Source of the DNA: an uncultured Gemmatimonadales bacterium
GTDB lineage: Bacteria > Gemmatimonadota > Gemmatimonadetes > Gemmatimonadales > GWC2-71-9
Length of the DNA: 46,866 bases
Direction of reading: 5' to 3'
Assembly: GCA_963844035.1 (NCBI GenBank)
Contig: CAWJMT010000034.1
Coordinates: 1 to 46,866, forward strand
In this document: positions 1 through 46,866 of the stretch, piece by piece
Layout of the letters: each line of letters begins with the position of its first letter
Position numbering within the stretch: position 1 is the stretch's first letter
Translations under genes and position numbers: made by a program
Notes under the pieces: model-generated
The model's database searches: none
The model's input: only the letters and a program-made list of their open reading frames with translations
Told to the model about the DNA's origin: nothing

Positions 1-312
1 CAGCCAATCGCCGCGGACCATCGTCGAAGCGGCTCAAACCTCGGTCCAACCCCATTGCCAAATCGCAAGCCAACGTCCGATCCGAAAGAACGCCGCCCAC
101 TGGGATGCGCACTTGGGCGAGCCTGGACGGCAAGTTTACGGTCGCCGCGAGATTGAAATCGTTCGACGGCGCCGAGGCGCTGACTCGAGAAGAAAGATGG
201 CAGGACGATTCGCGTGCCGATTGAAAAACTTTCCAACAAAGATCAAAAGTTCGTCGATCGGTGGCAGCATGCGTCTGCCGACTCGGAAGACGCGGCGATT
301 GTCGGCAAATAG
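1..312 (+). CDS. SHD1-domain protein, C-terminal part (5' end outside window; one apparent frameshift)
   Basis: Manual translation from ~105 gives [53 protein letters not shown], the SHD1 pattern common in Planctomycetes. Stop TAG at 310-312. Confidence 0.75.
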
Positions 313-316
313 CAAG

Positions 317-2378
317 TCAATGCACCCGCTGCCCGGGACTGCGCCGGAGTCGGGGGAGAGTAGATAGACTTCTTTGCCGCCGGGGCCGCCGGCGGTGACC
401 ATGCCTTCGCTGAGGCCGAACTTCATCTTCCGCGGGGCGAGGTTGGCGACGCAGATCACCAGCCGGCCGACGAGGTCTTCGGGCTTGTAGGCCCCCTTGA
501 TGCCGGCGAACACCGTGCGGGTGCTGTCGCCGCCGAGGCTGAGCGTGAGCTTCAGCAGCTTCTTGGCCTCGGCACGTCTTCGGCCGCGATGACCCGGGCC
601 ACGCGGAGATCGACCTTGGCGAAGTCGTCGATCGTGCACTCGGCGAGCGGCTCGGCGGCGAGGGCGTCGCCGCGAATCGTTCCGTTGCGGACGAGGCGCG
701 CCGCTCGCTGAAGCGAGCTCGCCGGGCGTCGGCTGGTTTGCTGGCTTCGATCATCGCTTCGACGTCCTTTTCTTCGACCCGTTGCATCATGTGCTCGAAC
801 TTGCCGACCGGCGTGCCCACCAGCGGCGTCTGCGATTCGTCCCAGTGCTGGATCGGCTCGCCGAGCAGAGCTCGCCGGTCTGCTCGGCCAGCCGCGGCAG
901 CACCGGCGCCAGGTAGACGACCAACTGGCGGAACAGGTTCAGGCCGATGGTGCAGACGTCCTGCAGCTCGCCGGCGCGGGCCGGGTCCTTGCGGAGCTCC
1001 CAGGGCTTGCGCTCTTCGACGTACTGGTTGGCCCGGTCGGCGAGCGCCATGATCAGCCGCATCGCCCGGCTGTAGTCGCAGGCTTCGTAGGCCTCGGCGA
1101 TCTCCTCGCCGTCGGCGGCGGCCTGCGGCGAACAGCCCGCCGTCGTCGGGATAGTTCGTGCGACAGGCCCGTCGTCTCGACGAACTTCGCCGTGCGGCTG
1201 GCCAGGTTCACCACCTTGCCCACCAGGTCGGCGTTGACCTTGGCGACGAACTCGTCGAAGTTCAGATCGAGGTCGTCGACGCGCGGACGAGAGCTTCGAG
1301 GCGTAGTAGTAGCGCAGGTACGCCGGGTCGAGATGCTCCAGGTACGTCGACGCGCGGACGAACGTCCCCTTGCTCTTCGACATCTTCTCGCCGTCGACGG
1401 TCAGGAAGCCGTGGATGTGGACCTTCGTCGGGCAGGCTGAAGCCGGCCGTCTTGAGCATGGCCGGCCAGAACAGCGTGTGGAAGTAGGTGATGTCCTTGC
1501 CGATGAAGTGGTGGATCTCGGTCTCGCGGGCTGCGCCACCAGTCGTCGAACTTCTCGCCGTGCCGCTCGCACCACTGCCGCGTCGAGCCGATGTAGCCGA
1601 TCGGCGCGTCGAACCAGACGTACCAGTAGTTGCCCGGGCTGTCGGGAATCTCGAAGCCGAAGTACGGCGCCGGCCGCGAGACGTCCCAATCGCGCAGCGG
1701 CTCGCCGAGGAAGTGGCCCTTCAGGTAGTTGGCGACCTCGGGCTGCAGGTGCTCGCCGCGCTTGCGTCCACTCGTTCGAGAAAGCCGTGCAGCTGTCTCG
1801 ATGTTCGACGAACAGGTGGTCGGCCGTGCGGATCTCCGGCTTCGCTGCCGGAGAGCGTGCTCACCGGGTCGATCAGGTCGGTCGGGCTGTAGTGGCGGCC
1901 GCACTTGTCGCAGCTGTCGCCGTACTGGTCGGGCGACTTGCACTTCGGGCAGGTGCCCTTGACGAAGCGATCGGCCAGGAACGTGCCGGCCTGCGGCGTC
2001 GTAGAGCTGCGTCGACCTCCTGCTCTTCGACCAGCCCGGCCTTGCGCAGCGACGGCCCAAATCTCGTCGCAGAGCTCGCGGTTCTCCGGGCTGTTGGTGC
2101 TGCCGTAGTTGTCGAACTCGATGTCGAAGCCGGCGAAGTCGCGCCACGTGGGCCTGCTGCATCTCGGCGATCAGCTCCTCCTCGCTGACGCCCTCCTGCC
2201 GGGCGCGGATCATGATCGCCGTGCCGTGCGTGTCGTCGGCGCAGATGTAGACGCACCGCTGCCCGCGGAGCTTCTGGAAGCGGACCCAGATGTCGGTCTG
2301 GAGGTACTCGACCAGGTGGCCGATGTGGATGTGGCCGTTGGCGTAGGGCAGGGCGGTGGTGACGAGGATGCGGCGCAC
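317..2378 (-). CDS. metG: Methionyl-tRNA synthetase with C-terminal tRNA-binding domain (split by many frameshifts)
   Basis: Fragments: [20 protein letters not shown] (HIGH), [36 protein letters not shown] (KMSKS), [15 protein letters not shown]. Confidence 0.95.
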
Positions 2379-2842
2379 GATGGAAGGTGATTCGGTGGGG
2401 CGGGGGTGAATCGGAAGCTAAACCGCAAGCGGCAAATTGGCCGCTAGCAAGCGTAAAACCTTGGCGAATGTGGGCGATTGGGCCGTTATTGTAGCCCGCT
2501 CGGCGGGATAGCGGGAGGTCGAGACGGCCGGGCCGTGAGCTGGGGTTGAACGAATTCGGCAAACTCAGGGACATTACCCGCCCCGTGGCGTCTGTTTCGA
2601 ACCAAACAGGACAGACGCCTTAAGACCACCTTCGGTTCAGAGAAGATTGCGGAGCACGACAGGCGAATCGACTGACGGCCGCGCGACGCGATTCGGCAGG
2701 ATGCTGAAAAGTTCGCGCGAGCTCGATCCGCTCGACTGACGACTCCGCTGGGACGGCCCACCACATCGCACGCCGCTCGCCCGCAAGCGAGCACGGCGTG
2801 ACGATGCCGAACCGACTGACCACGCATCCAAGGAGGGATCGG

Positions 2843-4380
2843 ATGGTCAAGTTTGCGATTGCTGCACTACTAGTCGCCGCCGCGACGGCTACGAGTGCCC
2901 ACGGCAGCGACGTTCAATTGCTCGACTTCTCGTCGCCCTACTGCGGACCGTGCCAGTCGATGGTCCCGGTGATCCAGAGTCTCGAAGCGCGCCGGCTACC
3001 CGATCCGGCGCGTCGACACGACCCGCGAGCCGGCGTGGCACAGCAGTATCAGGTGACGCAGATCCCTTGCTTCATCATGCTCGTCGAAGGGCGCGAGACG
3101 GAACGCATCGTCGGCGCGACGGGGCAGGATCAGCTAGTCGAGATGTTTCAGCGGCGCGATGCGGCTGCGGACGCAGTCGCCGGACGTACGGTCGCAACCG
3201 GCTCAATCGCGCCGCAGGCGGTGACGCAGCCGGCTGCGACGCAAGCGGTGAATGATCCCTGGAGTGGGGTTGGTGCGGCGAGCGCGGCGACGCCAAATCC
3301 CGGGGGCGGGGACGCCCCGGCTCGCGAGGCGCGGCCGATGACGCACACGGCGCCGATCGGACCGCGCGAGCCTCTGCAGGATGCGTTTGCGAACGAACTG
3401 ATCGGCTCGAGCGTGCGACTGCGCGTCGACGACGCGACCGGCCACTCGTACGGCACGGGCACGATCATCGACTCGCGCAGCGGCGAAGCGCTCGTCATCA
3501 CCTGCGGCCATTTGTTCCGCGATTCGAAGGGCAAAGGCCCGGTGATGGTCGAGCTGTTCTCCGGCGACGCCGGACGGCGCGCGCGTCGTCGCGCAGGTGC
3601 CGGGCCAGATCATCGACTTCAACCTCGACCGCGACATCGGCCTGGTGAGCATTCGGCCGAACGGGCCGGTGCGCGTCGCGCCGATCGCGCCGACGCAAAC
3701 GATCATCGAGCGCGGCGAGCGGCTCACGAGCGTCGGTTGCGACCGCGGCGAGAATCCGACGGCGCTCGCCACGCGCGTGACCAATGTCGACCGCTACCAG
3801 GGACCGCCGAACATCGAAGCCAGCGGCGCCCCGATCGAGGGCCGCAGCGGCGGCGGGCTTGTTCAACTCGGCCGGCCAGCTGGTGGGCGTCTGCTTTGCC
3901 GCCGACTACGAAGGCAACGAAGGACTCTACACGGCGCTCGAATCGATCCACGACGAGCTGGATCGACTCAATTTGAGCGACATTTACCGCAAGCCGGGCG
4001 GCACGGCGCCGACTGCGAGCCCGTTGGCCGCAGCGCCGCCGGCGACCACCGCGACGCCGCCGATCGTCCGCGGCCAGGAGCCGATGCAGCCCGTGATGCC
4101 GCTGCCGGACCGCGACGGCCGCGACGCCGGCTGCGCTCGTGGCGGTCGACTCCGGCAACAGCCGCCGGCGGCGGCACCGGCCGGACTTGAATCCCGTCGA
4201 ACAGGCGGCATTCGAAGAGATCATGAGCCGTGCTACCGACTCGGAAGTCGTCTGCATCATTCGGCCGCGCGACCCGGCGGCAAGAGCGAAGTGATCACGC
4301 TCCAGCAGCGTCTCGCCGGAATTCGTGCGGGCGCTGGCCGAGCAGGTCGCGCGCCGCGCACGGCGACGACGACGCGCTAA
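2843..4380 (+). CDS. Secreted thioredoxin-domain + trypsin-like serine protease (frameshifted)
   Basis: AGGAGG RBS, signal peptide, FSSPYCGPC, then protease triad motifs ITCGHLF, DIGLV and GRSGGGL across ORFs 2798/3597/3784. Confidence 0.8.
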
Positions 4381-4542
4381 ATCGGCCGGCTTTCGCAGCG
4401 CTGACTCGATCGCTACTCGCGGCGCAAGCGGTCAAAGGCGTTCCAAATCGTCCTGCCGACGGCTCCGGCAGAGCCGTTCGTCGCGGCAGGTGAGGTACGG
4501 TTGTGTGTGATTTTGCACACCTCCGACCGGAATGGGCCGCAC

Positions 4543-5347
4543 ATGCTCTGGTACGTCGCGTTCATTGCCGCGATCAATTTGGGATTGGGCTATCTGTGGG
4601 GCGCGTACGTCCGGCCATGTCCCCGCTGTGCGAAGGCCCGCGCGATGGGGTTGTCGCTGCTTTCGCCGACCTCCGCGATGGAGACCGAAGTGCAAACCGA
4701 GCTCGCCGATGCCGACGACGGCGCCGCTTTCGCCGCGGCAGAACCTGCATCGCCCACAGCTCGCGCAGGTCGAAGCGTACCGAAACGTCGGACGCCATTC
4801 CGCTCGATCCGACCACGGGCCTGGTGACGCGGGAACACGCCGAGAAAATGTTGACGAAGCTGGCGGCTGCCGACGCGAGCCAGTCGCCGGTGACGGTCGC
4901 GCTGGTGGAGCTGGCGCCGATCGACTGGATCGGTCAAACGCCGATGCGGTGATCGACAAGCGACTGCGTGTGCGGCGTATCGAACATCGTGCGGCAGTCG
5001 CTCGCGGCGGATCATACGCTCGCACAGTTTTCGGAGCAGCAATTCTTGGTGTTGGTTCCGCAGCGAGGATCTACCAGCAGGTGACGCGGCGGGCCGAGGA
5101 ATTGCGGCAGCGCGTGGCAACGACGGAGTTCGTGGCCGACGGCCGCTCCTATCAGACGACGGTCACTTGCGCCTTGGCCGAAGTGTCGAGCGAGCAGGTC
5201 GGACCGCGGCTGTTCGGATTCCTGCAAGAAGCGCTCGACGAAGCGAAGCGCTACGGCGGCAATCGCACGTTCATGCACGACGGCAAATCGCCGTCGCCGG
5301 TGGTGCCGGCCGAGCTGCCAGTGACGCCGCAGCAATTGGCGATCTAG
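4543..5347 (+). CDS. Membrane-anchored degenerate GGDEF-domain protein (frameshifted)
   Basis: N-terminal TM; DPTTGL; LAQFSEQQFLVLV at the GGDEF position; AEELRQRVA...TVTCALA...ALDEAKRYGGNR C-terminal signature. Confidence 0.75.
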
Positions 5348-5354
5348 AGCAACT

Positions 5355-5379
5355 GGCTCGGCAGGAGCCTCACCCTCCC
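5355..5379. repeat. REP-like short palindromic element (GGCTCGGCAGGAGCCTCACCCTCCC)
   Basis: Lies between convergent genes and has a GGCTC/GAGCC stem. It resembles the dispersed element (reads REGEAPAEP on the minus strand) that I recall from planctomycete genomes. Single copy here. Confidence 0.5.
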
Positions 5380-5382
5380 GGT

Positions 5383-5849
5383 CTATTCTTCGACTTCGAA
5401 GATCGCGTCGATTTCGACGGCCCAGCCGGCGGGCAGCGACGGTGCGCCAAACGCGCTGCGGGCCGCGACGCCGGCGTCCGGCCCGAACACGTCGCGCATC
5501 ACTTCGCTGAAGCCGTTGATCACGGCCGGATGTTCGGTGAACGTCGGGTGTCGCCTGGACCAGGCCCATCGTTTTCACCAGGCGGCGAACGCGGTCGAGG
5601 CTGCCGCAGCGGTTGCGGAGCGTGGCGAGCGCCAAGCAGCGCGGTGCGGCGGGCCGCTTCGTAGCCGGCCTTCACGTCGAGGTCGTCGCCCAGCCGGCCG
5701 CAGATCGCGGTGCCGTCGACGCCGATCGGACCGTGGCCCGAAAGATAGGCCAGCGAGCCGACGATCACGACGGGTTTGTAGAGTCCCAGCGCCCGCGGAG
5801 GCGTCGGCAATTCGAGATTGAGTTCCTTGAGCCGGGCTTCGGCACTCAT
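5383..5849 (-). CDS. RidA/YjgF family protein (frameshifted)
   Basis: MSAEARLKELNLELP...AYLSGHGP, then SLDRVRRLVKTMGLV. C-terminal GARSAFG...VEIDAIFEVEE read across frames. Confidence 0.88.
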
Positions 5850-5909
5850 CGGTTGCTCCTCTCGCTCTATTCGGCAGTGGGACGGTCGTGTTCCACGCAG
5901 CCCATCAAG

Positions 5910-6311
5910 TCAGTTCTGCTTTTTACCGTAGACCGCGGCCGGATCAAAGACCCTCTCCGCGATGGTTTTGAGCCCTCCGGCCGTCGCCTCGCGGAAGAAA
6001 CAGGAGGCGTATCCTTCGTGGCAGGCGGCGCCGCCCACCTGGTCGACCAGGAGCAACACGGCGTCGCCGTCGCAGTCGACTCGGACCGAGCGGACGTGCT
6101 GGACGTTGCCGCTTTCTTCGCCCTTGCGCCAGAGCCGGCCGCGGCTGCGGCTGAAGTAGACGGCCCGGCCGGTGGCGAGCGTTTCTTCCCAGGCAGCGCG
6201 ATTCATGTGGGCGACCATCAGCACTTCGCGGGTCGCCGCGTCCTGAGCGACGGCGGTGACCAGGCCGTCGGGCCGGGAGAAGTCGGGAATCGCAGGTGGA
6301 GTGTTGGCCAT
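5910..6311 (-). CDS. hisI: Phosphoribosyl-AMP cyclohydrolase
   Basis: [34 protein letters not shown]. Confidence 0.96.
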
Positions 6312-6679
6312 GGAATACAGCGGTCCCCAAAAGCCGCATGCGGGTTCACTCTGGCGTCAGCATAACGGGCGGCCGAAATCGGTCGCTACCCGTCGTCGTG
6401 ATCGACCACTCGTACAACCGCTACAACGCGGTGACGACCGCGGCAGAAACGCTACACCCTGCTCTGGCTCGTGCGACCCTTGAGGATGGCAAGGGCCGCG
6501 TAAACCTCGCTCGACTTGGATCATTTCAGAAGCCTGGTCGAGTTCTCCGATTTAGGAAAGGACATGGCTTCTAGAAAAAGACATTGTTTCTGGCAGGACA
6601 TGGGCTTCTACAAATGGGGCGAGACCCGCCACCGGGAATCCACCAGGCACATCGCCGATCGCCAATCAAAGGAGCCATC

Positions 6680-7306
6680 GTGCCGAATAAATCGTTAACG
6701 ATCGTGCTGCCGGTGCACAACGGCGAATCGCGGCTCGCCGGCAGCGTCACCGAGATGCTGGAATTGGCCAGCGACTTGACGTCGCGCTTCTCGATCATGA
6801 TCGTCGACGACGGCTCGACGGACGACACTTCGGCGGTCGCCCACGAGCTCTCGACGCGCTATCCGCAGGTGACGCGTCCAGCGCCAACGGCAGCAGAGCG
6901 GCCTGGGACCGATCATCAGCATGGTCCGGCGGCGCGTCGATTCGGACGTGGTGATCGTGCACGATGGCGTGACGCCGATCGACGCGGTGCAAGTGCGCCG
7001 CCTGTGGCGTCAGACGCGACGCGCAGGCGTCGCCCGCGAAGCTCGCGACGAAGCGCGACATCAACGACCTGGCCGCAGTCCGCGCGACGCACAACGCGAT
7101 GGCGCTGGTGCACGGTCGCGTGATGGGCTTCCAATTGCTCGAGCCGATCGCGCAGGACGAGAAGTCGTCGCCAGCACCGCGCGCCCGCGACCAATCGGCC
7201 CGCGCCGCAGCCGCGGCCGAGCGATCGCACGGGCGTGGGCCAGATTCCGACGTTGCCGCGGCCCAATTTTCTCTCCGCGCTCGCCGAGTTCACGCTCGGC
7301 GAATAA
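6680..7306 (+). CDS. Glycosyltransferase family 2-like protein (short, frameshifted)
   Basis: AGGAG RBS + GTG; LTIVLPVHNGE and IMIVDDGSTDDT motifs. The stop at 7304-7306 is inferred across frameshifts. Confidence 0.7.
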
Positions 7307-7929
7307 CACGCGGGACAGCAAAACCACGTGTCCAGTCTGTCGCAGTCGAGTTGACGGTGCGGAATCGTCGCGGTCGCGCAACTGCGCTGTTCCGCTGCAA
7401 GAGGGTGAGCGATTTTGCTCAAGCACTTAACAGCGCCCGACAAATCGCTGCGCCGTTCTGCAACGTTCTGCAAACGCTTACAGCGCCGGGAGATACGCGA
7501 AAAAATCTTGCGACATTTCACTTGTCAGGCGCGACAATCCGACTTACCATAGCCGATGTTCAAGCGCGTGCGTACAAACAACGCGTGAAGTTAGTCGCGG
7601 ACCTGAACACAGCACTCTGGGCAGACACGCCCAGGGAGCACCCTTTTCAGCGACTCTGATTGCGACACGGAACATTTAGGCTTGTGTTAGAGTCTCCGCG
7701 GAGGACGCCCGCGGAGGGTTCGCGGCAGCATGAGATTCACCCGCACGGCACGCGGTGAAGGCTGCGCCATTCGAGGCATCTGACTGCCGACCCGCAGAAC
7801 TTGCATGGATTGTGGCGGCTGCCAGTGCGTAGATAGTGCGCGTAGGTAGTCTCGTCTTGCGGAACAGAGCTTCTCATCTTTTCTTAGGCGGTCGCTCTCG
7901 ACCCAACTCTTTCGAGAGGAGGTGGCGGT

Positions 7930-8477
7930 ATGAGTATCGCTCACAATTTCAGTAGCAGTATGGAAAACGGCTTCACCGGATCATCGGAAACGCATGTGCC
8001 TGTCGGCACGGCCAGCAACGTCCCTTGCATCGCATCGCCGACGCCCGGCGCCGGCAAGGTGTGTCGCTGCGCAGCGTGGCGCGGCGGTTGAACAAGTCGG
8101 CCGAACAGGTTCGCCGGCTCGAAGAACCCACCAGCGACATGCTCGTCTCGGAACTCTACGAGTGGCAACAGGCGCTCGAAGTGCCGATCGTCGACCTGCT
8201 GGTCGACAGCGACGCGCCGCTTTCGGAACCGGTGCTCACCCGGGCCCGGTTGCTGAAGATCATGAAAACCGTGCGGGCGATTCGCGAGACGACCAAGTGC
8301 GTCTCGATCGACCGCATGGCCAGCATGCTCGAGCAGCAACTGATCGAAGTCATGCCGGAGCTGAAAGAAGTTTCGGCCTGGCACTCGGTCGGACAGCGGC
8401 GCTCGCACGACGAATTGGGCCGCACGGCCGAACGCGTGATTCCCGATTCGTTCTTCACCGACGGCTCCAGTTACTAG
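7930..8477 (+). CDS. XRE-type helix-turn-helix regulator (one apparent frameshift near 8020)
   Basis: GAGGAGG RBS; LHRIADARRRQGVSLRSVARRLNKSAEQVRRLEE...ALEVPIVDLL. Confidence 0.78.
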
Positions 8478-8605
8478 CAGTTCACGATTTCTGCAGTTCA
8501 CGTCTCTGCCCGGCCCCGCGGACCAGTGCGGGGTGAACTCGACGTGCACACCAAGGCACGGCGCAAGCAACAACGCAACGCGACCCAGACCGGACGATGG
8601 CAAGA

Positions 8606-11600
8606 CTATCTTTGAGCTGACTTCAGAGTTTCGCCAGTTCCTCCGGAATCGAGCTCGGTTGGTTGGAGCTGTCGTGCCTTGGTGATTTTCTTTCGCGGAC
8701 GACTGCGCCGCGGCGAGCAAGAGCCAGGCTGACGCGCGGCGATCACGAGGCCGACGACGCTCGGCCGCAGCCAGGCCCAGGCGACAAGTCCCAGCACGAG
8801 GCCCGCCGCTTCCGGCCAATTCTCGGCCAATTGCTTGGCCGGAGGATTGCGGACGAGCCAGACGGCCGTCGCCGCCACCGCGGCCAGAGTCGCCAGCAGT
8901 ACGAAGCGCGTTTGGCCGTGGTCAATCCATCCGGCACGAACTCGACGAGGGCGTCGTTTTGATTGCCGTCCGAGATGAAGCAGACGCGGTCGTCCGTGCC
9001 GGCTCGGCATCCCGCCAGGGATCGAGGCTGGAAGTGCCGGTGGGTTGGGATTGGGAAGCGGTCCATTCCGTCGCGGCAAAGATCTCGGCGATTTGCTCGA
9101 TCCAGGCGTCGCAGCGGGTGACGGCGTCTGACGCCAGGTCGATCGTCTGCGGTACGCGGATTTCCTCGGTCGAACCAGCGGCCGAACGACGTAGCGAGTT
9201 GGCCACGCGCTGGACGTCTTCCAGGGAGTGCACCCAATCGGCAAACCAGCTACTACCATCGACGACCGGCGATTCGATCACCGAACGGGTCGCGGACTGC
9301 GAGATGCTGACCAGACGATCGAGCCGCGTGGCGGCCAGTTCGGCCGGCGTCACCAGGGCCCCGCCCGTGACGCGAGCCGATTCGCCGCGTCGAGCGATAT
9401 ACAGTGTCCACAGGCTGAATTCGACGGGGATTGGTTGTCCCGACTGCTCAAGCGCGGGCCGACGCATTTCGATCAACTGCGGCGAATCTTGAGATCGTTC
9501 GATCGTCCGCGTGACGACGTCGAGCGTTTGCGGCAGATTCGGCGGACCAAGCTGGACTTGCACTCTGCGCGGATCGAGCTGTGCGCGAGTGCTGGGTGGC
9601 CATCCAACGTGATTCGGACCAGCCGTTCGCCGGCCGGGAGCTTCACGACGCACTGGTCGAGCCCCTCGGGGGCGAGGACGAATCGCGTGAGGGTGAGCAT
9701 TCCGTCGGCTGAGCCAACATGGACGGCCGTTTCCGCCAGGCGGATGCTGGCGGAGGATGCACGGTTACCGCGCGGACGAAGCGTGACATTGATCGAGTCT
9801 GCGGTGATGCGAAAGGTCTCGTCCGGTAGTGGACTTGGCGAATTTGACCGTAGTCCGCGCGGCAGCTCAGCAGGTTCGATGCCACGGTGCGTCCAATCGG
9901 CGGGGTCCCCTTCAATGGAGTTCGGCAACGCCAGATAACTCGTGCGCGATCCGGAGTGGAGTAGCACGATTTGGGGCGCAGCGGGCATATCTCCATCGGC
10001 CAGCGCGAGTGGCGAACGGACTTTCAGCCTGATCGTGTCGCCGGGCCGCACCGACTGCGGCAATTGAATCGCGAGCGTCGATTTCCCGTCACTCCTGCCG
10101 GAGGCGACGACATTCGCTTTTGCCGCGGGCGTGACTGCAAACGGCCCAGCCCAATTTGACGGAATCTGCAGTCGCAGCGCGTCGAGCTCGCCGCGCTCGA
10201 CTCGGAGATCGCACTGGAAGGTCGCAGACCAGACGTCGTTTTCGCGGGTGACGCTCGTGAGTGTCTCGCCGGATACGGTGGGCTGATTCGGCTCGACGAG
10301 GAGGTATGCGTCGACGGTCGTCTGAGCGTCAACGTTATAGGCACGAATGAAGTGCGAATCCTCGCCGAAGGGCGTTGATTGCGTGGTGCTACTTTCCGGC
10401 CAGGAAACTCCGCCGGCGAACTGCCATTTAGCGAGCACATTTGAATCGCGATAGAGGGCAACGGTTTGCATGCTCTGCGGTTGGCCGGCCCACGTAATTC
10501 GCGGCAATCGCGTTCGGCCACTGGCGGCTGACGGCAGGCTACCGAATAGATGCAAACGGTAAGGACGGGAAGCAGCTCGCGCAAAAAAAGCGTCGAGCCG
10601 AGTTGGCGTGGAGCGGACCCAATCGAGTGGAATCGTTTCGCCGTCCGTCGTTGCCGTGAGACTGTGGACCGTCAGCTTTGCTGGCACGGAAAGCGACCAG
10701 CCAAAGCAGTCGGCACCCTGTGGTGAAACATCCGCGCGATAATCGATGCGAAATTGGTCCTTGCCGGCCGCGAGCGACAGCAGGTCCCGGCAAGTCGAAG
10801 ACTCCGCATGGGGCCGCACGTGGAGGAACCAATCCGCGTCAAGTCGGGCCGCGTCGAGAAGAATCTGCGGTGCCGGCACTCCGTTCGCACCCCATTCGTT
10901 GGCGAAGTCCGCTGGCGGGTTGGCGTTGGCGGGTTGTGGCCATGAAGGAATGCATTCGAACGCCGAGTCCCACCCAATCGCGAACCAGCGATTCTCCGCC
11001 TTCAGCGACAACAACTCCACGTTCGGCATCCGAATGCGACCGAGCGTCGATGAATCGCGCGCGCGAAAGCGCAACGTGAGCTTGCGATCGTTGTCGGTGG
11101 CGGGCGTCGGTCGAAAACGGAACACGCGCCGTCCGTCTGGCAAGTGTTGCAGGTCGTCTGCCGGCGGATTGGCATGCTCGGAAAGCGGTTCAAAGCCGGT
11201 GTCGACCGCGACGTCGATTGTCGGGGGCCATTCGGCGACGTTACTTACCAGAAACGTGGCGTCCAAGACGATTCCGTCTGGTTGAATGCGGAGCGTGCAA
11301 AGCTCGTTCACTCGATAATTGCGATCATTGCTTGCGGTCGCGAGACTGGCCGTCCAATTTGCGGTCAGGCGCCCCGCGGAATTCAAGTTGCCAAGCCACA
11401 CAGTCCGATTCGGTTCGTCGCGGCGGGAATATGTGATCAAGTCGCCCTGCAGTTCGTTGAGCGTCGCCGGTGTTGCGATCGACAGTCCGGCTCCCGTGAT
11501 CTGCGGGAGACTGAGGGCGAGCTGCTGCCGCCCGCCCACTTCTTCGAGTCGCGGAACGAACAAAATGGTCAGCCGGCTGTGTCCGGGCTCGGCGATGCGA

Positions 11601-14600
11601 ACCTTGCAGCCGCGGCTGGAAGTGTCCCATTCGATCGGAATGGGAATTCCGTCGAGCGATGCGTTCGCGGACCAATCGGCCTCGCGTTTCGCGAGCGGCA
11701 GTTCGACGGCAGCATCCCGGGCGAAAGTTTCAATTTCGCACGCCAGCTTCCAGCTCCCGGCCCGCAGTCCGGCTTGTTCCTGTCGCGGAACGAGCTCACC
11801 GTCGCAGCGCATGTCCGTGATGAGCCAGGTGCGGTCTGTGGGAGTTTTCGCCGCGGCGCCAATTAGATGGCGGAGGAAATCGGTGCTGACGAAGTATTTG
11901 GTGCTTGCAGGTTTGCCGGCGGAATCGACTGGAATGAGCACGCGTTCGATGGCAGCGGATGGCTGTGCCGCATGGGCCGAAGCTGAGACGACGACAAAGA
12001 GTGTGGCCAAGAGCGCCACCGCTGGCCGACTTTTGTCGATCAATCTCCGCGACCATTGCCAAAGCAACGCCGCGACGAAGCCCAGCGTTGCGGCCGTGGC
12101 CCAGGGGACGTACAGCACCGGCAGGAACAGACTGCATGCTGCTGCTGCGAGCGAGAACAGGACGACCGTCAGTCTGCGCAGACCGCACAGCGGCACGCCG
12201 AAGGCGCAAACGAGAAAGATGGCCAGTGCCACAGCAGCGGTCGCCGGTCGATGTGCCAGCGTGATCGCGGCCGGCGGCCCAGCGACAAAATCGACGCGAA
12301 ATGAATCCCAGCCGGTTGGCAGCGGCGGTTCACTATTAGTCGAATTCGTTTGGGCCTGGGCAGGTGTCGTCACCGCGCGGCTCAGATCGGCCCACAGCAG
12401 ATTCCAAGCCTGTCCATTCAGTGGGTTAAACCGGCGGTTGCTCTGCAGACGAGCCAGCGGCCCGAAAAGACGCTGGCGCCAGTCGAGTCGCGTCGTAGTC
12501 GAACCATCGGTTGCGTCGATCACCGCAAATCCATGCGGTAAGGAAATCGACCACTGGCCGTCGAGAATCGTCAGTGGTCCGGTCGGCAGCGGCGATGGCA
12601 ATTGATCGCCGCCGACCAAGAGTGGATATCGGCTGGAAAGTTCCAAGTCCAACACTGACTCGGGCCGCCAAGAGGACAACGGAACCGTGATTTTCTCTTG
12701 CCGTTTGTTGCCCACCGGTTGGCCGTCGAGGCGTGCCGCTTCGAGCCGCACATCTCGCGGCAGCGTCAACTCGAGTGAGTTAGCTCCTAGATTCTGCAAT
12801 TGATAGGACACATGGTGCACACCGCCACCATCGGCTGAGAAGCGCGACTCGATGTCGACGTGGGTGGCCAGCACATGCGTGTCGTCGGGATCGGCGGGCG
12901 GAGGCCCGATCCACAATTCGGCCGCACGATCGGCGTCGTAAAAGCGGGCGGGCTGAAAGCGATAGACGGCACGGATGGCCAGCGTCGGATCGCCGACCGC
13001 CGAGTTCAGGAGGGCAATCGGCAGCGGTGCTGGCGACATGCGCTGTGCCACAATCGTCGGCAATTCGGCGCCACCGCTGGCGACGATGACACGGCCCCGC
13101 TGCATGTTCGCGTCCGGAAGCGAGACAAGCGGCACGCGGCGGCGGCCGGTCCACGGCGTCGACCAGGTTGCGTAGAGCGCGACCGGACGAACGTACAAGC
13201 GGCGCATGTCGAGCAACCAGAGTTCGCCGCCCCGCGGCAGTCCGGGGAGTCGCGGATCACTCGAGGGCAACCGCTGCGCTACGAGCGGCTCATCGGAAAG
13301 GGCTTCGAACCAACGGAGCGGTTCCGGCAGCCGGCTCCGAAAGAAAGACCAGGACATGGTCGATGCCGCTGCCGCGCGGACGACACTCGACGCGATAGGT
13401 TTGCTGCAGACGACCTTGGCACAAGGCGGAGTCGAGCTGAACGGTCGCGTCGTAGGCGCCTTTTTTCGGCGCGAGCCGGATGGCCGCATCGGGAGTATTT
13501 GCGGCCAAATCACAGAATCGCCCCGAGATCAGATCGCGAAACGACGAGCGCTCCGGCGCGGTCAAGCCATTGGTCGCGAGAAATTGCAACTCGCCTGATG
13601 GTTCCAGGTCAAATTGTTCTGCTGCCCGCAACTGGATCAGATTTCGCGTGACCGACAGGCCGCGCCATGCGAGCGGTTTTAGTTCGGTGAGGGGCAGCGG
13701 CTCGAGCGACGCGGTGCGTTCGAGACTTCCCGTAACCACAACGCGGACTGGCGCACTAGACGTGACGGCACGATTCAACTGCAACTCGATCGTTTGCGGT
13801 TGATCTTCTCGATCGACGTACCACTCACCGAGCGCGGTGGCCGGGACTGTTTCCACGGCGTCGATGGTCCAGCCCGGCTGCACGTCGGCCCTCAACTGAT
13901 GCAACGTGCCGCGTTCGACGCTGACGTCGGCAACCAGGTGGCCGGCGACGTTCGGATTGCCAACGTCGAGCGTGGTGCCCATGGCCACGCGGCCAACGAC
14001 CGGTCGATGGGCGAACACAACCTCCACGGCTGCGGACCGAGTAAACGCAGCGAAAGTCAATCTCCGGCTTGTTTCGCTCACCGCTACACCGGCGTCGGCA
14101 GCCGTCTGAACGCAATCGATGGGGGCCAGTTTGTTGAGTTCCAGCGAGTCGTCGAGCGTGAGTTGGATGTTACCGGACGTCCAAAACGCGTCGTCGACGG
14201 CGAGCATTGGCAATCGCAGCGGCTCGCCCACGGAATGTGATCGCCAAGCCTGCAGAGTTACGGTCGTTTGCCGGTTCGATGGGTCATGTGGCATTTGAAT
14301 CGTCACCCTGGCGGGGTCCGCGGCCTTGTCCGCCGCCGTGGTGTGCCATGTCAGTTGCTGGTCGCCGATGGCGGCTTCGATCAATTGCCAATCGGCGGGC
14401 AAGGCAACGACCAACTGCTTACCCGCGGATGTTACATCCGCCAATCGCAGATCTGCCTGTAGTTCGACGCCGCGTTTACTGACGACGTAATTTAAGTCCT
14501 CACGAAGTGCGGTCGCAAACGACGCCTTTTTCGGAGCGGCAGCCGCATCTTCGTATCGCAATACGGCCGACGCCGCCGGACGCAGCACGAACTCCCAGCG

Positions 14601-15278
14601 TCCCCCGTTTTCCGGCTGAGGCGGCGATTCGCGCAATAAGCCACCGTCGAGCACGGGACGTCGGCCGGACGGCATATTGAGCACAAATTCGGTGCGTGCC
14701 GCGACAGGCATTCGTATAGGAAACTCCGGTGAGCGCGGAGCGGTTGCCGCAGCCGTCAGCTGCCAGTCAAATTCGAGCTCGCCAGAGCTAGGCACTTCGA
14801 GCGCGTAGTTGAGCGATCCACCGTCGCCCGCAGGCCACCAACCAAGACGTGCCGGCTCCGCCGGAGCACCGCGCCAGCGGGCGTTGTGAAAAGCGAACGA
14901 CGTATTTGCTAATGGAATGAGTGCCGGCTGATTGCCGCGAAGTTCAACCTGCCAACTTCCCCGACCGCCCACAAGCTCACACTCATCGAGCTCGTTGTCC
15001 ACGAGCCGTGCCTCGTATCGAGCTTCGGTGATGTTTGCCGTGGATGGAGGCTCGTTGGCTGCCGCGACCCAGGCGTCAAAATCGCGCGATTCGACGGGCA
15101 AAAATGCCGTATCTTCCCGCGGCCAGGTCGAAGGGCTGTCGGCGGGAACAAGGATGCGGCGATAGGCGATCGGCGATTCGCCCGCTGCTGCGACACTCGC
15201 CAGAAGTGCCAGGAGTCCGAGCACGATCGCACGCGCCACCTGTTGCGAATCGATGACAATGGAATCGCGTAGCGTCAT
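8606..15278 (-). CDS. Giant (~2,200 aa) exported/membrane protein of unknown function (frameshifted)
   Basis: Overlapping same-strand ORFs 13290-15278, 9473-13513, 8922-9653 and 8606-9259. Signal peptide, a TM cluster near 12.0-12.25 kb, C-terminal TM helices. ATG overlaps the upstream stop. Confidence 0.7.
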
Positions 15279-18200
15279 CGGTCGACTTCCGGGAGGACGA
15301 CGAGTGGGGCGGTCGGCGTCCCGCTCGTCGACTGGGCAAGCGGTGGCGCGAGGTAAGGATCGGTACGGAGCGAGGAGCGCCTACGCACATTGGTGCTGCC
15401 GGTCGTTGCACTCTGGCGTGGAACCACGCGAGAACTCGTCCAATGCCGAAGTGCCAAGGCGACGGCCGCCAACACGACGCCAAGCACCGACGCCTGTCCG
15501 ACCAGCACCGCGGCCTCGGGATACGAGATCGCCAAACCGGCAATAATCGCGGCCATTAGAAGCGCAATCCAGCCCCGGCGCGCGAGCGGTACGTACATCC
15601 AGAGACTTGCGATTGCCAGCACGGCGCTCGAGGCCACGAGCACGATCAGCCAGCGCGGCGCCGTGAGCAATTCGATCGAAGAAGCGGGCGAGAGTCCGCC
15701 GAATAGATATGCGTTTTGAGTCGTCGCTGGCCCGAGCTGGCTGGCTGGCGCCGGCCCAGGTTTCCAAATCGGACTGCGGCCTGGTCGCGGCTCGTCCCGA
15801 AAAAACTTCCAGCCATTGCCGTGGATCGACGGGATCTAGCTGAGCCGGCGTCTGAACAATATGCCGATCGCCGGGTAACACGATCTGCCAATAGATCTCG
15901 CTCAACGTGGAGGTGCCGACCAGTTGCGGCGGAGTCAGTGCGTGACGGGTGAGGAGTCCGATCGGAGCGGGTCGCCGATAACGAAGCTCCAAAGTGTGCG
16001 AGACAGCGGATTTGCCCGTCGTGTCAGGCTTTGGGAGTTCGACGGTCAAACGGCCTTCCTGTCGCTGAACCACCCGAGCCAGTTCACCGTCGATTAAGAT
16101 CTCGACATCGTGAGCGGAGGCAAGAGGCGGCAACTCGATGACGACTTCGGTGCTCGCTGTGCGGAATTTGATCGCCGCGCGGTCTTGAATTGTGCTGCCG
16201 GCTTGCCATGTTTGCAGCCAAACGCGCTGGACGGTCGTATCCTGCGGCTGGTCGCGCGGCGCCGCTGCGACGATCAGCGGCAGAACTTCGACTGGTGCGG
16301 TTGATATTAACGACAGCGCAGACGTTGATTCCGCATCGATGCGTGGCTGCCAGGTCGAGTTGGCAGACGTGTCGAGAGCAATGGCCACATTCGGAACGGC
16401 GGTCACCGCGACGCGATGGGCGACGACTCGTGCGGTCGCCGGTCGGGGCAGCGACAATTGATTCTTGCCGAATTGAAGCGCTCCAGTCGTTTCATCGACC
16501 TGATACGTGACGCGAACTTGGAACTGCCCGAGACGTGGTTGCGGCAGCACCGCTCGCGCGATGCGAGCAGGTTGTCTGGGCTCGGTCCGTACGGGCAACA
16601 AGACTCGGTCTCGGCGCCGGGAGCGGAGGTCGAGATGGCGATTTGATCGCCGACAACCGACCAGCCGTCGGGCAGCTCGAGCGCCAATTCCGCAAGCGGC
16701 TGATACTTGACGCTGTAGGCGACGACCTGTGTTACCTGAAGTCGCTGCCAGTCGACGGTGAGTTGCGTGTCGACTTCGGCTGTCGAGTCGCGCGGGCGAA
16801 GAGAACGCTCGGCGGCAAAAATTGCACCGGGAACGTCCGCTTGAAAATAGAACGACTGCTTTCCATCCGCGGCTGCCCGAATCGTATCCTGGTCGGTGAC
16901 CGGGGTGGGCGACAGACCGCGCGACACCGACATGTTTGGCGACAGCTCGATCGCCGCATCGGCATCGACGACGAGCTGGGCGACTGCCACGGTGTCGGCC
17001 ACGGGAACCGGCAGCGGCAGTTTGAGCGTCGACGCGCTGCGGTCGAGCGAACGACGAAGGGTGAAGTCAATTGCCGCTCGCCGCGACGACGCCTGGGCGA
17101 GCGGCAATTCGAGCACGCCGTCATGCGAAACCAGTACGCGATCGCGATCCACCAGCCCGTTCGATTCGATCGGTTCCGCCGTCAATTCCCAGCCGGCAAG
17201 CTGAACGCGGAAATCGAACGCCCGCGCGCCGGGGACCTGATAGTCGAGGTGCACGTGGAGCCGCGCTTCGTCCGGACCCAATTCGAGCCGGTAAATGGGG
17301 GTGACGTGGATCACCATTGGGCGCATGACCAGCTGCGCGTGCATCGACCACGGCTGGCGGTCGTACTGGAACGCGACGGACGGCTGCGCGTCGCGCAGCG
17401 CGGACGGCAAATCGGCCCGTTCGACCTGGCGGACGTAGGGCCCATTTTCCCAGCGCAGTTGCCAATCGTCCGCGACGGAGATGGCGACATCGCCGAATTG
17501 ACGGACGGCCCCGAGGACGGCGAAACCGGCAAGTTGTACGGCCCGTTCCGCGGTGGGCAAGCCGAGCGGTTGTTCCGTCGATAGATCGACTTCGACTGGC
17601 CCCAATTGTTTCCGTGCGAGTTCGACCGTGACGATTTGCGATCCGTCGTCGCTCGGCGAAGACACGTCAGCGGGCAGCAATCGATAGCCGGGTGCGGCGG
17701 TTCCCGGCTCCGCTGGACGATCTTGAACTAACTGCGCTCCGGGAGGCAGGCGGACGCGGAATCGATCGAAGGACCCGCCGTAGCTGTGGACGGTCAGATG
17801 CGCGTCGGACCGAATGCTGTGGCCATCGATGGTGACGGCGACGGCTCCCGTGGCGCTGAGCACGGTCGAGAGTTCGGGCCGTTCGTCGACGGGTGTGCTC
17901 CAACTCATTCGAAAGTCGCCGCTGGGGCCCGTGACTTTGAGCCGCGTGCCGCCGCCATTCGTGGACTGCGTCTCCACGAGTCCGCCGGGCGTGGCCGCGT
18001 CGACGACGGGCTTCGGGACGCTGAACGAAAGCTGGCTGACGAGCGCACGTGGAAGATTCAACGCGAGGTTCATTTCGTTTCCATTGCGCACCAAGGGCCG
18101 CAGAATCTTAAATGTCAGTTGATGACGTTGACCGGCCACGCCGTCGATCCAGACGACGTATCCGCCTGACTGCGGCTCGTAGCTCACCAGCAATTGGTTC

Positions 18201-18645
18201 GCCGCGGCTGGAGCTGCCGCTTCGAGTTGCTTGAAGCGCGGCGGTTGCAGCAAGATTGCATCGGCCATTCCGAGCGGTACTTTGAGCGTGCCGTTGACAC
18301 GCGATTGAATGTTTAGCTCGACGTCGAGCTCCGCATGATCGTCGCGGGCATTGCCGGCAATGCGGAGCTCGTCGATTGTGAATCGAGGCTCCGCACTATT
18401 GGCCTCGACGTTTTGGAGCTTCTTCCAGGCGGCCACGAACTCTTCATAACTCATGCCCAGCACAGGCTGCGGCCGGCCCTGCGCGTCGAGGAGCAGGTAG
18501 GTGTCGGGACCGACGTATTCGATTTTGCCTTCGACTTTGGGAGGTTCGGTCGGCGCCGGAGTCTCGCCGGTGGCCCGCGCCAGAGACCGGCGGAGAATAT
18601 CGGCACGAGGATCGCGAGCAGGATTGAGTGCCGGCGGTGATTCAT
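15275..18645 (-). CDS. Large (~1,120 aa) exported protein with C-terminal TM helices (frameshifted)
   Basis: ORFs 16403-18664, 15381-16601 and 15275-15670 chain together. Probable true start MNHRRHSILLAILVPIFSAGL at 18645 gives a signal peptide. Confidence 0.7.
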
Positions 18646-18733
18646 GGCATCCGACGAGCGGCAAGAAACGTGAAAGCTGCCACGATCAGGCGAAGAGAAG
18701 GATGGGCATTTGGCGAAGCGGGTTACCGCCCGG

Positions 18734-19903
18734 TTCCGTACCTGCACGGCTTCAAGGCAGAAGGCCAGCGGGCCCGAACACGATCGAGTACAAGATCGGC
18801 GAGATCTTCGGCGAGATCAAGAACAAGATCCAGAGCGGCTACAACCTGCGCGAGATCATCGACCACATCGACGAGCTGCGCTTCCGCTCGCAGGCCGAGA
18901 AGCACGAGCTCTCGCACCTCTACGAGGCCAAGATCCGCAACATGGGCAACGCCGGGCGCAACGGCGGCGAGTACTACACGCCGCGCCCGCTGATCCGCGC
19001 CATCGTCCAGGTCGTGGAGCCCAAGATCGGCGAGACGCATCTACGACGGCGCCGTCGGCTCGGCGGGCTTCCTCTGCGAGGCCTACGACTACCTGAAGGC
19101 GCGAACCCCGAGCTCACCACCGAGCGAGGACCGCGACCCTCCAGGAGCGCACCTTCTACGGCAAGGAGAAGAAGTCGCTCGCCTACGTCATCGCGATCAT
19201 GAACATGATCCTGCACGGCATCGAGGCGCCGAACATCCTGCACACCAACACGCTCACCGAGAACCTCGCCGACGTCCAGGAGAAGGACCGCTACGACGTG
19301 GTGCTCGCCAATCCGCCCTTCGGCGGCAAGGAGCGCAAGGAGGTCCAGCAGAACTTCCCGATCCGCACCGGCGAGACCGCCTTCCTCTTCCTCCAGCACT
19401 TCATCAAGATGCTCAAGGCCGGCGGGCGCGGCGGCGTGGTCATCAAGAACACCTTCCTCTCGCAACACCGACAACGCCTCGGTGAGCCTGCGCAAGCTGC
19501 TGCTGGAGAGCTGCAACCTGCACACCGTGCTCGACTGCCCGAGCGGCACGTTCCAGGGCGCGGGCGTGAAGACCGTGGTGCTGTTCTTCGAGAAGGGCGC
19601 GCCCACGCGCAAGGTCTGGTACTACCAGCTCGACCCCGGCCGCAACCTCGGCAAGACCAACCCGCTGAACGACGACGACCTCGCCGAGTTCGTCGAGCTG
19701 CAGAAGACCATGGCCGACTCGCCCAAGAGCTGGAGCGTGGACGCCGCCGACATCGACCAGACGACCTTCGACCTCTCGGTGAAGAACCCCGAACGGCGGC
19801 GAGGAGGTCGTGCACCGCAGCCCGCAGGAGATCATGGACGAGATCGCGGCGCTGGATGCCGAGAGCGCGGAGGTGCTGGCGAGCGATCAGGGCGCTGCTG
19901 TGA
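18734..19903 (+). CDS. hsdM: Type I R-M methyltransferase subunit, 5'-truncated and frameshifted
   Basis: Begins abruptly at FPYLHGFK. Contains GEYYTPRPLI, motif I YDGAVGSAGFL and motif IV VVLANPPFGG. Confidence 0.92.
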
Positions 19904-21105
19904 AGAACGGGTGGCAGACAAGGACGCTCGGCGAAGCTCTGCGACGATCGAACTGGCGGAACGCCGAGACGAGCGTCACGACGCTCGTGGCGGACGGCAT
20001 GCCTGTATCACATCGGCGAATGGCAGCTCGAGCGAGACGTCGTCGACGACGAGCGGACATCTCGCTGACGGAGGCAGCTTCACGTACGTCGCCGACGGTG
20101 ACGACATGCTCGGCGATCATCTCGCTCGCGTGCGACCATCGGGCAAGCTCGCGATCTGCACCAAGCGATGGCGATCAGTCGGCTGCAGCGATCTCGTCGT
20201 CGACCAGCGGACTCGACGCACGAGTTCCTGTTCTACTTCCTGCACAGCATTCGATCGAGCATGCTCGACGCATCTGGCACGAGGGCGACGACCGGCAGCG
20301 TCGATCAGGCGAAGCTCATCGAGCAGACTTCCAGATCCCGTTCCGCCGCTCCCCGAGCAGCAGCGGATCGTCGGCATCCTCGACGAAGCGTTCGAGGGCA
20401 TCGCCACCGCCAAGGCCAACGCCGAGAAGAACCTCCAGAACGCCCGCGCGCTCTTCGAGAGCCACCTCCAAGTCCGTCTTCACCGAGCGCGGCGAGGGAT
20501 GGGTGGAGAAGCCGCTCGGCGACGTCTGCGACGATCATCGACGGATCGGCGTCACGATCAGCCACGAGCAAGATCGCGCCACGATGGCGTCGCCGTTCAT
20601 CACGGTCGACAACATCGTCGGCGATCGACGATTGACTTCGTGGACACGTCGACGATCGACGCGAGCACTTCGACGCTCGAGACTGACGCGAAGCCGTCTG
20701 ACGAGGCGACGTCCTGCTCACGCGTGACTCGGTCGTATCGGACGATGCCGATCTGCGGTCGACGAGCTGACGGCGCGATGCTGCTTCCGACAGCACATCG
20801 GATCGTCCGCTCAGAGCCGAGCGATCGATCAGCGCAGTTCCTCGAGTACCTGCGCTTCGTCAGTCGTCAAGGCCGACGTGCAGGCACTGGCACGGGCAGC
20901 CGCACAGCCGAACATCAACGGCAGACGCTTCAAGGCTTCGATGTCCCGATTCCGCCGCTCGACGGAGCAGGCAGCGATCGTCGACGAGCTCGACGCGCCT
21001 CGCGACGAGACCCAGCGCCTCGAATCCATCTACCAGCGCAAGCTCGCCGCGCTGGAGGCGTTGAAGAAGTCGCTGCTCCACCAAGCCTTCACCGGCCAAC
21101 TCTGA
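19900..21105 (+). CDS. hsdS: Type I R-M specificity subunit (TRD regions unreadable)
   Basis: GTGA overlap with hsdM. Conserved spacers PPLPEQQRIVGILDEAFEGIATAKANAEKNLQNARALFES and EQAAIVDELD...LKKSLLHQAFTGQL. Confidence 0.88.
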
Positions 21106-21118
21106 CGGACGCAGCCGC

Positions 21119-23573
21119 ATGAACGAAGCCGAGACCAGAGCCGAGCACATCGACCCCGCGCTCAAGGCGGCGGGCTGGGGCGTCGTCGAGGGCAGCCGCA
21201 TCCTGCGCGAGTACCCGATCACGCCGGGCCGCATCGAAGGCCACGGCCGGCGCGGCAAGCCGCTCACCGCCGACTACGTCCTCGTCTACCGCAACACCAA
21301 GCTGGCCGTGATCGAGGCCAAGGCGTGGGACAAGCCGCTGACCGAGGGCGTCGGCCAGGCCAAGGACTACGCCGACAAGCTGGCCGTCCGCTTCACCTAC
21401 GCCACCAACGGCCAGGGCATCTACGGCATCGACATGGAGACGGGCACGGAGGGCGAGCTGCCGCCGCTACCCCTCGCCCGACGAGCTCTGGGACGCTGAC
21501 CTTCGCCGAGGCGAACGCCTGGCGCGACCGCTTCGCCGCCGTGCCGTTCGAGGACAAGGGCGGCTCGCACCCGAGCCGCTACTACCAGGACATCGCCGTC
21601 GAGCGCGTGCATGGAGGCGATCGCCGCCGGGAAGCAGCGCATCCTGCTCACGCTGGCCACCGGCACCGGCAAGACCTTCATCGCCTTCCAGATCGCCTGG
21701 AAGCTCTTCCACAGCCGCTGGAACCTGAGCCGCGAGCCCACGCGCCGCCCGCGCATCCTCTTCCTCGCCGACCGCAACATCCTCGCCGACCAGGCCTACA
21801 ACGCCTTCTCCGCCTTCCCCGAGGACGCCATGGTGCGCATCAGCCCGGCGGACATCCGCAAGAAGGGCAAGGTGCCCAAGAACGGCAGCCTCTTCTTCAC
21901 CATCTTCCAGACCTTCATGAGCGGCCCGCCGAAGGACGGCGAGCCCTCGCCCTACTTCGGCGAGTACCCGCCCGACTTCTTCGACTTCATCGTCATCGAC
22001 GAGTGCCACCGCGGCGGCGCCAACGACGAGAGCAACTGGCGCGGCATCCTCGACTACTTCGCGCCGGCCGTGCAGCTCGGCCTGACCGCCACGCCCAAGC
22101 GCAAGGACAACGTCGACACCTACGCCTACTTCGGCGAGCCGGTCTACATCTACTCGCTCAAGGAGGGCATCAACGACGGCTTCCTCACGCCCTTCAAGGT
22201 GAAGCAGATCTCGACCACGCTCGACGAGTACGTCTACACGCCCGACGACACAGCTGGTCGAGGGCGAGATCGAGGCGGGCAAGATCTACGAGGAGGAGGA
22301 CTTCAACCGGATCATCGAGATCAAGGAGCGCGAGGCGCTACCGCGTGCAAGCTCTTCATGGAGCAGATCGACCAGCGCGAGAAGACGCTCGTCTTCTGCG
22401 CGACCCAGGACCACGCCCTGGCGGTGCGCGACCTCATCAACCAGATGAAGACGAGCAAGGACCCGCAACTACTGCCAGCGCGTCACCGCCAACGACGGCG
22501 AGCTCGGCGACCAGCACCTGCGCGACTTCCAGGACAACGAGAAGACGATCCCCACGATCCTCACCACCTCGCAGAAGCTCTCGACCGGCGTGGACGCCCG
22601 CAACATCCGCAACATCGTCCTGATGCGCCCGATCAACTCGATGATCGAGTTCAAGCAGATCATCGGGCGCGGCACGCGGCTCTACGACGGCAAGGACTAC
22701 TTCACGATCTACGACTTCGTGAAGGCGCACCACCACTTCAGCGACCCGGAGTGGGACGGCGAGCCGCTGGAGCCCGAGGCCTGCGAGATGTGCGGCAAGT
22801 ACCCTGCGAGTGCATCAAGGAGGTCTGCCCGAGTGCGGCGAGCGGCCGTGCGTCTGCCCCTGCCCGGACTGCGGCGAGCACCCCTGCGTGTGTCCGTGCC
22901 CGAAGTGCGGCAAGTACCCGTGCGAGTGCCCGTGCCGCAGTGCGGCGAGTGGCCGTGCGTCTGCGAGCGCAAGGGCAAGGCGCGGGTGAAGCTCGCCGAC
23001 GGCAAGGAGCGCACCATCCAGCACATGATGTGCACCACCTTCTGGCACCCCGACGGCACGCCGATGTCCGCCCAGCAGTTCATGGAGCTGCTGTTCGGCA
23101 AGCTGCCCGACTTCTTCAAGACGAGGCCGAGCTGCGCGCCCTCTGGAGCGAGCCGGACACGCGCAAGAAGCTGCTGCAGGGGCTCGCCGAGAAGGGCTTC
23201 GGCGGCGAGCAGCTCGCCGAGATGCAGAAGATCATCGACGCCGAGAAGAGCGACCTCTTCGACGTGCTCGCCCACGTGGCCTACGCGCTCCCGCCCGAGA
23301 CCCGCGAGGAGCGCGCCGCGCGCGCCAAGGTCGTCATCGCACGCCAGTTCAACGAGCAAGCAGCAGGCCTTCCTCGACTTCGTGCTCTCGCACTACGTCC
23401 GCGTGGGCGTGGAGGAGCTCGACCAGGAGAAGCTCACGCCGCTGCTCAGGCTGCAGCTACCACGACTCCATCGCCGACGCCGTCGCCGACCTCGGCGACG
23501 CGACGACATCGGCCGCATCTTCGCCGGCTTCCAGAAGTACCTGTATCAGCCGCAGCCGTCAGCTGCGGCGTAG
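21119..23573 (+). CDS. hsdR: Type I R-M restriction subunit, EcoAI/EcoEI-like (frameshifted)
   Basis: MNEAETRAEHIDP, ADYVL...VIEAK nuclease motif, LATGTGKT, IDECH, GLTATP, FKQIIGRGTR, C-terminal GFQKYLY. Confidence 0.93.
22782..22964 (+). repeat. Five tandem CxxCGxxPCxC repeats inside hsdR (mostly 36-nt period)
   Basis: With three single-C deletions corrected: CEMCGKYPCEC, CPECGERPCVC, CPDCGEHPCVC, CPKCGKYPCEC, CPQCGEWPCVC. Confidence 0.85.
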
Positions 23574-23674
23574 CATGGACGCACTGGCGATCCACTGCTA
23601 GGACGCAGTGCAAGGGTGTGCTAGACGAGCGCGTTGGCCGCAGTGTGATTTGGAGGCGCTTCCGAGGAGGAGCC

Positions 23675-26014
23675 ATGTCGGTTTCCGATGGGTCTGGCGA
23701 AGATGCGCGACGACTGTCTTGGTGGCTGGAGGACCAGCTGCGTGAGGCTCGGGGTTCGGACCTCGATGGCGACCGCCTAGCGCGACTTCTTGCCGAGGCC
23801 GAGACCCGCGGACTCGATACCTCCTGGCCGTCAATCTATCGCTGGGCGTCCGTCTCGCCGACGCTCGCGCGTGGCACGATGTGCCTGCCGCCGCTGTATG
23901 TGCTTGAGTTCCTGAGCGGTCTCTTCGAGCAAGCCAAGCCCAAGCGCATGCTCGATCCATGGGCAGCCGGCGGCATCCTCTTGGCGTCCCTGCTTCACCG
24001 TGGCGTTGCCGCTGCGGGAGTCGCGGTCGTCCGCCAAGAGATCAGTGGTCTGGAAGCCCTTCTTCCGAGCAGGCCCGCTACCGACTTGGTCCATGGCGAC
24101 CCGCTTGCCATTCTCGATACTGACCTCGGCGAATTCGAGGCAATGGTCTGCGTGCCGCCATTGGGTATGAAGCCAGCCCTCCATGCCCTTCAGTCGGACG
24201 ACGGCCCCGTGGAGCTCAGGGCAGACCCGGCGGTGCTGGCCCTAATTGCAGGGAGCAGACTCCTCACAAGCGATGGGATCGGCGCGGCCGTGGTGCCCTG
24301 GAGAGTGCGCCAGACTCTGGTCGCAGAGCTACCTCGATTTGACTTCCATGTGTCTGCACTCGTTGCGCTGCCTCCGGCGACCCGCATCGGATCTGCTGCG
24401 GTTCCGCTAGAAATCGTCGTCTGGTCGCGCGAGGTGCGGGAGTCGGTCTTCGTTGGTCGGCTCTCTGCGGAAGCCGGCAATGCTGCGCTGCTGGACAATC
24501 TGACTGCGCGCAAGCCCGGGGACGCTCCGGAGATCGGCCGACTTGTTTCCCCTGAGGACTACGTTTCCTTCGACCGTCTTGTCCTCGATGAGGAGATGCG
24601 CCGAAGTGCTAATGAGTCTGGCGGCAAGATTGTGGGTCTGGGCGAAGTCGCCATCGAAATGAACCTTGGCAAGCGATCTGAAGACGGCGGCTTTGAGTCA
24701 CTACCCAATGCCGTCTACCTGCCGCTGATCGGCGAGAGTCCCGTGGTCACGTCGATCTCGGACCTTCGCATCAAGCCGCAGAACTATGTCCAAGTCGTGC
24801 TTGATCCAGAATGCGCTCTCGCCGAATATGCGGCTGGGTGGCTGGACTCCGAGATCGGTCGCGCAGTTCGCCGGGCGGCGACGAGCGGCTTCATTCCGAA
24901 GCTGTCGAAGGGAAGCCTTGAGCACGTTCGGGTCGTCCTGCCTACGGTCGAGGTCCAGGCCGAGACCGTACAGGCGCACCGCATGATCCTCGAGGTTGAG
25001 CAACGCTTGCTCGATCTACGTCATGGTCTGTGGGAGCGTCCGGGCGCCGCAGACGCCGTCGGAGAGGAACTCCGGGACCAAAGCGAGTCGAGCTTCGACA
25101 GCTGGGTGGAGTCACTGCCGTTTCCCATCGCATCGATTCTGAGGCGGTACGAGATCGACCTCACGGCCGAGCATAGGGTTGAGTACCTTCGCCGGTGCTT
25201 CGAGGCCACAGCTCAGTTCACTGCAATCGTGCTCTTGAGCGGTTTCAGCTCCGATTCGGACTACTTCTCTCTCAACCGTGCGGCGCTCATAGGTGCAGGA
25301 TACGAGGCGCCCGAAACAGGGACCTTCGGGAGCTGGTTGCTGCTCGTTGAGCGGCTCGCGAAGCGAGCACGTCAGATGCTCAACGGAAGCGACGAGGAAG
25401 TAAGGGACCTCTGCCTCGACCTGTTCAGGGCGGATCGACGCAACTTGCTCGACGCGATCTGCTCGAAGGACCTGACGCGCACCCTGGGCATTGCCAAGGG
25501 CTACCGGGATAGGTGGGAAGGGCACGGCGGTACGGCAAACGAGGAGGAATGCGCGCGCCGATTGGTCCCTCTTGAGGCTGAACTGGTGCGACTTCGGCGC
25601 ACTCTTGCGGAGGCGTTCGACGGATGGACTCTAGTGCAGCCAGGCGGGTTTGAGTTGGAGCATGGTGTCTACGTGTGCGAGGTCGAGTGTCTGACCGGGA
25701 GCAACATCATGTTCGCCTCGCGCTCCGTGAGGCTCCTGAGACCCATGGACAAGGCGCACCTCTACATGCTGGACCTCAAGGCGGACTGGCCCCGACCGAT
25801 TCGCTTGGTGCCGCTCGTTCGCATGACCGCCGTGCCGCGTACCGAGGATCGTGCGTGCTACTTCTACAGCCGGGTCCTCAGCGCAAAGGCGTCCGAGATC
25901 CGCTGGATCTCGCATCACTTCACGCCAAAACCGGAAGACGATACCTGCGACCCAGACGTGCTCGAACTGGTTCTCAGTCTCGGGACGGCCGTCAAGCGCA
26001 CGTTTGGTAGCTGA
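23675..26014 (+). CDS. 779-aa protein: degenerate N6-MTase fold + HsdS-like TRD + uncharacterised (HEPN-like?) C-terminus
   Basis: GAGGAGG RBS + ATG 23675. MLDPWAAGGILL (motif I-like), VCVPPLG (NPPF position), EYAAGWLDSEIG...SGFIPKLSKGSLEHVRVVLPTVEVQ (TRD/spacer-like), YRDRWEGHGG. Confidence 0.75.
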   Translation: MSVSDGSGEDARRLSWWLEDQLREARGSDLDGDRLARLLAEAETRGLDTSWPSIYRWASVSPTLARGTMCLPPLYVLEFLSGLFEQAKPKRMLDPWAAGGILLASLLHRGVAAAGVAVVRQEISGLEALLPSRPATDLVHGDPLAILDTDLGEFEAMVCVPPLGMKPALHALQSDDGPVELRADPAVLALIAGSRLLTSDGIGAAVVPWRVRQTLVAELPRFDFHVSALVALPPATRIGSAAVPLEIVVWSREVRESVFVGRLSAEAGNAALLDNLTARKPGDAPEIGRLVSPEDYVSFDRLVLDEEMRRSANESGGKIVGLGEVAIEMNLGKRSEDGGFESLPNAVYLPLIGESPVVTSISDLRIKPQNYVQVVLDPECALAEYAAGWLDSEIGRAVRRAATSGFIPKLSKGSLEHVRVVLPTVEVQAETVQAHRMILEVEQRLLDLRHGLWERPGAADAVGEELRDQSESSFDSWVESLPFPIASILRRYEIDLTAEHRVEYLRRCFEATAQFTAIVLLSGFSSDSDYFSLNRAALIGAGYEAPETGTFGSWLLLVERLAKRARQMLNGSDEEVRDLCLDLFRADRRNLLDAICSKDLTRTLGIAKGYRDRWEGHGGTANEEECARRLVPLEAELVRLRRTLAEAFDGWTLVQPGGFELEHGVYVCEVECLTGSNIMFASRSVRLLRPMDKAHLYMLDLKADWPRPIRLVPLVRMTAVPRTEDRACYFYSRVLSAKASEIRWISHHFTPKPEDDTCDPDVLELVLSLGTAVKRTFGS

Positions 26015-26039
26015 GGCGGAGCTGAGGGTCGCGCGTGAG

Positions 26040-26231
26040 GTCGGCATTGCGTCGGCACCGTGGGGCAAACGCCTGCTCGCGGCGGCATTCTCGGCGCCAA
26101 GCACGTCTTCTTCACCTCCAACACTCCTCGGAAGCGTGGGGCGTCGGCATGCGGTCGGCAGGCGCTGAGGAATGCCTGCACGTCGGCACTTTCGCTCGGC
26201 AGGGCACGTTCTCAAGACCTCCATCACCCCT
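26040..26231 (+). repeat. Two degenerate 103-bp tandem units resembling recombination sites
   Basis: Both read GTCGGCA-N4-GTCGGCA-N13-GCCTGC-N24-GCACGT-N7-ACCTCCAWCAC-Y-CCT. Units start at 26040 and 26143. Confidence 0.75.
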
Positions 26232-26293
26232 GGCCTTTGTGCGCCGGCTCACCTGAACCTCGTAGAGCTCGTCGCCGGCGCTCGCGCACGCTC

Positions 26294-26470
26294 ATGGCGC
26301 GCTACAACCGGGCGAACCGCTCTCACCCGCGCGATGCGCTGACCGCCTATGGGGTCGAGGCCGACCGTGTCAATGTCTGGCAGACCGTCGGCAAGCTGCG
26401 GCGCCGGCACGGGCTCGTGCTGCGCGGCGAGTTACGGGAGCCCGGCGAGGCGCTCAGTCGGCGCCGATGA
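26294..26470 (+). pseudogene. Possible winged-helix gene remnant
   Basis: ADRVNVWQTVGKLRRRHGLVLRGE..EPG resembles an OmpR-type recognition helix and wing. No clear start. Confidence 0.3.
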
Positions 26471-26472
26471 CA

Positions 26473-27054
26473 CTAGTCCAGGTGCAGAGCAGACAGCAGT
26501 TCATCCATCACAGCTACTTGTCGTTCCGGAGGCCACTTGCCGGGATTCTCAACCGCGCCGATGCTGATTCCGTGCGCGGCGGCGCGGAGTATGTCGACGA
26601 CGAGCTCCTGCTGGTGCGTTTCGACTAGGCCGTCGAGATGACCCCTGATCATGTCTCGCATCCAGGTGTCCATATCGTTGCGAAGCTTTGCCCCGACCGG
26701 CGACATCTCACCGATTGCGGAGGCGACCATCTGAAACCACGCCCGCTCTTCTAGGAGACCTTCTTCATCAAGAGGCAGCATCCACATCAGGGTGCCTCGA
26801 AGTGCTGCTGCGGCGTCGGGGATCGCATCGAGCGAGTCCAGGTCTGTCTGCCAGCGCGCTAGCAGCGCCGGCCCGATGTCGTCGAGGAGTGACTGTCGCG
26901 TCGGGTAGTAGTGCGTGACCATTGTGACCGTCCCGCCTAGCCTCTTGGCCAACGCGCGCATCGTCAGGCCCTTGACCCCCGCCTCACCCATGAGGGCGAC
27001 CGCTGCCTCGGCGATTTCCGTGCGCCGTTCGTCGTGATTCACCTGGCGTGGCAC
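26473..27054 (-). CDS. TetR/AcrR family regulator (BetI-like)
   Basis: MPRQVNHDERRTEIAEAA...GLTMRALAKRLGGTVTMVTHYYPTRQSLL. Confidence 0.93.
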   Translation of the reverse strand: MPRQVNHDERRTEIAEAAVALMGEAGVKGLTMRALAKRLGGTVTMVTHYYPTRQSLLDDIGPALLARWQTDLDSLDAIPDAAAALRGTLMWMLPLDEEGLLEERAWFQMVASAIGEMSPVGAKLRNDMDTWMRDMIRGHLDGLVETHQQELVVDILRAAAHGISIGAVENPGKWPPERQVAVMDELLSALHLD

Positions 27055-27124
27055 TCGCGTCCCCTTCCGTGGCCGAGCGGATTGTACGGCGTTTCATGCT
27101 TCAGAAAAAAGACGCCGACTTAGC

Positions 27125-27163
27125 TTGACTTGGTATAACAGCCGTAATATAACACCTGGAATA
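27125..27163 (+). promoter_or_regulatory. Sigma70-type promoter overlapped by two putative TetR operators
   Basis: TTGACT (27125-30)-N17-TATAAC (27148-53). Quasi-palindromes TATAACAGCCGTAATA (27134-49) and TATAACACCTGGAATA (27148-63). Confidence 0.7.
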
Positions 27164-27184
27164 AATAACCGCTAGGGGGAGCGC

Positions 27185-28672
27185 ATGAGCCTTGTGCCTG
27201 CAGTCCAGATGGCCTCGACCGAGCGAATGCTCGCGTGGGTGGACGCTCTTGTCGCGCTCAGCCCAAGACTCCCGACAACTGAGGGAGGGCAGAGAGCCTG
27301 CCGGTACCTGACTGAGGAGTTCGAGCGTGCCGGGCTCGAAGGGGTCACTGTCGACGAGACACCGACGCTAGTTTGGACGGCGCGTGCCTATGGTCTAGCC
27401 GTCGAGGGGCGCGACTTTCCTTGCCACCCGATGACCCACAGCTTCTCGGACGCTCGGCCTGGGGAATTCGCCACCCCGACCGGAGGCCTGGCCGCTCCCT
27501 TCGTCTTCATCGGAGACGGGGGGCTGGAGGACTTCGAGAACACAGACGTCGAGGGCAAAGTCGTAGTCGCGCAGGGGAGATTCGAGAAGATCTATGCGGA
27601 TGGCCGGTCCTACCACTTCCAAGGCCCCTCGCCCGCCGGCCGCGGCGAGGACTTCGTGCTGGACGTCTACTCGCCGAACACCTTCCCGGCGAACTACTAC
27701 AGAGCGGTCGAAGCCGGAGCCGTAGGCTTCGTCTGCGTCCTCTCTGATTACTATCGCGATCGGGACAGCTACTCGAACGAGGCCTACGACGCCTACAATG
27801 GCTCGCCGCTGACGATTCCCGGTCTATGGGTGAGCCCTTCGACGGGCGAAGCGCTGCGTGACGCCATTGAATCTTCCGGAGGCGAGGTAGACGGCAGGCT
27901 GCTGCTGGAGGGGTCGTCGCATGAGGCGACCAGCCGGACTGTCCTCGGCCACCTCTCCGGGTCGGGACCCAACCGCCACGAGACAATTCTCATCGAGTCG
28001 CACTACGATTCGGCTACGCCAGGCGCCGTCCAGGATGCATCGGGCATCTCTGCAGTGCTGGCCATCGCGGACTACTTCGCCCAGGTTCCGCTCGAGAGTC
28101 GCAATCGCAGCCTGCTCTTCTGCGCCTTCGATACTCACTCCGGCGACTACGCTGCTCATCACAACTTCGTTGAGTCGCACCTCGAGCAGGACAACGTTGT
28201 CTTCGTCGCCAGCATCGAGCACATCGGCCTGGACGTTGTGGACGGGCCGTCGGGGCCGGTCGTGACCGAGTACAGCGTCCCACGCCTGTTGTGGGTGTCG
28301 CCAGTCGATCAGCTCATCGAGATCGCCATTGACGCGGTCAAAGCGAACGAGGTGGAGCGGACCAACATCTTGCCGGCCGACTACAACCCGGACGAGCTCC
28401 CGTGCGACGCGGATCACATCTATCAGGCCGGGGTGCCAGCGCTCAGCCTTGTCGGAGTTCCCGTGTACATCTACGACGAGATCGACACGACGGACAAGGT
28501 GAACCGGCGACAGCTCCGCCCCACAGCGCAGGCGTTTGCCGACGCCGTTGCCCGCATCGACCGATTGCCGGCGGACGTCTTGGCTCAGGCCAAGCGACCG
28601 CCAAGAGACACATCAGCGCGGCGAACATGGAGGTCGCGATGGCACGCGACAACTACCGTCTCGCGCGACTAG
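27185..28672 (+). CDS. M28 family metallopeptidase with PA domain
   Basis: APFVFIGDG...DVEGKVVV (PA domain); ILIESHYDS...PGAVQDASG; DTTDKVN. Confidence 0.8.
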   Translation: MSLVPAVQMASTERMLAWVDALVALSPRLPTTEGGQRACRYLTEEFERAGLEGVTVDETPTLVWTARAYGLAVEGRDFPCHPMTHSFSDARPGEFATPTGGLAAPFVFIGDGGLEDFENTDVEGKVVVAQGRFEKIYADGRSYHFQGPSPAGRGEDFVLDVYSPNTFPANYYRAVEAGAVGFVCVLSDYYRDRDSYSNEAYDAYNGSPLTIPGLWVSPSTGEALRDAIESSGGEVDGRLLLEGSSHEATSRTVLGHLSGSGPNRHETILIESHYDSATPGAVQDASGISAVLAIADYFAQVPLESRNRSLLFCAFDTHSGDYAAHHNFVESHLEQDNVVFVASIEHIGLDVVDGPSGPVVTEYSVPRLLWVSPVDQLIEIAIDAVKANEVERTNILPADYNPDELPCDADHIYQAGVPALSLVGVPVYIYDEIDTTDKVNRRQLRPTAQAFADAVARIDRLPADVLAQAKRPPRDTSARRTWRSRWHATTTVSRD

Positions 28673-28713
28673 TAGTTCACACTGACCAGGGAATCCGTTC
28701 AAGGGGGAAGACG

Positions 28714-30387
28714 ATGAGGCGCATGCAGAAATCCTGTTCCGCGCGCAGTCACACGGCCGTTGTTGTGTTGATGGCGTTGACCATCGCGGCCGCAGCTGCT
28801 CTGCTTCTGACGGCCTGTGGCAGCTCCAGTGGTAGCACATCGACCACGAGCAGTTCGCCGACAGCCTTGGCGGCAGTGGTCGGCGAGGCCGCGGGCGACA
28901 TTGACCAGCTCACATGGGATTCTCCCTACGGTGAGCCAGACACTCTCGATCCAAGAAACGCCGTCTGGTATCCAAATCTGCTCCTCACCGGCAACTTGGT
29001 CGACACGCTCGTCCGTACTACCCCTGAAGGCGAGATGGCACCTGGAATCGCGGAAAGCTGGAGCCAGCCGGACGACAAGACCTTGGTGCTCAAGATCCGC
29101 GAGGACGTGAAGTTCTGGGACGGCAATCAGCTCACCGCCGCTGACGTCGTCTATTCACTGCAGCGCGCAGGAGCGCCTGACTCGTACACCGCCGCCAACT
29201 ACACGTTCGTCAAGGCGATCAAGGCCACCGGCGACTACGAGGTCACTGTGTCGTTCAAGAGCCCGGACGAACTCTTCCTCAAGGAGATGGCGACCGGCTC
29301 AGGCGGCATCATCGAGAAGAAGTGGGCGGAGAAGGCGGGGAAGTCAGTCGGAACGCCCAAGGGCGGGATCATGGCGAGTGGGCCTTTCAAGCTTGAGAAG
29401 TGGACGCCAGGTCAGAGCATCGAGCTCTCCCGCAACGACCTCTACTGGGATTCCGCCTATCGCGCGCACGCCGCGGCGGTCTCCGTCAAGTTCGTGTCCG
29501 ACTCCACAGCTCTGGCACAGGCTCTCATCGCAGGCGAGATCGATGGAGCGTACGAGGTGCCAGCGTCCATCATCCCCCGTCTGAGCGACTCCTCGACCGG
29601 CGCACTGCAGCTCGGTCCGTCCCAGCAGTTCCTCGAGTTCGGACGCATTCGGCCCGATGGGCCGCTGGCTAACGCCAAGCTCTGCGAGGGCCTCTTCAAG
29701 GCCGTGGATCGAGAAGGCCTGGCAAAGGTGATCTTCAACGGCGCCGCAGAGGCGAACTACACCATGCTCTCCCCTGGGATCTGGGATCCGGAGGCATATG
29801 ACCAGTGGAAGCAGGCGTACCAGCCGTACGTGCAGGCGAACGCCTACGATGTGGAAGCGGCCAAGAAGCTCGTAGCAGAGAGCGGATACTCGGGAGAGCC
29901 GATCCAGCTCGTCATCCAGGCCGGCGATTCCACCCAGGAGCAGACCGGGCAGCTGATCCAGGAAGAGGCCAGAGCGGTCGGTATCACGATCGAGATCAAG
30001 ACTCTGCAACCACTCGAGTACTCGAATATCTGGATCGATCCTCAGGCGCGGAAGCCGTACGACCTCTACGTGGTGATGGCCTTCAACGGACGGCCTGATC
30101 CCGTCGAGTTGCTCAACTTCGTCTTCGTGACGCCGGTGTACAACTACACTGAGTACAACAATCCCCAGGTCACCGCTCTGATCGAAGAGGCGAGGGCGTC
30201 ATCAGATCCAGCAAAGCGCACCGACTTGCTGATTCAGGCGCAGACCATCTATGAGCCCGACAATGTGCTCACCAGCCTTGTGATGCCGTACGAGATCAGC
30301 TACCTGAACGGCGACTACACCGGCATGATCACTTCGTTCAACTATGCGTTCCTGCCGTCACTCGCCACGATCGGCTCGGCGAAGTAG
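28714..30387 (+). CDS. Peptide/nickel ABC transporter substrate-binding lipoprotein (family 5)
   Basis: Lipobox LLLTAC; PGIAESW, VKFWDGNQLTAADVVYSL, SGPFKLEKW. Confidence 0.93.
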   Translation: MRRMQKSCSARSHTAVVVLMALTIAAAAALLLTACGSSSGSTSTTSSSPTALAAVVGEAAGDIDQLTWDSPYGEPDTLDPRNAVWYPNLLLTGNLVDTLVRTTPEGEMAPGIAESWSQPDDKTLVLKIREDVKFWDGNQLTAADVVYSLQRAGAPDSYTAANYTFVKAIKATGDYEVTVSFKSPDELFLKEMATGSGGIIEKKWAEKAGKSVGTPKGGIMASGPFKLEKWTPGQSIELSRNDLYWDSAYRAHAAAVSVKFVSDSTALAQALIAGEIDGAYEVPASIIPRLSDSSTGALQLGPSQQFLEFGRIRPDGPLANAKLCEGLFKAVDREGLAKVIFNGAAEANYTMLSPGIWDPEAYDQWKQAYQPYVQANAYDVEAAKKLVAESGYSGEPIQLVIQAGDSTQEQTGQLIQEEARAVGITIEIKTLQPLEYSNIWIDPQARKPYDLYVVMAFNGRPDPVELLNFVFVTPVYNYTEYNNPQVTALIEEARASSDPAKRTDLLIQAQTIYEPDNVLTSLVMPYEISYLNGDYTGMITSFNYAFLPSLATIGSAK

Positions 30388-30411
30388 AGGGCGAAAGGGA
30401 CAAGGCGATCG

Positions 30412-31392
30412 GTGTCAGCCGCGGCGATGAGCAAGTCGATGGCAGGTAGAGGCGGACGAGGCGCCCTGAGGTGGGTGGTGGCTCCGCTCGCCACGATCCT
30501 GGTGGCATCCTTCATCGTCTTCGCGGCAATCGCCGCCGCGCCGGGCGACCCTGTGGCCCGGATGCTCGGGGCCAAGTCGACCTTGGCGCAGCGAGCTGCG
30601 CTACGGCATGAGCTTGGCCTCGACCAGGCTCTCGTGGAGAGGTACTGGCACTGGCTGACCGGCCTCGCGCAAGGCGACCTTGGCTCGTCCCTCACCTACA
30701 AGGCGCCCGTCACGACTCTGCTCTCCGGTCGGGTGTCCGTGACGCTCTTCCTCGTCATCTACGCAGCCATCTTGGTGATTGCGGTAGGCGTGGGGCTCGG
30801 CATCGTGGGAGGCGCGTTCAGGAAGATGGGCTCTCCGGTCGCCGGCCTCACAGCCGTCGGAGTCGCCGTGCCCAGCTTCGTCGCGGCACAAATCTTGGTA
30901 GCTGTCTTCGCGCTCGGACTCGGGTGGTTCCCGACGATTGGCGCGGGCGACAGTTTCGGAGACCGCGTCTGGCATCTCACACTGCCGGCCATTGCGCTTG
31001 CGATAGGGGCGGGCGCCTACGTCGCGCAAATCACACGCGCGTCCGTCTTCGAGGAGCGCTCTCGCGAGCACGTCGAGGTCGCCCGCGGACGTGGCGTCCC
31101 TGAATCCGTCATCTTCCGTCGCCATGTGCTGCGGAACGCCTTCGTGCCCATCATGACGGTCTCCGCTATGACTGCTGCTGGGCTGATCGCAGGGGCTGTG
31201 GTCGTCGAGTATGCGTTTGGTCTCAGTGGGCTCGGCTCACTGCTGGTCGAAAGCGTCTCGAACAAGGACTACGACGTGGTCCTCGCAATCGTCATGTTCC
31301 TGCTCATCGTCTTCGTGGCGACGATGGCATTGATCGACATCGTGCAGATCCTCGTGGATCCCCGTTTGCGCGACAGGGGGACGACCTCATGA
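30412..31392 (+). CDS. ABC permease (DppB/OppB-like)
   Basis: APGDP, GDLGSS, ARGRGV...RHVLRNA, DPRLR. The start may be 30428 or 30439. Confidence 0.93.
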   Translation: MSAAAMSKSMAGRGGRGALRWVVAPLATILVASFIVFAAIAAAPGDPVARMLGAKSTLAQRAALRHELGLDQALVERYWHWLTGLAQGDLGSSLTYKAPVTTLLSGRVSVTLFLVIYAAILVIAVGVGLGIVGGAFRKMGSPVAGLTAVGVAVPSFVAAQILVAVFALGLGWFPTIGAGDSFGDRVWHLTLPAIALAIGAGAYVAQITRASVFEERSREHVEVARGRGVPESVIFRRHVLRNAFVPIMTVSAMTAAGLIAGAVVVEYAFGLSGLGSLLVESVSNKDYDVVLAIVMFLLIVFVATMALIDIVQILVDPRLRDRGTTS

Positions 31393-32258
31393 GTCAAGTG
31401 GCCATGCCCCGCCCCAGACGCCTTTCCTTGGGAGCGCGTCTTGGCCAGACCGTCAAGGAAGACCCGGTGCTCCTCATCTCCGGCGCTCTTTGTCTCCTGC
31501 TCGTGCTGCTCATCTTCGCAGGGCCTCTCTTGGCGCCCAACGACCCGAGACAGACGGATATCCTGAATGCGAATCAGGGGACCTCCGGTGCGCATTGGTT
31601 GGGGACCGACCAACTTGGACGAGACATCCTGTCCCGGGTGCTCTACGGGGCGCGGGCAAGCCTGGTGGGCGCTGCGGTGGTCGCTGTCTTCGGAGCTGTA
31701 CTCGGGACAGCCATGGCGATCGTGTCCGCTTGGTACGGCAGGTGGGTGGACAGCGGTTTGATGTACTTCGCGAACATCCTGTTCGCGGTGCCGGCCATAC
31801 TCATCGCCATCGTGGCCGTCGCGGCGTTCGGAGCGGGCCTTCTCGCTCCCGTGATCGCCCTGTCGATCGCATACGCGCCCTACTACGCGCGAGTCATGCG
31901 CGCCATCGCCGTTCAGGAACGGACGAAGCCCTACATCGAGGCGAACCTCTTGGCGGGGTTCTCGATTCCGCGCATTTGGCTGTATCACTTCCTGCCGAAC
32001 ATGCGGCCCATCCTGATCGCGCAGGTGACGGTCTGCTACGGGTTCGCCCTCCTCGATCTCGCGGCGATCTCATTCTTGGGCTTCGGCGTCCAGCCGCCCA
32101 CTGCCGAATGGGGTCGCATGGTGTCGGAGGCGCGCTCGGCTCTTCTCAATGGCTACCCGCAGGCGGCGCTTTCGGCCGGGGCCATGATCGTGCTTGCGGT
32201 GGTCGCTTTCGTCGTCTTCGGCGAGAGGCTCTCGGCCCGAGCCAAGAGGGACGCATGA
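31389..32258 (+). CDS. ABC permease (DppC/OppC-like)
   Basis: HWLGTDQLGRDILSRVLYGARASL; SFLGFGVQPPTAEWG. Confidence 0.94.
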   Translation: MSQVAMPRPRRLSLGARLGQTVKEDPVLLISGALCLLLVLLIFAGPLLAPNDPRQTDILNANQGTSGAHWLGTDQLGRDILSRVLYGARASLVGAAVVAVFGAVLGTAMAIVSAWYGRWVDSGLMYFANILFAVPAILIAIVAVAAFGAGLLAPVIALSIAYAPYYARVMRAIAVQERTKPYIEANLLAGFSIPRIWLYHFLPNMRPILIAQVTVCYGFALLDLAAISFLGFGVQPPTAEWGRMVSEARSALLNGYPQAALSAGAMIVLAVVAFVVFGERLSARAKRDA

Positions 32259-33265
32259 GTGATCAGGCTCGCGGGCCGCTGCTCACCGTCGAGCATGTGA
32301 GTCTTGCTCTCAAAGTGCGTGGCGGGATGCGGAGGATACTGCAAGACATCTCCAGCTCCGTTCGCGCCGGTGAGTCTGTCGGCTTGGTCGGCGAATCCGG
32401 CTCCGGCAAGAGCATGACCATCAAGACGATACTGAGGCTCCTCCCCCCCGGTGCCCAGGTTGTCGGGAATGTGACTTTCGACGGTCAGCCCGTGCTTTCG
32501 ATGACCGGGTCGGCTCTCCGACGCTATCGTGCCCGCGACGTCGCGATGATCTATCAGGATCCCCGAGTGAGCGTGAATCCGCTGCGCACCATCGAAGACT
32601 TCCTGCTCGAGGGGCTGGTGACGGTGAATGGGATTGCTCCAGCGCAGGCCAGAGAGGCCGCCATCGAGCAGCTGCTTCAAGTCGGGATCCCCGACGCCGG
32701 GCGCCGGCTGCGGCAGTATCCGCACCAGCTGTCCGGTGGGCTGCTGCAGCGCGTCGTGATTGCCGCAGCGCTGCTGACTCAGCCTCGACTCATCCTTGCC
32801 GACGAGCCTACTACGGCCCTCGACGTGACCACCCAGGAGGAAGTCGTAGCCATCCTCGACGAGCAGCGCCGCGAGAGAGGCCTCGCCATGCTGTTTGTGA
32901 GTCACAATCTCGATCTCGCCGCCGCTGTGACGGACCGCATCGTCGTCATGTATGCAGGCGCGATTGTGGAGGACGCATCCTCCGCCGGCTTCTTCGAGAC
33001 CGCGCTTCATCCGTATGCCAGGGGTCTGCTGGCGGCGCGGCCGGGGATTCGTCGTGTCGATCGCCTCGCCGTAATACCCGGTCGGCCGGCCGCGGCGTTC
33101 GAGGTCGGTGACGGTTGCGTCTTTGTTGACCGCTGCGCCTATGCCGACGATCGCTGCAGGATGACGCGACCGCAGCTGCGCCCCGTCGCGGACCACCTCG
33201 TCGCCTGCCATCGAGTCGAGGAGCTCGTGGGGCAGGGACTCTATGAGGGAGTGACGATCGCGTGA
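32255..33265 (+). CDS. ABC ATPase (DppD/OppD-like)
   Basis: ATGA overlap; GESGSGKS, YPHQLSGG, ADEPTTALD, C-terminal Cys motif. Confidence 0.94.
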   Translation: MSDQARGPLLTVEHVSLALKVRGGMRRILQDISSSVRAGESVGLVGESGSGKSMTIKTILRLLPPGAQVVGNVTFDGQPVLSMTGSALRRYRARDVAMIYQDPRVSVNPLRTIEDFLLEGLVTVNGIAPAQAREAAIEQLLQVGIPDAGRRLRQYPHQLSGGLLQRVVIAAALLTQPRLILADEPTTALDVTTQEEVVAILDEQRRERGLAMLFVSHNLDLAAAVTDRIVVMYAGAIVEDASSAGFFETALHPYARGLLAARPGIRRVDRLAVIPGRPAAAFEVGDGCVFVDRCAYADDRCRMTRPQLRPVADHLVACHRVEELVGQGLYEGVTIA

Positions 33266-34107
33266 GCGCCCTGCTGAAAGTGGACTCACTCCGCAAGGTG
33301 TTCTCGGTGCGCGGCCGCGATGGCGGGGCCGAAGAGCTCGTCGCAGTTGACGACGTCAGCTTCGTGGTACCGCACTCAGGATCGCTCGCCATCGTCGGCG
33401 AATCCGGTTCGGGCAAGACCACTGTGGCGCGCATCATCGCCGGCTTGGAGACGTCTACGGCGGGCGTCGTCACAGTGGAAGGGGCGCAGCGTGAAGGCGG
33501 TCGTCTGTCATCAAAGACGCGCCGACTCCAGGCACGCCAGATCCAGATGGTGTTCCAGGACCCTTACTCGTCACTGGATCCCCACCAGTCCGTGGACGCC
33601 GCCATCTCTGAAGTGCTTCGCGAGCATCTCGGCCTCGACCGCAGGGCGCGCAAAGAGCGCGTGACCGAGATCCTCGAGATGGTGGGACTGGACGAGCGGC
33701 ACCTGGCCGCGCTGCCACGCGCGCTCTCAGGGGGACAGCGGCAGCGCGTCGCAGTCGCCAAGGCCCTTGCCGTCAGTCCTCGCCTCCTGATCCTTGATGA
33801 GGCGGTCTCCGCTCTGGACGTAAGCGTGCAAGCCCAGGTGCTCAACATGCTCGCCGATCTCCGCACTACGCTCGAGGTCGCCTTCCTGTTCATCTCCCAT
33901 GACCTCGGTGTGGTGCGGCAGATCAGCGAGGAGTGCGTGGTCATGTACCACGGAAGAGTCGTCGAGGCGGGGGCCACGGACGAGGTTCTACGCAGTCCGA
34001 CCGACCCGTACACGCAGCAGCTTCTTGCGGCCATTCCCGAGCCCGGCTGGCGACCGCAGCGGCACAATGCCGGTGGACGGCAAACGACAGAGGGGCGGAC
34101 GGCATGA
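33262..34107 (+). CDS. ABC ATPase (DppF/OppF-like)
   Basis: GESGSGKT, LSGGQRQR, LDEAVSALDVSVQAQ. Confidence 0.94.
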   Translation: MSALLKVDSLRKVFSVRGRDGGAEELVAVDDVSFVVPHSGSLAIVGESGSGKTTVARIIAGLETSTAGVVTVEGAQREGGRLSSKTRRLQARQIQMVFQDPYSSLDPHQSVDAAISEVLREHLGLDRRARKERVTEILEMVGLDERHLAALPRALSGGQRQRVAVAKALAVSPRLLILDEAVSALDVSVQAQVLNMLADLRTTLEVAFLFISHDLGVVRQISEECVVMYHGRVVEAGATDEVLRSPTDPYTQQLLAAIPEPGWRPQRHNAGGRQTTEGRTA

Positions 34108-35552
34108 CGACTACTGGGGGCGACGACCTCTGCTACATGACCGCGACCGAGTTGGCCAGAGCGTTTCACTCGCACACGACTTCCCCGGTTGAACTAGTCA
34201 CGGCACTTCTCGATCGCATCGAACGCCTGAACCCCAAGGTCAATGCATTTGTCACGCTCCTCGGCGAGCAGGCGCTCGCACAGGCTGAAGCCGCGGAGAG
34301 ACGCCTGATGTCCGGAGAGACGGTGGGACCGCTCTGCGGTCTTCCCGTGATGGTGAAGGACTTGACGCCGACCGCAGGCGTGAGAACGACGTTCGGATCA
34401 TGTCACTACTCGGAGTATGTCCCGAAGGAGGATGCTCCCATCTGGGCGCGGCTGAAGGCCGCGGACGCCATCCTCCTCGGCAAGACGACGACCCCTGAGT
34501 TCGGAGAGCACTCGATCACCGAGAGTCCGCTCACGGGCGTCACCAACAACCCGTGGGATCTCTCGCGTACGGTGGGTGGCTCGAGCGGCGGCTCTGCTGC
34601 AGCACTGGCGGCAGGATTCGGACCTCTCGCCACCGGGAGCGACGGCGGCGGCTCGATACGGGTGCCATCCGCCTTCTGCGGCGTCGTCGGCCTCAAGCCT
34701 TCGCCGGGTCGCATACCGCTGGGTCCCGAAGGTTCTCCTTACGACACCGTGTCAGTGGTCGGCCCCATGACACGGACGGTGGCCGACGCCGCCCTGCTGC
34801 TGACCGCGGTCGCAGGCCCCGACCCGTACAATCCGGTGTCCCTCCCCGAGCAGGGGGTGGACTACCTGGCCCTGCTCAAGAACGCCTCTGTCAAGGGTCT
34901 GCGAGTCGCATTCAGCCCCGACCTGGGCAACCCTCCCATCGAGAGTGGTGTGAGTGCTGCACTGGAGCGCGCAGCAGAGGCGTTCGAGCGGGAACTCGAG
35001 GCGGAAGTCGAGGAGGTCGATCTTCAGCTGCCGGACCCCTTCGACTACTTCGTGCATTGGTGGGCGCCTCAGATCGCCCTGGAGTTCGATGAGTTCGTCA
35101 CTTCGATTGGCGCCGACCCAAGTGGAAGCCATCCTCTCTTCCAGGAGGTCGTCGCAGAGGGCCGAGCCATGTCAGCCGTCGAGTATGCGCAGGTTCAATA
35201 CAGGCAACGCGCCAGGATCCACAAGGCGTTCGCAGAGGTATTCGCTGACTACGACCTGCTCCTCATGCCGACGACGCCTATGGCAGCCTTTCCTCATCCA
35301 GGTCCAGAGGGAGGACCGCTTGAGGTGGCGGGCAGATCCTCGAATTACCCAGCGCTTGAGAATCAACGCTGTACCGAGGCCATTGCGCACGCCGGCTACC
35401 CCGCCATTACGGTCCCCTGTGGATTCACGCAAGAGGGCCTGCCTGTAGGGCTGCAGATCGCCGCTGGCCATGGGCGTGACGCAGACGTTCTCCGCGCCGC
35501 AGCAGCATTCGAGCGGGCCACACCCTGGCAATCTCGCCGGCCCCTGCTTTAG
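34104..35552 (+). CDS. Amidase signature family enzyme
   Basis: GLPVMVKD (Lys), GGSSGGSAAA, GSDGGGSIRVPSAFCG. Confidence 0.95.
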   Translation: MTTTGGDDLCYMTATELARAFHSHTTSPVELVTALLDRIERLNPKVNAFVTLLGEQALAQAEAAERRLMSGETVGPLCGLPVMVKDLTPTAGVRTTFGSCHYSEYVPKEDAPIWARLKAADAILLGKTTTPEFGEHSITESPLTGVTNNPWDLSRTVGGSSGGSAAALAAGFGPLATGSDGGGSIRVPSAFCGVVGLKPSPGRIPLGPEGSPYDTVSVVGPMTRTVADAALLLTAVAGPDPYNPVSLPEQGVDYLALLKNASVKGLRVAFSPDLGNPPIESGVSAALERAAEAFERELEAEVEEVDLQLPDPFDYFVHWWAPQIALEFDEFVTSIGADPSGSHPLFQEVVAEGRAMSAVEYAQVQYRQRARIHKAFAEVFADYDLLLMPTTPMAAFPHPGPEGGPLEVAGRSSNYPALENQRCTEAIAHAGYPAITVPCGFTQEGLPVGLQIAAGHGRDADVLRAAAAFERATPWQSRRPLL

Positions 35553-35659
35553 ACCTGCGCTTTCTGACAACGCCAGACGCGCCGAGCTGCCTTTGTGTGG
35601 CGGGCGTGAGGGGTCACCGTTATCGGCGCGACTACCATGATCATGGCTAGCCGCTCGGC

Positions 35660-35944
35660 TGCCGACATGCTGCTGACGAGACGTCTCGCCACGGCTGAGT
35701 ATGCGCCATCGCTCGAGGTCATCGCCCCTCGCCAGAACCTTGGACTGTGCAGCACTTTCGCGTCCCGGCCACCACCCGGCGACACCGCAGTCTGACGACT
35801 GCAAAACCTCCATCAGCGGTTCGACTCCGCTCGCCGCCTCCAACAACTTCCCTGCATCTGGCGATTTCCGGTCGTGCGCACCTGCGCACAGAACTTCCGA
35901 ATCGGCAGGACTGCCGACATTCGGCCGACGAGACTCGGCGGCAT
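35660..35944 (+). repeat. attP-like site 1 (arm - tRNA-Cys core - arm)
   Basis: TGCCGAC-N4-TGCTGAC at 35660, GTGCAGCAC at 35747, core 35799-35842, TCGGCA-N4-TGCCGAC-N4-GGCCGAC at 35902-35929. Colinear with 41970-42251. Confidence 0.8.
35799..35842 (+). pseudogene. tRNA-Cys(GCA) 3' half only (att core)
   Basis: CTGCAAA anticodon loop, T arm AGCGG-TTCGACT-CCGCT, acceptor 3' strand and TCCA. No 5' acceptor strand or D arm upstream. Confidence 0.88.
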
Positions 35945-36090
35945 ACGGTGGTACTGCTGCGCATGAGGCGCATGAGGCGTGACAGTCAGGGCGACGTTCC
36001 CCACCCGCGCGGACTGGTTACACTGCAGGGACGAGCTCTGCCTGGGGCGCCGTGCCGGCTCTCCCGGTAGAGTGCGCGTGAGACCTGGAG

Positions 36091-36705
36091 GTGGCGTTGG
36101 CCTCGATCCCTGCTGGAACGTTGGTCCGTTTCCGCGCCAAAGAGATGGCGCGGCTGCGCTTCCCGCCTCCTTGCGCCGAGGCGGGCATCGCCGTGCACCC
36201 CGACGCCCTGCGTGCGCCGCAGAACGGACTGACGCTTGCCGCGTGCGCAGATGCCGCACGCTGCCTGCAGTGGGTCGGCGCCGTGGATGAGCAGATGCTG
36301 CTGCCCACCGCTGAGCGGGGCGCGTCGCTGCGCGCGGCGATCCTTGAGCGACTGCTCGTCGGCGGCCGCAGCTGGCAGGTGGTGCGGCCCGGACTGCTCA
36401 CCACTGCCGGCGTTGGCGATCCCTACCTGACGCTCTACGCAGGGGAGCGGCCCTGGGTGGTGCTCGGCGAACTCGAGGATGGCCAGCTGCTGGCCGCTCC
36501 TTTGAACGGTGTTCTCGGTAACCCGAAATGGTTCGCCCCGCAGGTGGCCGCGCGACACCTGCTGTTCCCCGGCGCCAGGGCCGCGCAGCTCGAGCTCGCG
36601 CACCTGTGGTCGCTTCCGGCGACGCTCCGGAGCAGCGGCGTGGTCCACGGCGATGCCCACGCCGATCTCGGCTGGTCGCTGATCGAGTACTACGCGGCGG
36701 ACTGA
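36091..36705 (+). CDS. Hypothetical protein, C-terminal half possibly PemK/MazF-like
   Basis: 204-aa ORF; ERPWVVLG...LLAAPLN...QLELAHLWSLP pattern. Fold assignment by eye only. Confidence 0.55.
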   Translation: MALASIPAGTLVRFRAKEMARLRFPPPCAEAGIAVHPDALRAPQNGLTLAACADAARCLQWVGAVDEQMLLPTAERGASLRAAILERLLVGGRSWQVVRPGLLTTAGVGDPYLTLYAGERPWVVLGELEDGQLLAAPLNGVLGNPKWFAPQVAARHLLFPGARAAQLELAHLWSLPATLRSSGVVHGDAHADLGWSLIEYYAAD

Positions 36706-36847
36706 GGCCGCGCTCACTGCTAGCGGCCACAAACATGAGGGGCGTCGCATCACCCGGCGCGTGGCTTCCCGTGCTGCCGCCCTCCCCGTGCCCGCAGAGG
36801 TCAGTCGGCCGACTCTCCTCCTCGAGGGCCTTGCCGTCCACCGAAGC

Positions 36848-39800
36848 CTAGCCCGTTGCCGGCGTGTAGGGGTACGCCGCGAGTCTGGCTTTGACGGTCA
36901 GCAGCCGGTGACCCCTGTAGAGCTTCACCGTGACGATGTCGCCCGGCTTGTGGCCGTCGAGGACCTTGTTGTACTCGCCCTCCGAGCGCACGGCTTTGCC
37001 GTCGACAGCGACGATGATGTCGCCACCGGTGACGAACTGCCATTCGCCGAGGTAGGGATGCGTGACCATCTTGACGCGCGTCCCGCCGCGGATCCCCGCT
37101 CGCGCAGCGGGCCCCCCGGGGTCCACGATCTCGACAAGGAAGCCCCGCGAGACCGGCAGCCCGAGGGCTCTTGCGTTTCCAGGGGGATTGTTGACCGTGG
37201 CGCCCTCGAAACCCAGCCACGTCTTGCGCCCGCCGAGGCTTTGGCTCGCTAGGTAGATGAAGTCGTGGATATACCCGATCGCCACGGCGGAGTTGGCGAC
37301 AGAGCTTGAATGGTCGCCGGTCGGGTCGTTGAAGCGCAGCCACGGGATCGGGCCGACCCAGCCGATCACCTTCCCGCTGGTGGCGATCAGCGGTGCGCCG
37401 ATGCTGTAGGCGTCGAGTTGGGAGTCCGTGCGCAGCGCCGTGACGGTCTTGGCGCGGGTCGACCCCGTCAGTTCCTGGTGCCACACCGCGGTCAGGTGCA
37501 TCGGGGTGCTTTCCAGCGTGGGGAACAGACCGAAGCGGCGCAGCATGACGACCGGCTCGCCGACACGGGCCTTGCCGGCATCACCCTCACCCAGTGGGAT
37601 CGGCACCAGGTGGACCTTGCGCGGGTCGACGGCGATGAGTGCGCAGCCGGTAAACGACCCTTCGTCGTGGATGACGAGGCCCCTCACCTTGGTGTACTGG
37701 CCGTTTGCTCCCCAGAACTCGCAGATCACCCACAGGGGGTGGATGGGGAGATAGACGTTCCGCACCATGGGGCCGTGCCGATACGAATCACCCACGAGTG
37801 CGGTGCTGGTGGCGATCAGGCCACTCCTGGAGATGACGAAGCCCGTGCCCTGGACCTTCTTCCATCTGAGCCTGCCGTCGACGGCAAGCAGGACTCTGGA
37901 CGTGATCTGCACCACTCCGGGGCCGTACTTGTCCCGGATCTGGCTGGCCGTCATCCTGACCGGCCCCGGTGCGTTCGCATGGTCGAACCCGAACATCCAG
38001 AGCGCCAGCCCCGCGGCTGCCGACGCTGCGAGCACAGCGACTGCCGCCACGAGTAGTGGGGCGCGGCGCCTGAGCGTGCGCCGGGTGCGCCGCGAGAGCA
38101 GCCAGCGGCGCCTGGGGCGCTGGGCCTCCGCTGCCACCCGCTCGGCTCGCGCGAAGTGGGCCGCGGCGGCCGTGGCGTCAAGGGGCGCCGCGCGGCCGCC
38201 CGCGAGCTCCAGATAGCGGGCGGTGGGCTCGGCGAGTTCGTCCTCGAGCTCGAAGAGGCCCGCGGCGGTCGCCATCTCCAGGGCGGTGCCGTAGTGGAAT
38301 GCCAAGATCTCGGCGAGGTCCTCGGTGCGGCCTGCAGTCCGTTCCTCCAGCCATCTCGCGAGGCGGGCGTGCTTGGCCGCCCTGTCCGCGAGCGTGAGCT
38401 GGGAGTAGGCGACGTCGCGGACCAGGGCGTGCACGAAGACGAACTCGGTCTCGCCTTCGATCGAGGAGGCGCGCTCGGGACGCACGAGCTCCTTGGCGAC
38501 CAAGTCGTAGAAGCCCTCGAGGACGTCGGCGAACTCATGCGGGCCCACCGCTGCGACCGCCCCGGCCCAGAAGCTGCGACCGACCACGGCAGCGTCGGCG
38601 AGCAGCGCCTTGCGCTCCGCTGACAGCAGCTCGAGGCGGGCGGCGATCAGCGCGCCGATCGAGTCGGACACCGGCAGCTCGGCACCCTCTTTGAGCGCGA
38701 CGGTGCCGCCGCGCCGCACGAGCAGGTCGCGGTCTTCCAGCAGCCGCACCAGTTCCTCGGCGAAGAGGGGGTTGCCGCCGGAGGCCTCGAGTAGCTTGGC
38801 CTGCAAGCTCACCGGCAGCGACCTGGTGCCGAGACGGGTCAGGAGCAGCTGAGAGGTCTCCTCGCCGGAGAGAGGGCCGAGGACAAGGTGGGTGGCCGCC
38901 GCCACGAAGCCCGCGCCGGGGCCGCCAAGCTCCGTTACCTCTGGCCGGGCACTGGCCAGCACCAGCAGGGGCAGCCGCGCGGTGCTCTTCGCCAGGAAGT
39001 CCATAAAGGCGAGCAGCGCCTCGTCAGCCCAGTGCAGGTCCTGGACGACGATGATGGCAGGGCCGGAGGCGGCGAGGCCCTCGAGGAACTCCCGCCAGGC
39101 GGCGAAGTTCTCCTCGCGGCCCGCCTCCTCTGCCTCGAGGCCCACGAGCGGCCGCAGGCGGGCTCGCAGCCGGTCACGGTCGCTCGTGTCGGGCAGGACG
39201 CTCTCCAGGCGCGCCTCGGCCCGAGCTACGTCGTCGCTCTCCAGGATGCCGGCCGAGTCGCGCACGATCTCGGAGAGAGCCCAGAAGGTGACGCCGGGGC
39301 CGAAGGGCAAGCAGCGGCCCTCACGCCAGGTCACGACTTGTGGCAGGTCGTTCAAGCGGCGGGCGAACTCGGCCAGCAGGCGGCTCTTGCCGATGCCCGG
39401 CTCGCCGACGACCAGGGCGAAGCGGGGCTCGTGTTCGCCGATGGCTTCATCGACCAGAGCATGCAGGGCGACAAGCTCATCTTCGCGGCCGACGAAGGGA
39501 GAAGCGAAGCTGCGCAGCTCGGAGCCGGTGCGGGCCAAGGGCGCAGTGGCGATCCAGGCAGAGAGGGGCTTGGACTTGCCCTTGAGCGTGACCGGGTGGC
39601 AAGGCTCGAAGGAAAAGACCCTCTCAGTGGCTACGTGCGTGAGTTCGCCGACCGCCACCGCCATCGGCGGGGCCGCGGATTGCAGGTGAGCGGCGACGTT
39701 GACGGCGTCACCGGTGAGAAGCCCCTCGCCGGAAGCGGGGTCGACGTCCAGGCGCACCAGCGCTTCGCCGGTGGTGATGCCGACCCTGACCTCCACCGCC

Positions 39801-40144
39801 TGGCCGCCGATGCCCGGCAATGCGTCGACCTCGTCGATCAGGCGCAGACCGGCTCTCACCGCCCGCTCGGGGTCATCCTCGTGCAGGGTGGACACGCCAA
39901 AGACGGCGACCACGGCATCGCCGATGAACTTCTCCAGCGTCCCGCCGTACGACTCGATCGCCTCGCGAGCCACGGCGTGGTAGCGGCGCAGAAAGCCGTC
40001 GATAAGCTCGGGGTCGTTGCGCTCGGAGAGCGACGTGAAGCCGACCAGATCGCAGAAGAGGGTCGTGACGATCCGGCGCTCCTCGGAGCGGCGCGCAGTG
40101 GGCTCCTGCCGGCCGGGCGAGGACGATGGCGTGTCGGGATCCAC
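36848..40144 (-). CDS. Class III nucleotide cyclase + STAND/AAA ATPase + TM + HtrA-like pseudoprotease + PDZ
   Basis: [83 protein letters not shown]...PGGPAARAGIRGG...GDIIVAVDG. Confidence 0.88.
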   Translation of the reverse strand: MDPDTPSSSPGRQEPTARRSEERRIVTTLFCDLVGFTSLSERNDPELIDGFLRRYHAVAREAIESYGGTLEKFIGDAVVAVFGVSTLHEDDPERAVRAGLRLIDEVDALPGIGGQAVEVRVGITTGEALVRLDVDPASGEGLLTGDAVNVAAHLQSAAPPMAVAVGELTHVATERVFSFEPCHPVTLKGKSKPLSAWIATAPLARTGSELRSFASPFVGREDELVALHALVDEAIGEHEPRFALVVGEPGIGKSRLLAEFARRLNDLPQVVTWREGRCLPFGPGVTFWALSEIVRDSAGILESDDVARAEARLESVLPDTSDRDRLRARLRPLVGLEAEEAGREENFAAWREFLEGLAASGPAIIVVQDLHWADEALLAFMDFLAKSTARLPLLVLASARPEVTELGGPGAGFVAAATHLVLGPLSGEETSQLLLTRLGTRSLPVSLQAKLLEASGGNPLFAEELVRLLEDRDLLVRRGGTVALKEGAELPVSDSIGALIAARLELLSAERKALLADAAVVGRSFWAGAVAAVGPHEFADVLEGFYDLVAKELVRPERASSIEGETEFVFVHALVRDVAYSQLTLADRAAKHARLARWLEERTAGRTEDLAEILAFHYGTALEMATAAGLFELEDELAEPTARYLELAGGRAAPLDATAAAAHFARAERVAAEAQRPRRRWLLSRRTRRTLRRRAPLLVAAVAVLAASAAAGLALWMFGFDHANAPGPVRMTASQIRDKYGPGVVQITSRVLLAVDGRLRWKKVQGTGFVISRSGLIATSTALVGDSYRHGPMVRNVYLPIHPLWVICEFWGANGQYTKVRGLVIHDEGSFTGCALIAVDPRKVHLVPIPLGEGDAGKARVGEPVVMLRRFGLFPTLESTPMHLTAVWHQELTGSTRAKTVTALRTDSQLDAYSIGAPLIATSGKVIGWVGPIPWLRFNDPTGDHSSSVANSAVAIGYIHDFIYLASQSLGGRKTWLGFEGATVNNPPGNARALGLPVSRGFLVEIVDPGGPAARAGIRGGTRVKMVTHPYLGEWQFVTGGDIIVAVDGKAVRSEGEYNKVLDGHKPGDIVTVKLYRGHRLLTVKARLAAYPYTPATG

Positions 40145-40159
40145 CTCGTGCTCCTTGGG

Positions 40160-41417
40160 CTAGCGTGGAGCCCGGACCTGCGTCGGGGTGAGCCTGTCGG
40201 AGGTGTCGCCAAGGCCGAGTTGGCCGAAGCGGTTGAAGCCCCAAGCCCAGAGGCTGCCGTCCTTCTTCAACGCCAGGGTGTGGTAGGAGTCGGCGCCGCC
40301 GGGTGCGATCGCCGCCCAGTCGCGGGCGCTGCCGACCTGCGTCGGGCTGGACCTGTCGGTGGTGTCGCCCACGCCGAGCTGGCCGTGACTGTTCTCGCCC
40401 CAAGCCCAGAGGGTGCCGTCCTGTCTTCAGAGCCACGCTGTGGTGGCCAAGGCAGTAGGCCGCCGCCCAGTCATTCGAACTACCCACCAGGGTCGGGACC
40501 CTTCGCTCGATGGTGTCGCTCAGGCCGAGCTCACCGAAGTCGTTGTTGCCCCAGGCCCACAGGGTGCCGTCCTTCATGAGAGCCAGGCTGTAGCCCATGC
40601 CGGCCGAGACGGCTGTCCAGTCTTGGGCGCCCCCGACCTGGGTCGGGCTGTGTCTGTCAGTGTTGTCGCCAAGGCCGAGGTTGCCGTAGGTGTTGGAGCC
40701 AAATGCCCACAGAGTGCCGGACTTCTTGAGCGCCAGCGAGAAGTCACCGCCACCCGCGGCCGACGCCCAGTCCGTGTCGTGACCGACCTCGGCCGGGGAC
40801 CATCCCCAGTCGGTGTTGCCCACGCCGAGAGCGCCGTACCAGTTGGGTCCCCAGGACCAAAGGGTGCCGCCCTTCCTCATGGCGAGGCCGTGCTCGTAGC
40901 CGGGGAAGACGGCCGTCCAGTCGTGGGCGTGGCCGACCCGGGTAGGGGTCCATCTGTCGACGCTGGTGACGAAACCTGGAGCTGGAGCCTGTACCCGGCC
41001 GCGGCCAAGGCCGAGGTTGCCACCCCAATCGCTGTTGTTGCCCCAGGCCCAGAGGGTGCCGTCCTTCTTCAGGGCAAAGCTGTCGGCATAGCCGCCGGAG
41101 ACGGCCACCCAGTCGTGCGCTTGGCCGACCTGCCGGGGGGTGGCGTGCGCGGTGAAGTCCAGGTTGCCTTGGCCGAGCTGACCGTAGTCGTTCAGGCCCC
41201 AAGCCCAGAGGGTGCCATCCTGCTTCAGGGCCAAGGTGTTGTAGGAGGCGGCGGCCACGGCCGCCCACTCCCCTGTTCCGATTGCCGGGCTCGTCGCCGG
41301 TGCGAGACTCGTCGCCGGCGCGGCGCTCGTCGCCGGCTCGGCCGCGGCCATCTTCTGCGCACAGCCGGCCAGCAGAAGCACGCCAGCAAGCAGGACTAGT
41401 GCGCCAAGACGCTTCAC
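40160..41417 (-). CDS. RCC1/BLIP-II repeat beta-propeller lipoprotein (one frameshift near 40425)
   Basis: Lipobox LLAGC; repeated ALKxDGTLWAWGxNxxGxLGxG units; ORF 40160-40372 supplies the last repeat. Confidence 0.9.
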
Positions 41418-41969
41418 AGAAGCTCTCCCGCCAACCTGCTGAAAGGTGGGCGTGGCCGGTAGGGTGCCTTCGGCGGATCAACGGCTTCCTTGCGGACCGT
41501 CGCTCCGCATCTTATAGCCACCTGTACCTCGCGCGTCGCCAGTCCAAGCGGCGGTGCTGTTGGCGGGATGAGCCGGGAGGCAGGGTCACGAGGAAGGCTG
41601 GAGAGTCGACCGCACACAAGGCGATGCTGGCATGCCGGCATCAGCATCATCACGATCGGAGACGACAACCAAGGTGAGAATAGCCTCCGAGGCGACAATT
41701 AGTGGGCCACCAGCGACACCCGGGTCCCGCGTCACGGGGACGATAGCAGGCGATTCGGGTTGGGCCATGTGCGATCTGCGACCGACCCTACAGATCTTCC
41801 TCATCAAGTGTGAGTGATTGCCCTGAGGGGCCTCGGATATTTGACTGTCGGCAGACCCCTGCAGGTACGTGGGCCGGCTCCAATCGCTGAATCGGCAAGG
41901 AGCGGGCTCAAGACAGACGTTCGAGGCGAGGGCCGCCTTGCTGGGCCATCGTCTCGGCACCACCGCCAC

Positions 41970-42251
41970 TGCCGACGCATTGCTGACAAGCGGTGTCGTC
42001 ACAGTTCAGTACGGCTGGGTCGACCACGAATGGTGGCCGTTGGGACACCAGGACCGTGCAGCACAATCGCATCTGGCTGACTACAACTGCGCATCGCCAA
42101 CCGACGTCTGCAAAACCTCCATCACCGGTTCGACTCCGGTCGCCGCCTCCAATCTTCTTCCCGCAAATGAGCGCTTTCTGGCGGTTGCCCTGCGCCCATT
42201 CCCTTCCGATTCGGCACGGTTGCCGACATTGCCGACGAGAAGCGGCAGCAT
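41970..42251 (+). repeat. attP-like site 2 (arm - tRNA-Cys core - arm)
   Basis: TGCCGAC-N4-TGCTGAC at 41970, GTGCAGCAC at 42056, core 42108-42151, TCGGCA-N4-TGCCGAC-N2-TGCCGAC at 42211-42236. Confidence 0.8.
42108..42151 (+). pseudogene. tRNA-Cys(GCA) 3' half only (att core)
   Basis: 42/44 identical to 35799-35842. T arm ACCGG-TTCGACT-CCGGT. No 5' half. Confidence 0.88.
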
Positions 42252-42418
42252 CCAACGTGCAGGCGCAGACGGGTCAGCACGAAGCCTCCGCTCAGGTCGG
42301 CGCCATCCCCGGAGACGCTGGAGTCCCAGCGTGCGCGGGCTCCAGGAATGATCGACTGCCAGACTGGGGGCAAGGCTGGTGCCCGGCCCACCGGTCATGT
42401 TGCGCTACCATTGACCAC

Positions 42419-43129
42419 ATGAGCAGCGATCCACCCGAAACGACGACGCCCGGGGATGACGTCCTCCTGATCGCCTGCCCGGCCGTGCTCGGCGAGCTTG
42501 CCGACGGTGCCACCGACGGCGTGCGCACCGCGACGCTCGAGGCGCAGCTCCACATCAGCCCGGAGCGTCTCAAGGTGGCAATGAGGGCCGCGGTGGCCGA
42601 CGCCGACAAGCCAGGAGTCACCATCGTGCTCGGCTACGGCCTGTGCTCGAACGCCGTGCTGGGCCTCAAGACCGAGCACGCCACTCTTGTGGTGCCAAGG
42701 GTGGACGACTGCATCGCGATGATGCTGGGCTCGAACGAGGCGTTCGCCGCCGAGTCGGCCAAGGCGCGCGGCTCCTACTACGTGGCCAAGGCCTATCTGG
42801 ACGAGTGCGACACCATCATGAGCGAGCACGAGAAGCTCGTGGAGAAGCGTGGGGTCGAGCGCGCCGAGAGGATGATGCGCCTGCTGCTGGAGCACTACAC
42901 CCGGATCGTGCTGATCAATACCGGCCGCTACGACGTGGAGCCCTCCCGGGCGCGGATCACCCCGTTCGCCGAGACATTCGGCCTGGAGATCGAAGAAGTG
43001 GCCGGGACCACGCGCATCCTGGACGCGCTGGTGGAGGGCGGCTGGGACGACGATTTCGTTGTCGCCCCTCCGGGTCATGAGCTCACGCTGCGGGACTTCC
43101 GGCCCGAGCTGTTCGCCGGCGACTCCTGA
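42419..43129 (+). CDS. DUF1638 domain protein
   Basis: LIAC, LHISPERL, IVLGYGLCSN, PRVDDCIAMMLGS, YTRIVLINTG; corrinoid gene context. Confidence 0.88.
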   Translation: MSSDPPETTTPGDDVLLIACPAVLGELADGATDGVRTATLEAQLHISPERLKVAMRAAVADADKPGVTIVLGYGLCSNAVLGLKTEHATLVVPRVDDCIAMMLGSNEAFAAESAKARGSYYVAKAYLDECDTIMSEHEKLVEKRGVERAERMMRLLLEHYTRIVLINTGRYDVEPSRARITPFAETFGLEIEEVAGTTRILDALVEGGWDDDFVVAPPGHELTLRDFRPELFAGDS

Positions 43130-43174
43130 GCTCGGCAAGGTCTCCGCCATGCGAAACGCGCTCGCGGTCTGAGG

Positions 43175-43846
43175 TCAGACCTCAGGCTCGTCGCCCGCCG
43201 ATTCACGTTTGCCGGCGACCACGCGCTGGCAGATCCTGACGCCCTCCATGGCGTTTGAGCTCCAGGAGTCGGCGCCGACGTAGTCGCGCACGGCCTCGTC
43301 GACGATCCCGCCGCCCAGGATCACGAACGGCGGCGGCGCGAGCTTCGGCTCGGCCTTCAGCAGGGCGGTCGTCCCCTTCATGCTGGAGAAGGACGCCGTG
43401 ATCAGGCCAGAGAGGCCGACGATGTCTGGGCGCCACTCGAGGGCCGCTTCGACGAACGCGCCCGGCGGCACGTCGATCCCGATGTCGTACACGGTGAAGC
43501 CGAAGCTGCGCAGCATCGTCGCCATGAGGTTCTTGCCGATATCGTGGATGTCGCCGGCGACGGTGCCCAGCAGCACCCTGCCCGACGCCTCGCCGACCAG
43601 CTCGCGCTCGAGTTGCGGCTGGACCGTCGCCAGCACTTCGCTGAAGATCTCGCCGGCGAGGATGAGGCCGGAGAGGTAGTACTCCTGTCGCTGGTAGCGC
43701 TCACCGATCACGCGCATGGCCTGATCGCAGGCGTGGACGAGCGAGAGCGATGGCTCGTCCCGAGCGAGCGCCTCCTGCACGAGTCTGAGCGTCTCGTCCT
43801 CGTCCAGCTCGATGAGAGCGTCGGTGATCGCCTTCAGCTGATCCAT
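43175..43846 (-). CDS. Cobalamin-binding (corrinoid) protein
   Basis: Cap domain plus GTVAGDIHDIGKN and IVGLSGL. Confidence 0.93.
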   Translation of the reverse strand: MDQLKAITDALIELDEDETLRLVQEALARDEPSLSLVHACDQAMRVIGERYQRQEYYLSGLILAGEIFSEVLATVQPQLERELVGEASGRVLLGTVAGDIHDIGKNLMATMLRSFGFTVYDIGIDVPPGAFVEAALEWRPDIVGLSGLITASFSSMKGTTALLKAEPKLAPPPFVILGGGIVDEAVRDYVGADSWSSNAMEGVRICQRVVAGKRESAGDEPEV

Positions 43847-44557
43847 GGCGCCTCCTCGGCCACCGGGTGGCCGGGCCCCACGTGCGTCTCAAGAGACACC
43901 TGGTCGGCGCGGCAGAGGAACCATCCCCAGCTCACGGGCCGTGCGTCGAAGTCGTAGAAGACGTGCTCGAGACAGAGGGCGGCGGCGCCGGTCTCCTCAT
44001 CGAGCGCCGCCGCCGCCTTGTCGTCCAGATTGACGGCGCTGATGCGAAGCCGTCCCCAGCGAGAAGCCGTCGCCGCCGGAGGTCTGCAGCAGGCCCTCGA
44101 GCGACGTGATCTGGAGCTGGGATTCCACCAGCGGCCGCCGGGCATCGAACACCACGTGCTCGTGGTGATAGGCGAGCGGCACGCCTCGCCGCGACAACAG
44201 GCGCCGGAGATACACGGTGCGGCGGCCGACGGGAAGCTGCAGCACGCCGGCGACCCGCTCGCTGGCCCTCGCGGTGGAGGCCGCGAGGAGACGCACGTCC
44301 ACGGAGCCATCCTGCCACTGACTCGTGATCTGGTGGAGGCGGAACGTGGCCACGCCGAGGTCCAGCGAGCGCACGAACGTGCCGCGGCCCTGCTCGGCGC
44401 TCACCACGCCGCGTTCCTCGAGCACCGCGAGTGCGCGCCGCAGGGTCATCGGGCTGACACCGAACTCGGCGCAGAACTCCGATTCGGAAGGCAGGCGGTC
44501 GCCGGGGCGGTAGTCGCCGCGTCCGATGCGCTGCCTGATGGCATCGGCGATCTGCAT
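43834..44557 (-). CDS. GntR (HutC/UTRA) family regulator (frameshift near 44050; start may be further upstream)
   Basis: YRPGDRLPSESEFCAEFGVSPMTLRRAL...QGRGTFV, followed by a UTRA-like domain. Confidence 0.9.
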
Positions 44558-44674
44558 GTAGGGATGCGTCTTGACAGCTCCGTCGGCGCCAGGTCTCGCG
44601 GCCTGCTGCCGCCTTCGCCGCCACTCCTGTCCCCATCAGCCGTCGTCACCCAGATAGTCGGGTCACTGTTGCTA

Positions 44675-44690
44675 ACTTCTCTAGAGAAGT
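44675..44690. promoter_or_regulatory. Perfect 16-bp palindrome, probable GntR operator
   Basis: ACTTCTCTAGAGAAGT in the divergent intergenic region. Confidence 0.65.
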
Positions 44691-44768
44691 CTATTCTGCT
44701 GCGCACAGCGCCCGCAACTGTTGCGGGGGCATCCTTCCACGGAAGGTCGAGCGAAGGGAGGCACCGCA

Positions 44769-45401
44769 TTGGGCACGACGGATCTTGCCCAGGCCTTGGG
44801 TGATCTGCAGGAGTCCGAAGTGATCGCCGGTGTCGAGGCGGAGCTCTCCGCCGGCAAGGATCCGATGGCCATCCTCGCAGAGGTCCAGGCGGGCATGGAG
44901 ATCGTAGGAAAGCGGTTCGAGGACGGCGAGTACTACCTCTCCGAGCTCCTCTACGCCGCCGACATCTTCAAGAAGGTCAACGCCCCGCTGGCCGAGAGGC
45001 TGCAGGGCCGCAAGAGCGAGACGCTGGCCACCATGGTGCTCGGCACCGTGAAGAACGACATCCACGAGTTCGGCAAGGACATCGTGGCCACGATCCTGAC
45101 CTCCAACGGCGTCGAGGTCATCGACCTGGGCATCGACGTCGACTACGACAAGTTCGTCGCCGCCATCCGCGAGCACCGGCCCCAGTTCGTCGGCCTCTCC
45201 TGCATGCTCACGACCGTCTTCAGCGACATGAAGGCGACCGTCGAGGCGATCGAGCAGGCCGGCCTGAGGGACTCGGTGCAGATCTACATCGGCGGCGGCC
45301 CCGTGGATGAGTCGCTGGCGAAGCACGTCGGCGCGGACCTCTATTGCCGCACCGCTCAGGACGCGGTCGTGGGCATGAAGAAGTACCTGGGGGTGAGCTG
45401 A
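44769..45401 (+). CDS. Cobalamin-binding (corrinoid) protein
   Basis: AGGGAGG RBS + TTG; GTVKNDIHEFGKD, FVGLSCML, IYIGGG. Confidence 0.92.
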   Translation: MGTTDLAQALGDLQESEVIAGVEAELSAGKDPMAILAEVQAGMEIVGKRFEDGEYYLSELLYAADIFKKVNAPLAERLQGRKSETLATMVLGTVKNDIHEFGKDIVATILTSNGVEVIDLGIDVDYDKFVAAIREHRPQFVGLSCMLTTVFSDMKATVEAIEQAGLRDSVQIYIGGGPVDESLAKHVGADLYCRTAQDAVVGMKKYLGVS

Positions 45402-45403
45402 CG

Positions 45404-46513
45404 ATGGCTGACGCAGCCACACAGCAGCTGCTCGAAGTGCACGAGCGGCGCATCCGCGACGCGGTCGCCCTGAAGACCCCGGATCGCGTCCCCGTGGTGC
45501 CGGTCGGGGACGCCTTCACCGCCCATGTCGCCGGAGTCAAGGTGTCTGAGTTCTGCACGGATCCGGTCGTCGCGTACAAGACGATGGTCGAGGTCTTCAC
45601 CGGCCTGGGCGAACTGGACGGCATCCAGCACGCCGGCTACAACGTGAACCTGCTGAGCATCATCTGGCTGTCCAAGGTCAAGATCCCCGGCCGCGATCTC
45701 GGCGAGAACGATGACTGGCAGGTCCAGGAGTCTGAGTTGATGACGGAGGCGGACTACGACGCCATCATCGACGAGGGTTTCGGCTCGTGGGTGGAGCGCT
45801 ACTACGCGGAGCGACTCCCCGGCGTGGCGGAAGGGTTCGGCGGCTTCGTCCAGTCCCTGCCCGACGCCTTCGCGGCGTGGCGCGATAAGGGGGTCGTCGT
45901 CTTCAGCCCCGTGGTCACGACGATTCCCTACGAGTACTTCTGCGGCGGGCGCTCCATGCAGAAGTTCATGCTCGATCTGCACCGCCGACCGGACAAGGTC
46001 CAGGCCGCCATGGATGCGTCGATGCCCTTCCTCAAGGAGCAGATGCGCCAGCTCATCCGCGGCTTCTCGCTCACGGGTCTGTGGCTCGGCGGCTGGCGCT
46101 CGGCGAGCGAGTTCCTCTCGCCGCGCCTGTGGGAACGCTTCGTGTTCCCGTACTACAAGGAACTGGCCGATGTCGCCGTCGAAGAGGGCGCCATCCCCGT
46201 CCTCCACTTCGACGCCGACTGGACGCGCGACCTCGAACGCTTCAAGGAGTTCCCCAAGGGGAAGTGCGTCCTGTCGCTGGACGGCAAGACCGACATCTTC
46301 AAGGCCAAGGAGGTGCTCGGCGACCACATGTGCCTCATGGGCGACGTGCCGGCGCGCATGCTTTCCCTGGGCACCCCGCAGGAAGTGACCGACTACTCCC
46401 ACCGGCTCATCAACGAGGTCGGACCGGGGGGCTTCATCCTGGCGCAAGGCTGCGACATCCCGCCGGACGCGAAGTACGAGAACGTCAAGGCGATGATCGA
46501 GGCCGTCCTGTAA
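45404..46513 (+). CDS. URO-D/MtaA superfamily protein, probable corrinoid methyltransferase
   Basis: PDRVPV, FLSPRLWERFVFPY, CLMGDVP...GTPQEV, GGFILAQGCDIP. Confidence 0.88.
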   Translation: MADAATQQLLEVHERRIRDAVALKTPDRVPVVPVGDAFTAHVAGVKVSEFCTDPVVAYKTMVEVFTGLGELDGIQHAGYNVNLLSIIWLSKVKIPGRDLGENDDWQVQESELMTEADYDAIIDEGFGSWVERYYAERLPGVAEGFGGFVQSLPDAFAAWRDKGVVVFSPVVTTIPYEYFCGGRSMQKFMLDLHRRPDKVQAAMDASMPFLKEQMRQLIRGFSLTGLWLGGWRSASEFLSPRLWERFVFPYYKELADVAVEEGAIPVLHFDADWTRDLERFKEFPKGKCVLSLDGKTDIFKAKEVLGDHMCLMGDVPARMLSLGTPQEVTDYSHRLINEVGPGGFILAQGCDIPPDAKYENVKAMIEAVL

Positions 46514-46523
46514 AGCGAAGGGA

Positions 46524-46561
46524 GCGCCGCGGCGCCCGGCCGCAGCCGGGCGCCGCGGCGC
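46524..46561 (+). other. Perfect 17-bp all-GC hairpin between co-oriented genes
   Basis: GCGCCGCGGCGCCCGGC-CGCA-GCCGGGCGCCGCGGCGC; no U tract. Confidence 0.7.
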
Positions 46562-46572
46562 CGTGACTCTCC

Positions 46573-46866
46573 ATGGACCTTCTGCTCTTCTCGGGTTTCC
46601 TCGGGTCGGGGAAGACGACCCTCATCCTGGCCTTGGCGCGAGAACTCGCCGCGCAGGGACGGCGGACGGCGTTCGTCGTCAACGAGGTGGGCGAGGTCGG
46701 CGTGGACCAGGCCGTGATGCGCGACGACGGCCTCACGGTCTACGAGATCACCGCCGGCTGCATCTGCTGCCAGCTGGGCGTCGATCTGGTCAAGACCCTC
46801 GAACTGCTGGTCGAGCAGGAGCGTCCCCAGACGGTGATCGTCGAGGCGAGCGGCGTGGCAACGCCG
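46573..46866 (+). CDS. CobW/COG0523-type GTPase (runs off window)
   Basis: FSGFLGSGKTT, VVNEVGEVGVD, AGCICC, VIVEASG. Confidence 0.9.
   Translation, partial: MDLLLFSGFLGSGKTTLILALARELAAQGRRTAFVVNEVGEVGVDQAVMRDDGLTVYEITAGCICCQLGVDLVKTLELLVEQERPQTVIVEASGVATP

Follow-up and report, generated by a model that had tools for sequence, protein, structure and literature searches.

Two units lying 103 bp apart within a 46,866-nucleotide contig (hereafter the window, by which we mean the whole stretch of DNA analyzed) are probably recombination sites of an integron-like cassette system, apparently undescribed, that would be driven by the arm-binding tyrosine integrase of tRNA-associated islands. We regard them as a candidate cassette system because related sites form a family, share a fixed anatomy, keep a single orientation within arrays, lie between genes, coincide at their cores with breaks in homology, and are found fused to tRNA junctions. 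A bolder reading, on which we are evenly divided, would make this a second, independently evolved integron. On that view, a tRNA-targeting, phage-type integrase would have acquired a dedicated cassette site with a single arm, as well as a primary site next to its gene; it would gather and rearrange dozens of cassettes in each genome, in a phylum for which complete integrons were not found, and the 7-bp spacer would serve as an adjustable lock that decides which cassettes can leave.

The first unit (mini-site 1; 26040..26124, plus strand) comprises an arm-repeat pair (26040-26057), a middle motif (26073-26077), a left half-site (26103-26106), the spacer CTTCTTC (26107-26113), and a right half-site with a tRNA-like flank (26114-26124). 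In the second (mini-site 2; 26143..26227, plus strand), the arm-repeat pair (26143-26160), middle motif (26176-26180), and left half-site (26206-26209) precede the spacer TCTCAAG (26210-26216) and the right half-site with its flank (26217-26227). Re-reading the sequence confirmed the positions, interval, and spacers given in a preliminary description of the window. That description also took the arm pair for the reverse complement of the arm motif at 35660 and 41970; this holds for both pairs there, save that their second heptamer differs by one base. With a profile trained on 24 sites of other genomes, the window's two left out, the units scored 40.6 and 50.9 bits, while the best score elsewhere in the 3.47-Mb source assembly (G000) was 11.4 bits and the best among 100 dinucleotide shuffles of the window was 12.6 bits. 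A short arm-pair pattern occurred five times in the window, versus a mean of 0.01 in 100 shuffles, none of which (0/100) reached five. For significance against shuffled sequence, which the preliminary description had left to be estimated, the short pattern and the profile take the place of its full composite motif. All five arm-pair matches and all four core matches in G000 fall within the window, which is the whole contig. An RNA gene or structured RNA was considered and rejected: there was no Rfam match at E ≤ 1, no tRNA, and no stable fold. Folding z-scores for both units on both strands (-0.07, 0.05, 0.93, and 1.25; 2 of the 170 sites described below) were no better than those of shuffles.

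The repeat was originally said to mark the boundary between a defence and a catabolic module, and it does. Mini-site 1 starts 25 bp past the stop codon of an N6-methyltransferase/S-subunit-like gene (23675..26014, plus strand; very high confidence from Atlas features), the last gene of the cassette ending at this site, which had no Pfam, NCBIfam, or PADLOC match. Upstream lie type I restriction-modification genes (M, S, and R; 18501..23573, plus strand) that are frameshifted in the assembly; a contig from run X2 bridges these and the methyltransferase-like gene (window 23240-24091). Between the two cores runs a gene-less 103-bp cassette (26114..26216, plus strand). Downstream of mini-site 2 are a short gene remnant (26294..26470, plus strand), a relative of which follows sites in G201:C29 and G208:C6, and then a block of TetR, M28 peptidase, peptide ABC transporter, and amidase genes that fills the interval from mini-site 2 to the first tRNA junction (26473..35552, unstranded).

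Two attP-like tandem junctions follow on the plus strand. In junction 1 (35660..35929; 97.7 bits with a left-arm profile whose training set included it), the left arm pair (35660-35677) precedes an overlap at 35799-35805 that corresponds to the tRNA-Cys anticodon loop, a tRNA 3' half extending to 35843, and right arm repeats extending to 35929; junction 2 (41970..42236) has its overlap at 42108-42114. The cores at 35799 and 42108 are both tRNA-Cys 3' halves with the anticodon loop as overlap. Arm repeats flank each of them left and right at fixed spacing, which is the layout of a junction between tandemly integrated elements. No intact tRNA occurs in the window, and the tRNA-Cys of G000 differs in its 3' half from the junction halves. 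The integrase-less element between the junctions (35806..42107, unstranded) holds an unidentified gene, an adenylate-cyclase/AAA/PDZ gene, and an RCC1-repeat gene, and its first kilobase resembles the stretch preceding the integrase in G152:C30. The first gene (36193-36705), which lacks a family match, is found after tRNA-Cys junctions in three genomes (G152, G150, and G195) and, in G152, also ahead of the integrase; the second (36848-40144) encodes a 1,098-residue protein with adenylate/guanylate cyclase, AAA, trypsin-like, and PDZ domains. A single arm heptamer with a middle motif (41847-41863) lies upstream of the junction 2 arm pair. No conjugation module was found in the island part of the window.

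Several observations bear on the origin of this DNA. The first 18.5 kb of the window are unlike the remainder in 4-mer composition, and one protein encoded in 1-18600 weakly resembles Planctomycetota clusters (recognition below the tool's threshold). When species genomes were scanned for the right side of the junction, 60 stretches were retrieved, and 28 with window-like spacing were inspected. Twenty-four of these proved to be true junctions or intact tRNA-Cys sites, belonging by title to Thermoleophilia (n = 20), Actinomycetota (n = 3), and a proteobacterium (n = 1). Neither the stretch nor the site was present in 60 relatives of G000: a BLAST search with 25900-26400 gave chance matches of 23 to 30 bp in 2/60, and the arm pattern occurred at background level in 120 relatives. 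Given the composition shift, the Thermoleophilia junctions, and the relatives lacking stretch and site, the contig is probably either misbinned or a chimera with its join near 18.6 kb, and its island part would derive from a member of the Thermoleophilia. The cognate island integrase is absent from G000, which carries three tyrosine recombinases on other contigs, none close to it.

The preliminary description had made its reading depend on further copies in related genomes. These exist in 51 of 89 genomes of one Thermoleophilia family, that of G152, versus 0 of 60 control genomes (36-site model, best E ≤ 1e-4), but none occurs in the relatives of G000 itself. A more tolerant tally at E ≤ 0.01 (70/89) was dropped because 23/60 controls also match at that level (best, 22.1 bits). 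Across a class-wide sample, 18/151 genomes matched, 17 of them from the same family, and individual genomes held many sites at E ≤ 0.001 (49 in G222, 34 in G203, and 20 in G197). Earlier searches with strict unit patterns had retrieved none from viral contigs, genome contigs, or five Thermoleophilia genomes and one from metagenomes because the patterns were too strict, as the later profile showed. From fetched stretches chosen around matches (2.2 Mb, 33 sources), 171 profile matches were extracted. One of them was the tRNA itself, the only match with the Cys loop as its 7-bp spacer. The two junction classes found use the Cys and Arg loops, and the possibility that the spacers match other tRNA loops was set aside. 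The remaining 170 sites carry 79 spacers, and 161 of them score at least 20 bits, against a reversed-sequence control of at most 16.0 bits.

These sites, which recur inside elements of Thermoleophilia islands at tRNA-Cys and tRNA-Arg, share a fixed anatomy: an arm pair opposite in direction to the left arm pair of the junctions and beginning 63 bp before the core, a short middle motif, and an imperfect palindrome around seven bases. Two main classes of right flank occur, one resembling the tRNA-Cys 3' half and the other with GTG directly after the half-site, and a shorter-spaced variant of the site also exists. One rival possibility, which we consider improbable, is that the sites are worn attL or attR ends (CIME-type scars) that remain after whole elements have repeatedly accreted in tandem and decayed, and that they serve no dedicated cassette function. 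The arrays do consist of tandem accretions at tRNA genes, elements lacking an integrase and integrase remnants are numerous in them, and accretion of CIMEs is described in the accessible text of PMC5704250. The two tRNA-Cys junctions in the window, where displaced tRNA 3' halves bearing arms enclose an integrase-less element, fit that description. There, however, internal sites are chimeric element ends with a common target repeat, whereas the elements here contain an additional, smaller class of site that has its own layout and 79 spacers. Its anatomy is unlike either element end (reversed arm pair; 63 bp to the core rather than about 135 bp as at tRNA junctions), its spacing is constant in all 170 sites while the filler diverges, no tRNA overlap is shared, and its members bound single genes as well as empty units that recur core to core. 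The suggestion that the units are secondary-site scars suits only a minority of sites.

The islands carry a tyrosine integrase on the opposite strand (PF00589 and PF14659), with many full-length copies and many remnants. Its closest solved structures (6EN0, 6EMY, and 6EMZ; E about 5e-16) are those of what we take to be Tn1549 Int, and it aligns with 6EN0 at its R, K, HxxR, H, and Y residues. The code 6EMY occurs three times in the accessible text of PMC5871717. The enzyme is not IntI: the integrase of L172 reached 31.7 bits against TIGR02249 (cutoff, 265) and 24.9 bits against NF011946 (cutoff, 435). At tRNA-Arg(CCT), related copies form tandem arrays in which the arm repeats and half-sites are the same; one region, G197:C1 at about 570000-680000 (L247-L253), holds at least 10 such junctions with arm repeats of the tRNA-Cys family, several overlaps being altered. 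At 5 of 12 full-length integrase loci, a short-spaced site lies 220 to 260 bp beyond the start of the integrase match; the other seven lack it, and none is found in the window. Two mini-site arms are fused to tRNA-Cys 3' halves (G153:C5 and G222:C2), and one junction arm is fused to a mini-site right flank of the GTG class (G216:C11). Because the arms of the two site classes form such hybrids, we infer that mini-sites and tRNA junctions are served by the same recombinase, as the preliminary description had proposed from the window; shared arms and half-sites in other genomes further support that proposal. The hybrids also suggest that strand exchange proceeds across unlike crossover regions.

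The surroundings of the sites are those expected of cassette boundaries. Within each array, sites share one orientation (set by their own matches in arrays without a tRNA anchor), and the sole opposite-strand match sits on a core already counted. Cores fall inside genes, as called by a simple codon model, in 4 of 170 cases, versus 107 expected. The gene upstream of a site is co-oriented with it in 106/127 cases and the downstream gene in 77/133. Cassettes hold one to many genes, and their cargo lies on both strands, which argues against a strict common-promoter rule. A selection of 101 proteins was unrelated in function (methyltransferases, hydrolases, transporters, regulators, and unassigned proteins) and included no relaxase family. 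Eleven of 107 neighbor intervals measure at most 200 bp; these are 92 to 182 bp long and gene-less. Homology between loci ended within 15 bp of a core in 48 of 1,094 cases, versus 6.0 expected, although many of these come from the single genome G222 and are not independent. Two blocks, of 1.4 kb (88.5% identity) and 1.5 kb (95.9%), each occur in two genomes core to core with other neighbors and other spacers; among seven homologous pairs within 96 intervals longer than 300 bp, these two alone run core to core at both ends. Together with the site family itself, this core-to-core recurrence and these homology breaks uphold the earlier view that the system is more than simple tRNA integration.

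Left arms that share the same 60 bp lead into different spacers and right flanks, and in G222 (C15, C22, C23, C24, C69, C73, C86, and C100) a 230- to 250-bp stretch ending at a core occurs in many copies with differing right flanks, like the end of a mobile element or a cassette-making template. Such a stretch is what would be expected if the sites were binding or decoy sites, or the ends of small repeat elements, that do not themselves recombine. We judge this very improbable, since the different right flanks start exactly at the core, including in an independent run, and seven variable bases within a palindromic core match the design of tyrosine-recombinase crossover sites.

The spacers are strongly reused. 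Identical pairs number 345, versus 38 ± 10 under a position-independent null, and individual spacers recur across sources (CATCAAG in 10, CACCTGA in 8, and TCTCAAG in 6). A common spacer is shared by 192 of 8,950 pairs with unrelated flanks, and orders recur, such as CGTGTAG, CTCCAAG, then CTTCTTA. A fully spacer-blind reaction does not predict this reuse and these orders. They would sit well with spacers serving as orthogonal addresses, in which full 7-bp identity is needed, only like sites recombine, and blocks flanked by unlike spacers are locked in place or swapped by double exchange between related islands. The same model draws on the lack of identical neighboring spacers (0/107, versus 5.3 ± 2.1 in within-genome shuffles), a result that also runs counter to the suggestion that spacers pair up around gene blocks. 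The depletion is weak under a global shuffle (0/99 versus 2.4 ± 1.5; p about 0.09) and within segments (4/212 versus 5.1), however, and other findings make us think strict addressing unlikely. Different spacers follow identical left arms, the same cassette differs in spacer at both ends in two genomes, mini-site arms fused to tRNA halves keep their own, non-tRNA spacer, and several arms are joined to non-consensus targets. The orthogonal overlaps put forward in the preliminary description are thus not sustained in their strict form. The simplest reading of the spacers may instead be a mismatch-tolerant exchange, in which blocks between like spacers are perhaps lost more quickly. We also considered and set aside a fixed 3+4 crossover rule. 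Spacer positions 1 to 3 track the left arm in G222 pairs (0.79, 0.74, and 0.65; n = 106), but 14 other pairs show no such step, and the whole spacer carried onto a tRNA half contradicts the rule.

Under the cassette reading that we favor, each cassette would start with the right half of a core, end with the left half of the following core, and have a single arm pair at the downstream end. By binding this arm pair and the core, the integrase would cut the cassette out as a circle, which would then enter another core, often the short site beside the integrase gene. No such circle was seen in the contigs, where rare circles would escape notice. Since the 7-bp spacers of partners mostly differ, mismatches would have to be tolerated, as they are by the integrases of the Tn916 family and CTnDOT, and the product would keep the spacer of one parent or a mosaic. 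The window would then contain one gene-less cassette between the methyltransferase cassette and the catabolic block, the integrase being missing from the assembly.

Copies of this locus in other samples support the idea, raised in the preliminary description, that the 103-bp unit is an empty cassette. In L332 (G195) it recurs with 100/122 identities (82%); the homology extends from core 1 to core 2, the flanks are unrelated, and no arm is present on the left. A 102-bp version (74/107) lies between CTTCTTA and TCTCAAG in G234:C6. An arrangement similar to that in L332 is seen in a 151-nt contig of run X1 covering window 26102-26189, although this run may be the source study of the window and is not counted as independent support. 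A 2,380-nt contig of the independent run X2 tracks window 24067-26117 with 17 differences and then continues into 329 nt of other DNA; the point of departure, 26117, is the last base of the right half-site of core 1, and the new DNA opens with a flank of the GTG class. Among the run contigs, none spans both units and none has a joint that skips the 103 bp. A loose end at 26208 in X8 was considered as such a joint and rejected, its 8 letters being too short to count.

Most of what is known about bacterial gene-cassette capture comes from integrons, in which the integrase recognizes folded single strands. Integrons and CALIN, as covered in the consulted text of PMC4889954, resemble the present arrays in having co-oriented sites between unrelated genes, genes mostly upstream of their site, empty units, arrays without an integrase, and, as in some of our loci, an opposite-strand integrase with a distinct site in the attI position. 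They differ in using IntI, whereas the island integrase falls far below the TIGR02249 cutoff; in having attC hairpins, whereas the two units folded have direct arm repeats and no hairpin; and in that the cassettes here range from one to many genes on either strand and the platform is a tRNA-integrating island. For Actinobacteria, the same text reports only In0 elements.

Likenesses to other systems concern single parts. The integrases of Tn916/Tn1549 and CTnDOT are likewise arm-binding tyrosine integrases that recombine unlike crossover regions, with mismatch-tolerant exchange shown for IntDOT (consulted text of PMC2817482) and Tn1549 Int (that of PMC5871717), and the island enzyme shares their catalytic residues and SAM-like domain, as judged from PF00589, PF14659, and the 6EN0 alignment. 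As far as those texts go, what they move are entire conjugative elements, and the targets are A/T-rich or scattered, whereas the elements here enter tRNA anticodon loops, where the overlap is constant, and it is the internal cassette sites that have variable spacers. Tn554 and the strand-biased circularizing (SE) elements, in the portion of PMC10214605 available to us, similarly carry a variable 6-bp spacer from site to site as a footprint. They use two recombinases plus helpers to move whole elements; here one integrase type was found, and the spacer is not faithful to one flank. PMC11014353, to judge from its accessible part, concerns an unrelated, dif-like system. The integrase family, accretion, and mismatch tolerance are therefore known parts, and their combination was not found in the literature: full-text searching, mostly of journals outside subscription, showed no description of such a system among the entries listed.

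If the sites work as proposed, an ordinary tRNA-integrating element would reach cassette capture in Actinobacteria through double-stranded, arm-bearing sites, and tools that seek attC would miss the system. The sites would offer a direct handle on how accessory genes gather in tRNA islands, and the 79 spacers a natural library for the overlap-identity needs of an arm-binding integrase. Compact sites for multi-cassette genome engineering are a possible use.

Further features of the islands were noted in passing. Arrays in G216:C1, G197:C1, G203, and G151:C6 contain integrase remnants by the dozen, in which the C-terminal end is retained and the break falls at varied points upstream; breakage at mini-sites was considered and rejected, with no consistent site among the breaks listed. 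At G188:C23 (array position 3947) and G195:C5 (array positions 32262 and 33769), tRNA 3' halves carry other left arms, which points to more integrase clades at the same locus. Finally, in six loci (L309, L314, L319, L320, L324, and L310) a conserved segment of roughly 120 bp upstream of the integrase separates the start of that gene from the neighboring site; it contains an inverted repeat and one arm heptamer and is likely an autoregulated promoter.

Follow-up and report, generated by a model that had tools for sequence, protein, structure and literature searches.

The window analysed here is the whole of a 46,866-nt contig (CAWJMT010000034.1) from an assembly binned as an uncultured Gemmatimonadales bacterium (GCA_963844035.1). 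Towards its right end, blocks of cargo genes are separated by partial copies of a tRNA-Cys gene, and two of these copies (cores) lie between arms of the P and P′ type. The features are as follows (coordinates, strand, content).

18700..18740, unstranded: probable chimeric assembly joint, with Pirellulaceae-like DNA to the left and a type I methyltransferase gene starting mid-gene to the right
26040..26188, minus: five TGCCGAC copies (two pairs and a single one), inverted relative to the other arms
26213..26228, plus: degenerate third core with a CAAG-type loop, cut off in the T stem; missed in the sequence-only reading
26473..35552, unstranded: TetR, M28 peptidase, oligopeptide-type ABC transporter and amidase (Pfam), cargo of the unit left of junction 1
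35660..35798, plus: P arm of junction 1, bounding the ABC/amidase unit on its right, with arm repeats at 35660-35677 and GTGCAGCAC at 35747-35755; 94.9 bits with a P profile that includes this site
35799..35842, plus: core 1, the tRNA-Cys(GCA) 3′ half from the anticodon loop on, T-stem allele AGCGG/CCGCT
35843..35939, plus: P′ arm of junction 1, bounding the 6.3-kb unit on its left, a hairpin (z −3.7) followed by arm repeats at 35912-35929; 74.9 bits with a P′ profile that includes this site
36091..36705, plus: gene X, with no assigned function, 82-87% nucleotide identity to the copies in relatives
36848..40144, minus: class III cyclase-AAA ATPase-trypsin-PDZ protein (Pfam), at most 82% nucleotide identity to Thermoleophilia
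40160..41417, minus: RCC1-repeat protein, frameshifted near the 3′ end (sequencing error or decay)
41970..42107, plus: P arm of junction 2, bounding the 6.3-kb unit on its right, 92.9 bits
42108..42151, plus: core 2, the tRNA-Cys 3′ half, T-stem allele ACCGG/CCGGT, a compensatory change relative to core 1
42152..42246, plus: P′ arm of junction 2, bounding the corrinoid unit on its left, 65.5 bits
42419..46866, unstranded: corrinoid block with DUF1638, two corrinoid proteins, a UTRA regulator and an MtaA/URO-D-like methyltransferase (Pfam; NCBIfam below cut-off), running off the contig

Direct reading of the sequence places the arm repeats TGCCGAC-N4-TGCTGAC at 35660 and 41970, 139 and 138 bp upstream of the 44-bp cores, and GTGCAGCAC at 35747 and 42056, in both cases 52 bp upstream; TGCCGAC recurs 70 bp downstream of either core. 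The cores start at the anticodon loop CTGCAAA and are 6,309 bp apart. The spacers of the two sites have diverged yet are homologous, since 87/139 positions are identical in the P arms, 42/44 in the cores and 77/102 in the P′ arms (206/285 in total). The description in the sequence-only reading, two colinear arm-core-arm repeats with diverged spacers and preserved spacing, is exact, and the two sites are not a product of chance. In the 3.47-Mb assembly TGCCGAC-N4-TGCTGAC occurs twice, both times at these sites. The P and P′ profiles, which include the arms of junction 1, match the two sites with E-values of 1e-17 to 1e-26, and the scan with them showed nothing comparable elsewhere in the assembly. 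Within the assembly, a 16-letter core motif (at most one mismatch) matches the two cores and positions 26213-26228 only. The further copies that the sequence-only reading had suggested looking for did not turn up in the window's own bin, apart from this degenerate core, which is likely to be the decayed left boundary of the ABC/amidase unit. The short ORF that follows has a counterpart in genome G111, where a homologue lies within the tRNA-Cys island.

Tyrosine integrases targeting anticodon loops use sites in which identity to the tRNA runs from the 7-nt loop on and core-type inverted repeats flank the loop. Here the tRNA side reads GAGGT-CTGCAAA-ACCTC and the P side GACGT or GACGA-CTGCAAA-ACCTC, which fits this class of integrase. 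The first proposal, that each site is an internal arm-core-arm junction left by tandem integration into the anticodon loop of tRNA-Cys, was right. The core is indeed a tRNA-Cys 3′ half, but one of Thermoleophilia type and not that of this bin's own tRNA-Cys (C11:15804, 81% identity to the core). The T-stem alleles of cores 1 and 2 differ, and each is present in intact tRNA-Cys genes, that of core 1 in G065 and G105.

The 6.3-kb unit keeps both att ends and intact cores and has no integration or transfer genes. A six-frame search with PF00589 gave three matches in the assembly and none on this contig, PF07508 and PF00239 gave none, and tblastn, blastn and nucleotide-HMM searches of the window with the cognate integrase of the relatives (described below) found no match; the absence of a recombinase from this unit, claimed earlier, is borne out. 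The wider statement that no integrase lies within 18.7-46.9 kb also holds, but this span is only a 28-kb fragment of a broken and probably chimeric contig. None of the bin's three tyrosine recombinases is more than 25-33% alike to this cognate integrase. Gene X has no match in Pfam, PHROG or NCBIfam, and its best Atlas score (0.81) is a lead only; Rfam had no match in 18,000-46,866.

Left of the joint, metG is 73% identical at the nucleotide level to a Pirellulaceae genome, while the restriction-modification genes from 18736 on are 90% identical to G094 and about 290 bp of the 5′ end of the methyltransferase gene are missing. Judged from these matches, the contig probably has a chimeric joint near 18,730 (Planctomycete-like to the left), and it is probably misbinned. 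There is no tRNA on this broken contig; because it looks chimeric, it lacks the anchor tRNA and the remainder of the array. Many frameshifts were seen along it. The joint and the frameshifts might raise the concern that the two sites or their spacing arose in assembly. We consider this very improbable: the sites differ from one another, site 1 and gene X remain colinear over ~990 bp in both G064 and G118, and other soil runs contain, together, pieces almost identical to the ABC, the cyclase and the corrinoid block, although none of the pieces listed bridges a site.

The sites belong to an att-junction family that occurs chiefly in Thermoleophilia. Among 61 pattern matches in GTDB, 21 are real sites (12 labelled Thermoleophilia and six other Actinomycetota); the other 40 were dropped as chance or coding matches, many of those in Alphaproteobacteria being one conserved gene, and L058 and L059 among them were excluded on the title and tail of the row only. 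A strong P arm is present at 46 of 52 metagenome loci, and no terminal repeats were found at these 52. At least two cores occur in 36 of the 89 genomes of the order (none with a reversed-pattern control), with up to seven cores downstream of tRNA-Gly/tRNA-Cys, mainly in Thermoleophilia, and in 19 genomes the anchor tRNA-Gly/tRNA-Cys lies upstream of the array. The scan of related genomes proposed earlier thus did yield further copies and a cognate tyrosine integrase, in Thermoleophilia. Relatives on the Gemmatimonadota side (60 genomes) were rejected as carriers: matches were confined to the core, the 18 loci scanned were intact tRNA-Cys genes, and three such loci followed further had no arms. 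Viral contigs gave one chance pattern match and no relative of the integrase.

In the relatives a unit has the order core, P′, cargo, integrase (convergent on P′), backbone, P. The integrase carries PF00589, SAM_3 and a weak Arm-DNA-bind_4 domain, belongs with the phage-type integrases of PHROG 1 and scores 39.1 bits against TIGR02249 (IntI; cut-off 265); in both L050 and G145 its stop codon abuts P′. Frameshifts interrupt many of the near-full copies in these assemblies. A PICI-like backbone (AlpA/excisionase, primase, terS) is present in some of the autonomous units. Unit 1 of G062:C4 encodes the integrase, an AlpA/HTH_17 regulator, an AAA_25 primase-helicase and terS; there is no capsid gene among the five backbone proteins scanned in it, and inspection of backbones brought no conjugation genes to notice. 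A split integrase encoded partly in the P arm, as known from SSV1, was considered and discarded, as the overlap in G061 is a stub abutting the core after loss of the P arm.

Of 41 units, 12 have a near-full-length integrase, 15 only 3′ stubs of it, 13 none and one another piece. The sequence-only reading had pictured an integron-like platform with dedicated integrase-less cassettes served by one integrase in trans. This picture is not supported: the integrase resides inside ordinary units, at varying positions and nowhere fixed at the anchor, and integrase remnants inside units, which that reading had itself named as the mark of ordinary decayed islands, are found in the relatives. Its expectation that cassette content and order differ among relatives proved right.

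A narrower form of the proposal would regard integrase-less units with intact arms as working satellite cassettes, moved whole by an integrase encoded elsewhere. The 13 units lacking any trace of integrase have both arms, and their P arms score no worse than the P arms of integrase-bearing ones (median 89 versus 81 bits), although the P′ arms of integrase-less units score lower (median 35 versus 49). A full integrase is missing from 10 of 17 tRNA-proximal units; the tRNA-proximal, integrase-less unit of G065 has a core allele unlike those of the cores behind it, just as the two cores in the window differ. Set against this are the lack of a fixed integrase at the anchor and the fact that, among the matches listed, no match to the window's unit over its length was found in 89 genomes. 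Nor was a 6,309-bp circle or empty-site joint found in four runs of contigs, where the region is thinly covered (at most 0.20 of words); a joint that 'goes back 6282' was rejected as a circle, since with 27 foreign letters in it this joint resembles a further member of the family. We hold the satellite proposal to be unlikely as a general account, while trans mobilization of integrase-less units is possible.

The history of gene X also bears on it. In relatives gene X is a cargo gene with the 3′ end of an integrase ~55 bp downstream: after the module of P′ and gene X there is a full integrase in G118, whereas G064 and G105 have stubs there, and in G112 a stub comes after gene X. The window's gene X has no integrase tail, and the cyclase gene occupies the place that the integrase has in autonomous units; cyclase homologues stand directly after P′ in G082, G109 and G061:C7. 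Because its left module precedes a full integrase or stubs in relatives, the window's unit has likely lost its integrase; sequence comparison suggests its likely derivation by decay from an integrase-bearing element. As to the neighbouring cargo, the entire corrinoid block is found in G111 at 87% with no att arm within the 40 kb examined there, and the ABC/amidase cargo has a 68% homologue in G112, 24-29 kb downstream of tRNA-Cys.

The stubs are the most distinctive feature of the relatives; the window has neither stub nor integrase, and the tail mechanism discussed below is seen in relatives only. In 43 stretches (1.93 Mb) we counted 124 3′ stubs, 23 near-full copies, 17 internal pieces and one 5′ piece, stub counts being inflated as a second set of regions was picked by searching with the tail itself. 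The first set, picked mostly by cores, has 45 stubs versus eight other pieces. The tail is also the best conserved part of the integrase gene and hence the easiest piece to detect. All but one of the stubs (123/124) are on the integrase strand, and their lengths run from 75 to 387 bp (10th to 90th percentile). They separate cargo genes serially, the longest or full integrase usually being last in the series; at 28/44 stubs of the first set a converging gene ends within 250 bp. Some cargo genes seem, by eye, to keep a promoter of their own. Tail-bounded genes occur in differing orders in G061, G064, G105, G118 and G127, and one 5′ joint is common to the tRNA-Cys and tRNA-Arg arrays of G061.

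If stubs were mere deletion scars fusing neighbouring islands, with no later recombination in a graveyard of decayed islands, both flanks should be inherited together, whereas none of 12 pairs with a common 5′ joint also has the other flank in common. Long stubs do lie directly against the P arm or core in 3/44 cases, as simple deletions would leave them, but 5′ pieces are limited to one, and stubs retain the codon-position (third-position) bias of live genes. The two halves of a stub, moreover, track different neighbours. Pairs with the same 5′ joint share derived bases in the 5′ part (31/474 against a null of 0.018, a value reached in 0/2000 shuffles) and are at the null in the 3′ part (5/518). 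Pairs with the same 3′ cargo share them mainly in the 3′ part (62/1511; 0/2000 shuffles) and weakly in the 5′ part too (p 0.03). These statistics come from 9 and 14 clusters in which kin are not independent, and local alignments may run into common flanks, inflating sharing at the edges. The tracking of different neighbours by the two halves points to stubs being hybrids produced by crossover within the stub, and G064_36829 is a visible hybrid. We thus find the scar explanation quite improbable. The cassette-like behaviour seen in these data runs through integrase-tail stubs and not through att junctions.

A perfect match of at least 23 bp, the threshold for RecA, is present in just 37% of random stub pairs, a marginal share for RecA action. 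The integrase might itself recombine its own 3′ tails, at a cryptic site or with low specificity, giving integron-like cassettes without attC. The extreme 3′ polarity, the single-gene packing, the full integrase at the end of a series and the 5′ joint common to both G061 arrays would suit such activity, as would the switch between stub halves, which mostly lies near the conserved Tyr-Ser-His-Ala-Ile-Pro-Ala codons; yet switch points are not fixed (clusters R58, R94 and L42) and stub lengths spread widely. No clear core-type inverted repeat was seen by eye in the tail, and there is no attC-like fold (z −1.0 to +1.9 for three stubs and two P arms, both strands); the P′ arm alone folds (z −3.7). 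A precedent exists in the archaeal pTN3 integrase, which acts on identical segments down to 104 bp (PMC8371274). Overall we rate integrase action on tails as doubtful. Its full version, in which the enzyme recombines the last ~100 bases of its own gene so that genes between tails are cassettes moving among islands, tRNA sites and strains, and att junctions move whole stacks, appears to us similarly doubtful.

Comparison with known systems places the window array among products of tandem accretion with decay (CIME-like); it is not an integron. Integrons consist of an IntI integrase, an attI platform and attC sites. The tail arrays resemble them in having short, mostly co-oriented genes, each followed by a repeat and shuffled between strains; they differ in that the enzyme is not IntI, stubs and P arms are without an attC-type fold and no platform integrase is fixed. 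In the accretion model of Streptococcus ICESt1, as outlined in PMC5704250, CIME members without integration genes keep attL and attR; successive integrations at one gene end and internal chimeric att sites are shared with the window array, whereas here the autonomous backbone is annotated as PICI-like, no conjugation genes were noticed and cargo is bounded by copies of the integrase 3′ end. Dehalococcoides ssrA islands, in the account of PMC3146451, stand many in tandem within ~100 kb of one RNA gene, 16 with and 15 without an integration module. Their integrase gene adjoins attL, is read from the reverse strand and has its 3′ end there, as in the relatives' units, but it is a serine recombinase using tmRNA, in place of a tyrosine integrase with tRNA-Cys/tRNA-Arg loops and long arm sites; serial integrase tails go unmentioned in the portion of PMC3146451 drawn on here. 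Prochlorococcus tycheposons (bioRxiv 10.1101/2020.12.28.424599, as summarized there) are tRNA-targeting tyrosine-integrase elements of PICI-like and cargo types. There, too, later arrivals push elements into islands and leave partial tRNAs and fragmented integrases; host and tRNAs are different, and fragments here are nearly all 3′ tails with evidence of crossover. Against the PICI core components given in PMC10085698, unit 1 of G062:C4 qualifies as PICI-like (integrase, regulator, primase-replicase, terS), but no capsid gene is among its scanned proteins and the window's 6.3-kb unit has no PICI core gene (Pfam). The Thermococcus pTN3 integrase, reported to perform homologous-type recombination between repeats of ~100 bp (PMC8371274), is a suicidal archaeal enzyme with att inside its gene; here attP is outside the gene, and pTN3 is at most a possible model for the tail crossover.

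We conclude that the two sites are probably intact internal junctions of a Thermoleophilia-type tRNA-Cys tandem array, and that the 6.3-kb unit between them is likely to have lost its integrase and kept both arms. In the mechanism that we favour, an integrase bound to TGCCGAC arm repeats would recombine within the 7-nt anticodon loop, and every new arrival would push older units downstream, leaving P-core-P′ junctions. An illegitimate joint or deletion would first tie a cargo promoter to a truncated integrase tail. Homologous-type crossover between tails (~90% alike), most likely by host RecA, could then move tail-bounded genes among units, arrays and strains. Units without an integrase would persist as CIME-like passengers that a neighbouring integrase may excise, and the window's gene X is probably a tail-bounded gene whose tail was replaced by the cyclase.

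Taken alone, the window shows one member of a decayed tandem array that has no integrase and sits on a contig probably both chimeric and misbinned. Arrays of this family form a main variable locus, reaching 155 kb, in a soil class that is poorly represented in culture. Neither serial integrase 3′ tails nor Thermoleophilia islands appear in the titles or opening abstracts of the papers listed by full-text searches, which leave most subscription papers outside their scope. Outside integrons, little explains how integrative elements acquire and exchange single cargo genes; in this family a short conserved integrase tail marks gene boundaries and records crossovers in sequence, and tail-bounded reshuffling may be an alternative to integrons.

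Direct reading of the two window sites bore out every coordinate and distance in the sequence-only reading. Their cores (the tRNA-Cys 3' half from the anticodon loop) lie at 35799-35842 and 42108-42151 and bound a 6,309-bp unit, with arm P' (right of a core) at its left end and arm P (left of a core) at its right end. The sites match at 206 of 285 bases (P arm 87/139, core 42/44, P' arm 77/102), and both core differences form one compensatory pair in the T stem. The unit was also correctly described as recombinase-less: the contig encodes no tyrosine or serine recombinase. A third, degenerate core at 26213-26228 stops after CATCACC; cores of two metagenome loci (L207 and L243) end at the same point. 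Further window features are as follows.

9473-18664, minus strand: four long ORFs (1346, 662, 406 and 753 aa) in the Planctomycete-like part, no Pfam match
~23,400-26,014, plus strand: methyltransferase-like gene, in frame with the end of a frameshifted hsdR, its end adjoining the inverted arm repeats
26040-26188: five copies of the arm repeat TGCCGAC, inverted with respect to the usual arms and shortly ahead of the degenerate core
35843-35911: hairpin folded by the initial part of P' (z -3.7)

The four ORFs probably derive, through frameshifts, from one or two very large proteins, and the P' hairpin may serve as terminator of the tRNA transcript in tRNA-proximal units.

The window is the complete contig C34 of a 39-contig bin. 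Sequence likeness indicates that this contig is probably chimeric and misbinned, with a joint at ~18,730 between Pirellulaceae-like DNA and DNA of Thermoleophilia type, the bin being a third lineage. The left 18.7 kb resembles Planctomycete DNA, its metG being 73% alike to a Pirellulaceae genome; from 18,736 onward, likeness reaches 90% to the Thermoleophilia order that includes G061; the first gene to the right, a type I methyltransferase of Thermoleophilia type, is 5'-truncated and begins mid-gene; and the bin's own tRNA-Cys is only 81% alike to the window core. A bin without anchor tRNA or integrase would then be uninformative on the true host. A relative of the bin (G024:C50) has intact tRNA-Cys genes at 68,900 and 96,208, 27 kb apart, with the motif CTTCCCATTG repeated close to both.

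Searching GTDB for the arm repeats combined with the loop yielded 61 matches, 21 of them genuine sites (12 labelled Thermoleophilia), and a strong P arm was present in 46 of 52 metagenome loci. Core matches occur in 64 of the 89 genomes of the order, with at least two per genome in 36; the reversed core pattern, used as control, matched nowhere in the same 89. Wherever array starts were fetched (19 genomes), tRNA-Gly and tRNA-Cys lead, and in G061 seven cores are spread across 155 kb. The identical arm type, with the same integrase family, also occurs at tRNA-Arg(CCT) arrays (G061:C7:23960, G127:C1:468624, G073:C5, G062:C6, G115:C4, G108:C13); the G127:C1 array has >25 integrase tails (3' pieces, or stubs, of the cognate integrase gene) within ~83 kb.

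In many genomes CTGCAAG recurrently replaces the loop CTGCAAA in non-anchor cores (including G061:C6:369926, G063:C23:189630, G099:C3:854896, G105:C5:114739, G107:C2:810355 and G144:C4:217472), which may be a lock on old junctions or a subfamily mark. Five loci (L032:10001-10182, L203, L206, L231, L240) have a complete P arm and loop followed by ACCTCCAGCAGATT instead of tRNA-Cys; these joints would be a recurring secondary target or a second core type.

The cognate enzyme is a phage-type tyrosine integrase of ~410 residues (best solved match 6en0, E 6e-16); tested against integron integrase, it proved not to be one. Its gene lies inside units, convergent on P', and in L050 and G145 its stop is directly against P'. 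From this anatomy and general knowledge of the family we infer that it binds TGCCGAC and cuts within the anticodon loop. Behind the integrase of G062 stand genes for a regulator, an AlpA/excisionase-like protein and a primase-helicase, then an SSB fragment and terS; by the core components given in PMC10085698, this set is PICI-like.

Forty-one units show both arms, counting the window unit and omitting those with a lost arm. In 12 of them the integrase is near full length, in 15 it is reduced to 3' stubs, in one it is another fragment, and 13 have no trace of it. Given these 13, and 10 of 17 tRNA-proximal units without a full integrase, the proposed mobilisation in trans is possible, if unlikely; neither a 6,309-bp circle nor an empty site was seen in the contig runs, which cover the region thinly. 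The tRNA-proximal unit at G109:C1:137,600-145,500 is filled by three consecutive cyclase-AAA paralogues, with no integrase trace.

The left module of the window unit, P' plus gene X (36091-36705, plus strand), recurs in three relatives (G118, G064 and G105, at 82-83%); in G112 the match is to gene X alone, at 87%. About 55 bp past gene X, G118 has a full integrase and each of the other three a stub; in the window, likeness stops ~20 bp beyond the gene X stop and the cyclase (36848-40144, minus strand) is next. Cyclase homologues immediately follow P' in three other arrays, and G111 holds the entire corrinoid block with no arms nearby; no full-length match to the unit was found among the 89 genomes. 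The simplest reading of these comparisons is that the window unit would be an ordinary unit that lost its integrase and retained both arms, a CIME as defined in PMC5704250. Close precedents are the Dehalococcoides ssrA arrays, with 15 islands without integration module (PMC3146451), and tycheposon islands (bioRxiv 2020.12.28.424599).

A whole-gene integrase profile was run over 43 stretches (1.93 Mb), omitting matches <18 bits and one duplicated stretch. It gave 124 3' stubs (median 129 bp), 23 near-full copies, 17 internal pieces and one 5' piece, counts that include a second set of stretches selected by the tail itself and thus biased; the first set, mostly core-selected, gave 45 stubs vs 8 other pieces. 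A converging gene ends <=250 bp from 28 of 44 first-set stubs (tRNA-strand genes also predominate overall, 649/1004); 5 have an opposite-direction gene, 2 lie against P', and near the other 9 no gene was called. In five whole genomes searched, stubs are concentrated in few islands. At G061:C6 ~360,950-361,200, a gene presumably resembling ribosomal protein S18 ends 32 bp from a tail and may be a housekeeping paralogue captured as cargo. Gene order varies between relatives, the same tail-bounded genes standing in differing orders: gene X then FmdB in G105, gene X then a second gene in G064, zinc finger then FmdB in G061, and FmdB then the second gene of G064 in G118. No description of serial integrase tails was found in the searched literature (titles and abstract openings).

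Ten stub clusters share a 5' joint and the gene beyond, with the other flank common to 0 of 12 pairs. In nine of them (one within-genome duplicate omitted), the stubs have derived bases in common in the 5' part (31/474, null 0.018, 0/2000 shuffles) and not in the 3' part (5/518, null 0.013). Fourteen clusters sharing 3' cargo have the reverse pattern (3' part 62/1511, 0/2000 shuffles; 5' part 37/1317, p 0.03). The third-position bias of live genes persists in stubs. Since the halves share derived bases separately, flanks are not co-inherited and codon bias is kept, the data fit crossover within the tails rather than mere scars, as judged from few clusters in related genomes with alignments that may extend into flanks the stubs have in common. 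The switch points are not constant, and the three tails folded gave no attC-like structure; both results speak for homologous recombination more than for recombination at a fixed site. Shuffling driven by the integrase itself is conceivable by analogy with the pTN3 tyrosine integrase, itself able to yield homologous-type products (PMC8371274), and we regard it as unlikely here. The window has no integrase tail; the shuffling mechanism would reach it solely via gene X.

The reading originally proposed is supported in part: the sites are real and the unit lacks an integrase, while an integron-type platform is not supported. The enzyme is of another kind, and the units are best read as island accretion with decay. 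The feature is real and most likely tandem island accretion; what is new relative to known tandem accretion is cargo bounded by integrase tails.
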